A stretch of 62,854 bases of DNA, filler included, from Dugesia japonica (Eukaryota), in assembly GCA_001938525.1 (NCBI GenBank). It is 6 parts of 6 records of this genome, joined end to end, with 100 filler letters (N's around TTAATTAATTAA, not from the genome) between each part and the next. Parts side by side here need not be neighbours in the genome. Positions count along the whole stretch, not along the records: positions 11,741 to 20,275 come from MQRL01590040.1; 5 more parts are not named here. One strand, given 5' to 3'. Under the pieces are notes generated by a model. That model was not told where the DNA came from, ran no database searches, and worked only from the letters and a program-made list of their open reading frames with translations. This document shows positions 1 to 62,854 of this stretch, in pieces; positions within the stretch are counted from its first letter, which is position 1; the number at the start of each line of letters is the position of its first letter. The translations under genes were made by a program, and so were the position numbers.

Positions 1-249
1 ATATCAATGAGGAAAGTAAGATGGAACCAGAGGAAATTTAACCAGAGGTGGTTATTGAAGAATTTGATGAAATAAGAGATGAAGATGAAGTAATGCAAAA
101 ATATTTAGATGACGAACCTAAATTCGGTGGTTCTATTGATGAACCTGAAATCGAAACTAGCTTGTATAAATGTCACCAGATCTTGAAATCAGATGTTTAA
201 GGCTTAACATAAAGGAAATAGTCTTACCAGAATTATTAGTTACGAAATT

Positions 250-3190
250 ATATAAAATAATTAAAGAAATGAAAAGTGTGAAAATTCAGTTTGGAATTAA
301 AGCATAGTTTGTTAAAGAACATGGCTTTCGAATAGTGCAGCTCAACTTAATGACACGCTTTTTGAACAGGAAATCAAATCATTGAATTAGAAAATAGTAG
401 TAAGAAGTGAACTTGGAAGTAGCTGGATTTTAAATAGAATTTTAGAAATTAACTTAATGTTGACTAAAATAAGTTAAATATAAAGATTATCTGGTAGTAG
501 TTTCATCCCAACACCAAGAAAAACTTAAAGAAAAAAAATTGAAAAAGAGAAAGAACATAATAAGGGTTTTCTGTATGGCATTCTCGCTTTATTGAAAAGT
601 ATGAAGTTGACAAAAATCATAGTTATCGAGCAGACCAGTATAATGATTACATAAGAGAACTCATTTTTGACAAAGAAGATATGCCAATGAGGTTGGTTAA
701 CATTCCAAAGGTTGAGAGGAATAACCCTGAATTTGCTATTAATGTATTATCATGGAAATCGACTTAATAACTGAGTAGGAAACCATAATGAAACATCCAA
801 ACTTGGATATATTCATGTGTCTAAGGTAACTGCTGAAAGAAATATTTATTTATTATTACTAAAAAATGGAGAAAATTATCATTATACAGCTGTTTTGAAT
901 CGGAATAGATTATTAAATATGGATAATAAAAGTAGATTTGTTCGAATACAGTCAATATGGTGTCCAAATTGTCTAAATCGATTAATTAACAATACAGCTT
1001 TTGAGACTCATACTGCTATTTATGATTGGATCCAAATTGGAACGACTTTACATAAAATGCCTACCGAGAAGAATCTTGAGTTTAAGGATTTTGCAAAGAC
1101 TATTACACCGCCATTTGTTATTTACACTGTTTTTGAATCACTTAATTTGCAAAAACTTTCCCGGCTGGGTGGGAAAAGGAGAACGCAGTGTTTACATGGT
1201 CCAGTATATACCTACTGCAAAGTACCAAAAACAAATACATTAAAAACGAAATTAAAATAAACATCAAACAAGTAAATTATAGATTTAAAATTAATTTTTA
1301 ATTTTTAGAATATCAATGATGCAAATATGAGTTATGTACAATAAAGTTTAACAATAATTTGTTTGAAAACAGAATAACTTTATTAAATTTATTTAATTTT
1401 ATGAATTTCTGTAATTTTATGGAATTTAGTATTATTATCAATATGTATTGATGATTACTTTGATTAAATTGTTTCCAAATTTTTTAAAATTTAATGTCTA
1501 ATTTTCAATAATTTTATCACATTTAAATTTTTAACAGATTAATTTGAGATTATTTTCATTTTAATGGAATTTTCCCATACAAATTTGTTTCACGTTTGCA
1601 GATATTAGAGGAAACATGATATGGTTTCTAAACATGATGGTATTACAGATAAATCTTATAATAAACCTTTGAAATGTGAGGAATTACTAGATTTTATAAT
1701 CTGCTTGACTATACGATAGTATATTTAAAGCTTGATAGTTATTTTTGGCTGATTTCTATCGCAATTTAGACAAAAGCGTATTGTTCGCAATACACTTGAA
1801 CTGCTTACTTTCTTTTTAATTCCAGGCATGTAATATTCTTCTGTCTTTGACTTTAACAGATCCAATTCAGTCATTGATTGAAAATGACATGTACACTTTA
1901 TTTGAAGGTGGTATTAGAGATGATAATACATTTGTTAACAAGCTTCATGTTGTTTCTGATGAAAACGCTGTCTTGTTATACATTTACATAAATAATTTGT
2001 AAAGTTTGGCATTATCTAATTGGATTTTCTATATTATGGCTATACTTTTGAGGTTGACAATGAAATTCCTATTGAATTACAGGATTATCTGTCTGATCTT
2101 TCTGTTGTTGCTGAACACCAAATTCTTCCTAGATCAAAGGTAAAATAGTTTTTGCTAAGAAAAATATCGCACTAAGAATAATTATGTTGTACATTGGAGA
2201 TTATTACAAATGTACTTGTATACATCTGCATAAATGGATCTCAAACAAAATATTTGGATTTAAATGATACTTTATTGCATATTTAAGTAAAGGTAGTTTT
2301 GAAGCAGGGTATGTCATTGGCTGACACTCATTATGCTATTCCAAGTAACTATAAGTTGCATACAATTAGGTGTTAAAATTAATAAAGTTCATTGAGCTGT
2401 TAAGTTTGGTCAGGACAAAATATTTAATAACTACATTGATAATAATACTAAATAAAAAGCACAACAGTAATTCCAATCTGGAGAAAAACTATTATAAACT
2501 CTGGAATGGAAAAACATTTGGAAAATCTTAAGAAGTGTATGAATCTTAGACTTGTAACTTAGAGGTCAAAACTAGAGTTTAGGAAATCCATTAATATAGA
2601 TGATGATTTGATTGTTGACTTTCTAACTACGTAATTAGCTTGTTTGAATATATCTAGTTATAGTGGTCAAACAGTTCATGATCTTCCAAAATTGATGATG
2701 TACAATTACAGTACTTAAAAGCTGAAAATTATAAGAAGGAAGGGAATTGTTCTATAAGTATTGTGGCGAAAAACAGAGAGCTTCTTTTAAGAAGTAAAAA
2801 AATATAAAATTGGATACATTATTGAGTTTGACAGAGCAGAATAATCTGATTGACACTACGAATTATTGCGCAACACATCTTCTTTATAGTGATTAGTTCA
2901 ATTCTGTTGTAGAAAGTTCAAAGATGAAAATAAAGGAAATAAGTATATGAACTAGGTGTTCTTGGAGTCTAAGTGTTACAGTCTTATTACCGAAAAAGAG
3001 AAAATGAAAGCTAATGGTGTAATATTTAAAGAATTGACACATCAGTTGTATTTTGAGTGTTATAATGACAAACAACCAGTCTCGGTGAACTAATTCAGGA
3101 TTAGTGTGCGTAGCCATCAGTAGTATAGTTTTGATGGAGCGAAAATATCACTAATTAATACAGATAGCAAAGGAGTATGGGTAGGAAAGA
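250..3190 (+). pseudogene. Degraded protein-primed family-B DNA polymerase (pPolB) of a Polinton/Maverick/adintovirus-like element
   Basis: Collinear broken motifs: GSSWILNRI (~415), GSSFIPTP (~492), WCPNCLN and FKDFAKTITPPFVIYTVFES (ExoI; ORF 817-1260), FPYKF (~1572), YTLFEGGI (~1890), YIYINNL (motif A, ~1977), GYTFEVD (~2038), NYVVHWRLLQMYL (~2180), GKT/ENL (motif B region, ~2505). Many stops and frameshifts. Confidence 0.85.
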
Positions 3191-5039
3191 AAAAAGTTTA
3201 TATATATATATATATATATACGGACATCAAACATTAATTAATTAAAACCCATGATAAACAAGACTTGGAAGCAGCTTATCAAATGTTAAAGTAATAAGTT
3301 TTATCTGTTATTTAAAAAAATTTAACTTAAAGTTATTTTAGAAATTTCTTTTAGAAGATTATTTCTCATATCTAATTTAATAAATGTTTTATTAAAAAGT
3401 TATTGGTTTTTATTACTTGTAGATTTTTAATTTTAACATTGCCAAGGAGTTACGTAGTTTTTTTGTGACTTTATCTGTATTTTTTTAAATATTAATAATC
3501 ACCTCGAAAAACTAAGTACTTTTTTCTAGATTTGACGATATGAACCATGTCATTCTTATATAGTATCAAATTCTGTATCATTTTTATCTCAAAAATGAAG
3601 CACTTTAGGGTATTAGTCTTTAAGTTATGTAAAAATAATTTTCCATTTCCAGATAAATGGAATCGATTTCAACTCAAAAATGAGAAAATACTAAACGATT
3701 TTAACCCAAAAATTACCACCAATTTTAAAAATTTAGAAATTAAACATTGAACCTCAAACACTAACCGCACTTTTAAAAATTAAAAAATTTAAAGACACAA
3801 TTTTATTTGTTAAATTTTAATGTTCCTTTGGCGAGACTCCAATATTAAGTACTTATTTTTCGATGTAACATTTTATGTATTTTAGATAAAGATATTTAGA
3901 ATTAGCGTTAAAATCTCTATATAATAGACCCTTTAATTATAAAATTTGAGAAAAATACTTTTTCGAAATAATTCAATCTAAAATATTGGAAAACCAACAT
4001 TATAACTATTACGTCAGCGAGATTACTCCATGCAATACTATTTATCTACTAATATTAAGTCTGCACGAGGAATATTGACATTTATTAGGGAAAAGACCAT
4101 GACCTACATTTATTTGACGTTGAATTTTTAAACCAATCCGGAATTATTATACTATATTATTTTGATCTTGAAACTGTTGATTAACTAAAATTAAATATCT
4201 AATTTTACTAACCAATCAGAATCAAGTATACTGTATCAATTTATATTGAAATATATGACGTTTACATGGATTGGTGATACAGTGTGCCCGTATTTACTTC
4301 TCATATTAACCATTTCAACTTGCTTTTAAAGCTCATGATACATTAAACAATTTTAATATTATCACCATATTTCATATTAAATTAATTCTTTTCAATATTT
4401 ATTTTATGAAAAATTCTTACAATAATATAATTAAAACATAAATTCTTGTTTCATAAATTTTACCATTTCTTAAGCATCTATTGTTTTAGTAGAAATGGTA
4501 GCAAATAATTTTTGTTGCCTACAAACGTTAATAATTAAAAAGTGATCAAATAAAACAAATTACTTCTGGTATAGTTTTACTTAATAGTTTTCACTGTAGT
4601 TTTTAAGGGTATTTTATAATACTTCAAAAGTAATGATAACAATTTTATTAAATTGAATATTAAATTTTTTTAGTTTTAAAATTAAGTTAGTTAAATTATC
4701 AAATGATAAAATATAAATAATGATCAAAATTAGTAATAAATATTTATCAACAGTTTTCATATAAATTATTTTCAAAATATATTGTTAATTATTAAGATTT
4801 ATATTATATACTCACTATAAAAAATAGCACATGACTTAGAAAAATTTTAAAAATATATTATCATATTAAAAATATAGTTATTTTTGAATTTCAACTGTAT
4901 GGGTTATTTTATAAAAATTATTTTGTATGAAATGTTGATGAGTTAATTAGTTTGCATTTTTAGAGTTGGGAATTCTTATACCCTTGAAGTTTGAATATTA
5001 AAAGTGTAAGTTATAAATATATATTTTTGAATTTCAAGA

Positions 5040-6290
5040 TGTCCATTATTACTGATGCAAGTGGCGACCACTGCCATTGACTTTTGTAATTTTCGTGATT
5101 ATTGTCCACTAAAAGATTATTGTTTAATTTGTGGAAAATCGGGACAAAATTTTATGAGTTGTAGACTGCTTACGAAATATCACCACAGAAACGATGTTAG
5201 ATGCCATGGATATGATTTGTGATGAATCGGATGAAGTAGGATATAATTTTAACTATTTAAACAAGAAGGACTTCGTTGTTCATTTTTCGTATGTGGAGTC
5301 AAGACAGAAGGAACAACTCGAAATTAAATAGTAGATGACAAGATGTATGTGAAGAACGATGTAAGAATTAAGTAGCGTGGTTAAAGTAAACAGAATAGGT
5401 GTGGAAATATTATTGGACACATGAGAATGGATATGAATGCTTGGAAAAGATGTGGTTGGTTTCCTATGAAAGATTCAGAGATAACATTGATTGGAGTATT
5501 TTTGAAGGAAGCTTTTAAATACTTTTGCGTCGAAAAAGGGAAAATTGAGTACCATAATATGAACAAAACTGTCAATATGGTGGTTGTACAAAGTAAACAC
5601 CCAGAGTTTATTGAGGAATGGACATGTTCAAAGCTTAAATATCTAATCAAAGATGATTGTATTAATTAAGTCAGATAATGTAATGGTTGATATTTTTTGA
5701 CAGGAGTCATTTAAAAGTCAAATGATGACACCTTAAAAACATTGTTATCGCGTTTTGTCTCACTATTTATGGCGCATACGTTTGACCGGGGTTAAATACT
5801 CTTAGTTAAACATCCATTCACAACAACGGCAATACTATTTTACAGAAGACAAGGCGGCAACCGATGCATCTAGAAGGCAAGATTGTCGAATTAATTGAAA
5901 AAAATGTCAAAATCAGCATCATAAAAGAATGCAGTAGCTCATGAAATTCGTCTATGCTGATTGTTAACATAAAGAATGAAGCTTTTCGTATATGTCAGGG
6001 TTTCAGATTATTGAATGAATCAACTTATAAATTTTCGTTTTCTATTCCAGATTCACAAATGTTATTCGATCATCTTAGTGAGTCTAACATATTCTCAACA
6101 CTAGATTATTATTATCAAGCGTATTAATAAGTCAAACTAGAGAAGGGGGATAAAATTAATATCGATTTTTTCTAGAAAAAAAGCCACTACTGTTATATTT
6201 GCATGCCATTCGGCCTATCAACCCTCCAGCTACGTTTCAAAGATTTATGTATACAATTCTGTTGGATATTCTTTTGAAAGGCGTTATAGA
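5040..6290 (+). mobile_element. Degraded Ty3/Gypsy gag-pol remnant (zinc knuckle, reverse transcriptase)
   Basis: CLICGKSGQNFMSC knuckle (~5120). RT pieces IIKECSSS-NSS, FRICQGFRLLN, IFSTLD, MPFGLSTPPATFQRFM (~5920-6250), all disrupted. Confidence 0.75.
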
Positions 6291-6382
6291 AATGTACTAA
6301 ATAGTTGCGTTCTTTTCTTGGAATGATATACTATTACAGGGAATTATTTTATTACCACTTAACGTATAGGGTGATTATCATA

Positions 6383-8540
6383 TCATTTAGAATAATGAGC
6401 TATAAATGTACGATCTTTAAAATCCAAATTTATAAAACATTTACAGAAAATGTCTGTAAGAGAAATTGAGTTTTTTATAGTAATCTGATTTATTAAAGTA
6501 CATTTAGAAAATATATTATTAACATAAAGTTCATCTAATTTCCAATTCATTTTTTGTCTAATTTTCTCCTTAACTGCCACATCGATCTTTAATTTAAAAG
6601 TTGTTACTATATTTAGCTGTAATTTATAAAATAATTTTCTTAATGAATCTTATGCTATTGCGTAATTCAAAAAATATATATAAGCATTGCTAATTTTAAA
6701 TTTACCACCATTAATTTTGATATGGCATTTATGAGTATTAAATGGTGGCGTTAAAAATTCATGACAAATTGGCCAAATATTTTGGCCGAAACTGTGTTTA
6801 TATTGTTTTCAATATTCTTTACCAGTCATTGAATTTTTCTAATTTTGTTCTTGACAAAAACATTCTTTTAGGGCTTGTTTGAAGCCTACTTTGTTCATAG
6901 TTTTCAAATATTTAGCCATTGTCTTTTTAGAGTTTGGTCGTTTGTAACTTTTCTATTGTTATATGTTATACAAAAAGATCTTTTATTTTTGTTTATAGGA
7001 AAATCGAAATTATTTATTTTATCAATACTTTACCGAGTTAAAGCAATTCTGATATGTTTCGATAATTTACTTGAACATGTACCATGGTTTTCAAAATCTA
7101 TTAGATTAATTTTTTCTGTAGTTTCAATATCGGATTGTTTTTATTTAAAATCATTACATGGTTTTTTTTGTGAATCACTTTCAAAAATATCATTATTACA
7201 TGCCTCATTAGTATTTTCTTCAAGTTTGTCATCAGCACTATTAATATCTGTATCTTCAACTTCCATATTGCAACTGTGAGTTCCTACATCTACATTACTA
7301 CTGTGAGGGAATGCAGTATTAGACACGTTAACGACATATTTTAGCATACTTTTCCTTTGTTTTTCTCCAGTAATACACGCTTTATTTTTGTTCTTAAGTT
7401 TTTAACTTCCACATAAATATTTTCTTCTTCGATCTCGATCTCTTCCCATTTTGCCAACTTAAATGTATACAATATATAAATATAGACAAATCTGCTATTT
7501 ATACCAAATGACTGAGTAATTATTTACCTATTTACCAATAATAAGAATTATAATATCTATTATATTATAAACACAAACACTAGAAATTAATTAATTTTAT
7601 ACAAATTTAGCAAGTTCAATTTAAATACAAAAAATTTAAATACAGGATACCAACAAATATGGTAGAGTTCTCCTAATGTATTGCAAAAAATACAAAGTTG
7701 GAATATTCCTGGGTTTCTCCATTATTTTTAAAAACAAAGCCAACTGCAACTATAAATTTGAACTTCCACCAATAAGGAGCCACTTATTTTTTCTAATTTA
7801 TATTAACAAAATTAATAATGTATACATTTTGTAAAGTTTAAAACAGTATTTAAAAACTTTTAAAGAAATTTTTTGAATTCAAGGAAATTTTAATAAATTG
7901 GGTAAATTTAAAATTTTTTCTTGTATTTAATAATAATAATATATAAACTTTCTAAAGTGCGGTGCCAAAAAACGTTTTGTGCGGCGTTTCTAAAACTTTG
8001 AAACAAAGTTTTGTAATATTTGTTTAGATGATTTTATTTTCTTTACTTATTTTTTTCTACAGCTGATTGTAAAATGTGATTTAGTTGGTCAAAGAATTCA
8101 TTTACTATATTTTCTCTTCTTCCTGTGTAAAAATAACCATTAGGACTTAGTGAAAGTTCTGTGGGATAAGCTGTTATTTTTACTGTTAAATTGGGGTTGT
8201 TATTTTTTATGTCATATAATATAAATTCTAAACAAGTTTTAATATTTAGCTCTGTCATAATATACGGTGAAATTCTATATGTATGTACGATGTCTTTATA
8301 TTGTCGATAATAATGCGATCCCATGTGGGTGATTCGATTAAAGTCATATATTATTAATTCACTAAATAGATCATCATTAAAATAATGTTCCTCAAATAGT
8401 AACGTGTTTACAATGGAACTACACTCATTGTAAAAAGAATTTGGACTCGACATTGTATTTTTTAAAATTAAATTAAAATTTACAATACTACCGAAATATG
8501 TAAAATATGAAATCTGCAAAAGTATGACAATATTTTGCAT
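6383..8540 (-). other. Unidentified element remnant: an intact ~136-aa ORF (8043-8453) plus a degraded long frame with a C2H2-like motif
   Basis: ORF from MSSPNSFYNEC has no recognisable family. The minus strand 7450-6383 has a basic start (MGRDRDRRRK), an acidic linker and ICHEFLTPPFNTHKCHIK (~6770-6715). Confidence 0.3.
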
Positions 8541-9708
8541 AAAATTACAGAATGAAAATTAATAAACTGTTCTCATACAATTTTTATATGTTAATTATTG
8601 GTAAAATATTAATAATATGTATAAATTTACCGTATTTATCCGAGTGCAAAATCGACACACATGATGAACCCCGGCTTGGACCGCGATCGCTTGAAAATGA
8701 AAAACCGCTAAAACTTTATATTTATCGATATATAAAATGATAAAAAATCCCATTCTGTAAAAGGTCGTTCGTTATACTTTAGACCAGTAAATTTCCATTG
8801 TCTGAGTATGATTTATAAAAGAATATTTGAAAATCGGAGTATAAAAGATAAAAATATTTAAAAAACAATTTCATAGAAAACTTAACTATAAACTATTAAA
8901 ATAAATTATGTTGGTAGGTAGATAATAATGCACTTCCTAAACACCGTTTCTCCTCGGCGCACACATGTTTCCAATGATTTGATTGGTCGGAATTCAGTGT
9001 TACAATTATGTAATTGTAGCAGTATTCCTGCAATTTNNNNNNNNNNNNNNNNNNNNNNNNNNNNNNNNNNNNNNNNNNNNNNNNNNNNNNNNNNNNNNNN
9101 NNNNNNNNNNNNNNNNNNNNNNNNNNTGTATGTGTTATCTAAGAATTTTGACTGATGAAACGTAATTTTAATGTGATGAATCATAATGTTATGTGTTGTC
9201 TTATAAATTTAACATGTATGGCTTTGGTTAGGAATTTAATAAGATGTATTTTAATTTTAACTTATTGACTATTAATTTCATGAGTTGAGTTAGAACCTCA
9301 TGTGATTGGATGCAATTTTAGTGTGATAGACTATAGTATTTTACGTTTTGGCTTATAATTGTGTGTGATAGAAAGTTATTGATGCATAATAGANTATAAT
9401 TTTAATCTATCTTATTGAAATTCTAATGTGTTGAGCTTAAATGTGAAACATATTGACTTANAAATTCTGTGTTCACGTANAATTGAGTCTGATGGATTAT
9501 AATTTTATGTGATAGAAAATAATTTTTAAATGATGGAATACATTTTTAGTTTAATTAATGATAATTTTTAATGACTACTATATTATTTTTCAAAACGTTA
9601 ATTGACTTCTAGTAAATCTTTGAAAGTTCATTTCGACCAATATGTATGTTTGGAACATTATTAAGTACTTTTATGTAATTTTAAAAACTCTTATTAAAAT
9701 ATTTTAGA

Positions 9709-10143
9709 TTTGTACTCGAGCTATTTTAACAGACATATTCAACTATTAAAAATATCAGACGTGATTAGATATTTTATTTTGTGTAAATTTGGAAGTATTT
9801 ACATGGATATGGATACAAAATGTCAAAAACCTTTTGACATTGTTATGATTAATAGTTTGTGCATTTTGAGTCAAGACGTCAATGAACAATCTCGGATATT
9901 GTGGAACGTACCTTATTTAGCAATGAACAGTTTAATGGCTTCCACATCAAATCATGATTTTTTCAAATATGCCTTCGGAAAATCGACATAAGCAGATTGA
10001 TTATGGATATTGGGACAAACTGGACCTATTTTTTTTACCAAATTATTTAAAGCTTATCAGGAATTATTGTCAAGCAATCCTCATACATTACTACCAGTTT
10101 CTTTAGCCGATCCATATTTGTTGTCCATTTGTTTATGCATTTA
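9709..10143 (+). pseudogene. GT32 (Gly_transf_sug, DXD) glycosyltransferase exon with in-frame stops
   Basis: SDVIRYFILCKFGSIYMDMD, NSLMAS..HDFF, then in the same frame after TAA (9989) and TGA (9998): ILGQTGPIFFTK (TGP motif). Preceded by a ttttag acceptor (9703-9708). Confidence 0.8.
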
Positions 10144-10821
10144 GGATACGATTTTGCAAAGGCTCGTATTAAAGAATTTGACAATTCTTGCTTTGCGTTA
10201 CAAAATGTTTCTATAATTTTGTTTTAAAAGGAATTTAGTGGAAATTTAAATCACTATTAGAGACAAACATTTTCACTAATAACTATTAAAAATGCTATAA
10301 ATTTAAATGAAATTATTAATTATAATAATTATACTACAAAATTTATTTATACTATTACTAATACTACTATTTATAATAATAAAAATATAAAGTATTATTA
10401 TTAAGGGTTGGGCATACGTACACTACATTGAGAATATTTTCATTTGCAGACAACATTCATTTTACTAGAACAATTGGAATCACAAAAAAATAAGTACAAT
10501 AAAATTCTACATAACAAGATTAAAAATATTACTCAACAATATTTTAAATTTTAATAATTTACTGGCAAAAATAAATTTACAAAATATTATTTACTAAAAA
10601 ATTATTAATTAATAACTACAAAGCTTGTGTATTGCTTGTTACCAATTATAATTTAATTTCTAAAATAATAAAAACAAAATTCACAACTAGTTTTTTAAAA
10701 ATCTGCTATACATAATATTCAAACAAACGTTTCTTTAATTTTAAATAAATAAATCAGATTTAATTAATTACATACTTATAAACTTGAAAAGTACTTAAAC
10801 ATTCCAAAATCAGACATTTCA

Positions 10822-11230
10822 TCATATTCCCTCTGTCAAGAATCTTTTAGGTTTTTTGACATTCCTTGTGAGTATTGTCCTGTTATGACCGACTAACAAA
10901 TATTGCATATCATGAACCTTATCTACAATATTTAATGGGTTTTCATAAATGTTTTTCGCTTTATCTCTTGCTTCAACTTCAACCAAGACCTTTTCGCCCA
11001 CCGTGAATTTCCTTGTCAGAAACATATTTGAGTACTGTGTCCCGATCTTTCTTGTTCTTGGGCTATCATCTTTATTGACTGATCTTCCACTTAAAATATA
11101 TTTTTGCCGAACTCACTTGTGTCGTTTTTTGTAAAGTCCCATTTATTGCAAACTCTGCCTAATTTCTCTTGCATTGTAGCATTGATGAAGTCTCACACCG
11201 TCCAGAACTGTCACTCAATCTGTCCAATAG
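10822..11230 (-). mobile_element. Gypsy integrase C-terminal fragment
   Basis: RKFTVGEKVLVE...YENP..IVDKVH..QYLL.....LTRNVKK.KRF resembles the GPY/F-SH3 tail of Gypsy integrase. Confidence 0.6.
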
Positions 11231-11239
11231 TTTTATCCT

Positions 11240-11640
11240 GGTAAGGACTCACCAAATGTGTCTCACTAAATGTTTCTGGAAATGCTTCTCATCTGGAGGT
11301 AAAACCGACTCAAAATCCGCATATATAACAAAAGGTGGTGTTAAAGTTTTCAAATAATCCTTAAAAATCAAGTTCTTTTCTGTTGGCATCGTATACATGG
11401 TGGTACCTGTTTGGATTTTTTGCAAATTGGTTCATGTTTCTCATATGCTACTTCATTTTTGAACCCGTTGAGACAGTTAGGACACCAAGTTGATTGAATG
11501 TGAACACCTTGTCCTTTATTATCCCTGTTCATTAGACGATTTAGATTTAGTACTGCGGTGCAATGCAATTTGTTGTTATTTTCCAGTAATAACAGATATA
11601 TTTTCTCACCATCTATCACTTTTGAACGATGTATTATATC
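11240..11640 (-). pseudogene. pPolB N-terminal fragment, same lineage as 817-1140
   Basis: IYLLLLENNNKLHCTAVLNLNRLMN..IQSTWCPNCLN versus IYLLLLKNGENYHYTAVLNRNRLLN..IQSIWCPNCLN, followed by FKDYLKTLTPPFVIYADFES. Confidence 0.85.
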
Positions 11641-11740
11641 NNNNNNNNNNNNNNNNNNNNNNNNNNNNNNNNNNNNNNNNNNNNTTAATTAATTAANNNN
11701 NNNNNNNNNNNNNNNNNNNNNNNNNNNNNNNNNNNNNNNN
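11641..11740. other. Artificial 100-bp contig spacer N44-TTAATTAATTAA-N44 (also 20276-20375, 32808-32907, 41403-41502, 51880-51979)
   Basis: The same 12-mer, with stop codons in all six frames, is centred in N runs of identical length five times. Confidence 0.95.
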
Positions 11741-11816
11741 ATGTTTTTACTTATAATACTTTATATAATTTATATAATTATTATATAATTTCATTTCATA
11801 TAATTTCAATTGTGCT

Positions 11817-11966
11817 ATCTCAATAAAAAATTTCAATAAAATAATTTTAAGAGCGATGTTGATGTGCGAAGCTTTGTTGATAAGGGCATTAAATCCTAAA
11901 ACTAATGTTCAGTTGACGGATTCAACATCGCTCTTAAAATTATTTTATTGAAATTTTTTGTTGAGA
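11817..11966 (+). mobile_element. Penelope-like element 3' end (GIY-YIG endonuclease C-terminus) flanked by a ~46-bp inverted repeat
   Basis: Reads MLMCEALLIRALNPKTNVQLTDSTSLLKLFY*, matching the PLE EAL.I...P.LN.Q...LKLF terminus. Arms 11817-11862 and 11921-11966 are reverse complements. Confidence 0.65.
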
Positions 11967-13584
11967 AATTGAGAAATAGAAATTTTATAAATATTTTGAT
12001 TAATTATTTTGTTTTTCTAATGAAGATTTGATCTATTTAAAAAGAAAAAATAATGGAATTGCGAATGTAATTGTATTTTAAATGTCAAAGCCGTTGGGAA
12101 GGTCTTCAAAAGCTCAAATAAAAGGTTACAATAAATTTAAACCAATAGAAAATAACTATTTAAAAATATCAAATTACACTACTGAAATTAAAAACTGAAA
12201 TAAAAGAACATCTTACATAGAACCGAAAATTTTTAAATAATTCATAGATAAAACTATCTATGAACAAAGAATATATAGTTTTATTATGCATCTACATATA
12301 ATCTGCATACTATATATATAATAAAAAAAAATTAATAGAAATCTGGAGCGGAGCTCATGGCAGGAGTAAAACCGGAGCTCCACTCTCCAATATTTTTTAT
12401 TAGCATTTCATTCTTTCATGCATAACATCTCTTTTTATATTACTATTATATAATTTTTTTCACATATTGTTTTACATAAATGGATGTATATACTTTATTT
12501 TTAAATTTTTCATGTTTAAAATTTTTGAATTTTAATTCTTTTAATAATAAATAAAGTATATATAAATAAACTTTATTATAACAGATATACACATATAAAT
12601 AAAATTAAGAAATTAAATAAATAAAGATAAAAAATAGTGTGATTAAAGAATTCGGTTCGCAAAGCGGAGTTGCAGTGGAACAACTCTGCTATACATAATT
12701 TTAGTTTGTTCAATTTAAATTCATTAATCATACCCGATAATATAATTTTATAGAACAATAAATGTAATATGTGGCAAATCTTATTTAGCTGACAATTAAT
12801 AAAAATAATAACATACGGAGATTTTTTAGTGGTATTATAGTATTAAAAGTTACAAGAGTATATTAAAACGTCTTTTTGAATACAATGAATCATAGAAATT
12901 AATCTGTTAATGCTATAAGATATAAAACTAGTTATTTATTACAATTATAAATACTCCTTAAAATCTAATTAGGAAAATTGACGTTTGCTTTTAAGTTAGA
13001 ACTATATCCAATTTTTAATAATAGTGAGTCAAATTTCAATTGTAATCAGCAATTTTCATAATCAATCATCTCAGAAATTTTTGAACATTAAAAATCTCTG
13101 CGAACACGCAAATTTCAATCAAACTTTTCTAATTAAATATTAACATAATAAATTTTATTTTATTTATAATAAAATTTAGTACAAAATAAGTAATTCCCAT
13201 CGTTTGAATGATAAAATTTACTAAAATTAATTTCGAAGAAATTAAATTTAAAATTTCCAAATTACGGACAAATTTATAACATAAATTTTGGATATTTTGT
13301 CACGCTTTACTTTGTAAAGTGTAATCAAACGTTTCTTTAATTTTATATTACAGCAATTTACATTTAAAAAAATAAAATTAGATGTAGAATAAAATAATAA
13401 ATTTAATATTTAGATTAATTTTTTTGGTACTTCAATTTTAATTCACCGCAAAAAAAATATTATACAATTGGTCATCTTCACAAAAGCATTAATATTTTAA
13501 TTCACCGCAATCAAATGAAAGTTAAAGATAACCAATTAAACAAATATTTATTATTATAAAAATTCAAGTACATATCGACTTCTT

Positions 13585-14400
13585 TAAACGTCGACCACTA
13601 TAGTGGTGGACAGAATCGAACAATACCGTTCTAAAATAGTGTTGAAAACATTCAAACCATTGACTTTAACGAACCGACACCACATAAACTCACGTGTAAA
13701 AATCGAGCATGTCTTTGTGCTCTATTGTACCGCTTGTTTCTCTCTTGCAGATTTCCAAGTACGTTCAATGCGTTAAGTTCGGATTCACAAACTTAACCGA
13801 CTGTTTGATGAGTCGATCCAGGAATTGTGCCCATTCCATTGTATGGTCTTCATTGATCTGTTGTGTACTTGAATAATCAGCATAAGTTCATGATCTAAGT
13901 GCTGATCTATCTTGCACACAAAACATGAAACACTCACTAGACTCGTGACAAATTCCGCCAAAAACCCATTGTGTGGTAAAACTCATCCGATGTGATTCTT
14001 ACGGCGCGTAAACAGACTCTCGTCGATTTTAACTGTTGTCATAGGTCCTCCAATAATAACAGGATTTTGTAATAGTGTATTAGCACATACCACCCGTAGG
14101 TAATTGTTCCAATCAATAACTGTTTGCTGTGAAATGTCCAATTCAGATTCGCAAAATTTAATGCTTATCATCTCTTTCAAGCAGCAGTATATGAAAAGAA
14201 TGATCTGTCTGTAAGTGAGACGTGATCCCTCTAGCCAAGTGTCCCGCCATACAGGGATATCGTGCCGGCACTAAGTGTGGTGGCATCTCCAACGATAAAA
14301 TAATTATATGGTTGTTAGCACAACTTGTACAAGCATGTATAATACCGTATTGCTGTAGAAACAAGACGTTATTCGCTTTATCATAAACTAATGCTGAAAT
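13585..14400 (-). mobile_element. Merlin (IS1016/IS1595-like) DNA transposase pseudogene
   Basis: TVIDWNNYLR..C, IIGGPMTTVKIDESLFTRRKNH.G, VFGGICHES.ECFMF.V.DRSA, SAK.RNKR, EFMWCR. Confidence 0.85.
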
Positions 14401-15495
14401 TGTCAAAAGATACATGGCGTCTAGAGAAGCATGTTTTACTAATAAACCGGATATAACAGCATAGATAATCAATAAAATCAAACTTAATAATCAACTAAAA
14501 AAAATGTGGTGAAATAAAATTAAAGTACCATTTTTATATGTAACCTTCAAAATATTGATTTATATATATATATTCATTAAGTTGGCAAGAGAGTAATGTC
14601 ATTTTCGCAAGCATTATAAAGAAATTAGCTCTTAATTCAGAAATTATCAACATCAAAAATCTTGTATTGTCAGTTTAAACTACATGTTTGCTAACTCTTG
14701 AATATTATTACAGATATTATCGATCTATTCCGTTTAAAACCAGTACAGTAAACTGAGTTTAAAAGCAACACTCTTCAAGCGAAAATACACGCTCATAGAG
14801 AATTCTTTTCGTTACAGTTTTGTGTAATTTGAAAATTTCACCTATAAAATACTCTGCTTAAAGAGAACAATCACCGGTCCCACTGATGTTCTCTTTAAAC
14901 AGAATTCACTAAATTTTCACTTAAAGATCGAACTCTATGACGAAAATCATGAGTAACGCCACGTTGACTACCAAAAATTTGTGTACCGTTTTTAAATGGT
15001 CAGATGCAATACAGGCCAAAAAAGTTCAACAATGGGTTTGGACATTTCTTTGAGGAGAAATTTGAATTTAATAGATGATACAAGTTTCCGCACGTCCGGT
15101 AGGTGTTGTTAATAATGTTTTTCAGGCCATGCTTTCAAAACTTCCGTTAGCAACAGAAAACGCAATCGAAAATTATTTTTGATATTAACAAGTCTTTGCG
15201 GTTTAGAAATTTGATAAATAAATTTTAGTTACATTACTTTCTTACTTGCCAATCTAATAAATAATGTTTAACAATTTTAAAATTAACAAAAATAACAAAG
15301 ATAATTTAATTATGTAATGTTGATTAAAAAAATAACTGCAATTGCTCATTGTAATCGAAAAATTTAAATTATGTAATATCATGTTGATTCCCAAAAAGTA
15401 CTAAAAATCAAATTCAATGTATAAACATTCGCTACATTAATAAAATGACAAATTTCAAAATTTAAATCATGACAGAAAATTGAAATTAATTTTAC

Positions 15496-16026
15496 CTTCA
15501 ATGGTTGAGGACAAGATAGTGAAGTATTTGGTGCATTTCCTTTGTCAGTTTGATTATCACGTATACAAAGATTATTTTCAGGATACAAATCACAAGACAT
15601 TGATGGTGGCCACTAAAAATGAATTTTATAATTATATCCATAAAATAATGTAGTTACCTTAAAATAAAATTTTTTCAAAATAGGTTCACACGCTTTTTTA
15701 ATTTGTAAGCATAAGGAACGACAAGGAGGTAATGCTTTCTTCATTATAGTACAAACGGGGAAATACAAAGAACAAAGAAAAAGTTGTAAAGAAGAATGAC
15801 ATTTAATACGCATTAAGGGTATATACTCATTGATTTCTATAGCTGCTTCATCTTGTGTTGAATGATGCATATGATTTGGAAATATGGTCATTTGGTACAA
15901 TAATCCTTGACACGCTGGTACTTTAATTTTCTCGCAATTTGGTTGATTATATGGATCATTAACAGCTCGAATATTATTAATAAATACAAAAACAAATAAA
16001 ACTATTAAAATATATTTAATTAACAT
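15496..16026 (-). CDS. Frizzled-family gene (signal peptide plus cysteine-rich domain, Fz1/2/7-like); exons 16026-15658 and 15612-15496
   Basis: Signal peptide, CEKIKVPAC..TIFPN..FLCSLYFPVCT..ALPPCRSLC. Removing the 45-bp GT-AG intron (15657-15613) restores FK|WPPSMSCDLYPENNLC. Next donor AAG|GTAAAA at 15495. Confidence 0.92.
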
Positions 16027-16649
16027 ATTAATCTGTAATTATGTTGTTTGTTATATTAATTATTAGAATAAATAAACAAATTGTGTAAAATAATAAATTA
16101 AATGTGATTTAAAGGATGTAAAAACAATTAAAGGTCCAACAAACTTTGCTTGAGTTTTAAAGTAGTATCTTTTAGTTTTAACTTAAATATTTATATACAC
16201 TTAACAAAAATAATTTAATTATAAAATTTATTTTTATTTCAAAACATTAAAAATACTCAATTTATTATCTTCAAAATTTTAAGTTCTAAAGCAATCTGAT
16301 TCAACAGGTATGAATTGTCATACCAATTGATTTAATGGGGAAATAAAAGACAAAAATTTTCAATATTGTTGATATTTATCAGGAATAATTTAGACTTGAC
16401 TGCTAAAACTATTTTTAATTTGTAAATGTTTAATATTGTATTAGTTTTTCCTTTCTAGTGCTTGCTTAACGTTTCAATACGGACTTACAAAATTGCCTTA
16501 AATACATTGAAATTCAAAATTGTAATTTATATTCAGATAAAATGTCGTATACATTTAATTTAAGAGGTTTGAAATTGATAAAATGGCAAATCCTAACTGA
16601 GAGCTATAATTTTTAATGAATGTACTAGTTTTTCAACTATGATTTGATT

Positions 16650-18600
16650 TTTTCTGTTTTTTTGAATGTTTTGTCTCGATTGTTAGTTGGCTTTGTAAAT
16701 GTATTACATTTTGTTGTCGATTCTAATTCTAGTCATCAGCTTTCCATATTTGATAAATAACTACCATCTTTATTGAGGCTCATTTATGATTTCTTCTAAC
16801 AGATCTATGGTTTGAACCCTATAAAAAGAGGTCAGTAAAGCTAGAATTCAGTCTGAGTTGTTATTTGACAAAAATATATATATCATCAATTCGCATATCC
16901 AATTGTGATCAATTTGTTAATGCTAGTGAGTGTAAAACCTAACTTTAATAAACAAATCACTGGCTCCTATTAAATTATTCGGTGTGTAAGTTTATTATTC
17001 CTAGACATTGCGTCATCATTTAAATTATATTCTCCTTGTTTACAATTACAATTACTGCGATAGTAATTGTTGGACGCAGGCATTAATTTTTTTCCGATTT
17101 CATTAAAATAAAAGCTTCGATCAAATTTTCTTTGCTTTTTAATATTTTGAATTTTTTATTTAGCCTTCATCAGGAACTAACTTTCCAGACGAAGATTAAG
17201 TCGAAAATTCGAAATATTATTGAAAACAAAAAAATGGATCAAAGCGTTTATTTTAATGATATTCTTCTTCTCTGTATTCCATAGCCTAAATTGTGGAGTA
17301 ATCTGTTTTTTCGTATAAATCATAAAAATTATAACTTTTGATCAATTCAAAGTTTAAATCTTTTACCGTATAAATAGTGTTTGTAATGTTTCGTTAAATA
17401 ATATTTTGCTAGAAGCTTGTTTCTAGTTATACAAAAACTTAATTCATTCTTACTCATTTCTTTTGATCCATAATCTAAAACCCGTTCAATACCTTGCTCA
17501 TCTAACTGTGATAATACTCCACCAATTTTGTCAATGCTAGCATTTGATTCTAATATAAATTCTTTAAATAAATCTGGATAAATAGGTATAGAAGCTTTTA
17601 TTAATTCTCGTTTTATAACTTCAAAATTTTGTTTTCATTATTTGACCAAATTAATTAATTTTTATTGTTTCCACATAAACCTTTTACTATCCTCGAGTTT
17701 TTTAAATAATCTTTGATAAATTTTTTGTAAAAATTTGTACGTCCTAAAAATTCACAAAGTTTTTTCAAACACTTAGGTTCAAACTCTTTAATTGGTTTTA
17801 TCTTTTCTGGATCTGTTTTTGAACCATCTTTAGAAATGATATGACCCAAAAACTTAATCAGAAAATAATTTCAAACCTGAATTTTTTAATTGATTAAAAC
17901 ATTTTCCAATCTTTTGTATGCTTTTTCTCGATTTTAGAAAGTATCAATATATCACCAAAATAAATAATTGTTTCCTTCTAATTTAATGGTCGTAACCCTT
18001 TTTTCATTAATTTTTGAAATGTTGCTGGTGCTGAAGCTATTCTAAATGGCATTTGGATGAGGCAAAATTGACCAAACTTTGAAGAAAATGCCGTTTTGTA
18101 TTTTGAACTATCCTCTAATTTTATCTGATAATATGCATTACCCAAATCTATCGTTGTTAAATATTTTGATCCATTCAAAATGTCAAGCATTTCTCTTATA
18201 TTTATTATTGGAAACAATCGTCTCTCAGTTAAAGTTTTCAATAATCTAAAATCCAATCCAATTCTATCGTCATTTTTCTCTTTCATCCAAACACAAACTA
18301 TTGAACTATTCCACTCAGAATCACATTGTTTAATCATACCCTTTTCTTCCATTTTTAAAATAGACTAATTAAGTTTATCTTCTAAATGAATAGGTTGTCG
18401 CCTAGGATTTACTACAACTCGATCACCGTGGGTAACAATTTCATGTTTTAATAGTGTTGTCTTACCTACATCCCATTTATCTTGAATAAAACTTTTTGAA
18501 AATCGTTCAATTATATCATTTATATTTTTATTTCCTTCATTTTAAAAGTTCATTGTTTTTATTTCCCATATTTTTTTATCAATATAATTTAGCATTTTAA
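16650..18600 (-). mobile_element. Degraded Ty3/Gypsy pol (RT, RNase H, integrase traces)
   Basis: DVGKTTLLKHEI, SEWNSSIVCV, LDFRLL, TIDLGNAYYQI, KTAF, MPF.IASAPATFQ, FLGHIISKDG, FLG.TNFYKKFI, PILFYPDL.KEFILESNAS. Confidence 0.9.
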
Positions 18601-18609
18601 ATTTTTGTT

Positions 18610-20200
18610 GGGGTTCCACTTGAGTTGAGTGATGAAAACTTGAGGCTGGGTAAAAACAGCCCTCAGGGAGCCCCTTCAAGAATTTACCTAAAGTCACTTA
18701 TTTAGGTTATCAGTGTAGAGCGGTTGACCTCTTACTTTATGAGAGGTGCACACCCGTACACCTTTAATTATGGTTCCGCTATTTCCCTTATCTTACACAT
18801 AAAATTTAAACCAAAGGTACTCGAAAACATATATTAAGATGGCATTTATATCTCGTCTAATACGCCAGGGTCTAACCACTGGTCTGGATCGGTTATCAAA
18901 AAATTGAAGGCAGCGGCGTCGTCATCATCGTTCCATTGTTCCCAAGTGGGGTGGTTGAGTTGGCGAGAGATATCGGATATATATTGCTTGAGGAAGTCAA
19001 TTTTCCTCTACAGCAACAATTTGTTTTCGTCTTCTAACGCTTTGGTCTGCCTTGCCAGGTCATTTTGTTTTTTCACAATCTGATCAAGTTTCTTGATCAG
19101 ACGATCTCGTTGGTTCAAATGTTTGATCAGGGCTTGGTCGGTTTTCCGCTTTAGATGACGTTCTAATAATAGGCGGCTCAATATGCGATGGCATCTGCGG
19201 ATACTATTGGGTAAGGGGATGTGAGGCACTAAAATAAATTAAATTAATATATAGGCAACTTAGCAATAATTATCAAACGCTACAACAATAACTGATTTCA
19301 CAAGAACGATTAAATGATACATTTATTTATGAAAACGAGTGGGGTCATGTCCGAGGGGTTTGAGTGCTTTTCTCAATCATCAAAGGCTCGAGAGTATCCT
19401 TTCCCTGAGGTGTAAGACATCGTCAACCAGTTTATTCTCTCGGTCATGGCTGGACCGGATGATTTCCGCAAAAGACTCGACCTGTTTCTTCCATACTCGC
19501 TCCTGCAAGTGGGAGGCCTCGGCTTCCTTTTTAAAGGCGATACACTTTTTCTTGTACCGAAATACCTTACTATTCGTGGCGGCTATTTCTGCCTCCCATC
19601 GTCATTTTGCAAGACGGTAGAGTTCCCAAGTCATTTCTTGGTCCTCGCTGGTGTCTCTCAATTCTTATTTGGGAGCTGAAGGACGGATCAAAGAGGAATG
19701 CCCTAAAATATTATTATTACAATTATTGAAGCACACAATATTTAAAAATGCATCCTCATATTAATATAGAACGAAATTTTCTTTTAATGAATTAACGCAG
19801 AAATGAAACAGATTATCAGTAAGAAAAGACACTTATTTATTTATAATTCTAAGTACAAACAAAGTGATCATTGCGAATCAGTAATGGTGTCAGTATTAGG
19901 AGCGGCGTTCTCGACATCGTTATCACCGGAGGGTTCTCTCACGCTCCAGAGTAAGTTGGAGATGAAAGCCTGTACTACTAGGGGTGGGGCCGGAGATTGA
20001 TAATTAAACGACGTAGTATGGTTACGCGCTGGTGCGTTCCATTGTTGGAAGTTTATTCTTGTCGCCACTGTCGCCTCGATGGGTGGTAAATTTGACCTAT
20101 CCACCAAAATACCTGCATCTCGGTTATGCGAGTTATAGTGGCGTCTAAAAATTACCCGACGAGTCCTCCGATCTATTACCTGTTCCCAAACGGATTCCAT
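18610..20200 (-). other. GC-rich cassette A: ORF 20200-19868, acceptor-led ORFs 19702-19380 and 19228-~18848, and a hairpin cluster at 18610-18761
   Basis: Three GC-rich blocks separated by AT-rich spacers. The second and third begin right after ttttag and encode coiled-coil-like peptides. The cassette abuts the Gypsy RT remnant on the same strand. Confidence 0.6.
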
Positions 20201-20469
20201 GTTTATTTAAAAGGTAATATTAATTATTACTAAAAAAAATTCATATATGATAAAGTTATAATGAGAAAATTATAGNNNNNNNNNNNNNNNNNNNNNNNNN
20301 NNNNNNNNNNNNNNNNNNNTTAATTAATTAANNNNNNNNNNNNNNNNNNNNNNNNNNNNNNNNNNNNNNNNNNNNAGAATTAATTGATTTAGTAAATTCA
20401 AGTAAATGCAAATCAATAAAACTAAATGGTCAAAACTATTAGATTGGTAGATAGGTTTAAGAAGAAATA

Positions 20470-20740
20470 AAAAATAAAATTAAAGAAGGGGTAATAATTC
20501 TATTATTAGCATTAACACCAGGTATAAATGCTGGTTTAGCATCAACAGCTGGAATAGCTTCAACTGTAAGTAATTCGAGAGATGCAATTAAAAAACAAAA
20601 CGAAACTGAATTAGTAAAATTACAGAAAAAGGAAAAATTAATTCAAATAGAAAAATTGGAAAAAGAAAGTTCATATAAAACTAGTTCAGGTTTAGATTTA
20701 TATCTAAAACCTTATCAAGAAAGTGCAATACATAAATATT
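20470..20740 (+). pseudogene. Polinton/adintovirus pX-like Gly/Ala-rich membrane-active protein C-terminus
   Basis: GVIILLLALTPGINAGLASTAGIASTVSNS, then a charged helix, then GLDLYLKPY. This matches the G.LYLKPY-ending core protein I recognise from animal Polintons. Confidence 0.6.
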
Positions 20741-20859
20741 TAAAAAATAGTTTGCCAAATTCAGAATTAAAGATGATTACTAAAAACTTTAAAAATGGAG
20801 TAAAAGTTGATGGTTTGTATTTAAAACATGTTAATTGTTCATGATAATCCTAAATAAAA

Positions 20860-21600
20860 TGTGTAATGAAAAAATATTGGCAAGAATAAAACTTTTGAAA
20901 GATTTAATTAAAGCTCAAGATGATTTTAATAATTTATTTACTAAAGGAGTAATTGAATCAAAAACTTTACAAGATACTTTAACTTTGGAACAACAATCAA
21001 CTATTAAAGCTATTGAAAAATTTAGTAAAAAACCAGATTTGAAACTTGATTCACAACTTAAAAGTCTTTTTGAAAATAGAATACCATTTTTTCAAGTACT
21101 ATTTTAAATACTGAAATTTTAAAATCTGCAACAATTAGACATATATTTGATACTGAAGTTAATTTTTATAAAAGCTTTCAAAGTATAATTTATCCTAATC
21201 TTAAAAGATCACTAACAGTAATATATTTATTCGAAGAAAATGGAAAAGAATACCTTTTAAATAACCAAGAACTAATTCCTTTTTCTGAAGAAGTAATGGA
21301 AGTAATGGTCCAGAAGCAAAAGATATTTATTTAAATAAATTTAATATTGCAGTTTATCATAGACCTGATTATTATAAATTTTTAACTGAAAAAAAACTTT
21401 AAAAGTACTTAAAAAGTTCTTTAAAAAGAAATCCAAAGGCAAAGTTTTCAAAAATCCAATCTAAAATGATCCAATAACTTTATTTGAAAGATTAACATTA
21501 TTAATTTCAGCAGTAAAAGCTGGTCATAACACAAAGAAATTAAATCCGTTTGTCAAGAAGTATTATACAAAGAATTAATTACCAAAGAAAAATATAATGT
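20860..21600 (+). pseudogene. Conserved Polinton/adintovirus core ORF of unknown function
   Basis: C-terminal NDPITLFERLTLLISAVKAGHN (~21465-21530) matches the DP..L..RL.LL....AG.N motif; frameshifted. Confidence 0.65.
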
Positions 21601-21649
21601 TTATGAAAATAAATATTTTTGTTAAATAAAATTTCTCATTAATTTGTAG

Positions 21650-22305
21650 TTGTTTGACAAGAATCTAATTTAGAAGTTGATTTAAAATTTTCAATAGATT
21701 TAGATTCTGACTATGAAATGGGATTATTATGTTTTAATTGTTATAATATAATTTTTAATGTTACTAGTAAAAATAATACTTTTATATTGAAACAAGAACA
21801 AAGACGTAAGGAGTCAGGTGCTTATAAAATTAAAGAAATTTCTCGTAAATTAAAAGATCATGGAATAGAAGTTACACCAGATCTTTCAACAGCAAAATGT
21901 AATTTAATTACAAAACATACAATCAAATTTGATGATAATTTCTTTTTTCATACAATCCTGGGTTTTTCACTTATAGAATACTTACCAGGATAGTATTATT
22001 CTGAAAATAAGATTGATATTTTAAAGATTAATATGATAAATATAACTTATAATTTAGTTAAAGGTAATTATATTAATTCCAACGAACATGCAACTCCATC
22101 AAATTTATTATATACTTTACCTATAAATTCTGTAGGTTTTGGTTATAAAATTATAGAAAGACTTTATCCTCCAATTTATTCAAGATTAAACTTTAGGTAT
22201 ATTGATTCTTTAAAATTTAGTGCTGTAGATGAAAATAATAATCCAATAGATTTTAATGGGCAAACTATTTCTTTATTAGTTCATATAAGAAAATGTCCTA
22301 CGTAA
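21650..22305 (+). pseudogene. Minor capsid protein (penton, single jelly-roll) of a Polinton/adintovirus-like element
   Basis: IDLDSDYEMGLL..YNIIFNVTSKNNTF, GAY.I.EI, ILGF, INITYNLVKGNYIN, GYKIIER..PIY, DENNNPIDFNGQTISLLVHIRK. One in-frame TAG at 21991. Confidence 0.85.
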
Positions 22306-22313
22306 AGTCGTAT

Positions 22314-22710
22314 ATGATTTCTAAAAACCTTTGGAATAAATACTAAAACTAATTTTGATTTATATTCTATTACAGATTTTTTAAATTTAGAAGTAGAAAT
22401 ATTAATGAAAGATGAAGTCAAAAATAAAAAAGGAGAACCATGGTTCCCCAAAAATAATAAGTATATTTTTAATTATCAAAATACAAATTAAAAAGAAAGT
22501 CATTGGGTTGCTTTTTATCATGGTTATTATTTTGATTCTTATGGATTAAATCCTTTCAAAAAAATTGAAAAACATGTAAATAAATATAACAAATTTCAAG
22601 TTCAACCTTTTGAAATTAGTATTTGTGGAATATTATATTTATATTTTTTATGCTCTCTTCAACATCCCAAAGGGCCCCAAACATTTGATAAAATTATTAA
22701 TGAATTATAT
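22314..22710 (+). pseudogene. Adenain (adenovirus-type/Ulp1-like cysteine maturation protease)
   Basis: TNFDL, IFNYQ, SHWVAF, YYFDSYG..P, QVQ, SICG (catalytic H, D, Q, C). In-frame TAA at ~22489. Confidence 0.85.
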
Positions 22711-22994
22711 ATTACCTTACTACAGTCACAACTTTTTTAGATTTTTAATTTTTGAATTTGTATACTGCGGTAAACACTTTTTTCATTTTTGATTTTTAAC
22801 TTCTGATTTTAGAAATTAATTGTACAATTTTTTCATTTTAGATATTTTCAATTTTAATTTTAGAAAAAGCGAACCACAGTTCGCATTTTTATAATAAATT
22901 ACATTAAAACTTCTTTCAGTCATTAGCGCTAGTAAACTACAATTTAATTGTCCTGTTAATTTATCCAACATTAAATGCCACTGCTTACAATAAA

Positions 22995-25830
22995 ACTTAT
23001 TTCCATGAGGCCAAGTTCTTATTCCATTACATTCAATTATTCTTTCTATAATTATGGTGTTGTTGGTATTTTGTATTTAGAATGTATTTTTTTTATTTTC
23101 ATTCCTAAAGATTTATACAAATCCAGTGTTGATCCTAGAATAATGTAATTGCTTTTATCAAATTGATTCAAAGTTAATTTAATATTTTCTTACTCAATTT
23201 TTTATGAAATGATAATTGATATGGACTTAACATTTCATTTGTAATATTAATTTTATCTGGAGCTAAAGGAAAGTATTTGTCTATTCATGAATTTCTGGTC
23301 GATATTCTAAATCCACTTCATAAATATAATTCATTACATCTATTGATCAAGTATAAATTAAATCCTGGCATTCAAAATTTTCACCTGTTGGTAATGGCTT
23401 AGTCATACAAGATGCATATAATAAATATTTTATAAATGTTTCTTCTTTCCAATCTATTGGAGCCACTTTATTTTTTATAAATGAAAATAATATATCACCT
23501 ACTTGTGCTTTATTTAATTTTCTAGTTTTTCCAAATCTAGGATTTGATTTTTTATTATTTGAAAAATCTTGTCTCACACCACATACACCTGAAAACTCAC
23601 CTCTAATACCTTTTTCCATTTTCAAAGAAATATCATAAGTTTCTTTTTTTGCATATTTTAATTTTACTTTAGAATAATTCATACCTGTTACCCAAATATA
23701 TCCTGGAGCAGAATATGTATAACTAGGATCTAATTGAAATATATTATTTAAACTTTTATCTCTAAAGTTTTCAATAAAATTTGCTAGAATAATTACATCT
23801 AATTCCATATAATGTAATATGTATTCTAATAAGTTTTCAAAACATTGTAAAATTCATTATAATCTTGTTCTGTTATTTTTTGTTCTTTAAGAGTATTGAA
23901 AAAATCTTGTTGAGTTGGAATTTGATTACTTTTAAATAAATTAATCACCTTATTTCCATTTTGTCCTTTTACATATTCATAAGGAAATGATATTTTCTTT
24001 GGAACAAGATTAAAAGATCTTAAATGATTATAGTTTGATGATTGTAATAATAATTTACCCATTGTATCAATAGATGTAAAAAAACATAATCTTGCTGAAT
24101 CTAGAAATCTAATATTTTCATATTGAAATGAAATGATAAACTTTATCTGTATGAGGAATTATTTTTTAACTTTACTTGGATATTTTGCTAATAATTCTTT
24201 TAAAAATAAATGATCATCATAACCTGATGCATTGTGAAAATAAAACTGAATAAATAAATACTTTATAGATTTATCTTGCAAATTACACTTTGAATGAGCA
24301 TAACCTCTAAATTCTCTATGAAAATGATCATGATCAATTACTAGATTTTCAGTTATTAACTTTTCACAACATCTACGTTTTAGGTGAGCTTGCTCACTTT
24401 CATAAATACCTAAATACTTTGTTAATAATTTATTTTCTTTTATATCAATTAATTTATTATTAATCGCTTTTAAAAATTCAAAAAACTGATCAAGAAGGTT
24501 TTTTTCATGAAATTCGTTATATTCTTTTTGCATTAAAGGTTGATATTTACTTACTACATAAATTCCAAGTGATAAAAGGTTTTTTTTAGTATTAATATTA
24601 GTCCAACTTTCAAAATCATCATAAACTACAAAAGGCATTTTCATTTTTTTAATAATAATTTTGAAAAGAATAATATTCATGTTTTGGAAATACAATATTA
24701 CTAATTTCATGATTGATACATTCATTTTAATGTTTTGTTAATAAATTTTCACTATGATAACAATTCATACATCTAATACATAAATAATTTTTATTTCTGT
24801 TTGTTGAAAATGTTCTTGCACATCTCTACACAAAATATAATGATTTTTATAAACTAATAAATTACATTTATTTTCCTCAAGTTTAGGATTTGTTTCATAA
24901 TGAGAAATATATAGAGGTTCGATTTTTGTAGAGTTGGTTACTTCAAATAAATTTATTTTCCAATTATTCAATTTTTTAACATCATCAATATTTACAGGAA
25001 ATTTAATTTCATTTGTTTTAAATTCATTTAAATAAGAAATATATTTTTAAACTCTAGTTGGATGATCAAGTCTATATTTATGATCCAAAATTGAATAGAG
25101 AAAACATTTTTTATCTTTATTCGGAATATTAATTACACCTGGTTTTGAAAATGGTAGTTTTCGATATGAAGAACCAGNTTTAGATTGATATTTAGAAAAA
25201 TTCGATTTTATAATCAACAATGTAATTTAAATTACATCCAGATTCACTTCGATCTTCATCTTCAATATATCTTTGTAATTCATTTATAATATCATTTACA
25301 CCATTATTAATTTCTTCTTTAGTTATAAATTGTCTATTCTTTGAATATGAATTATAAATTCTTTCAACATATTTACAATTTACTTCTAATTATAATTACA
25401 ATTTACACTCATACAAACATTAATCTTTCTACCATAATTAAAATACTTGGTAATAATTTTAGTTATTTCGGTTTGAAATTCATTAATCATTTTTTTCGAG
25501 ATTTTCAACGTTTTTGGTTAATTCAACATTACTATCTTTAAAATATTCAATTTCATCATCTTTGGACATTTTAAAGATGTCACGAGTTTCTGGATTATAA
25601 TCAATTGCATATTTTCCATGAAGTTGATCAAATAATAATTTGTTAACCATTTCTTTATGTGTCTTTGAATTGTAGTGAGCTTTTGTATGATTTGGATACA
25701 AAAACGTTTTCTTACAAATTTTACAATATAAAGGTACTTTGTGTGGATTTCCTCAAATTGTTGAATTCAAATGTTCTTGTAATTCAACTTCCGAACGAAA
25801 TGATATAAAACATTTTGAACATCTAAATCT
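22995..25830 (-). pseudogene. pPolB with N-terminal C2H2 zinc fingers and an endonuclease-VII-like insert; palm core deleted
   Basis: CSKC..H and CKIC..H..SKTH fingers, GSSYRKLPF, VINI.NKDKKCFLYSIL, PFVVYDDFES, DHDH...FRGYAHSKCNL, FHNASGYDDH, FLDS, FPYEY, LDVIILANFIENFR, EKGIRG, YEVDLEY, FPLAP, then the C-terminal GIRTWPHG. Confidence 0.92.
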
Positions 25831-25859
25831 TCTTAAAGTTGGAATACAACATCTAAATC

Positions 25860-28159
25860 TAACATGATATGTTAATCCAGCTTATATAAAAAGTTTAGAA
25901 GAAGAAGGATTTTTTGAACTCCAATCAATTCCAGAGTTTTAATCTAATAAATCGAATAATGAATGGCTAAATACAAAGTTTTCTGAATTATATCAAATCA
26001 AGGTAACTCCAATAATTAATACTTTATCCTTGAAGCAGGAAGATATGACTCTTAGACAGTATCTAACTGCTATCAGAGTTGCTGGAATTTGCAAAATTCC
26101 AGATTATGCTGAATTTAATAGAGAAAAGACTCTTATCAATATTTTTGAAAGGGGTTAATAATCGTTTGGCAGCCAGAGCCACGGAAATTATGAAACCAAA
26201 AACTCTGGAAGAAGCTTTCAATTTTATGAAAAAGGAAAATAAAACTTGACATAATGATAAGTTGCAATTTATTAGCAATGATGTTAATACAGAAAAATGG
26301 CAAGAAATGGAAATATTAAAACGAAAATTTATTGAGCTTGAAAATTGTATAAAGTATTTGGAAAGAAACCATTAAACAGATTCCTCAAAGTATGCAGTTC
26401 AAAAGTTCAAACAAGAATTGAAATGTTATAATTTTAACGGGAAAGATCATATTGCTCAAAATTGTAACAAACCATTACTATGCAGGAACTGTTACAAATC
26501 CGGACATATATCTCGATTTTGTCAAGCAGCAAAAAGATCTAATATTATGAAAGAAGCTTTTCGAAGACTAGAAGAAGCAAATGACAATTTATATATTGAA
26601 TATGATGAAGCCAGTTGTGATTATGAAAAGGAATCTGAAGATAGAAATGAATTTTTTAAAATTACTTCGAAAGAACGGTAAACTAAAAGAAATATCAACT
26701 ACTCAGATGATATTATTAAGTTGGATGAATATATTCGAGGTTCAAGACACAAATTTCCAATTCACAAATGACAAAGAACAATGATATCAGATACAAGAAG
26801 CAAACCAGCAGCAAACAAACCAATAATCAAAGGCAAAGTAAAACAAGAAGAAAAGAGAATCTTTATAGATTTTGGAGCAGAGTCTAGTATCATGGATTTC
26901 AAAATAGGAGAGTTAGCAAAAACCTAAAGAGCACTGTATCCGAGGGTCCAGATAATAGAGCGAGAAGTGGGCTCAAATGTGTACAGTAAGAGTTATATTA
27001 GAAAATATAGTAAATATTTTGGGAAAAGTGGAAGTAATTGTTTTAACGAGTTTAGATAGCGATATATTTTGTTTGAAGGAAGTTTTATTTAGTCCTTATA
27101 AAGATAAGTTAGCAAATTTTTAGCTGCAAATAGTGTCTTATGTTAGAGAAACTGGTGAAATCCCAGTAAGAATAATTAACTTAAAAAATAAAGATATTAC
27201 AATGTTTAGAAATACGAGATTAGGCTGTATTGAGATTGTAGATTATACAGAAAATAATATTGGAAATATTAATGGAATGTATCAGATACCGGGATGTGAC
27301 ATATCCAATGCATAAGGGATACGATTATGAACAGAGGATTCCGAGGACAACTCATTCTGATGACAGAACACAATTTAAATCAGAAATAATGAAGGAATTG
27401 CGTATTAAATTACAAATAAAGCAATCATTTTTAGCACCATATTTTCATCAGGGTAATGGGCTTATAGAACGCGTATTTAGAACAGCCAAAGACAAATTAT
27501 ATGCATCTTGTAAGTCGCATAACCAATCGTGGGTTAAAGCAATTCCTTTTGTTGAACTAAGTATGAGATCATCAAATAACAAAGAATTGGAGGTCTTACC
27601 TTATGAAATGTCTTTTAAAAAATAGATAAATTTGAAACCAGACATTTTGACTGCCAATGTAGAAATTGACAAACTGGATTTTCAGAAAAACATTGAACAA
27701 CAAAGGGAGAGAATTACAGAAAAGAGAAAACAGATTCCAAAAGAAAATAAAGCAGAAAATAAGAACCCTGCGTTAAAGATTGGTGGTTTGGGTAATGGTA
27801 AAAACAGAAGAGAGAGAGTGATGGTAAGCAAGTTTCTCAGTAATTATAATTTAGAATTAGATTATGGAATGAAAGTAATTCATCAAAATCTTAATTAAGT
27901 AAAACGATTCCATGGAGAATTCAGAGATAAAAAAGAAACGATAAAAGAAACAATCATTAGTGCCACAGCAGTGATGTAAAGCGTGTTTTTATAGACAACT
28001 CAAAACAATGCATAAGGTGATATCCAACGAGAGAGAGGAAGCCAAATCCCAAGTATGTGATGAACTCTTAAAACAAAGTGGATTGTGTGAATAATATTTA
28101 TTAATTTGTGTAGATTTTAAATAAATTTTAGTAAACTCAAGTTCCCTTATTTAATTACA
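25860..28159 (+). mobile_element. Internally deleted Gypsy element nested in the Polinton (gag with two zinc knuckles, protease, integrase, possible PPT and short LTR 28086-28159)
   Basis: CYNFNGKDHIAQNC and CRNCYKSGHISRFC; IFIDFGAESSIM; IPRTTHSD..TQFKS, APYFHQGNGLIER, LPYEM. Purine-rich tract then TG...CA. RT and RNase H are absent. Confidence 0.85.
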
Positions 28160-28328
28160 ATTTAAAATTACTATTACAAAAAAAACAATTTGTTTTAACA
28201 TTAAAAATATAATCACCATAATTAATTTTAATATTTTGTTGTGACTTTCCATCAAAAGAATATTTTACTCGAGAATATCTGTTTCTCTTAGGTTTCAAAT
28301 TTAATTCTCTTAAATTTTTATTTAATGT

Positions 28329-28520
28329 TCAAACACGTATTCCCATTTCTTTAGCAATAATAGAATATTTTAAATTGGGATCTTTAAAAATAAGTTCTTG
28401 ATATTTACCTGCTAAACAAATCTTTTGAGATTTATTTAACAATTTTGTATCAAAGGTATTTGCACAATTCATATAATCAACAATATTTTCACACAAATCT
28501 TTTTTACTTTCTGTGGTCAT
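28329..28520 (-). CDS. Small ORF with an HTH-like end (KYSIIAKEMGI), probably a Polinton accessory gene
   Basis: ATG ORF co-oriented with and upstream of pPolB, beyond the Gypsy insertion. Confidence 0.35.
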   Translation of the reverse strand: MTTESKKDLCENIVDYMNCANTFDTKLLNKSQKICLAGKYQELIFKDPNLKYSIIAKEMGIRV

Positions 28521-28815
28521 TTTTCTTTAGTAATAAAATAAGGTATTACATAAAGAACTATGTAGAAAATAATTTTAGAATATAGGGAATTAGATAAGAA
28601 AATATTAAAGGAATATAATAAATATGTAATTATACAAATAATTTATTTCTTTTGTATTTATTTCTATAATAATTTTCTAGAGTAATTTTATTTGAGTAAT
28701 TGTTTTGTTTTGTTATTTGATTTTTTTAGAGCATTTAATATTTTTTAATTTATATACATCTTGTTCAACTTTTTTTAAAGAAGTTAATCTAATTATTTTT
28801 TCTTCATCATATTCA

Positions 28816-29010
28816 TTAGCTTTTTTTTAATTCCTCTTTTAAAGTATCATTTTCAATTGATAAATCGTAAATTAAATTAAATTTTAGATAAACTTCTTTT
28901 AAAATTAAATTTTGTTCTTTAAATGATGAATTTATTACTTAAATATAATCTTGTTTTAGATTATGCATAAATTTTGTATCTTGTTTTATACCTTCAATAA
29001 ACTCTTCCAT
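28816..29010 (-). pseudogene. Small coiled-coil ORF with one internal stop, homologous to the 52-kb triplet
   Basis: MEEFIEGIKQDTKFMHNLKQDY...IYDLSIENDTLKEELK. Confidence 0.55.
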
Positions 29011-29050
29011 TTTTCTAAAGCAAAATAAAAAAAATACAATACATGAGTAA

Positions 29051-29680
29051 TAGTGATTAGTACGAATTTTGGCGAGACTTTTTTTACTAAATGTGCACTG
29101 ATTATTTTATTGCGAAACCATAAGCCAAAACCCTTAATTTTTTTTTATTCACAAGTCTGTTGTACTAGTAATGGTTACCCTCTTTTTTCCAATGTAATCA
29201 CTGATTAATTTCTGTTGTGTTTTACGGTCTCGGNNNNNNNNNNNNNNNNNNNNNNNNNNNNNNNNNNNNNNNNNNNNNNNNNNTTAAATTTTAGATAAAC
29301 TTCTTTTAAAATTAAATTTTGTTCTTTAAATGATGAATTTATTACTTAAATATAATCTTGTTTTAGATTATGCATAAATTTTGTATCTTGTTTTATACCT
29401 TCAATAAACTCTTCCATTTTTCTAAAGCAAAATAAAAAAANNNNNNNNNNNNNNNNNNNNNNNNNNNNNNNNNNNNNNNNNNNNNNNNNNNNNNNNNNNN
29501 NNNNNNNNNNNNNNNNNNNNNNNNNNNNNNNNNNNNNNNNNNNNNNNNNNNNNNNNNNNNNNNNNNNNNNNNNNNNNNNNNNNNNTTGTACTAGTAATGG
29601 TTACCCTCTTTTTTCCAATGTAATCACTGATTAATTTCTGTTGTGTTTTACGGTCTCGGCTAAATTTGTACTAATCACTA
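29051..29680. mobile_element. MITE with 28-bp TIRs (TAGTGATTAGTAC...), about 204 bp once gap-flanking duplicates are collapsed
   Basis: 29051-29078 is the reverse complement of 29653-29680 with 3 mismatches. 29586-29659 duplicates 29160-29233. Confidence 0.7.
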
Positions 29681-29699
29681 TTTATTGGCGTAAGTTTTC

Positions 29700-30231
29700 T
29701 GAAATCAATTCTTAACGTAATGAAACATGGTGCTTTCAAGATCACTCAAAAACTAAAAGACAAGATGTGTATTAGAAGACAAAACACATCAAGAAAATAA
29801 GAAATGTCCCATTAAAATTCAAAACAATGCTATAAACAAATATTGAGAAAAGTTTGATTGCAAGAATTCATATTCGTATTCATCTAGATGGAAACAGTTG
29901 TTGTTTGTTGCACGATCATGCGCCCAGTTACAAATCAATGATTGTTTCTTGATATTTTGTAAAACATAATTACAAATCATTGACTTTATTTGGCTGATTT
30001 ATTCCTTATTCCCTTCTCTTTACAACCTTACCAATAGCTTCAACTCGCGTTTTTAAAGAAATATCTCAACAACAATTGGAACAGGCATTTCAATCTTAAT
30101 TTAATCGCTGTAACAGATGCATTGAATCAATAGATTATAATTTTTAATAAATAAAACAATAAAGTTTTTTATATTTTGTTTTATTTTGATTTTACAGACT
30201 CAGGCATGAAACTTAATTGTCAAACTGAGTA
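29700..30231 (+). mobile_element. Mariner transposase remnant
   Basis: LLHDHAPSY (HDNA motif, ~29905), RCNRCIES.DY C-terminus, and a TIR-like end aaacttaattgtcaaactgagta. Confidence 0.6.
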
Positions 30232-31282
30232 TGTTAAAATGATCACGGATTTCTAAATTATTTAACTATGCTAAACATTTTATGATATGTATCATTTTAC
30301 GTAAGTACTTAGACCAGTCTCATTACTTTTAAGACAGGCCTTGTATTTCTTAGAATTTCTAAAAAATCTTTAAAACAAATATAGAAATTAATGATTTTTC
30401 AAAAATCATCGAAAATACGTTAAATATATTTTAAATTATAATTATTACATGTTCATCAATAATATTTATCTTCTAATTGCTTTTCTTATTTAACATTTTA
30501 AGTGTTTTTTTTTATATCGACGACTTTTAAACAACTGTCTATCAACTTTGGAATATTTTTCCTTAATAAAAAAGTATAAAAATACTTTTAAAATAATAAT
30601 TAAAATATTTTTGTTTTAATAATGTAATAATAAATAAATGGGGTCAAATGAAATTTTAAACGTAACAATAGAAAAAATGAATTAATTCCATTTAATAAAT
30701 GGGGAATTTTTTTAATTCTCTTGCTAATATCAACCATTAAAACGTTTACGAGTAATGATTGACTTTAGTTTATTACAAACGTTTTTATTTATTATAACGA
30801 ATTATTTTCATACGGCAATTTTTTCCAAATTTTACAAATTTTCTTCTATATTTTATTTTTCCTTTAAAAATTTTTTAACTAAAAACAAAAATTCATAAAA
30901 AATTTAAAACTAATAAATTTATCTCATTCTTTTACATTAACACTCGTAAAACAAACTTAAGTATATTAATAATAGTTACAATTACTTTACTTATTAATTG
31001 GAAATAATTAACAATAATTTCTTTGTTACAGGCGCATTATTTATTTTAATGCTCAGTTGGAAACCAATCTTCAAATGTTCTAAATGCCTCTTGAGAATAA
31101 AGAATTCATAGATATTATAGAATTTATAATTATTTCAATTATCTATTCAATTGATAATAACTTTTTTCGCATTTATTTATCATTATTTTATGATTTTAGT
31201 ATATTTTACTATTCTGGATAAATACTTTTTTATAATTAAATATTTTATCTCATTGAATCTTTTTTAGATTCAAATGTGATAA

Positions 31283-31346
<64 letters not shown>

Positions 31347-31347
31347 N
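31283..31347. repeat. (TTA)n microsatellite running into a gap
   Basis: About 21 perfect TTA units. Confidence 0.95.
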
Positions 31348-32427
31348 NNNNNNNNNNNNNNNNNNNNNNNNNNNNNNNNNNNNNNNNNNNNNNNNNNNNN
31401 NNNNNNNNNNNNNNNNNNNNNNNNNNNNNNNNNNNNNNNNNNNNNNNNNNNNNNNNNNNNNNNNNNNNNNNNNNNNNNNNNNNNNNNNNNNNNNNNNNNN
31501 NNNNNNNNNNNNNNNNNNNNNNNNNNNNNNNNNNNNAAAATATTATTTAATGAACAGTTTCTTATCTGTTTTTTATCAACTTTCAAGATCTATTTTTCTT
31601 TGTTTTTTTTGTTTTCATTTAAACATATGTCAGAAATTAATTGTAATGATGTAAAATTAAATTGATCAATTTGTATTTGATGATATTATTTCAGTGTATT
31701 AACTAAATTAATAATGAACTTTAAGTAATTATAAATTATAAATTCATAATTAATATTTGTTTTAACATGAAATAGAAACATTTCTAAAATTCATTTGAGA
31801 TAATAAAAACCACTTATTTAAAATTTATATAAATGGATTATATTTTTTCATTTTATTTTCATTTTATTTTCATTTTTTTTCATCTTTAAGACACTCATTC
31901 AATTTTAAAATTCTATTGAATGATTTTAATTGATACTATTGTTGATTTTTATTTAAACGGTTTAATTTAAAATTAAATAGAAAAATTTTGAGAACAAATT
32001 ATTTTATATAATTAAACTGCGAATTTAATTTGAAATTTTATTGATGTTTATTAAGTAATTTCTCTATTAATTATTTAAAATCATAAAAAAATTAACCTGT
32101 GATCAAAATACGTTGTTACGAAATTCTACAAAATTTACAAAAAAATTCAATTATATCAACATTAATCTCAAATTTCAGATTGTCTCTGGAATTATTGAAT
32201 AAATGCATGAAACTGTCGTTAGCAAAATATTTATTAGGCTAAATATTTACAATATTTTGAGATTATTATTATATTGATGCTTAAGTTTATTCTTCGGTCA
32301 AGCAACATTGCTTTAAAATAAAATATTGTTAGGCATATATTAAAATTATCTTGACGAAATACTGTTGTTTAAATGAACTATTTTAGAAATTTTGAATCTG
32401 ATAATAATTTCAATAAAATTATTAATA

Positions 32428-32516
32428 TTCATTTAAAATAAAAGTTTCGATCAAACTTTTTTTTATTGAATCAATCTCAAAAAAAACTTTGATCGAAGAT
32501 TTTATTTTAAATGAAA
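32428..32516. repeat. Near-perfect ~89-bp palindrome
   Basis: ttcatttaaaataaaagtttcgatcaaac... pairs with ...ctttgatcgaagattttattttaaatgaa. Confidence 0.8.
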
Positions 32517-32907
32517 TCTAAAAAACCATCAATGGTTATGTCCAACAATTATTCTCGCTATAATTGCAATTGTAAAGCAAAATTATTAATATTTAATATT
32601 AATAAATAATATAAAATTTAATATTTGTAAAGAAAATGAGATGTCAAATAGAAAAAATATGGTCATTTCCGAAGCATATTATTATTTAAATTCAACAAAA
32701 GTCGGAAATCTTTAGAAGCATTTTTGTTGTTTATGGAAAGAATAGAATTGTCAAAATTACAGCACAAAATTTGTTTCCCGTCTCAAAAAGGGTCATTTTA
32801 ATAAAAANNNNNNNNNNNNNNNNNNNNNNNNNNNNNNNNNNNNNNNNNNNNTTAATTAATTAANNNNNNNNNNNNNNNNNNNNNNNNNNNNNNNNNNNNN
32901 NNNNNNN

Positions 32908-33950
32908 AGAAATAATGTGTTGGCGTTATAACAAAAAAGAGTACTTAAGCCAAAACTGCACAGTAAAACGAATGGTAAACTGTTGGTCATGCGGTGAGGA
33001 ATGATATGTGAGCAGAAAATTCATCAAGGACTATGCTTTGAATGCGAGAAAGCTAAAGGAATTATGTAAAAAAAACCAGGCCGGGGAAAACGAAGTTAAT
33101 ATGGTAGGAATTTTTTGAAGAATTAAAAGCATCACTTAAATCGTCACCGGTGTTTGGATTCTCTGTTATGAGAAGAGAGTTCATCTTTAACACAATTGGC
33201 GCAGTTTTGTCATAAAAAGATGAAACGGTAAAGAAAGAGTAATCGCCTAAGGGTCACACGCAATATCTAGACATGAAACAGGATATTACATAACAAGAAA
33301 AGAATTATTAGCGATATATTACTTCTGTGTACATTTCAAACATTATCTATATGGGAAATGGTTTACGTTGAGAAGATTACACTGTGATAGATGCACCCAA
33401 TGCTAGATGAAACGCAAAGACGCAAAATCAGAAAAACCAAAAACGAAACTATTAATAGAACGGGACTATATATATGAAATCAAAGTGGCGGAAAAAACAT
33501 GGCTAACGAACTATGCAACTGATCAGAAAATCTGGGAAATTCATATATTTTTGTGTCACACGTGTACAAAAAGACTTAGACTTACATAGACGCTAGATAC
33601 GCATGAAAACAGGCTGAGAGAAAGGACGAGAAAGTTGGTACTGACATGTGTTAGGTGCCAAAACGTTAAAGCGAATACGTCAAAAAATAAAGAATATACA
33701 TACTGGTAGGGAAATTATGAAACATTCGATGCAGTATTTGTGGAAACTTGAGGACCATTGAAAGTAGAAAAGAAATACATATTGGAAATGATTGGCCAAT
33801 GTACTAAGTACATAGGATTAATAGCACTAAGCAGACAAGATCTGGTAACAATCAGTGAAAACATTTGAAATAAGTGGATTCTTAAATGTGGGTGTCCAAG
33901 AATGATGAGATTAGATAGATTCCATTTAAAGCTACAACCTTCGGCCATTT
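32908..33950 (+). mobile_element. Degraded Gypsy gag-pol (knuckles, RNase H, integrase zinc finger)
   Basis: CWSCGEE; LKSSPVFGF, IGAVLS, ERVIA.GSH, TRKELLAIYYFCVHFKHYLYGK.FTLR; H..LCH...C.RC. Confidence 0.8.
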
Positions 33951-34335
33951 TTCAGACAATGAATGTATTCTACTAAAGAAGAATACTAACTCTTTGAGGC
34001 AATTCAGTAATTAACTCAATTCTGAAAGTTTTCACTGGAACTGAACTGCTTTTCTGAAAGTGTTGATCACATTGAGAGGTGATATAAGACTTCCCAGTTT
34101 GCTCATTCTATGTAATTTTTAACAACCTAATGAACATGTGGCCTAGCGTTATCATATTGCAAAATTATCTTTGCATATCTATTTTTCTAATCTTGTCTTT
34201 TGTCGATTAGACCTCGCATCACACGAATTAATTGCAATCGATTACATTAATAAAGTTATAGTTTCTGATGGTTTAAGCAGTTCATAATAGATGACGCCTT
34301 TCTAATTCCATCAGACACATAGCACAACTTTCTAA
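33950..34335 (-). mobile_element. Mariner transposase fragment
   Basis: KVVLCV.WN.KGVIYYELLKPSETI, ILQYDNARPHV, WEVLYH. Confidence 0.8.
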
Positions 34336-35189
34336 CAAAAAATGAAAAGTTCACAACACTTGTGTCTCATGAGTAAGAAATCAATCGTTTCTACAGAATT
34401 TAATTATCAGCGTTGTGAAGTTATTAATTTTATTATTGCCTTCACCAAAATATTGTCAGTTACAGTTAAAAGAATTTAAATGTAACAACGCATTTTGATT
34501 TTGATTTTATTTAATTTTATTTAATTTTAAAACTTGAAATTTTGAGTATCTAAATCCGACTTTCGGATCTGAGTTTTAAGGTTATTACCCAATAAGTTCG
34601 GGTCCAGAAACCCTTACATTTACAAACCTATCTATAAAATCAGTGAAAGTCTTACTAATTAAAGAAATATCAAGTCAGTCAAATTAATAGCATTTTACAA
34701 TGGAATTTTTCAATTAATTAGAAATTAGAATATTTTCTTAAGTTAATTGAAATTATCATTGATTAATGTGAAATTTTTAAATAGATTCAATCGATATTTA
34801 CATATTAAATCAAATTTGTATCAATAATATGTTGTTTTTATCGATTTTGTCGTACGAAATTCCTGTCGCATCTGTAAGTTAGCGTTTGTGATAATATGAA
34901 TAATAAAAATTCGTAAATTTAAACGTAACTGTTTAAAACTTAATTATTTTAATTTCTATTATAACACAATCAGTTCAGCATCAAAACTTTATAATTTCAT
35001 ACAAACCGGAATTCTTATATTTATTTTAACTTGTGTTTATAATTAATAGAATATTATTTAGGCTTGTTGAATGTTCAGTATAACGTTTTGAAATTAAAAG
35101 TTCACCGTTGAATATACGGTCTCCAAGTAAAAATGTATGTATACAACTAAACACGCCAAACTGAGCATCCAGAGAACAGAGCTTGCTCA

Positions 35190-35400
35190 TCACATTTACA
35201 TAAATGAGATTGGCAAGGATTATGCCGTACAATTTCAATAATGCCAGGTTTGTAGTTCCTATTGCAACGTAGAACTTGTAATACCACAACTACCAATTCA
35301 ATTAATTTCTCTAATTCTACGAAGAGTATTTACGATTGATCTTTCATCAATTCATTCAACTTAAGTTGATTTTGTTTTAGCACTTCTGCGGTTCTGTACC
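35190..35400 (-). mobile_element. hAT C-terminal dimerisation-domain remnant
   Basis: LFVELEKLIELVVV ... STLQ ... TTNLALLKL; heavily decayed. Confidence 0.4.
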
Positions 35401-37183
35401 CCATGACTTCCTTTTATTTGAAACTTTTTTAGAATAATAATCAAATCAACTCTTATTATTACATTTTTATTGTTAGGTGAGTTTGGAAAACTCCTCGAAT
35501 CATTTATATCAGAATTCAACTCCATAAATTTATTAAAATAAAAACTATATCCATAATTATTCGTTTAAACAAGCAAATTAAAACTTCATGCTCTAATCGG
35601 AAATTATTTTTCAAAAATTTAAAAAAATTTAGATTTAAAATTTGATTGGTAATTTTTCATAAAATTTTAAAACAAAAATAAATTATCATTCGTATTAAAT
35701 TATAATTTAAAAATTTTTACAAAAATTTAAAAAAAAACTTTCATAAAATTTTCAAAGCAAAATCACTTGCTATTAAATTATTATTTTAAAACCTTCTGAA
35801 CTTTCAAAACAAAATTGACATTTCGAAAAATTTGAATTTATTTTAATTTCATAATTAATTTGTGATTTTGAAAATTTTTAAAAAAAGATTTTAACTCGCT
35901 TCTAAACTACTCATATTTATAATAACTAAATAACTTATAAAAAAAATAACAAAATATCTACGTTTCTTGTAGTAAAAAGATCTTTGATGACATTCTTAGC
36001 AGTATGAAGTAAATAATTTGAGGAAATTTAACTAAGCATTCTTTTAAAATATATATTATTGTTATAAAGTCGTTTTAATTCCAAAGAACAAACTTTTTCC
36101 CATATCGACTTNNNNNNNNNNNNNNNNNNNNNNNNNNNNNNNNNNNNNNNNNNNNNNNNNNNNNNNNNNNNNNNNNNNNNNNNNNNNNNNNNNNNNNNNN
36201 NNNNNNNNNNNTTGAAAAATATTGATACGAGGTTTCAAGAAAATCATAATAAATCTTTGGAAACAAGTGTTAATGTTATCCAATAAGCTTCTGTCAAAAG
36301 GAAGAAAAACGTTAATTTCAGAAGAGAATTGAGCACTCCGGAAATTCTGATGAAGTCAAGTCCGGAAACCTCGTCGAATTTGAATGTTCGTAAAGTTTTC
36401 TGACAACGAATTCTGGAAAATCCATTTCGATATTATCTGATTCAGAAACCGAAGGAAAAAACAAAAGAATTGCTCAATATGTCAATAATGAAAAATAATA
36501 CTTCAAGACAGATCGCGCCAATCAAAACCAAGAAATTAGAGGGTTTATATTAAAAAAATCCATTAAAAAACTAACTGGATTGTAGCCTCAAAAGAATTTT
36601 TCTCCATAATATCCCACATATATTTTCTTCAACGATAAAGAAACCTAGATTTGGAACAACTGTTATAAAATTCGAGCATCCAATACGAAATTATATAATT
36701 TATTCCAGCTTACAAGATAATGCTTATGCTTTTCGCTATAAATAAATGATTTCATATTACCACAAATTAGAATTAATGATACAAATAGTGGCTAATGTAT
36801 TTCCATAAGAATGAAATTATTTTTCAAAAAGTCATTAATATTATAAAGTCATGATGTTATACATTAGTAAAATAGTAAAATTTACTAATGAAGTTTTGCA
36901 AATAAAAAAATTTCTCAATAATATAATTCTAAAAAAAACAAATTCTAAATAAATAATTTTTCAAATAAAAATTTCAAATAAAAAAAATTCCAAATAAAAC
37001 TAATGCTCTCTTGAACACCGCTGTCGGCTCACAGAAACCACCTAGGAATTCTAAAATAACATATCCCGTGAAATGGCATTTTGTGAATAAATTTACGAGA
37101 GAAGTAAACAAATTTCATATAAAAATACATTTTTTTAAAAAAAAAATTTTAATATAATTTTTATAGAAAAATAAAAAGTTCAA

Positions 37184-39466
37184 TTAATAGAAAAAAATAT
37201 ACAAAATCCAGTTAAGAATAAAATAAATTATAGTCTCTAAAATGACAACAATTATCATGGTATTTATTGAAATTGTATTTGAAGAGTAACTGGAAAGACT
37301 TTGATAAAATTTCACAATATATGAACATTCTCCAAAATTATCAATAATAGACAATTGATAGAATTTGTCGCCTATTTTCAATAATTCATCAGTAGTTTGA
37401 ATAATTTTCCAATTAAAAATCCTATTAAAACATTCGATAATTATAGTTTTGTTTCTAAAATTGTTTAGAATATTTAAAATCACTGGAAACATTAATTTCA
37501 ATTTCATTGGTAATTGGAGATTTGTTTCAATATTTTTTAAATCATAATAAATTTCTTCAACAATTTTATAGCTTCGATTAAATCGATTTTCATTGGTTAA
37601 AAGTTTATTGAATTTTCTAAAAATTGAATTATCTAATTTGGAACAATTCGATGAATTGATTTCATCGAATAATAATTTTGACAAATTAAAATAAATTAAA
37701 ATGGATTCAGTAATGTTCAAATTGTTTTTAATGTCGTTTTCATTGAGAATTTTCTTGAAAAATTCAAAAATCATTTCTTCATAATTCGATTCGATTTTTG
37801 GAATATTGATTTTTTCTACAAAACTTATGATTTGTGTTTCTGCAAAAGTTTTTATTGCAAGCGTCAGGTTTTCATAGATTTCTGATTGTTTGATTTTCTT
37901 TAAATCAATAATTTTTCGAAAATTAAAAATCGATAATATCGATTGGTTTTCTGTACAGTTTTTCTGAATCAAACTTAAAATATTTTCTGGCATTTCTTTT
38001 GGAATAGTAAAAAGCGTTTGATAATTTCCGAGATAATTCACAAAATTTAATTGCAGATTTTTCCAGTAATTATTGATTTTTTTTGAAAAAATATTATCAA
38101 TAATTTCTGAATTACTATTATTGGAATGAAAATATCTAAAAGCTTCATTGTAAGATATTGTAGAAACAATAAAATTCAAAATAAAAAAGATTAACGTAAT
38201 TGTAATCAATATCATTGTAATTAAATGAAAAATATGATAAAATAAATAATTTCTCTTGAATTTCATATCAAATGTAAACGCTGAAATGAGACAAAATTGC
38301 AAAATATTTAAAAGAATATAGAAAAATGTAGAAAAAACTTTTAGAAAAGTCAAATATCCATCGATTTTTTTAGAGGTTATTAAAATTTCATTTAGAAATT
38401 TATTGATTTTCAATGAGCTTGTATTCATCATCAAAAATATTTCAAATACTTTTGTTTCTATGAGTTCTGTTGGAACATTTGTCCATAAATTTTCCAATGT
38501 GTCTGTAGAAATTTTATCTAAATTATTAGAAATATTCTCCAAATTCGTTTTGATTTTTAAAAGAGAAATACTTATTGGAATTATCTCTTGTAATTGTTTA
38601 ATAAAAATTGAACTATCGAATTTTATATTCTTGGTAGGGTTTGCTTTAATTTGCTTTAACAAAATTTTACTTATATTTAAACAGTCTTCAAATTTTTTAA
38701 ATTCCAAATTCTCAACTTTTAACCAATCGGAAATCATTTCAATATTTCCAATAATTTTCCATATTTCTGATATATTATATTCATTATATTCCGAAATTCG
38801 ATAACATGATTGATTAATCAATATTAATGGATCAATAATTTTTGGAATGAAATGCAATAACTGATTGAATTTTAAATTAATTCTCAATTTATTTAAAATA
38901 AAATCAATTGTGGATTTTACCTGTGTTTTCGCTAATTGCATAACTGATTTTAAATCGATGTTTTTTTGTGAATCAATTAGAGATTGATTGAGAAAATTTT
39001 CTAAATTAAATATTGACTGATTTGTGGTTTGATGAAAATCGATTGTTTCCATAAAAACTGGGAATATCGATATTGTTCTAGATAAAACTCCAATTATTAC
39101 TATTGAAATTATAAAACCAGAAAATCGTTTGTTAAATTTTGAATTTTCAAAAAGTAAAGATTTTCGAAACCGGACGCATTTTTTGTGAAATTTTGGTTTG
39201 ATATATTTTCTGATGAAAAGATAAATCAGAAGAACAGATATGAAGAGAAACGTGAATAAACAAATTATTGAAACAATTGCGATCGTCAAATAGAATTTGT
39301 TTTGTGATGTTAAATTGAATAATGTTTTTAAATAATTGCACCATGTGGTTTTATTCGATAATTGGTTGTATGAAGACGATTTGACAATTTCTGATATGAA
39401 TAAAAACACTCCTCCATCTTTGTTTGGTTGGAAAGCATTCATTAGAAATTCCGGAAAATAATTCAT
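37184..39466 (-). CDS. Divergent prominin (CD133)-like five-transmembrane glycoprotein, 760 aa in one ORF
   Basis: Hydrophobic segments in a 2+2+1 pattern with two loops of ~240-300 aa rich in N-X-S/T sequons. QKNCTENQSIL and IIDNFGECSYIVKFY before the last TM resemble prominin cysteine motifs. Confidence 0.72.
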   Translation of the reverse strand: MNYFPEFLMNAFQPNKDGGVFLFISEIVKSSSYNQLSNKTTWCNYLKTLFNLTSQNKFYLTIAIVSIICLFTFLFISVLLIYLFIRKYIKPKFHKKCVRFRKSLLFENSKFNKRFSGFIISIVIIGVLSRTISIFPVFMETIDFHQTTNQSIFNLENFLNQSLIDSQKNIDLKSVMQLAKTQVKSTIDFILNKLRINLKFNQLLHFIPKIIDPLILINQSCYRISEYNEYNISEIWKIIGNIEMISDWLKVENLEFKKFEDCLNISKILLKQIKANPTKNIKFDSSIFIKQLQEIIPISISLLKIKTNLENISNNLDKISTDTLENLWTNVPTELIETKVFEIFLMMNTSSLKINKFLNEILITSKKIDGYLTFLKVFSTFFYILLNILQFCLISAFTFDMKFKRNYLFYHIFHLITMILITITLIFFILNFIVSTISYNEAFRYFHSNNSNSEIIDNIFSKKINNYWKNLQLNFVNYLGNYQTLFTIPKEMPENILSLIQKNCTENQSILSIFNFRKIIDLKKIKQSEIYENLTLAIKTFAETQIISFVEKINIPKIESNYEEMIFEFFKKILNENDIKNNLNITESILIYFNLSKLLFDEINSSNCSKLDNSIFRKFNKLLTNENRFNRSYKIVEEIYYDLKNIETNLQLPMKLKLMFPVILNILNNFRNKTIIIECFNRIFNWKIIQTTDELLKIGDKFYQLSIIDNFGECSYIVKFYQSLSSYSSNTISINTMIIVVILETIIYFILNWILYIFFY

Positions 39467-42400
39467 TCTGAGTAATAAAAATTGCGATTAGTATGTTTCG
39501 ATAAAGTCAATCAATATTACTTAATAATAATGAATTGATTGATTCATGTATGTCAATTATTAATGAGTAATTTTGTGACGTCAACTCAAATTCGTTTAGG
39601 CTTTATTATTTTCGATTTTAAATAAATTATTAGTTTTGTGTTTAGAAAAATATTTTTGAGATTGCAAACTTATTTTTATCGAAATGCAAGCCTTGTTTAA
39701 ATGATATTAAACTTTGATTCTCAGTCAATTCATGGAGTTATTTTAATGATTCTAGAGAGAATTTTCCCAAAAAAATTTATTGATATAAATGTTTTTTTTT
39801 GATTAATTTACGTAATAAAAAAATTATTAAATTATTCTTATTAATAATAAATCTAGATAATTTATTTGAAGGAGACTTGCTCTGGGTACACATATCGTAA
39901 ACAGAAATCAATTGTTTTGTCAAAGATGGATTCCTTAAACTAGTTTAAATGATTATTTATCTCATGATAATAGTCTCAAATATTTTTAAGTGATTGATTG
40001 AATGGCAATAAGCAGCTCAATAATTCAAGTTTATATGATAATAATCAATTACAACTATTTTTTATTTATTGAATAATAACTGTTTGATAAAATTGAAATG
40101 AAATTATTTTTATATACTGTTTGTTTTTAATTATTTCAATTACTCTCAAGAAAATGGGTTCTATCCTTTATGTTTCCCCCCAAAAATATATTCCAAAATT
40201 TAAAAGTATTCAATCTGAACTGTACGTATGTTCTACATTCTATATTGCGACATCTCCAGTAATCATAAGAATTCGTAATTAATAGCACCATAATATTATT
40301 AGTTACAGAATGATTTTAATCTAAGAAAAAATTGTGATAAATCAATAAATAAACTAATTTAATAATTAAATAATTATTAGTACAAAGGAAATTGGTGAAT
40401 GACAATATGGAAGTTTAAAAGTTCAGATAAATTTTTCAAGCTATTGAAATAATCCAATTATTTTAATGAGCGGTTCCTGGTGAAAACTGTAGTATTTTTG
40501 TTTTTTATAAAAATGTATTTTCTTACACAAAAATTCGTGTATATAAAGTTAAATATTACGTAATTCTTTTTTGTTTTAGTAAATAGATTTTAATTTTAGC
40601 GAGATTACTTAATGTCTGAATGAAATATTAACAATAGTTTTACTGGCGACCACGCCAAAAATATTAATTTGAAAACTCGCAATTAAAAAGAACTGTTAGT
40701 CGAAAAGAAAAGCTCAAGAACTAATTAATTTTCAAATTCGATGTTTAGATGGCAGAAACTCCGATGAAGCCGAACGTTCTTTAAATGATATCGAAAAATC
40801 ACTAATAATCAAAGAGTTTTGGTTAACTGGGGTCTTTGATTTGCTTTTGTCTGAAAAAGCCGCAAACTTGTGAAAAATTGTAAATGAGAAACGACAACAA
40901 AGGAAGAAGCAAGAGAGTAGCAAAAGAGAAACTTTTATGATAAAAAAATAAATCACCGGTTTATTATGGAACTTGCAGAGGTAAAACAAAATCATGATGA
41001 GAAATTCGCTACTTTCGAAATTTGAGTCCGAAATCTGTTAATTAGTGTGCCGAATTCTGGATTGTCCAAAGAAGTAATTGTTAGGGATTTTCTTTCCAAA
41101 CGCGCAAGAAGTGCCGGAATCTAAGAAGTTCTTATCACAAAACCATATATATCAATGGGAAATATTCGCAGTTTGGTTACCTGATCTAGTTGATTGAAAT
41201 ACTATAGGATTGAATTCATATCTTGGCCTTCCCTTGTCATTTAACGTAAATTCATTTCTGTTTTCGTGTAATTCCGCTTTCCATTCCCTGGATGTTTCTA
41301 TCTATGTTTTAAGTCTATAATCAAATACTGATACAAACTTAAATATTTTAGCTTGCAATTTGCGAACATTATTGCATGCGTTTGCTAACGAATTTTGGAT
41401 CANNNNNNNNNNNNNNNNNNNNNNNNNNNNNNNNNNNNNNNNNNNNTTAATTAATTAANNNNNNNNNNNNNNNNNNNNNNNNNNNNNNNNNNNNNNNNNN
41501 NNCTGATATTTTTGTTAAGCAGAGCTAACATTATAGTTTGCATGTAACTTTTAGAGAAACTTGACAGCATTGATATGATCATAATTTGTATATGTTATTA
41601 CATAATAAATTATTATTAATAACCGACTAATTATACAACTAAATCTTTCATTTTACTCGGTGTGCACACAAAATTGTAACATTAACTATAAAATTTTCGG
41701 AATAATAATAAACAATACGAGGTATACTTGTGATGAAACAATAGAATTCTTCAGTTAATATTTAATTTCACTGAAAAAATAAAAGCACCGATTAATTATT
41801 CTTTTAACTCATTAAATTTTCGATAATAATTTGTGCCGAGAAAAACTTTGATTTTTACAATAATGATTTCAAAATGGATTTTTGTTGAGAAATTGAAGAA
41901 TCGAGGAAATAAAATTCAGACTATATAAATTTAATATACGTGTATGTGTCAATTATAAAATGGTGTATTGCGTCGAAAAAAANNNNNNNNNNNNNNNNNN
42001 NNNNNNNNNNNNNNNNNNNNNNNNNNNNNNNNNNNNNNNNNNNNNNNNNNNNNNNNNNNNNNNNNNNNNNNNNNNNNNNNNNNNNNNNNNNNNNNNNNNN
42101 NNNNNNNNNNNNNNNNNNNNNNNNNNNNNNNNNNNNNNNNNNNNNNNNNNNNNNNNNNNNNNNNNNNNNAAAAATCAATTTAACTGCTATATATAGTTTT
42201 TGCGTTATATTGAAAAAATTATCATGTGAACTATCTGATCAATGATTTACTTTCAATAAAATATTCTAACAACAAGAATCATCTCAATTTTATTAGAATT
42301 TTAATAAATTGATCAGTAACCAAAAAATTATACTCCAATAATAGAATTAAATTATTTATCATAAAGAGAAATTTTGAACTCCAACGAATTATTTTGAAAT

Positions 42401-43119
42401 TTTAAACAGTATTTCTGTTTTAATTTTAAAAAGGGCGTACTTTTAAATAGTGTAAACTTTGGAGCGTAATTTTTCATAGAATATTAATAACCATTTAATT
42501 GTGTATGATATTAAATGGAACCCGTGATTACTTTTTATTCTTTTAGTTCAGGATTACTTAGTGTGATATGCTCATTGTTTGTTTTGTGTGATTGGCCACA
42601 CAACCGGAATGCAACCTATTTTACTTATTTATTTAGTNNNNNNNNNNNNNNNNAAAAACGTCTACAAATTCTTGCTGTGAATAATTTAATTTGATAATTA
42701 AAATGTTGAAAGAATATTAATTAAAAATTTACAAAAGAAACAAATTACTAAGTGAGTCAATTAAATGATGATTTCAATAATGCAAAAGAAATCCCAAAGT
42801 ATAATTTGCTTTTGTTACACAACTAATTATGTTTGACTCTATCTAATCTCATTAATAGTTCTTTTAATCACATTTTTCAGTCAACAAATCGTTTTTAATA
42901 ATTACCAATATTCCACTCTATTACGATTTATTTAGAAATGCATGGCAAACAAGTTCATTATATACGGAATGGTACAAGCAAGTATTTGTTCCAAAAGTAA
43001 CCCNNNNNNNNNNNNNNNNNNNNNNNNNNNNNNNNNNNNNNNNNNNNNNNNNNNNNNNNNNATGGCACTGAGAATAAGAGCTTTAAGGTGATGTTTTCCC
43101 ACAAAAATAACACCAATTT

Positions 43120-43305
43120 ATAGGGTATACATTAAAAACCGCGCACAAAAACAGCGACAATCGAAACCTCGAGTGTTTAATTATAGCACCAATCAAAACA
43201 GCGCATCATAATAATATATTAAATGTTTTGATCGGTGCTATAATTAAACACTCGCGGTTTCGATTTTCGCTGTTTTTGGTGCGCAGTTATTAACGTAACC
43301 ATTTA
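43120..43305. repeat. Foldback/MITE-like inverted repeat with ~64-bp core arms and a 23-nt loop
   Basis: 43137-43200 is the reverse complement of 43224-43288 with about 5 differences. Confidence 0.9.
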
Positions 43306-43477
43306 TTAACACTATTGTGCCGAAATGTGATAAAATCACTGAAACAGCGCTACAGAAAGCACATTGGATTACAAAAGGCATGGATTCATCAATGATTTTA
43401 ATAGTGATCTCAGTAGGAATTGACATAAATGGAATAAATTTCCTCAATAAAAACTTCATATTGAATGACAGGATTCC

Positions 43478-44150
43478 AGTGGACTTCACGGACCAATGAA
43501 TAGCGATCTGATTTTTGCTTTGATTCAGCCGACGTTTACACACTTTGGCCATATTTGGACTTCCGTAATAGACTTTGTACTATATATAAACAAGTGGTCG
43601 TCAACCGTTGGGACTTTACGGGCCAATAAAATTATTTTCAATCCGACGGACCAATGATTAGACCAATAACAGGCAACATCAAAGTCCCAAAGGTTGGCGA
43701 CCACTGGTTTATATATAGTATTAGGTCTATTGCTGAAGTCCAAACAGTGTCTAAACGCCGGTCGAATCAAAGCACAAATCAAATTTCGGCAGGTCGCTAA
43801 TCATTGGTCCATGAAGTTCGCTGGTTTATATATAGTACAAAATCTATTGTCAAAGTCTAAATAGTACCAAAGTGTCTAAATTTCGGCCGAATCAAAGCAC
43901 AAATAAAATTTCGACAGGTCACTAATCATTGGTCCATCGGATTGAAAATTATTATTTTAATGGTCCGTTAAGTCCCAAAGGTTGGCGACCACTGGTTTAT
44001 ATACAGTGCTAAGTCTATTGCTGAAGTCCAAAAAGTGCCAAAGTGTCTAAACACCGGTCGAATCAAAGCACAAATCAAATTTTGGCAGGTCGCTAATCAT
44101 TGGTCAGTCGAATTAAAAATTATTATTTTGTTGGCATGTGAAGTCCCAAA
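43478..44150. repeat. Complex satellite: ~130-170-bp unit, three direct copies plus one inverted copy
   Basis: ctggtttatata..tctattg..gaatcaaagcacaaat..caggtc.ctaatcattggtc at ~43681, ~43815 and ~43971; reverse complement at 43480-43660. Confidence 0.9.
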
Positions 44151-44407
44151 AATTATAGAACGGTTATTGTGTATATGTTAACAAAAATGCAACAATAAAT
44201 TATCAAAACTAAAATACCCAGTCAAATTATAATAAAATTAACGATTAATTTGTATTATAAGGTTAGAAAAAATGAATTTTCAAAAAATATTTCATTATTC
44301 ACTTTATTTAAATTGAAAATTAATAAACGTTTAGAAAATTTAAGCATTAAATTACTAATTAAATAGAAAATATTTTATGAAAATTTAGTAAAAACTAAAA
44401 TACTTAC

Positions 44408-45396
44408 TAATTCAGTGGATAATTTTTGTTTTTTACATATTGTAACTTCTAATTCCGTTTCCGATAAATCTGTCGCTTCTTCTTCTTCTTCTACTACATT
44501 CGATTCTTTTTCTTCACTTTCAGATGATGAAGATTCTCCGTTTATTTCTTTATTAATAAATTGAAAATGTTTTTCAAATGATATTATAACTACTTTTGTA
44601 TGATATTCCATGAATTTTAATTCGTTCTTCTAAAGGCAACATCATTGCTATGTCAGCTTCTTTCCATGACTCTTCAAACATTTTCAGTCTGGACTGACAA
44701 ACACTGTATTGTTGGAGAATCTAGACACCAAATAATTACAAATATCATTATGAGAAATTCACGAACATATTTCGGTGTGTTTTTATCTTGGAGTTGCTTT
44801 ACAAGTTCATCAAATTTAATTTTTCCTTCAAAAGACATTACATTATTAATACTGACCCAACCACGTTGAACGTATGGTCCAAAGTAAACAACATGTACAG
44901 TTTTTTTATTAACGATTTCTTTATAAAAATTCTGCTCGGGACTTGAATAAATCATACATGGCCACCAAGGATGAGATTTAACTTTAGCCCATAACAATCG
45001 ACCGACATAATATTCATTTGGTATTTTTGTAGTACTAATTGAACTATGTTTGCGTTTACATGATTTCATGGGTTCAGATTTTATTTCTACACTTATTGAA
45101 CTTACACTATTTGTCAAGGATTTACGGGGTCTTAGAGAAATTTTATCAGTTAAATTGAAATCGTTTTCAATTTTAACTTTACTATCATCACAAGACAGGT
45201 AAAATGACTCATTTTCTGAATCTGTCATAGGATCAGTAGCTTCACTTGAATAAGAGTCATCATGTGTTAAATTGAAAATTTCCAAATTATTTGAAATAAA
45301 TTCAGTATTTTCTATTCGTTCATCACCGGATATTTCAACTTCATTTAAGCATATATCGAAATCATCAACAAAATATTCTACTTCATTCGCGATCAT
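44408..45396 (-). CDS. NSD1/2/3 (Mes-4)-family H3K36 methyltransferase, 5' exons with the first PWWP domain; exons 45396-44767, 44720-44594, 44547-44408
   Basis: YYVGRLLWAKVKSHPWWPCMI..HVVYFG..QRGWV..FEG..FDEL. Two 46-bp GT-AG introns keep the frame and give WKEADIAMMLPLEERI. Donor GTAAGT at 44407. SET and PHD exons are not seen. Confidence 0.8.
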
Positions 45397-47899
45397 ATCG
45401 AATTGAATATTCTATGTTAAAAATTTTATTTTTTAATAATTATTTAATATATATAAATTTACGAAAATGTATCAAATTATTTAATCAAATTTTATTTACA
45501 ATTATTCAAACAAATTGTAAGTTTGTATTATACAAAGGCAAATTTATTGTTTACTTGATTGTGCGTCGCATTTTATTTTGTTATGTTTAAAGATTTTAAA
45601 ATATATTTAAATAATTAATTTCAATATTATAGATATTATTTTTAATTTAGTTTAAATAATTTAAGTGATTATTTAAAGAATTGAATGGCTTTGATTAAAA
45701 ATTAGTTGGAGTTACAAGTAAAACATCAAAGAATAATCGGAAAAAATATTTCTTCAGTAATATCTTACTTTATCAATAAAAGCTCCAATGATTTATAATA
45801 TTTGAGAACATAAATAAAAAGATGTTAATGATTAATGTTACTAAATGACAAACGTACTACTGAAATAACTTATATATGAAAATAATCAGTATTATCATGT
45901 CTCTTTGGCAATGGTAAGATTTTATGAACTATAAATTCATTATTTTTGCAAAATTCCTGTTTTTAAATATAAATGCCAATTTTTAGTATTTTTTTTATAT
46001 CAGAAGAAAATAGTAATAAATGAACTAATGGATTTTAAGTAACTTTATTTTAATTGATTGATTTCAACCGGTATTGTTGAATTCATATGACGTTGAGCAT
46101 CTTGGTTGAACCTGCTTTGTAATGATTTTTTCTGTTACTGCAAAGAGAACTTGTAGAAGTCATAAGTATCTATACAGATATCCTTACTCTGGCTTGTGAG
46201 GATTCCAAATGAGAACCTAATCTTCCTAGAGTGTTTGGATACCCACATTTTATTTGAATCCATCTTGATTTTCTGATATCTACTATAAACTTGATCTTTG
46301 AAAAATTTAAAATATAATAGTTCTGTGAATTTAATTTCTAACTTGCCTCTGCTGAAATCTATTCATTACGGCTAAAAAGAAGACCATAATTACCCCAAGC
46401 ATTCACCAGGTTTATCTAACATACTTTTGAAGAAATCACAGTGGCTCCAAGTTCTTCTGAAGTTCTTCTTTAGTTCAAGTCTAGTAAACATACATTAATT
46501 CGTCATGTTATTGGTGTTTAATTGACTAGTTTAGTATATAGTTATGTTAATTCTGAGCACTTTAAAGTTTTACATAAAAATTTTTAGGCTTGATTAAAAT
46601 GATAACTATTCCCAACACTAAGTCATCTGTTCGTATTTGATACCAGCACTAATTTAATAAAGCTACTTTCACAGCTCAGAAATTTAAAGTGATTGGACAA
46701 GTAATGAGTTTGAATTACGTTTCATTAACTTTTTCAAAGTGTTAGGAATTATGTCCAGAACCTTGCTGGAAATCAAAAAACGAATTTATATAAAATCAAT
46801 AACTCAATTGTGGGTAAAAGTTATTGTTACTTGATTGTGTTTATTTTTTGTTGTGTATATAAAAAAATTAAACAATATAAAAAAATAGATGAAAATAAGT
46901 TCTTGAAAATCATGGTTTATTTTGTACCCATTTATGTATGTATATTGCATTCTCATGTGGATGACTCTTTGAATCTATTGAAAATGTAAAACTTTAATTT
47001 ATGACCTTAAACTGTTTAGTTTAAGCAAATAAAAGCTTGATAAAAATTTCTTACTTTTCTAAAATGATCAAAATAGCGATTGAAATAAAGGATGTTTCTA
47101 AGTTCGTTACAACTGAGCAATGAAAATATAGGATGAAACAAGCCAACAATCATGAACAAAGAGAAGAAACAAATAAATGCCCAAAACAAGTTTCTGTGAT
47201 CTTAATTAAAACCAAGATAAAAATGACAAAAATAAAAGATCGAAAAACTTGAAAACAATCGTTTTGTTAGGTTAAACCCAAGGAAAATTACTGGCGATCA
47301 AATTGTCTATTTTAAATACTTTTTGCTATATATATGTGTGTAGAAACTGTTCTTCTCAGTTTACCGGCCAATATTTATTGCCTCGTAAAAAGTCTCAAAT
47401 TCTTGAGAATTTCTTGTTTAAAGGTTGAAAATAATAAATAAGAAAAACAAAAGAATGAAAGAGATAATAAAACTAAATAAAAAGAGAGTGGTAAAGTTAA
47501 AAATAGCTAAACTTTGAATTTTTCAATGAGAAAAGTGTAAATAAGCAAATATTTTTTTAAAGATAAGCAGTAAATTAGTACTGAATTAATAACACTTATG
47601 GGACAGTAATGCTGCAAACAGATCCTTTAGATACCTAATGGAAAGTAAACAGCAATTAATCAAAACAGTGACTATATGAAAAAAGATAATAAACAACAAT
47701 GATAAGCTATGATATAATCAANNNNNNNNNNNNNNNNNNNNNNNNNNNNNNNNNNNNNNNNNNNNNNNNNNNNNNNNNNNNNNNNNNNNNNNNNNNNNNN
47801 NTTTATAACTTCAAAATATCTTTTACACATTTGATATTTATTTTAGTTTAATTATAATACTTACAGTAATTAACATTTTGATTAAATATTGTTAGAAAG

Positions 47900-49680
47900 T
47901 GTTGCATTTTGATTTTTAATAAATATTGTAATTTAGTAAAGTCTAATTTTGAAAGCAACGTAACTGCTGACCACGTCAAAAATGTCAGTGTAGTGACACT
48001 TCAACAACAAAGAAAATTAATTTTAGAATTTTTACCTAAGAAGACTTACCTAAGATGCTTTAGAAACTATAGCAAGGCTGAAAAAAATCGAAAAATTACT
48101 CATTTCGAACGATTTTGGTTTGATGAAAAACTTTGATCTCTTGTTATCAGAGAAACTTGGAGTTTTTTGGGAAAAGTTTAAGTGGGGCGGAATTATTAAA
48201 GAAGATGCAAAAAGCTGTTTGTAGATACCTTTTACAATAATAAAATTTAACACAGAAATAATATTGGAGTTTACAACAGTTAAACAAGAATCAGTAGAAA
48301 GATTTGTAACGTTCGAGATACTATTATGGAATTTAGTTAACTGTGTATTGAATTCAGGCTTAAGTAATGACGAAATTGTAAATGATTTGCTGACAAAGAA
48401 GGCCAGGAATCAAAATTGGCCAGAGACGCTTACAATAAGGCCAGACATTACAGTAGTCGAAATGAGATCTCTGGCAAAAATATATGATGATAAAGAATGT
48501 TTCCAATGGGTTACTGGAAATATAGATATTTATGCTATACAGAGAAAGAGTTATTCAAATGTGTTTAAAGTAGCCATGAAAGACGAGCTCAAAACCAGCC
48601 GTTAATTAGATTTAAAACCAATAATAATGCAAGATATGAAAAACCAAGAACAGAAATGTTAATGTACCAGAGAGAACACAACTAGAAAATGTCACAACCA
48701 GTGATTCCAAAGAATAGAACGCATGATTTAAGTAAAACGCCGACAGTTTTGATGAAACAGCTGGCAAAATTTAGAGGACTAACAGAACCAGAAGATGAAA
48801 AATTTCGAGAATGACAATGTTATTGTTGCGGAAAATATGGACATATGCGTTATCAACGTCCATTAAAAAACAAATTCTTGATTTTCGGGAAAGCTAGACA
48901 CAATTCCTGGTAAAGTTATCTTGTGCAAGATTGATCTAATAGCAAAAATACTAAATTTTAATAGATCCAAGAAGAACAAGAAGTACAAATAAGCGAAGAT
49001 TAAAGCTTCAAAATGCATGATATTGTCAAAGTAAAAACCAGAACAACTCCATTGCATAAATTTCGTCAGCAGAGTTTGTTTAAGAAAAGATAGTCCAAAT
49101 AGACATGAAAAAGACAAAAAAGATATTTATGAAAAAGAAGACGAAAGAGAGTGGAGCAGAGTAGACGTGAATGGAGTAAAATTGGAATTGTTATAGGTGC
49201 ATCTACTACAGTTATGAGAGAAGATTACTGGTCGAAGGTAAGAAAACCACCCTTGTTATGTTTCAACATCATATTAAATGAGGTATTTTCGTGCAGTGGA
49301 GAGAGGCCGTTGAGAATTGTAGAACTGAGCTTTAAATGGAAGAATAAAATGTGAGTTATCAAAATCATAACAGTTAAAAAAGCAACCACAACTTATTGAG
49401 GGAATAGGTGCAATGAAAAGTTTCTGAATAAAATTAGAGAATTTAATAACATTGAAACTGAATATTTCATAGAAACCACTGAAACAATAATAGAAAGAAT
49501 TATGCATTAAATGTCTTTAAAAGAACAAATAACAAATTCAGATCTTTCTTTGGTGTAACGAATTACTACATGCGTTTTTATCAAGGATTACGGCAGAATT
49601 GTAACGCATTTGTAAGAAGCTGCCTCAAAATGTGACGAAACATTGATGTGTACAGATACACACAGAACAAGATTAGGTAG
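47900..49680 (+). mobile_element. Degraded Gypsy gag-pol remnant
   Basis: CYCCGKYGHMRY knuckle (~48820), VDVNGVKLELL.GAS protease-like segment, YYMRFYQGLR-type RT thumb trace (~49565). Confidence 0.55.
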
Positions 49681-50024
49681 ATAGTAACGCATGTAAACAG
49701 CCCCCCCCACCGGTAAAGCATTAAAAAATTTAATGTTTACGTGTTTGGTGGATTAACCTTTGGACTTGGTCTGGAAATTTGTATATAGAAGTACATACAC
49801 GGCAATTCAAATTTTTGTATTGACTTTCTCGAGCAATATGTCATGTTATCATTAGATGTGTAATGACTCAGAGGATCTCATGATAAAATCCACAAAAAAA
49901 TCAAGTGTGGCGGTGACAAGTTAATAATAATATAAGAGTTATAACGCCTTAAGCATCCATTTTTGATCGATCAACTTGATCTTGGTAATATTTCGTTGAA
50001 AATTTAAAATTACCTATACGTTAC

Positions 50025-51300
50025 CTAAATGACCTTGGTCGTATAATGCTTTGTTTGGCACCACCACAATAATTGTAGTGACATATAATTTATAGTGATC
50101 CTCAATCGCAGAACAGATTTGTTAATCCTCAATGATGAGATGAATTGTTCGCATAAATATGTACTACCAAATATTGACATCATCCTGGCACACACAGCGA
50201 GTAAATTTGCATATATATCGCGTTGCAAGCATTTAAAGAAATCCATAAGATCAACAGCTATATACTTTTGTTTTAAAATAGTGCCACATTGAAGTTCCAA
50301 TATCTCCATTTGTGATTAATCGAGGACACTCTATACACCCACTGCAAATAGCGCAACAAAAATTTAAAATTGTTGTTAAAGCTTTCTAAATTCCTGAAAA
50401 CGGCTGTCGAATTCTATCCACAAACTTAAAATTATACCTACGAATTCCTTCATTGGCTCAGATTTTACTCTTGCTACCTACTGCAAATCTGAAAAATAAG
50501 GCAACTTACCGTAGTCAAATTGGTTTTCGCATAACAAGAGCTTGGATTTGAACGACTTCCCACTATCAAAAATTTGAACAATCATCTGATTTGCACCTTA
50601 TGCTTTAAGTTCAGTTCATTCAAATGCATTATGGTATCAGTCAGAAACGCTAAACGAGATATAAATTCTGAGTCAGCAAGCTGAGGAACATCTTTATCCT
50701 TTATTGCCATGAATAGAACTATTTCTTGTCGCAAAGCAAAAATCCTCTTTAGAGCATTTTATCTATTTAACCATCTAACTTTGGTGTGAAACAGTAATTC
50801 ACCNTAATCAATGTATAGGGTAAACTGAAAGTAATTGAACTGTCTGTGAATGAGACCTCTTGTACGTATAAAGTTGATATTACGTACAAAAACGTACATA
50901 ACTTCATCCATATGCAGACTTTTGCAACAGAGTACTTCTTAATGAATTTTACAATATACTAATGTGAAAGTGCCAGTCACACAAAGATATTACAGTTTCT
51001 CTTTCATTAATCCAACAACGCCATTTTTTCCAGAGCATATTGCTGGTGCACTATCAGTTGCTACAGACACAANTTTCTCTCACAGTAATCCAGAATTTTC
51101 AAAGCATATTTCCAGTTCATGAAATATCTCACGCCCTGTTGCTGTGCCTTTAAGAATCAGGATAATCAGTAATTCTTCTGTTACATTCAGAGCTTTGTCA
51201 ACTTCTCAAATAAATGCTGCACATTTGGAGGTATCGGTTATGAATGCTCTTACATCAAGAGTAATTGACCATGCTTTAAATCATTTTGCATTGAATCATT
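50025..51300 (-). mobile_element. hAT Buster/Charlie (GTF2IRD2/SPIN-like) transposase pseudogene
   Basis: VATDSAPAICSGKNGVVG, HTKVRWLN, LRQEIVLF, MEILELQC, MSIFGSTYLCEQFISSLRINKS. Confidence 0.88.
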
Positions 51301-52079
51301 GATGTGTTTATCAAATAAAATTTTTCAAAAGGCGAACATGAAAAATGTATAAATTTACTACGATCAAAGCAGAGTACTAAAGTAGTGAGACATGTCAGCA
51401 TGACACCACCCCCCCCCCTAGACAAAGAAAATTTCTAGATTAGGATGACTCATCGTTTTTTTTTAAAATTTATTTTCCCTAAAACTTTATTTACATTTTT
51501 AATAATAAGGAAGAAAATAAAATAACTCTGGTTATAATAACATTTATTAACATAAATTTAAACACAATTAACATTTAATAAACAGAATTAATATCGTAGT
51601 TTTTTATTACACTTTGGAAATATTGAATCCATAAATTTTCTTTTCAAATTGTCCTTTTTCTCTAAACAATTTTCGCCATTGTTATCTTCTTTATGATATT
51701 CTTCAAAAATGTTGATAACTTTTTCTATATCAACTCCAGTGATTTTCTTTATTTTGAACCAAATCATTTCTGGTGCGCAATAAATCATCTCCTCTCTACC
51801 ACCACGATAAAGAAGCGCGAGTAAATCCATGAACAATTCTAAAAAAAAAATAAATAATATAATTCAAATGAAATTAAACNNNNNNNNNNNNNNNNNNNNN
51901 NNNNNNNNNNNNNNNNNNNNNNNTTAATTAATTAANNNNNNNNNNNNNNNNNNNNNNNNNNNNNNNNNNNNNNNNNNNNATTTGAACTTGTTTTACAAAT
52001 AAATTTTGTTTTGTTTTGATCGAAGCCTTATCTTATTTTAATGAAATAAATAATAATTATTTAATAGATTTGGTTTTAT

Positions 52080-52920
52080 CTAAAGTACGTTTAATTTTGA
52101 ATTTTTAGTATTTTTCATTCGGTTTTGAACAGCTTTTCTTATTTCATTTACTTCTCTTTCATTAAAATTGACGTGCATTTTCAATATTTTAATCAATTCT
52201 TTATTTTCTATATTTAAATCATCAGTTTCTTTACCTAAGATTTCTACAGCGTCTTGAACTTTACGTAAATCTATGTAAAATTCAGGTGTTAAAACAGATT
52301 TACTAACTACCGATAGTTGAATTTTATTATATTCATCTTTAATTTTATTTTGAAATTCAGGACTATTGCCAATTTCTTCAATCATATCATCAATCATTTT
52401 TTAAAATTTAATTTAATTGATCTGTTAACTTTTTTTCTTCAATTAATTTAAGATTTTCTTCATCTAAATCACAAATCGTATGACCCATTATTTCAATACA
52501 ATGTATGTAATGTTTGCTTTTAATAAAAAGATCTAAATATAATTCAGCTTCATTAATTATAGATAGCTGCTGTACTTTATCATATCTTTAATTTTATTTT
52601 TAAACTCATCAGTATTAGTTAGTTCTTCATTCATTTTTACAATTAATTTTCAGGATTTAATTGATTAGTTAATCTTTTATTTTCTTCAACTATTCTTTTT
52701 TCTAATATTAATTTATAATTTTTTATACTTGATTTCTCAATTTTATCATCCAGTTTTTCAATTTTTTCATTCAACATATCAGTATAAAACTCATATTGTT
52801 TGAACCTATTAAAAAAACTTTCTGCTACTTCAGGTCCATCAGTTACAGCTATTTCCTCTACTTCTTCATGGAGATCTTTTATACTATTTTTAAATTCAGG
52901 ATTACTAATTATTGAATTAT
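52080..52920 (-). CDS. Tandem triplet of small paralogous coiled-coil ORFs (52397-52080 intact; 52634-~52410 frameshifted; ~52920-52644 without a clear ATG)
   Basis: Shared motif NSPEFQNKIKD / NTDEFKNKIKD / SNPEFKNSIKD. The first two also share EI.G....DL..EN..LI. Confidence 0.65.
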
Positions 52921-53070
52921 ATTAAAATAAAGCAATTAAACAAGTGATTTTTTATATTTAAAAATTAGCTTTTTTCTTTTTATTAATAATTAAATTAGCT
53001 TTTTATTATTTAAATAACTTTTATTATTATTTCGTTTCATTTATTTAAAATAATGTAATTTATTGAAGTT

Positions 53071-53316
53071 CAGTAGAAGTCAAATAGGTGGAATGAGCCT
53101 TATGGCGCGCTTTTTCCATTTTCGAGCCACTTTTAAATGATTATTAATAAATTTTATTTAAAAAATTTACTAAATTTATTGAATTTCTTATTTTTGTTTC
53201 GAATTCTCAGTTTTTTATCTTTGAGGAGCGAAAAACCTTAGAAAGTGGTCATTTTGAGAGTGACGAAAAATGCAAAAAACGTGTTAGGGCTCATTCCACC
53301 AATTTCATTTCTACTG
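53071..53316. mobile_element. 246-bp MITE with ~29-bp TIRs (CAGTAGAAGTC...) and a candidate 3-bp TSD (GTT)
   Basis: cagtagaagtcaaataggtggaatgagcc pairs with ggctcattccaccaatttcatttctactg; gtt on both flanks. Confidence 0.8.
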
Positions 53317-55189
53317 GTTTCTTTTTCTTGACTGGGGCTTTCTAATAATAATAATAATATGAAGATTTAAATAGTATTAACACAGACACCATACCGGATA
53401 TAGTTTAGATTACACAGGATAACAGCACAGCACATATATTGTTTATATAGCACAGCAAAACATAATATATAGTTTAGTAACTCTATTTTACAATTACAAT
53501 AATTGCGAGAATAATTCTTGGACCTAACCATTGATCGCACTTGAGATTTCGTTGAAATAATGGTTTCGATAAAATTTAATTGCTGTTTTTTAGATATTCG
53601 GATTTTTGACTATTATCTTCTTCAGAATATAACTTTATGATATATTTAAATGATATTAGAAAATTTTTACAAAATTGCTGGTATTTAATTAAAATTTTAT
53701 TGGATGATTATAATAAAATTTAAATTAAATTGAAATTATTAAATGTTATATTATTAAATTGTATTTTTTTNNNNNNNNNNTCAATTTTAATTTTAATTAT
53801 AATCATCATAAACTACATTAATTTTATTCAAATAGAACAATAAATATAAAAATATATGTTTTTATTATTAAATATTATATTTTTAAAATTTTTATTTCTT
53901 TTAGTTTTGTTTTCATCATGTTTCGTGGTCCCAAATGTATTTTTGATGGTAGAAATATATGCAATAAAACTATCACTTATAAAATAACCAAAGTTTAAAT
54001 AAAATTACAAATTTTTATTAAAATAATTTATCACTATTAAAAAGAAAATGTTAAAAATATTTACAAATTTCAAATGCATTTGTTGAAATATACCGTGAGA
54101 AAACAATCATGAATTATACCAATTATACCAATTGTCGCTTTTTATTATCTAATAAAATGAAGATGAAACAAAATATAAAAACCATACTATAAATTATTCT
54201 AACAGAAAATATCATAGTGGCAAAATAAATTATTATTAAAAATACTGTAATTATGATGGAATCACTAACTATAAGTTTACTACTGCAACTAAAATTAAAT
54301 AATAGCCATAAGATTAATAGGTTACGTATGAACAAGTACAAATTATATGTAATATATTTAATATTTCATGAACAAATTAAAAAAGCAAATTTAATTCAAA
54401 CTAATAAAATACTTTGTTTTTTTGGGATTTATATTAAAAGAATTCCCAATATATTTTAATCTGACTTTGAGTTTATTAATTTAAATAAAAACTCAACGAA
54501 ATGTTAGTATTTGAATACAAATAAATAAAAGTATATTAAAATTTCAAAAATAATTAGTTATACACTGTCATCACACTAAAAATATTTTTTTCAAATTCCC
54601 TAAAAATAGGATAAAAATAGTGATTTTTAATTATTTATTAAGCACTTTTGCATTAAAATTTTTNNNNNNNNNNNNNNNNNNNNNNNNNNNNNNNNNNNNN
54701 NNNNNNNNNNNNNAAAACAAATCAATACAATACCAATACCAATATAATTTATTGAAACGATTTGTGGTTTTATATCATGATTAAGACGCTTGAAAAGGAT
54801 CTTAGAATACAATTACCAAACTCACTATCCAAATAAGCTAAAATCAATATCAAAATTAAACATACCAGACATATAATTGTTTGTGCATGAAATAAAATTA
54901 GAGATCACAGAAAACAAAATTTCAATAAACTATAAGGTATTCCATTTCAATAAAACATATTATTCGTGTACTAATTTTTCAAAGTTTCAATTAAGTTGAA
55001 AAAAGGATTAGGTGGAGAGAATCCACGAATCGCTAGATAAATTACATAAATTCAGAACAAAAATGTTTAGCAATTCGTTGAACTAAATTAGGGAGAATGT
55101 CGCCGTCAATCTCAAATGAAACTGAGTAGTCATCATTGTTCCACGTATCATGTGCTACGTAAAGTGGCCAGTCAGCGATGTAATGTGTA

Positions 55190-56510
55190 ATATTTCCTTA
55201 AGATTTTCAGAGACTTGTCTGTGATCTGAACACACATCTAGAAACTTCGCTCAACATCATTTTAAATAATATGAGCAAATTTAAAAGTTAATATTTCGCT
55301 AACGGTATACTTTTCAGTGTGATCTCAAAAAGAAAAATTGTCTATCTAAAGATTCAGAAATATCCTTTAATACAGAAAACCCCACATTCTTGTCAATAAC
55401 AGAAGAAAGTTTTTCTTTTATAAAATTTGTTTCTTTAGCGCATATATTGCCAATTCTATCAATCACATTGGTCACTATTTCGATTTAAATGAATTGTGAT
55501 AGACTATTTGACTCAAAACGGGTGATTGAATCTCCAAAAATCATAATTTGAAATAATATATGTGATTTCAATTTTGATTGATTTTTCAGAAAAAAAGATC
55601 TTGTGCAATTTTTATTAATTTTTATAGTGACTATCAGTTTGGAAGTAAGGCAAGTCTGTCTCCAAACTTTTGAAAATCTAAATCCTAGACAAAAGCTTTT
55701 TTGACTTTAGAAATAATACGATCGACATTTCCGTACATTACATGGATTTGTTCACAGACTCTGTGAATTCCACGAATGAGACATGTCAAGTGAGTTATTT
55801 TGGGATAAAAAAATCTTGTATAGCATGTGCTGCTTTTACCACGTATCTTGCAACATCTGATATAAATAGCAAAATGAAATCCTTATTAAAATCATCTCAA
55901 AATTTTGATTGAGTCATCAAAAAGACATGCAATCGTCGAATGATTTGCATATTCTAGAATAGAAAAATTTAATAAATATCTCTGGTTTGCTATTTGTTCA
56001 TTTTTATCCAAAATACCAATAACGACATTTACCACGTATCTGCCAGATATATTTGTTGTTTCATCTATTGATAACCACAAAAAAACGATTTTAGATGCAT
56101 TTTTTAATATTCTCAATTGTTGTATAGTATATATTTAAACATATTTGTGCGAATAGTAGTTCCAGATGGGACTTTGCGACCAGTATGCATTTCGAGAAAT
56201 AATTTTACTTTTTCATGTCTTAAAGGTATATCTCCAGCGAAAAAGTCTATGGAAAGATCACTGGAAAATTAGTCATCCCCAGATCTATTTGAATTTTCCC
56301 CAGTTAACGATTGGGTAGATTTTTTGGCTACACTCTTTCCCTTAAGTTAAATGTTTTTATTTCTCCAACTGTTGTTTTACAGTACATAGTTTGCCACATG
56401 AAACCGATTTATTGCATAGTTTACAGAACAGAATTTTTTCATATGTTTTAAATTTAGAGTATTTGCTCACATACTGATTTAGCTTTTTTTGAGATTCATG
56501 TATTTGGCAT
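55190..56510 (-). mobile_element. hAT transposase pseudogene (CGGBP1/DUF659-like)
   Basis: LWLSIDETTNISGRYVVNVVIGIL, NHSTIACLFDDS, FISDVARYVVKAA, THLTCL...IHRVCE. Confidence 0.8.
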
Positions 56511-56738
56511 TTTCTATTGTTTTACTTATTAATACAAAGATAAGCTATCATGTCGAGTGCAGTCAAAATATTTCCTTAGAAGAAATTTTAAATATAAAAT
56601 TCAGTAACGATTCGATTTAGGTTTTTAATTTTTTCTAAAAACAATCAATTATAATTTAAATTAAAACCATCCAAATATATACATACATATTTTTGGTTAA
56701 CTTAATAATAACTAAATACACATTTGAAATAATTTTAA

Positions 56739-57880
56739 TTACTCCATAATGTTGATACGTTTCTCATAATATTTCTTGAAATAATCCAAAAATCTTCTCT
56801 TTATACTGTTTTTAAATTCAAATTTTAAGTCAGGTATATGAAATTGATAGTTAATATTATTCTTTAGTTCTCTTTGAAGCTTATTCCACCTTTCTTTGCT
56901 AATTTTCTTTCCTAATACGATCTCAGTCAGGCTCTTTCCAGTCGTCTTCTGCATTATTTCATTCAATGTAAATTCAATATGACTTCAAACAAAGTGTTAG
57001 CTTCTAATCTGTTTGTCTTCTTATTAGTTGCTGTTGTCACTACTTTGCTCTTCTGACAAAGTTCAAAACTACGAACTATCTTCTGTATTTGCTCCACAAA
57101 TTCTTCGCAATGTATTTGTCTCTCATATATTTGTTGACTTTCTCAACTCCTGCATAACATAATAATTAGTGTATTGCTTCTATTGTTTCATTTTTCTTTG
57201 CCATCCGGAAGTTTAATTTTCTTAATTAAATTTTTTTCTTCAGAAATTTTTAATTGATCCACTTTTCTTTTTCTACTTTGTTCAGTACTCTTGTTTTAAT
57301 CTTCCCTTTCTTTGCATCTTCATGTGACATTTGACATTGTACACATACCTCAAATTTTGGTCTAGATAACATATCTGCATTACCATGTTGAATTCCTTTT
57401 CTATATTATAACATGATGTCTAGACTACTCAGATAATTAATCCATGTCTGGAACTGTGACGCAATCTGTTTCTTTGTCGTCAACATGAAATTTAGAACTT
57501 TATGATCTGTTCTAAGAATAATCTTCTACCGAATAAGTAATGCTTGAAATACATTCAGAAATAATAAACAGCCAATAACTCTTTTCGTGTAATGAAATAT
57601 TCCTTCTCACAACTCATCATTGATAATTATCCATAGGCAACAACTCTTTCGCTTCCTACTTCATCTCTCAATGACAATATTTCTCTGATTGTATCGTAAC
57701 TGGAATCTGTAACTAATATAAATTCTCTGTTTGTCTGGAAAACACAATTTGGGCGCAGTCGTTAGGGCTTTCTACAGACTCTCAAAGTATCGTTTATTTC
57801 ATCTGTTCATTCTAACTTCTTGTTGCTTGATCCACTACACAACTGTTCTAAGATTCAATGTTTTCCGTTTTATGACGTTG
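56739..57880 (-). mobile_element. Degraded Gypsy pol (RNase H, integrase)
   Basis: FILVTDSSYDTI, ERVVAYG, YFITRKELLAV, ILRTDHKVL, IQHGNADMLSR, integrase H..LCY and C.LCQK traces. Confidence 0.85.
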
Positions 57881-58783
57881 TTTTAGTGAAATTTCATGTT
57901 TGTATTGAAAGTTGAAGACTTCACTTTCTTTCTGTTTGAAATATTCTTTAATTCTAGTTCGGGTGGTTCTACATATTTTTCCTTAAACAAGATACATTTT
58001 ATTTAGACGTGACATCTTTTATTGCATATATTTCAACCATCACAAGTGCATTTGGGACCACAAAAATCTGACTTAGTTTCTGTAATTGGATACCCAAAGG
58101 TGCTTGCTTCAAACACTGTCAACTTTATAATAATTAAAATTTACTTCAATAAATTATCCAATAAAATGCATACAAAATAAAAAATTGTAAATGTTTCTAA
58201 TATTGCTTGAATCAATCAAAAATTTAAATTCCCGAAGAAGATAGTCGAAAATTAACTACCAAAAAAGAAATGAAAAAACAAAACAATTTGATCAAAGCTT
58301 TCAATTTAATAAAATATAATATGGTATATTGCAAAGAACTCATCTGTTTGTGATTTAACATAAAATAATACAGACATAACTTAAGCGTTATTTAGAATGA
58401 ACAGCAGAAACTAGACTTATAATCATTGTTTTGAAGTACAGATTCATTAAATAAAGTTAATTGCATTCGTTTTTTTAAATTAGTAATTTATGTTTTATAA
58501 ATACAATAATATTTCCCATTTTTACAAATATAAGTGAAAATTTAAATAAATCATCCTACATTTATTGTCAATAAACAAAAAAGCATACTTTATTGCAGCA
58601 TAAAAGAAAATTAAAGCACATTCGACAATTAACAATACAACCTAGCAAATGAAAAATGAAATCTATTAAGTATAATATTAATAATAGTAATGAAGAAATT
58701 CCTCATAAACCAAAGTATTTCAGAAGTGTCGGAATAAATTCGAAAAGTAAACAAACAATAATTTTGGATATTTGATAATAGAT

Positions 58784-59054
58784 TTAATTTAAATTAATAT
58801 TGAACTGTTCTCTGATGCAATCGACGAGATATTTTAACTCCTATTTAAAAATAATTTTAATTGATAATTATGACATTAAATACCAATATTTGGCCTCTTA
58901 TTGAATCTTCATCTATTGATGATCCCGAATTGAAGTCGTTCAAAGTCATTTTACAAGTTTCAATGTTATCCTTCAGTTTCCCGATATTTGAATTTAATGT
59001 ATCATTCAACTTTGAGTGAGAATTTGTTGATTGAAACACAATATATTCAGCTTC
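58784..59054 (-). CDS. Candidate last two exons of an unidentified host gene (59054-58884 and 58840-58784)
   Basis: tag acceptor, an open exon EAEYIVFQ..RGQIL, a 43-bp GT-AG intron, then in-frame ELKYLVDCIREQFNINLN*. Confidence 0.45.
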
Positions 59055-59629
59055 CTAGTTTTATACAATACTAATATACATTTTATCAAATAAATATAGT
59101 TGTTTATATTTAAAGAAAAAAATTAAAAATAGAATACACACAATTACTTTGATATATTTTAATTGGCATCTATGTAATTTTGGATTAATTTAAACTAATA
59201 AATCAAATCGGCTACCAGAATATGAAAAAAAATCTAATGTCTTCGGACAGACTTTAGTATCATTACNCTCAACAATGGGTTTATTATTTTATTGAGTATA
59301 AAAAGTACACTCAAAGTTTATTAGGTTTATTGTTTCGATATTATTTACACTCGGTGAAGCCTATTAAACTCAAAACATATTAAACATAAAGAAAATTAAA
59401 TACATACATATTATTAGTTAAATTCAAATCCTAACAACTCTCCTTAAATTGTATTTTATTATTACAAGTGTATTTGATTAAAAAAAATTATTTCAAGAAT
59501 AATTCATAGTATTCAAACAAATAATCTGAGAAAGTTTTCAATAAAATAATGAATTGTTGGATTTTGATCTTTTAATTTTTTCTCTATAACTCTCTGATCT
59601 CACTTACATATTTAATATTTCAACGTAAT

Positions 59630-61110
59630 GTCTAGGGGCATACCTAAAAACCCCAAGCATTTGTGTCACCTGTGACATGCCCCTCTTTTCCACGGATTCA
59701 GCGCGACTTTATGGTGTCGCGTCTTATTCACTTGATTCATGAACCCCAACACCAATCTCACTCATATAGTCAGTATTTTCTTTAACAATACAAACTCAAT
59801 GAATATAATCGGCCATACATAGCCGTTATTAAATCACACAGAAATCACACTAACATTGAAAACTATTTATTCATCTAAACAGGTACAATTAGGCGTCCAA
59901 ATCCACTGTATTAGTCTCTCCAACCGAATCGTCTGGCGTCGATCTATAGTTTCTCTATAGTTAAGCATAAGGTTCTCAAGGTGACAAACATGGAACTTTC
60001 CCGATCGGCTTATGTCTTGATAACATCCACCATGAACCGGTTTGCGTGCTGAAGGGACAATTTCTTTTCTTTAATCTGATTAAATTTTGCCGTTGACTTC
60101 ATCACCTGTACCTTCAGCCTCAGGATTTCATTCCGCAACTTGCGACGTTCTTCAGCCCATCGTTTCTTACATGCAAGTAATTCATTGTTTTTTATTTGAT
60201 CCTCATTAAGTTTCGACACAGAAATGTAAACGCAAATGATAACATTAAACGCACGATGATAAGTTGTGAAAATAAATTTAATTTAAAATTATTTTAATTG
60301 CTGTTACTCAAACAAGCATAAAACTCAAAAAATTACACTCAAAGTTGTACTGCCTCTGCATACTACTTTATCATGCTATATAAAACGAGGTGCAATACAT
60401 ATAACTAGATCATTATTACTATTTCAACAATCTATCAAAACAGAAATGACGAAACAAACTGAGCTAACAAAACTATTATCAACATTATGTTATCATCAAT
60501 CAGTAATGTGGTCTAGACACAGCGGTACCATGTCCTTCATTTGCATGAGCTCTCGGATAATACGAGCTTCCTTTGCTTCATCTTCTTCTGCACTTACTCC
60601 GACTATAGTATGGTTATGAGTACTTCAACCTCCTTCGCGGGTTCCAGACGCGCTTTCATCTTTCTTTATTTTTCTTCTTGCAGACATCTTCGCTGGTACT
60701 TCACCATGTGCCAATTTCCATTTTAATGGCTATCTGCAACTGAGCTGCTTCCAAATCTGCATATAAGCTTTGCATTATTAAGGCTTGCTCCTTCCTCACC
60801 TGAGCCATCATTGCTTGCACTTCTCTCCATTCAAGGTAATAGTTGCCATCCTGGTCTACATATGATGGTGCGACTGTCTCGACTTTCGTGTCTGCCTCTT
60901 GATCTTGTTTCAACTAATAAAAATTCATAAAGTGAGCATGATAAAAACGAAATACACAATTGTGAAACATTGAACAAATATTAAACATAAACGAGTTCTT
61001 CGGCCTATGGCCTAATGTGACTTCGCCCCCGCTTCTGTAGCGCGAACCAGAGAAGATGCCCACTAAAACAGCCATCTTTTCTAGTCCCGCCAGTGCGAAG
61101 CTCTAGCAAG
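59630..61110 (-). other. GC-rich cassette B: leader block 61110-60990, ORF blocks 60913-~60500 and 60219-~59910, and hairpins at 59634-59721
   Basis: Same layout as cassette A, and ORF 60219 aligns without gaps to the 19702-19380 frame. Confidence 0.6.
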
Positions 61111-61449
61111 AAGTTCCCTAACGATTTCCATAAGAGAATCTTTATTCGTCATGAAGTAACGTGGTTTCAATTCATTTAATTTATGATTTAATTATTATGC
61201 AATTTATTATACGATTATTTGCATATTCAAATGTCGAAAACTAAAGGAAAGAAAAATTGAGTGCATAATTATAATAACTGTATTCAACCTCCTTGAAAAA
61301 AATAAAATTGATACTGTGACAAAATTAACAAAATAATTATACACCTTTTCCGATTAAAAACACCAAAATAGAAAAAAAACTAAAAAATAAAGTTAAGGTA
61401 TTAAGTGGCACAAAATACCTTTTATTATTAACTAAAGTAAATCATAATA

Positions 61450-61930
61450 ATCGAGCTCCCATCCCACTCATGGCAATTTTGATCTAAATTTGTTTGTTCC
61501 TGAAAGCAGGATATTCTCATTCTATCAACCGTTCAACCTCTATCATTCCGTGTCCTCGTTTCCACTCAGTATAATTTTATATCTTTTCCATGGCATTTTG
61601 CTCTGATGTTACATTATCGCCATCGATTTTCTCTAATTTGACCCATAGCATTTGTCTCAATTTATTAATAATTCATTCAGCAACCTTTCACCAGGGTTTA
61701 CTTTCTATTCCTCTGAATAGGTATTTATATTCATTCCTTAATTTTATAACGACTTCTTCAATTGTATTTACTCGTCTCCCGATTTTAATTCTGTGGAACT
61801 TTCATATAATTATATTTTCACATTGATGTTAATAAGTACATTATGCCGTTTGCCATTGTTTCTCGAAGTTTCCTGTAACTGGTTACAATCAAATTGTTTC
61901 ATCTATTAATTTTAATTCTGTAAAATTTTT
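61450..61930 (-). mobile_element. Probable Gypsy integrase/pol 3' remnant upstream of cassette B
   Basis: Purine-rich decayed coding-like sequence with a KQFDCNQ-type integrase trace; weak motif support. Confidence 0.4.
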
Positions 61931-62102
61931 GTAAAATTTTATTTTTACTGGATGGGGGCACGACTATACGACTTCCTAAGACACTCGAACATGCAAGGTA
62001 TACATAGTAATATTATAAAAAAATTGATTAAAAATTTTCTTTTAATGTTTCGATCTTATCCACTGGTAAATGTTAACAATTGCAGTTAGGCAAAATTCTT
62101 AC

Positions 62103-62220
62103 AAGTTGTAATAAATAATTCAAAATTAATCGAAAAAGAGCGTTGTAATAAATAATTCACAATTGATTGCAAAAAAGGTGTTGTAATAAATACTTTAAAA
62201 TTAAAATGAAAAAGTGTTGA
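62103..62220 (+). repeat. ~37-bp tandem repeat, about three copies
   Basis: gttgtaataaataattca.aatt.at...aaaa.g recurs at ~62105, ~62142 and ~62180. Confidence 0.8.
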
Positions 62221-62854
62221 TTTTCTCCGATTATTCCAATTTTATTGCTACCAGCGTGTAGGAAAAATGAACTGCTGGTTAGCCAGCCAATCAGAACGGT
62301 TAATTCTCCTTTTACTACCGCTGATTGGAGGCTAGTCTAAGTTTCCTTGGTGTGCTTTTCTCTTATTGTTGGGTGTGATTTCATCCAACACACCAACTTA
62401 CAATTTCCAAATTATTCAGCCGGTCACCTCGTATGACCTCTGAATAATCGGTTTCGTTTCTATGCAAAGTCCTTATCTTAATCANNNNNNNNNNNNNNNN
62501 NNNNNNNNNNNNNNNNNNNNNNNNNNNNNNNNNNNNNNNNNNGCAAGATAACTAGGCCAGAATTAATTAATGAATTTAATAATATTAAATGGAAAATTGC
62601 ATTATTATAATAAATAAAAACGGGTCGTAGATGCCTTTCTAATATAATATTATAATATATTATTTTTATTATTTAACTTTTCATTTACTTTCATTTCTGC
62701 GTCGTTAAATTTGGGTCTTTTACGCCCGATTTTCCTTTTTCGATCTTATTATAATAATTCATAATAATAATAATTATTTAATAATAATCTTAATTGTAAT
62801 TGCTGGCCCAGCACATCATAATTTGTAATTTAATAGTTATTTCAACCGACGTTT

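Follow-up and report, generated by a model that had tools for sequence, protein, structure and literature searches.

Does a row of short coding blocks at the edge of a planarian contig represent the accessory genes of a mobile element, each read from its own spliced RNA, and if so, of which element? The blocks (cassette A) lie on the minus strand of a 62,854-nt stretch of Dugesia japonica DNA, hereafter the window, which is ∼25% GC overall and has many gaps. The earlier note had proposed that one leader is spliced alternatively to several terminal exons inside an LTR retrotransposon, and that the neighbouring Gypsy pol remnant belongs to that same element. The features that bear on the question are:

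20276 to 20375, no strand: linker N44-TTAATTAATTAA-N44, which cuts the element; the sequence beyond it need not be adjacent
20201 to 20275, minus strand: AT-rich lead-in, 12% GC, with a third acceptor-like T-run and AG at 20231-20230
19868 to 20200, minus strand: block 1, an intact ATG-led ORF of 110 codons with a homologue (P0005); stop at 19870-19868
19703 to 19867, minus strand: spacer 1, 21% GC, with AATAAA at 19841 and an acceptor-like ttttAG at 19704-19703
19323 to 19702, minus strand: block 2, acceptor-led, phase 1, rich in E, K, Q and R, a probable coiled coil, interrupted here by stop codons
19229 to 19327, minus strand: spacer 2, 21% GC, with AATAAA at 19327 and an acceptor-like ttttAG at 19230-19229
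18846 to 19228, minus strand: block 3, acceptor-led, phase 1, a probable coiled coil with an acidic W/D tail
18761 to 18850, minus strand: lead-in to the end unit, with TATAAA at 18850 and ATTAAA at 18768
18606 to 18760, minus strand: end unit of 155 bp and element boundary, with imperfect inverted ends TGT..GGG / CCCC..ACA
17300 to 18605, minus strand: decayed AT-rich Gypsy pol (RT and RNase H; Pfam RVT_1 3e-8, RT_RNaseH_2 4.7e-19)
59629 to 61165, minus strand: cassette B, more decayed but of similar build, with three GC-rich blocks and an end unit

The contig that carries cassette A stops 75 nt upstream of the block 1 ATG, at the linker, and the 5′ part of the element is missing. Five identical N44-TTAATTAATTAA-N44 linkers (11641-11740, 20276-20375, 32808-32907, 41403-41502 and 51880-51979) are an assembly device, and the contigs that flank them may not be true neighbours. 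Elsewhere in the window, on the minus strand, are a transposase-like fragment at 13800-14300 (Merlin/ISXO2 type by eye, no Pfam match), an intronless 760-aa ORF at 37184-39466 that has several hydrophobic segments, looks like prominin by eye and had no Pfam match, and a PWWP-domain exon at 44674-45396 (E 1.4e-13). A decayed Polinton/Maverick-like element occupies 20461-25400, with a weak DNA_pol_B_2 match (E 0.003), pieces of a protein-primed polymerase and, by eye, penton-like and adenovirus-type protease-like ORFs.

Cassette A proved to be a real, non-random arrangement within a repeated element. The earlier description, in which the second and third of three GC-rich blocks lack an ATG, start directly after a ttttag and each end in their own stop, was confirmed in part. 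Three blocks of 48-49% GC are indeed set apart by spacers of 21% GC, the first is opened by an ATG (20200-19868), and the other two begin right after ttttAG, with maximum-likelihood GC change points at 19704/19703 and 19230/19229, i.e., on both AGs. GC content is 20-22% in the 60 nt ahead of each ttttAG and 50-52% after it. The rough chance of both GC steps falling on AGs is 6e-5, given that TTTYAG occurs 98 times in 64,100 AT-rich bases; only 3 of the 29 AT-to-GC steps in the window have a nearby acceptor-like motif, and two of these three are the AGs of cassette A. Both sites stand in phase 1 to the long frames of the blocks behind them, which is consistent with their use as acceptors. The third acceptor-like AG, at 20231-20230, lies 29 nt ahead of the block 1 ATG and is also in phase 1 to block 1, with a TAA between the two, two codons ahead of the ATG. 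The absence of an ATG held for block 3, which has none in frame, but not for block 2, which has one at 19634. Similarly, block 3 ends in its own stop (18848-18846) behind the acidic W/D-rich tail quoted earlier, whereas the end of block 2 is uncertain, because in-frame stops at 19667, 19604, 19382 and 19379 precede the stop at 19325.

The evidence for coding differs among the blocks. The frame of block 1 was stop-free in 33 of 2000 dinucleotide shuffles (0.0165); the corresponding fractions were 0.44 for block 2 and 0.10 for block 3, which has one internal stop at 19010; stop counts alone support block 1 but do not show blocks 2 and 3 to be coding. The heptad moment of the phase-1 frames was reached in 44 of 1000 shuffles for block 2 and in 6 of 1000 for block 3, and this periodicity supports these frames. 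Block 1 is conserved as a protein: a HMMER search of 1.84 billion proteins found one distant homologue, P0005, a 94-aa protein from a single 512-nt contig, with 36% identity over 94 columns (E 5.3e-5), a common start methionine and the NRDAGI motif in both. P0005 was also the sole find of the block 1 profile among 17 candidates. The other two of the three HMMER hits, P0004 and P0006, are tandem-repeat proteins and were dropped. Word-index protein searches gave no match for block 3, nor for block 1 at near lengths; the Atlas gave none for block 1 and only low-recognition coiled-coil matches for block 2; and Pfam, PHROGs and PDB returned only coiled-coil matches for the blocks, all below threshold. 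Prokaryote genomes and viral contigs gave no relative. Four of the five viral-contig scans were empty and the fifth gave a phage by chance match (L002); a metagenome hit, L001, was likewise a chance match, to a bacterial histidine kinase. A WW-like reading of the start of block 1 received no support from Pfam and was abandoned. The AlphaFold model of block 1 had a pLDDT of 47, and with Pfam, PHROGs, PDB, the Atlas, the profile search and AlphaFold together, no family, structure or function was found for this block.

The array closes in an LTR-like unit. Cassette A terminates in CCCCAACA, and TGTACGGG begins 155 bp upstream, so that the unit at 18760-18606 starts with TGT..GGG and finishes with CCC..ACA, i.e., it has the TG...CA form and short inverted repeats of an LTR. 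It probably represents either a short 3′ LTR or the terminal part of a long LTR. The whole window (62,854 bases) contains the pair TGT-N-GGG...CCC-N-ACA twice, once at the end of each cassette, although the pattern is post hoc and was drawn from both. In cassette B the end unit is 123 bp long (59751-59629, TGT..GGGG / CCCC..ACA). The 40 nt ahead of the units contain 29 (A) and 24 (B) purines and end in GG, without a pure run at the edge, and no classic polypurine tract was found directly ahead of the 155-bp unit. Beyond the termini, DNA alignments of the two ends were unconvincing.

Cassette B repeats the build of cassette A with some departures. Its block 1 is led by an ATG at 61152, its block 2 follows a ttattAG at 60915-60914 in phase 0 as read, and its block 3 follows a tttcTG at 60220-60219 in phase 1, with TG in place of AG. 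Among 27 pairs, the best protein match was between block 2 of A and block 3 of B (score 54, equalled in 7 of 3000 shuffles, ∼0.06 when corrected); it lies in the phase-1 frame and begins upstream of the ATG of A block 2. This likeness is only suggestive, since a scan of 1,620 chunks of the window against A block 2 found two overlapping K-rich chunks elsewhere that also score 54. Upstream of cassette B, the region 62000-61450 may hold further blocks. It had no match by Pfam, PDB, plasmid tblastn or local tblastn, and an integrase reading of it was dropped for lack of support from Pfam, PDB or tblastn. At 61947-61904, a 44-nt spacer with 7% GC runs up to an AG that precedes an ATG, and on the other side of the cassette, near 59450, there are a polypurine run and an LTR-like TGTTAGG start.

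The abundance and expression of the cassette were analyzed by aligning four sequencing runs to 15400-20275 at 85% likeness. This region includes an expressed frizzled gene at 15400-16038 on the minus strand (Fz domain, E 3e-26; 45-nt intron at 15657-15613). Summed DNA contig depth, which is not a copy number, was 1,830-12,226 over the cassette bins and 16-19 on the frizzled gene and its flank, a difference of ∼100-fold or more. With depth so far above that of the single-copy frizzled gene, and with variant contigs present, cassette A is a repeat. In the bin 19312-19474 the depth rose to 136,467; the core of block 2 (∼19426-19484) was covered roughly tenfold more deeply than its neighbours and had clusters of loose ends on both sides, which points to a more abundant related family that has this core in common. 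At single sites in blocks 1 and 2, 21-42 contigs differ from the window, other copies carry single-base indels in and near the blocks, and 26 contigs have another base behind the first AG, with the result that both sites read AG|TG. An MITE-like hairpin repeat with 80-nt arms, at 17030-17262, which interrupts the pol remnant, is very abundant (summed DNA depth of 96,000 in its bin) and collected many RNA reads.

The frizzled intron served as a control, and reads spliced across it numbered 5 and 13 in the two raw RNA runs. RNA depth in run X22 was 0 in the second-AG bin and 0.22 in the first-AG bin, and in run X21 it was 0, which makes the splice comparison empty rather than negative. At this acceptor-bin depth of 0 to 0.22, none of the 15 joints listed, of 73, used the AGs of the cassette, and with coverage nil at the acceptors no loose end among those listed bore a leader. 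Contigs of X9, guessed to be RNA, span blocks and spacers alike and are compatible with unspliced RNA or with DNA. No RNA run was among the 20 rows listed as having part of the stretch. This copy of cassette A is decayed and gave almost no signal in the two raw RNA runs. The near absence of RNA reads would be explained if the element behaves like planarian GLT-type transposons, which, in the accessible text of PMC8532177, are silent in controls and raised by smedwi-2 RNAi.

We read 18606-20275 as the terminal part of a mobile element present in many copies. It likely comprises the accessory genes at the 3′ side of a GLT-like LTR retroelement together with the LTR, and a separate spliced RNA is predicted for each block (probability ∼0.45). 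Accessory genes of retroelements are usually located just ahead of the terminal LTR. The interpretation of the earlier note survives in part: the multicopy state, the phase-1 acceptors, the conservation of block 1 and the LTR-like end speak for it, but the neighbouring pol does not fit as the parent. In the mechanism that we propose, the element would have inserted into an older Gypsy pol. Its missing 5′ part would supply a leader with a phase-1 donor at its end, and splicing would connect this leader to one or another of the acceptors. Blocks 2 and 3 would thereby be in frame and yield small coiled-coil proteins, block 1 would be translated from its own ATG, and the transcripts would terminate at the poly(A) signal that follows the block concerned or within the LTR. 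From the analogy of HIV Rev/Tat and of CERV in C. elegans Cer1, the products are guessed to regulate export or expression of the element RNA. Two points in cassette B run against this explanation, namely that one acceptor is in phase 0 and that another reads TG instead of AG. Nor did the sequence up to the linker show a 5′ LTR, a primer site, or gag or pol genes of the parent element.

The same type of element could be read as a small operon, in which a single precursor would be cleaved at every poly(A) signal and the acceptor that follows would receive a spliced leader by trans-splicing. Flatworms trans-splice, and in nematode operons the spacing from poly(A) signal to next acceptor is about that seen here, where the AATAAA sites after blocks 1 and 2 lie 138 and 98 nt ahead of the two AGs. 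Blocks 1 and 2 are not closed by a strong donor, an acceptor precedes the ATG of block 1 by 29 nt, and the second block of cassette B is in phase 0. That last phase is the one given by the flatworm leader, which ends in AUG, but blocks 2 and 3 of cassette A are in phase 1, block 3 offers no in-frame ATG, and the likeness between A block 2 and B block 3 begins before the ATG of the former. We therefore regard the operon as unlikely.

If instead the three blocks were consecutive exons of a single cis-spliced gene within the element, the spacers would be ordinary introns and the stops a result of decay. Spacers of ∼165 and ∼95 nt with 21% GC are indeed intron-like, blocks 2 and 3 are visibly decayed, the indels in other copies are of single bases, and donor-like GTs in phase 1 are found at 20112, 19926 and 19860. 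The first of these, CAG|GTATTT, lies inside block 1, but the conservation with P0005 continues beyond it and P0005 ends nearby, equally short, so that block 1 looks self-contained; its GC-rich part also ends at its stop (change point 19873). An AATAAA after each of blocks 1 and 2 is not expected within such a gene, and the donor-like GT at 19320 is in phase 2 to block 2 as read. A single gene is, on this evidence, improbable.

The blocks might also lie inside one giant LTR, as U3 ORFs in the manner of MMTV sag, and the promoter, R and U5 would then occupy the final 240 bp; this arrangement is compatible with the same splicing. It would account for TATAAA at 18850, ATTAAA at 18768 with a GT-rich run behind it, and the terminal CA, which stand in U3-R-U5 order, and for the lack of a good polypurine tract ahead of the 155-bp unit. 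Large size has precedent in the Burro elements, which exceed 30 kb with a 25-kb interior in the part of PMC6431247 at hand. Yet both cassettes show a TGT..GGG start 123-155 bp before the end, and cassette B has no TATAAA near its end unit, and we see only a small chance that the LTR is of this kind.

Non-LTR mobile DNA is a poor candidate. Serial co-oriented coiled-coil ORFs are reminiscent of a Penelope/Terminon-type multi-ORF retroelement, a Polinton part beyond the gap or an integrated DNA virus, and the decayed Polinton-like element at 20461-25400 is close at hand. This DNA is, however, 22-25% GC and on the far side of the gap, cassette B has no adjoining Polinton, and the viral contigs gave no relative. 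No hammerhead was detected by Rfam in either cassette; the core pattern was absent from A and gave one loose match inside block 3 of B. The folding of the 3′ end was no better than that of shuffles (z -1.2).

The junction at 18606 bears on how the cassette relates to the pol remnant. The two are adjacent and on the same strand, as the earlier note had stated, but the junction is the end of the element. GC content falls there from 0.47 to 0.15. By eye, the pol sequence opens within the protease-RT linker, immediately behind the end unit, and gag and protease were not seen. Its GC3 is 0.23, against 0.46-0.52 in the cassette blocks, although low GC3 alone is no proof of a separate origin. In addition, an X9 contig (record 14) from a related copy follows the window over 18611-18784 and then continues with 71 other letters, departing at 18611. 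An intact element cannot set an LTR-like end, without gag or protease, directly before its RT, and we infer a nested insertion in which the older Gypsy pol is the target of the cassette element and not its parent. The link drawn earlier between the two is probably wrong. The literal form of that proposal, one Burro-like Gypsy element comprising the cassette and the RT remnant at 18600, has adjacency, strand and high DNA depth on both sides of the junction in its favour, but is very improbable given the LTR-like end in between, a pol that lacks 5′ genes and starts mid-linker, the GC step with the diverging contig, and a Burro pol that is fused to gag in a 4,873-aa ORF in the available text of PMC6431247. 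Other decayed Gypsy pieces (RT, zinc knuckle, integrase, RNase H) are scattered at 5789-6247, 26376-27900, 56900-57900 and 33227-33379.

More broadly, and tentatively, a flatworm retroelement family may have evolved its own programme resembling that of complex retroviruses. Several small regulatory proteins would come from consecutive terminal exons, each provided with a poly(A) site, to which one leader is joined by splicing (or a spliced leader by trans-splicing). GLT and GLT2 would belong to this family, and the array would underlie their tissue-specific activity. Spliced accessory genes are known from a few invertebrate LTR elements, as a rule one each. If the proposal is true, alternative terminal exons in series, with poly(A) signals inside the array, would come nearer to regulation of the HIV/HTLV style, independently reached, and would give a structure to the GLT-type repeats that serve as markers in planarian piRNA work. 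No description of this build was found in the literature covered; Grohme 2018, the Repbase reports and the supplementary PDF of PMC8532177 were outside that scope and may contain one.

Several known systems resemble cassette A in part. In the HIV accessory genes, HTLV pX and foamy virus bel, small ORFs follow alternative acceptors and stand directly before the 3′ LTR. Cassette A resembles this layout, without sequence likeness, but the RNAs of complex retroviruses all end in the LTR, whereas cassette A has internal AATAAA signals. As far as the accessible part of PMC10309623 goes, the LTR retrotransposon Cer1 of C. elegans makes its accessory CERV from a spliced mRNA with host-type acceptors, much as proposed here. 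CERV is, however, one 517-aa product of five exons shared with the gag/pol frames and its splicing was shown, whereas cassette A, known from sequence, has three separate blocks, two of them with their own poly(A) signal (PMC10309623). Bdelloid LTR retrotransposons carry an extra ORF3 downstream of pol, in some cases coiled-coil and reported to be typically expressed from spliced messages, as is proposed for the blocks of cassette A, but there is one ORF3 per element and it is often env, GDSL or DEDDy (PMC5408684, in part), domains that the blocks do not have. Burro shares with the cassette element a likely common host group, accessory ORFs and thousands of copies. None of the domains listed for Burro in the text at hand (MATH, BIR, ankyrin, BCL2, env and dUTPase; PMC6431247) had a Pfam match in the blocks, of an element of which only the 3′ end is present, and cassette A showed no Burro feature and no sign of giant size. 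The accessible parts of PMC11410931 and PMC10954484 held nothing further on structure.

A further likeness is to GLT and GLT2. The available text of PMC8532177 does not describe their structure, and the comparison was made by eye. It concerns build only, since the primers do not match the window (one each for GLT2 and BURRO1, at 3 mismatches). On the reverse strand, the GLT and GLT2 probes (Table S1 of PMC8532177) have GC-rich open frames behind AT-rich spacers, as in cassette A, and the GLT2 probe appears to enter a coiled-coil-like frame through a TTTAG|TG start in phase 1, resembling the acceptor-led blocks described here.

Follow-up and report, generated by a model that had tools for sequence, protein, structure and literature searches.

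The stretch of DNA analysed here (the window; 62,854 nucleotides of Dugesia japonica, assembly GCA_001938525.1) consists of six scaffolds (1-11640, 11741-20275, 20376-32807, 32908-41402, 41503-51879, and 51980-62854) separated by five identical spacers of the form N44-TTAATTAATTAA-N44 (11641-11740, 20276-20375, 32808-32907, 41403-41502, and 51880-51979). Because the scaffolds were joined artificially, the two gene arrays described below, cassettes A and B, have no physical linkage, and distances measured across a spacer are meaningless. At ca. 26% GC, the window is almost wholly debris of transposable elements (TEs), i.e., decayed relics of Gypsy, Polinton-like, and DNA-transposon origin with a few host exons among them, and the assembly here is both fragmented and dense in TEs. 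The features of cassette B on the last scaffold, of the relic upstream of it, and of cassette A are the following:

61420-61930, minus strand: purine-rich, AT-rich coding-like relic, earlier called an integrase tail; frame signal not significant
61241-61418, minus strand: T-rich intron-like stretch with GT at 61418 and a polypyrimidine tract plus AG at 61242-61241, matching an acceptor pattern that 17% of background 40-mers also match
60935-61240, minus strand: GC-rich "leader", structured by folding z; coding frame signal 65/500, not significant
60914-60922, minus strand: splice-acceptor-like site before B1, TTTTATTAG
60498-60913, minus strand: ORF B1, ca. 135 codons, broken; open over 60913-60704, then two other frames with internal stops
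60220-60497, minus strand: AT-rich B1-B2 spacer, ca. 280 nt, ending in TTTCTG without AG; the 60 nt after the B1 stop lack AATAAA
59889-60219, minus strand: ORF B2, ca. 110 codons, broken, for a predicted long-helix protein; matches protein P0001, frame signal 0/500
59752-59888, minus strand: spacer after B2 that holds a GT-rich tract and, at 59871, AATAAA; like both inter-ORF spacers of cassette A
59555-59751, minus strand: hairpin region, GC-rich to ca. 59630, folding z -2.2; readable as an element end, a short LTR-like terminus, or a decayed exon
59430-59445, minus strand: PPT-like + TGTTAGG site in AT-rich flank, a putative member of the cassette only
18606-20200, minus strand: cassette A on another scaffold, with A1 (20200-19868), A2 (19703-19380), A3 (19229-18845), and a structured end (18760-18606)
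18590-17350, minus strand: AT-rich RT/RNase H remnant directly after cassette A

Several of these landmarks had been listed in a sequence-only reading of the locus and were recovered in place on the minus strand: the acceptor TTTTATTAG at 60922-60914 before B1 (then called block 60913), the sequence TTTCTG without AG at 60224-60219 in front of B2, and AAGGAGAGT followed by TGTTAGG at 59445-59430, which is unique as a 16-mer. Both peptides quoted from B1 are also present, in different frames. The GC-rich leader is structured over 61160-61000, where folding z lies between -3.7 and -4.0, and the hairpins reported downstream of B2 fold with z down to -4.6 at 59840-59680 (120-nt windows, 30 shuffles each). 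Rfam returned no match at gathering score in the whole window and two chance matches at E≤10 in 58500-62854; hammerhead ribozymes, which would mark Penelope or Terminon elements when placed between ORFs, were not found by this search, and a hammerhead reading of the hairpins of cassette A was rejected.

Cassette B is a real though decayed coding array with at least two ORFs, B1 and B2. Reading frames were scored by a codon model for which cassette A was the only training set and compared with 500 shuffles. For B2 this model selects the right frame with 0/500 shuffles as good, and in the 5' half of B1 it selects the open frame (1/500), while the last and middle pieces of B1 reach 15/500 and 200/500, respectively. 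Neither the leader (65/500) nor the hairpin region (59/500) gave a significant signal, and the same was true of the upstream relic (81/500, and 82/500 with a model trained on pol); the leader at 61240-60935 may be a further decayed coding unit. GC3 lies at 0.39-0.55 in all seven cassette pieces (A and B) versus 0.14-0.34 in all eight pol or host ORFs, with about 0.2 for three host-like ORFs and 0.30 for the best frame of the upstream relic. The codon pattern of the cassettes is foreign to the host and to the adjacent pol relics. Codon composition likewise sets the relic at 61930-61420 apart from B1 and B2, and it is probably not part of the cassette.

External evidence for B2 as a gene comes from an exhaustive HMMER search of 1.84 billion proteins, run with a profile of A2 and B2 alone. 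A single protein, P0001, was found at E≤0.001 (E 3.9e-18), an unnamed singleton of 112 aa that is intact and encoded on a 554-nt contig without gene context. A tblastn search of the window with P0001 aligned its residues 4-91 to 60225-59962 with 64% identity across 88 positions (E 9e-32) and, in a second frame, its residues 92-111 to 59951-59892 (10/20 identical, E 0.41 when taken alone), so that B2 extends to 59889. P0001 and B2 are 62-64% identical and collinear to the C-terminus, but only P0001 is intact, whereas B2 changes frame near 59960-59950 and has a stop in frame at 60012-60010. Together they define a small protein family without annotation in the libraries searched: the best Pfam match of P0001 is DivIVA at E 0.0096, below cut-off, and its look-alikes in the ESM Atlas are generic coiled coils only. 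One locus from a GTDB scan (L001 in a bacterial MAG, 41% over 37 aa) was dropped as a chance match. For B1, a word-index protein search found no homologue, a weak blank given that the same method missed P0001 when B2 was the query, and the best ESM Atlas score of its 5' half (0.78) is uninformative. Pfam and PHROGs searches on the cassette yielded sub-threshold coiled-coil matches only.

The proteins of the cassette do not look like envelope proteins. B1 is predicted to be helical without a membrane segment, and the single-sequence AlphaFold model of P0001 is one helix over residues 16-110 (mean pLDDT 79.7, pTM 0.43). Since no stretch is hydrophobic over membrane length (19-residue hydropathy maximum ≤1.04 in 8/8 proteins or pieces) and a fold search against viral models gave 15 matches of which none reached E≤0.001 (best E 3.3), the cassette proteins are not Env. 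Cysteine makes up at most 1-3% of each piece tested, and the hallmarks of Env (signal peptide, fusion peptide, Cys-rich ectodomain, and C-terminal membrane anchor) were not found in the cassette. The helix predictions and the missing membrane segments and viral folds agree with the earlier view of the blocks as non-env ORFs, and the models show the B2 product as a predicted soluble long-helix protein.

Frameshifted pieces of B1 had been said to parallel peptides of cassette A and to suggest a third paralogue. These parallels are at chance level: without gaps they score 27 and 17, where best matches in the null average 25.2 and 25.8, and B1 with X at its breaks gives p=0.30 against A2 and no significant match to A1, A3, B2, or P0001. 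None of the nine pairs of B1 pieces with A1-A3 is significant, no similarity was seen between B1 and B2, and tblastx found no match between the two cassettes within the window. The sole pair of 42 with p<0.05 is A2 and B2 (gapped p=0.0015), whose RW and DRE words stand in the same gapless register with identical RW...DRE spacing. This likeness fails in three stricter comparisons: a heptad-preserving null reaches their gapless score 176 times in 1000, P0001 compared with A2 yields p=0.12, and a profile of P0001 and B2 recognizes A2 at E 4.5. Judged from these alignments, A2 and B2 may be distant homologues, and protein homology between cassettes A and B in general appears doubtful.

The two cassettes are more alike in design, and the blocks of B are decayed ORFs set apart by AT-rich spacers. 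AATAAA follows within 60 nt of three of five stops (A1, A2, and B2) versus 16% of random 60-mers, and the stops of B1 and A3 lack it. When the DNA after B2 was compared with the A1-A2 and A2-A3 spacers, only 2/1500 and 6/1500 GC-matched pieces were as good. For the B1-B2 spacer such likeness is missing (348, 619, and 150 of 1500 pieces as good), and support for spacer likeness is moderate since the pairs had first been picked out among 110 comparisons. The acceptor pattern occurs at four of seven sites against the 17% background, with no AG at B2, and the phase after the acceptor-like site is 1 for A2, A3, and B2 and 0 for B1. A3 has no in-frame Met and the first in-frame Met of B2 is residue 40, so that a shared upstream coding exon would be the simplest arrangement. 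By eye, A3 (18845-19229, minus strand) combines a coiled coil with an acidic, Trp-rich C-terminal tail that resembles an activation domain.

Our preferred reading, to which we give a probability of roughly one half, is that cassette B (ca. 61240-59630) represents a dead copy of an array of accessory genes carried by a multi-copy mobile element, with the element's replicative genes outside of view. The array would have come to nest in AT-rich debris of Gypsy elements and DNA transposons that is older and unrelated; the low GC3 of the pol relics suggests such a nesting of unrelated elements. The unit of the array would be acceptor, ORF, and poly(A) signal, and each unit may have been spliced to one common upstream exon and so have formed an alternative 3'-terminal exon, a model that we favor because A3 lacks a Met, that of B2 comes late, and A2, A3, and B2 all share phase 1. 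We infer splicing and poly(A) use from sequence signals, and the differing phase of B1, the missing AATAAA of B1 and A3, the un-A-like B1-B2 spacer, and an acceptor pattern at no more than 4/7 sites speak against the acceptor-ORF-poly(A) design. The products could be intracellular, oligomerising coiled-coil adaptors rather than fusogens and might serve RNA export or particle handling by analogy with CERV in the Cer1 element. Against mobility, neither termini nor a target-site duplication nor a second copy of the DNA turned up within the window, and P0001 as the sole homologue found, on a context-free contig, also counts against a mobile array. LTR retroelements are the likeliest single class of carrier, though the pol and LTR named in the earlier reading are probably not the carrier's own.

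In that reading, cassette B belonged to a Ty3/Gypsy element and formed the 3' part of its internal region, where several non-env ORFs were flanked by an integrase at 61930-61450 on one side and by a 3' LTR from 59436 on the other. We consider this unlikely, as no test upheld any of its three pillars. For the supposed integrase tail at 61930-61450, Pfam searches in six frames (the minus frames to E≤10) found no integrase or other convincing family, there is no relevant PDB match in the two of three frames covered, and in comparison with the three integrase relics of the window 1/27 pairs fell below p 0.05, that one through a charged stretch of little plausibility. The integrase core at 27242 served as positive control: Pfam rve recognizes it, though weakly, and it finds integrases in PDB at E 9e-5. 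A word-index protein search with this core gave no match, a blank as weak as that for B1. However, integrase tails are hard to detect: three tails recognized by eye elsewhere in the window miss the Pfam integrase families as well, so a decayed tail may still lie at 61930-61450. The relic there is AT-rich and coding-like and carries a loose G.G..E motif at 61555 that occurs otherwise only in the true integrase, a post hoc observation without D35E spacing. As to the claim of a pol remnant directly upstream, which would put the cassette in the env position, the identified RT/RNase H remnants instead lie downstream of both cassettes, with RT and RNase H directly after A and an RNase H relic near 57700, ca. 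1.7 kb after B.

At the proposed LTR start, the purine run and the TGT exist (eight purines, T, and TGT at 59445-59434), but the LTR edge itself found no support. No repeat in the 3.4 kb upstream, where the window ends at 62854, could be its partner, the start at 59436 lacks an inverted counterpart of 6 or 7 bp within 1.6 kb, and the 197 nt that follow are unstructured (z -1.0) with 25% GC. Base composition already drops from ca. 0.47 to 0.23 GC at 59630, ca. 190 nt before 59436. The PPT-like + TGT pattern occurs seven times at six sites in 125.7 kb (both strands), which speaks for the Ty3/Gypsy model as an uncommon signal; its presence 450 nt past B2 is mildly unusual but not diagnostic. An alternative edge at 59751 has an equal purine count (10/15), and the segment 59751-59555 has 6-bp TG..CA inverted ends at chance level, given 1.2 such pairs per kb; a terminus there is equally unproven. 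An 11-mer at 18606-18616, the end of the structured region of A, recurs inverted at 59741-59751, where the hairpins of B begin, and nowhere else; in cassette A it comes after TGG, like a primer-binding site. Pairing 59751-59555 of B with 18760-18606 of A as LTRs on the strength of this common inverted 11-mer was rejected (alignment p 0.13, not significant). An AT-rich 14-bp sequence that stands at 60992 and again, in direct orientation, at 59390 (2/1500) was also set aside as an LTR pair, being a pick from 110 comparisons that does not extend. The Ty3/Gypsy model draws some further support from the order in cassette A, where the structured end, TGG, and pol could by eye represent a tandem LTR junction, and from other elements with spliced non-env ORF3s (PMC5408684, PMC10309623). 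It is weakened by the unlike codon composition of cassette and relic and by internal poly(A) signals, which would cut full-length genomic RNA unless regulated.

Rather improbable, too, is the broader idea of an LTR-element family that has turned its env slot into an expandable array of small, fast-diverging coiled-coil genes. If true, each gene, equipped with a poly(A) signal of its own, would be an alternative terminal exon or a trans-spliced cistron, and A and B would represent distant subfamilies. Producing genomic RNA would then require read-through of several internal poly(A) sites, and Rev- or CERV-like factors permitting it could be what the cassette encodes.

Extra ORFs of retroelements are common and mostly unexplained. 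As described in PMC10309623, non-env ORFs often occupy the env position with mostly unknown function, and Cer1 of Caenorhabditis elegans needs CERV, the product of a spliced non-env ORF, for RNA export. CERV resembles the cassette products as a non-env protein made from a spliced mRNA and with a predicted leucine-zipper motif, but it is one 517-aa protein from five exons in a defined gag-pol-ORF-LTR element (PMC10309623), whereas the cassettes comprise several units of ca. 110-135 aa without an element frame; the two are likened by description, not by sequence. Bdelloid LTR retrotransposons are reported to carry ORF3s of CC, TM, GDSL, and DEDDy types, alongside Terminon ORFs, and thus include coiled-coil non-env ORFs with typically spliced messages that are common to several element classes (PMC5408684). 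Unlike the single ORF3 of each such element in that account, the cassettes form tandem arrays with internal poly(A)-like signals and without hammerheads. The giant planarian Gypsy elements Burro and GYPSM1 have accessory ORFs, some of them upstream of the polyprotein (PMC6431247, PMC13465017, PMC8532177), and this order fits the sequence of cassette then pol at A and B. In contrast to Burro and GYPSM1, the cassettes have no MATH, BIR, BCL2, ankyrin, or env domain in Pfam searches. Within the literature searched, with Repbase and most subscription papers outside its scope, no tandem array of separately polyadenylated coiled-coil ORFs is described in such an element. Tandem helical mini-genes, each separately spliced and polyadenylated, would be an unusual accessory-gene design, and the value of the locus, one decayed copy in a fragmented assembly, is as a lead toward genome-wide copy analysis.

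The layout could also belong to the host, as a pseudogenised cluster of lineage-specific genes and possibly an operon with spliced-leader trans-splicing, though we find this quite improbable. The ORFs lie on the same strand 150-280 nt apart with a poly(A) signal followed by an acceptor, within the 300-bp criterion for flatworm operons, and flatworm leaders end in AUG (PMC12582326), to which the phase 0 of B1 after its acceptor would fit. A2, A3, and B2 would nevertheless be out of frame with a leader AUG, and cassette GC3 near 0.5 contrasts with about 0.2 in the three host-like ORFs.

Very doubtful is a cargo of a DNA element, in which the leader would be what erosion has left of the end of a piggyBac-like transposase, with B1 and B2 as passengers or gene-trap exons, or alternatively a Polinton- or virus-like array. 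The leader (61240-60935) contains, collinearly at 61152, 61082, and 60976, three motifs that resemble those of piggyBac-like C-termini. Each occurs one to two times in the window, but they were written down post hoc and lie in three different frames. Neither a DDE_Tnp_1_7 core nor a piggyBac Cys-His domain was found at 61240-60935 by Pfam or PDB searches, and no terminal inverted repeat of the cassette was found within the window. Of the eight Cys/His ligands of the piggyBac H-CxxC-CxxC-C/H-CxxxH domain as described in PMC8086355, ca. four are present. The leader may be the eroded C-terminus of such a transposase, and Polinton-like relics were recognized by eye elsewhere in the window. Least credible of all, B1 and B2 could be unrelated fragments joined by nested insertions into an over-read "cassette", which the TE-dense, fragmented assembly, the missing B1-B2 similarity, and the un-A-like B1-B2 spacer would allow. 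Their common strand and the unusual codon pattern and layout that they share with the three-ORF cassette A speak against it.

The remainder of the window yielded several side observations. Host exons encode a Frizzled CRD (15613-16038, minus strand, E 3e-26), a PWWP domain (44674-45411, minus strand, E 1e-13), and a DXD glycosyltransferase (9698-9991, plus strand, E 2e-9). An intact ORF of 759 codons without introns at 37184-39487 (minus strand) has several hydrophobic segments and no Pfam family at E≤0.1; we presume it to be prominin-like. Polinton/Maverick-like relics with DNA polymerase B-like, capsid-like, and ATPase-like pieces were seen by eye at 20461-25800, 775-1260, and 11368-11688, where Pfam gave a weak Endonuclease_7 match only. 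A palindromic array of 171-bp tandem units and inverted copies at 43488-44150 is possibly a MITE or satellite. On the last scaffold, acidic helical short ORFs near its start (52080-52921, minus strand) are tandemly related (75% DNA repeat, spacing 249), and a pair of 64-bp inverted repeats (53921-53983 and 58002-58065, 84%) flanks a DNA-transposase-like relic recognized by eye (56500-55300) and a Gypsy RNase H/integrase relic (57760-56750). Beside an assembly gap, the GC-rich segment 62240-62484 is strongly structured (z -4.1) without an Rfam match, and three repeats of 37-38 bp lie close to it at 62105-62215.
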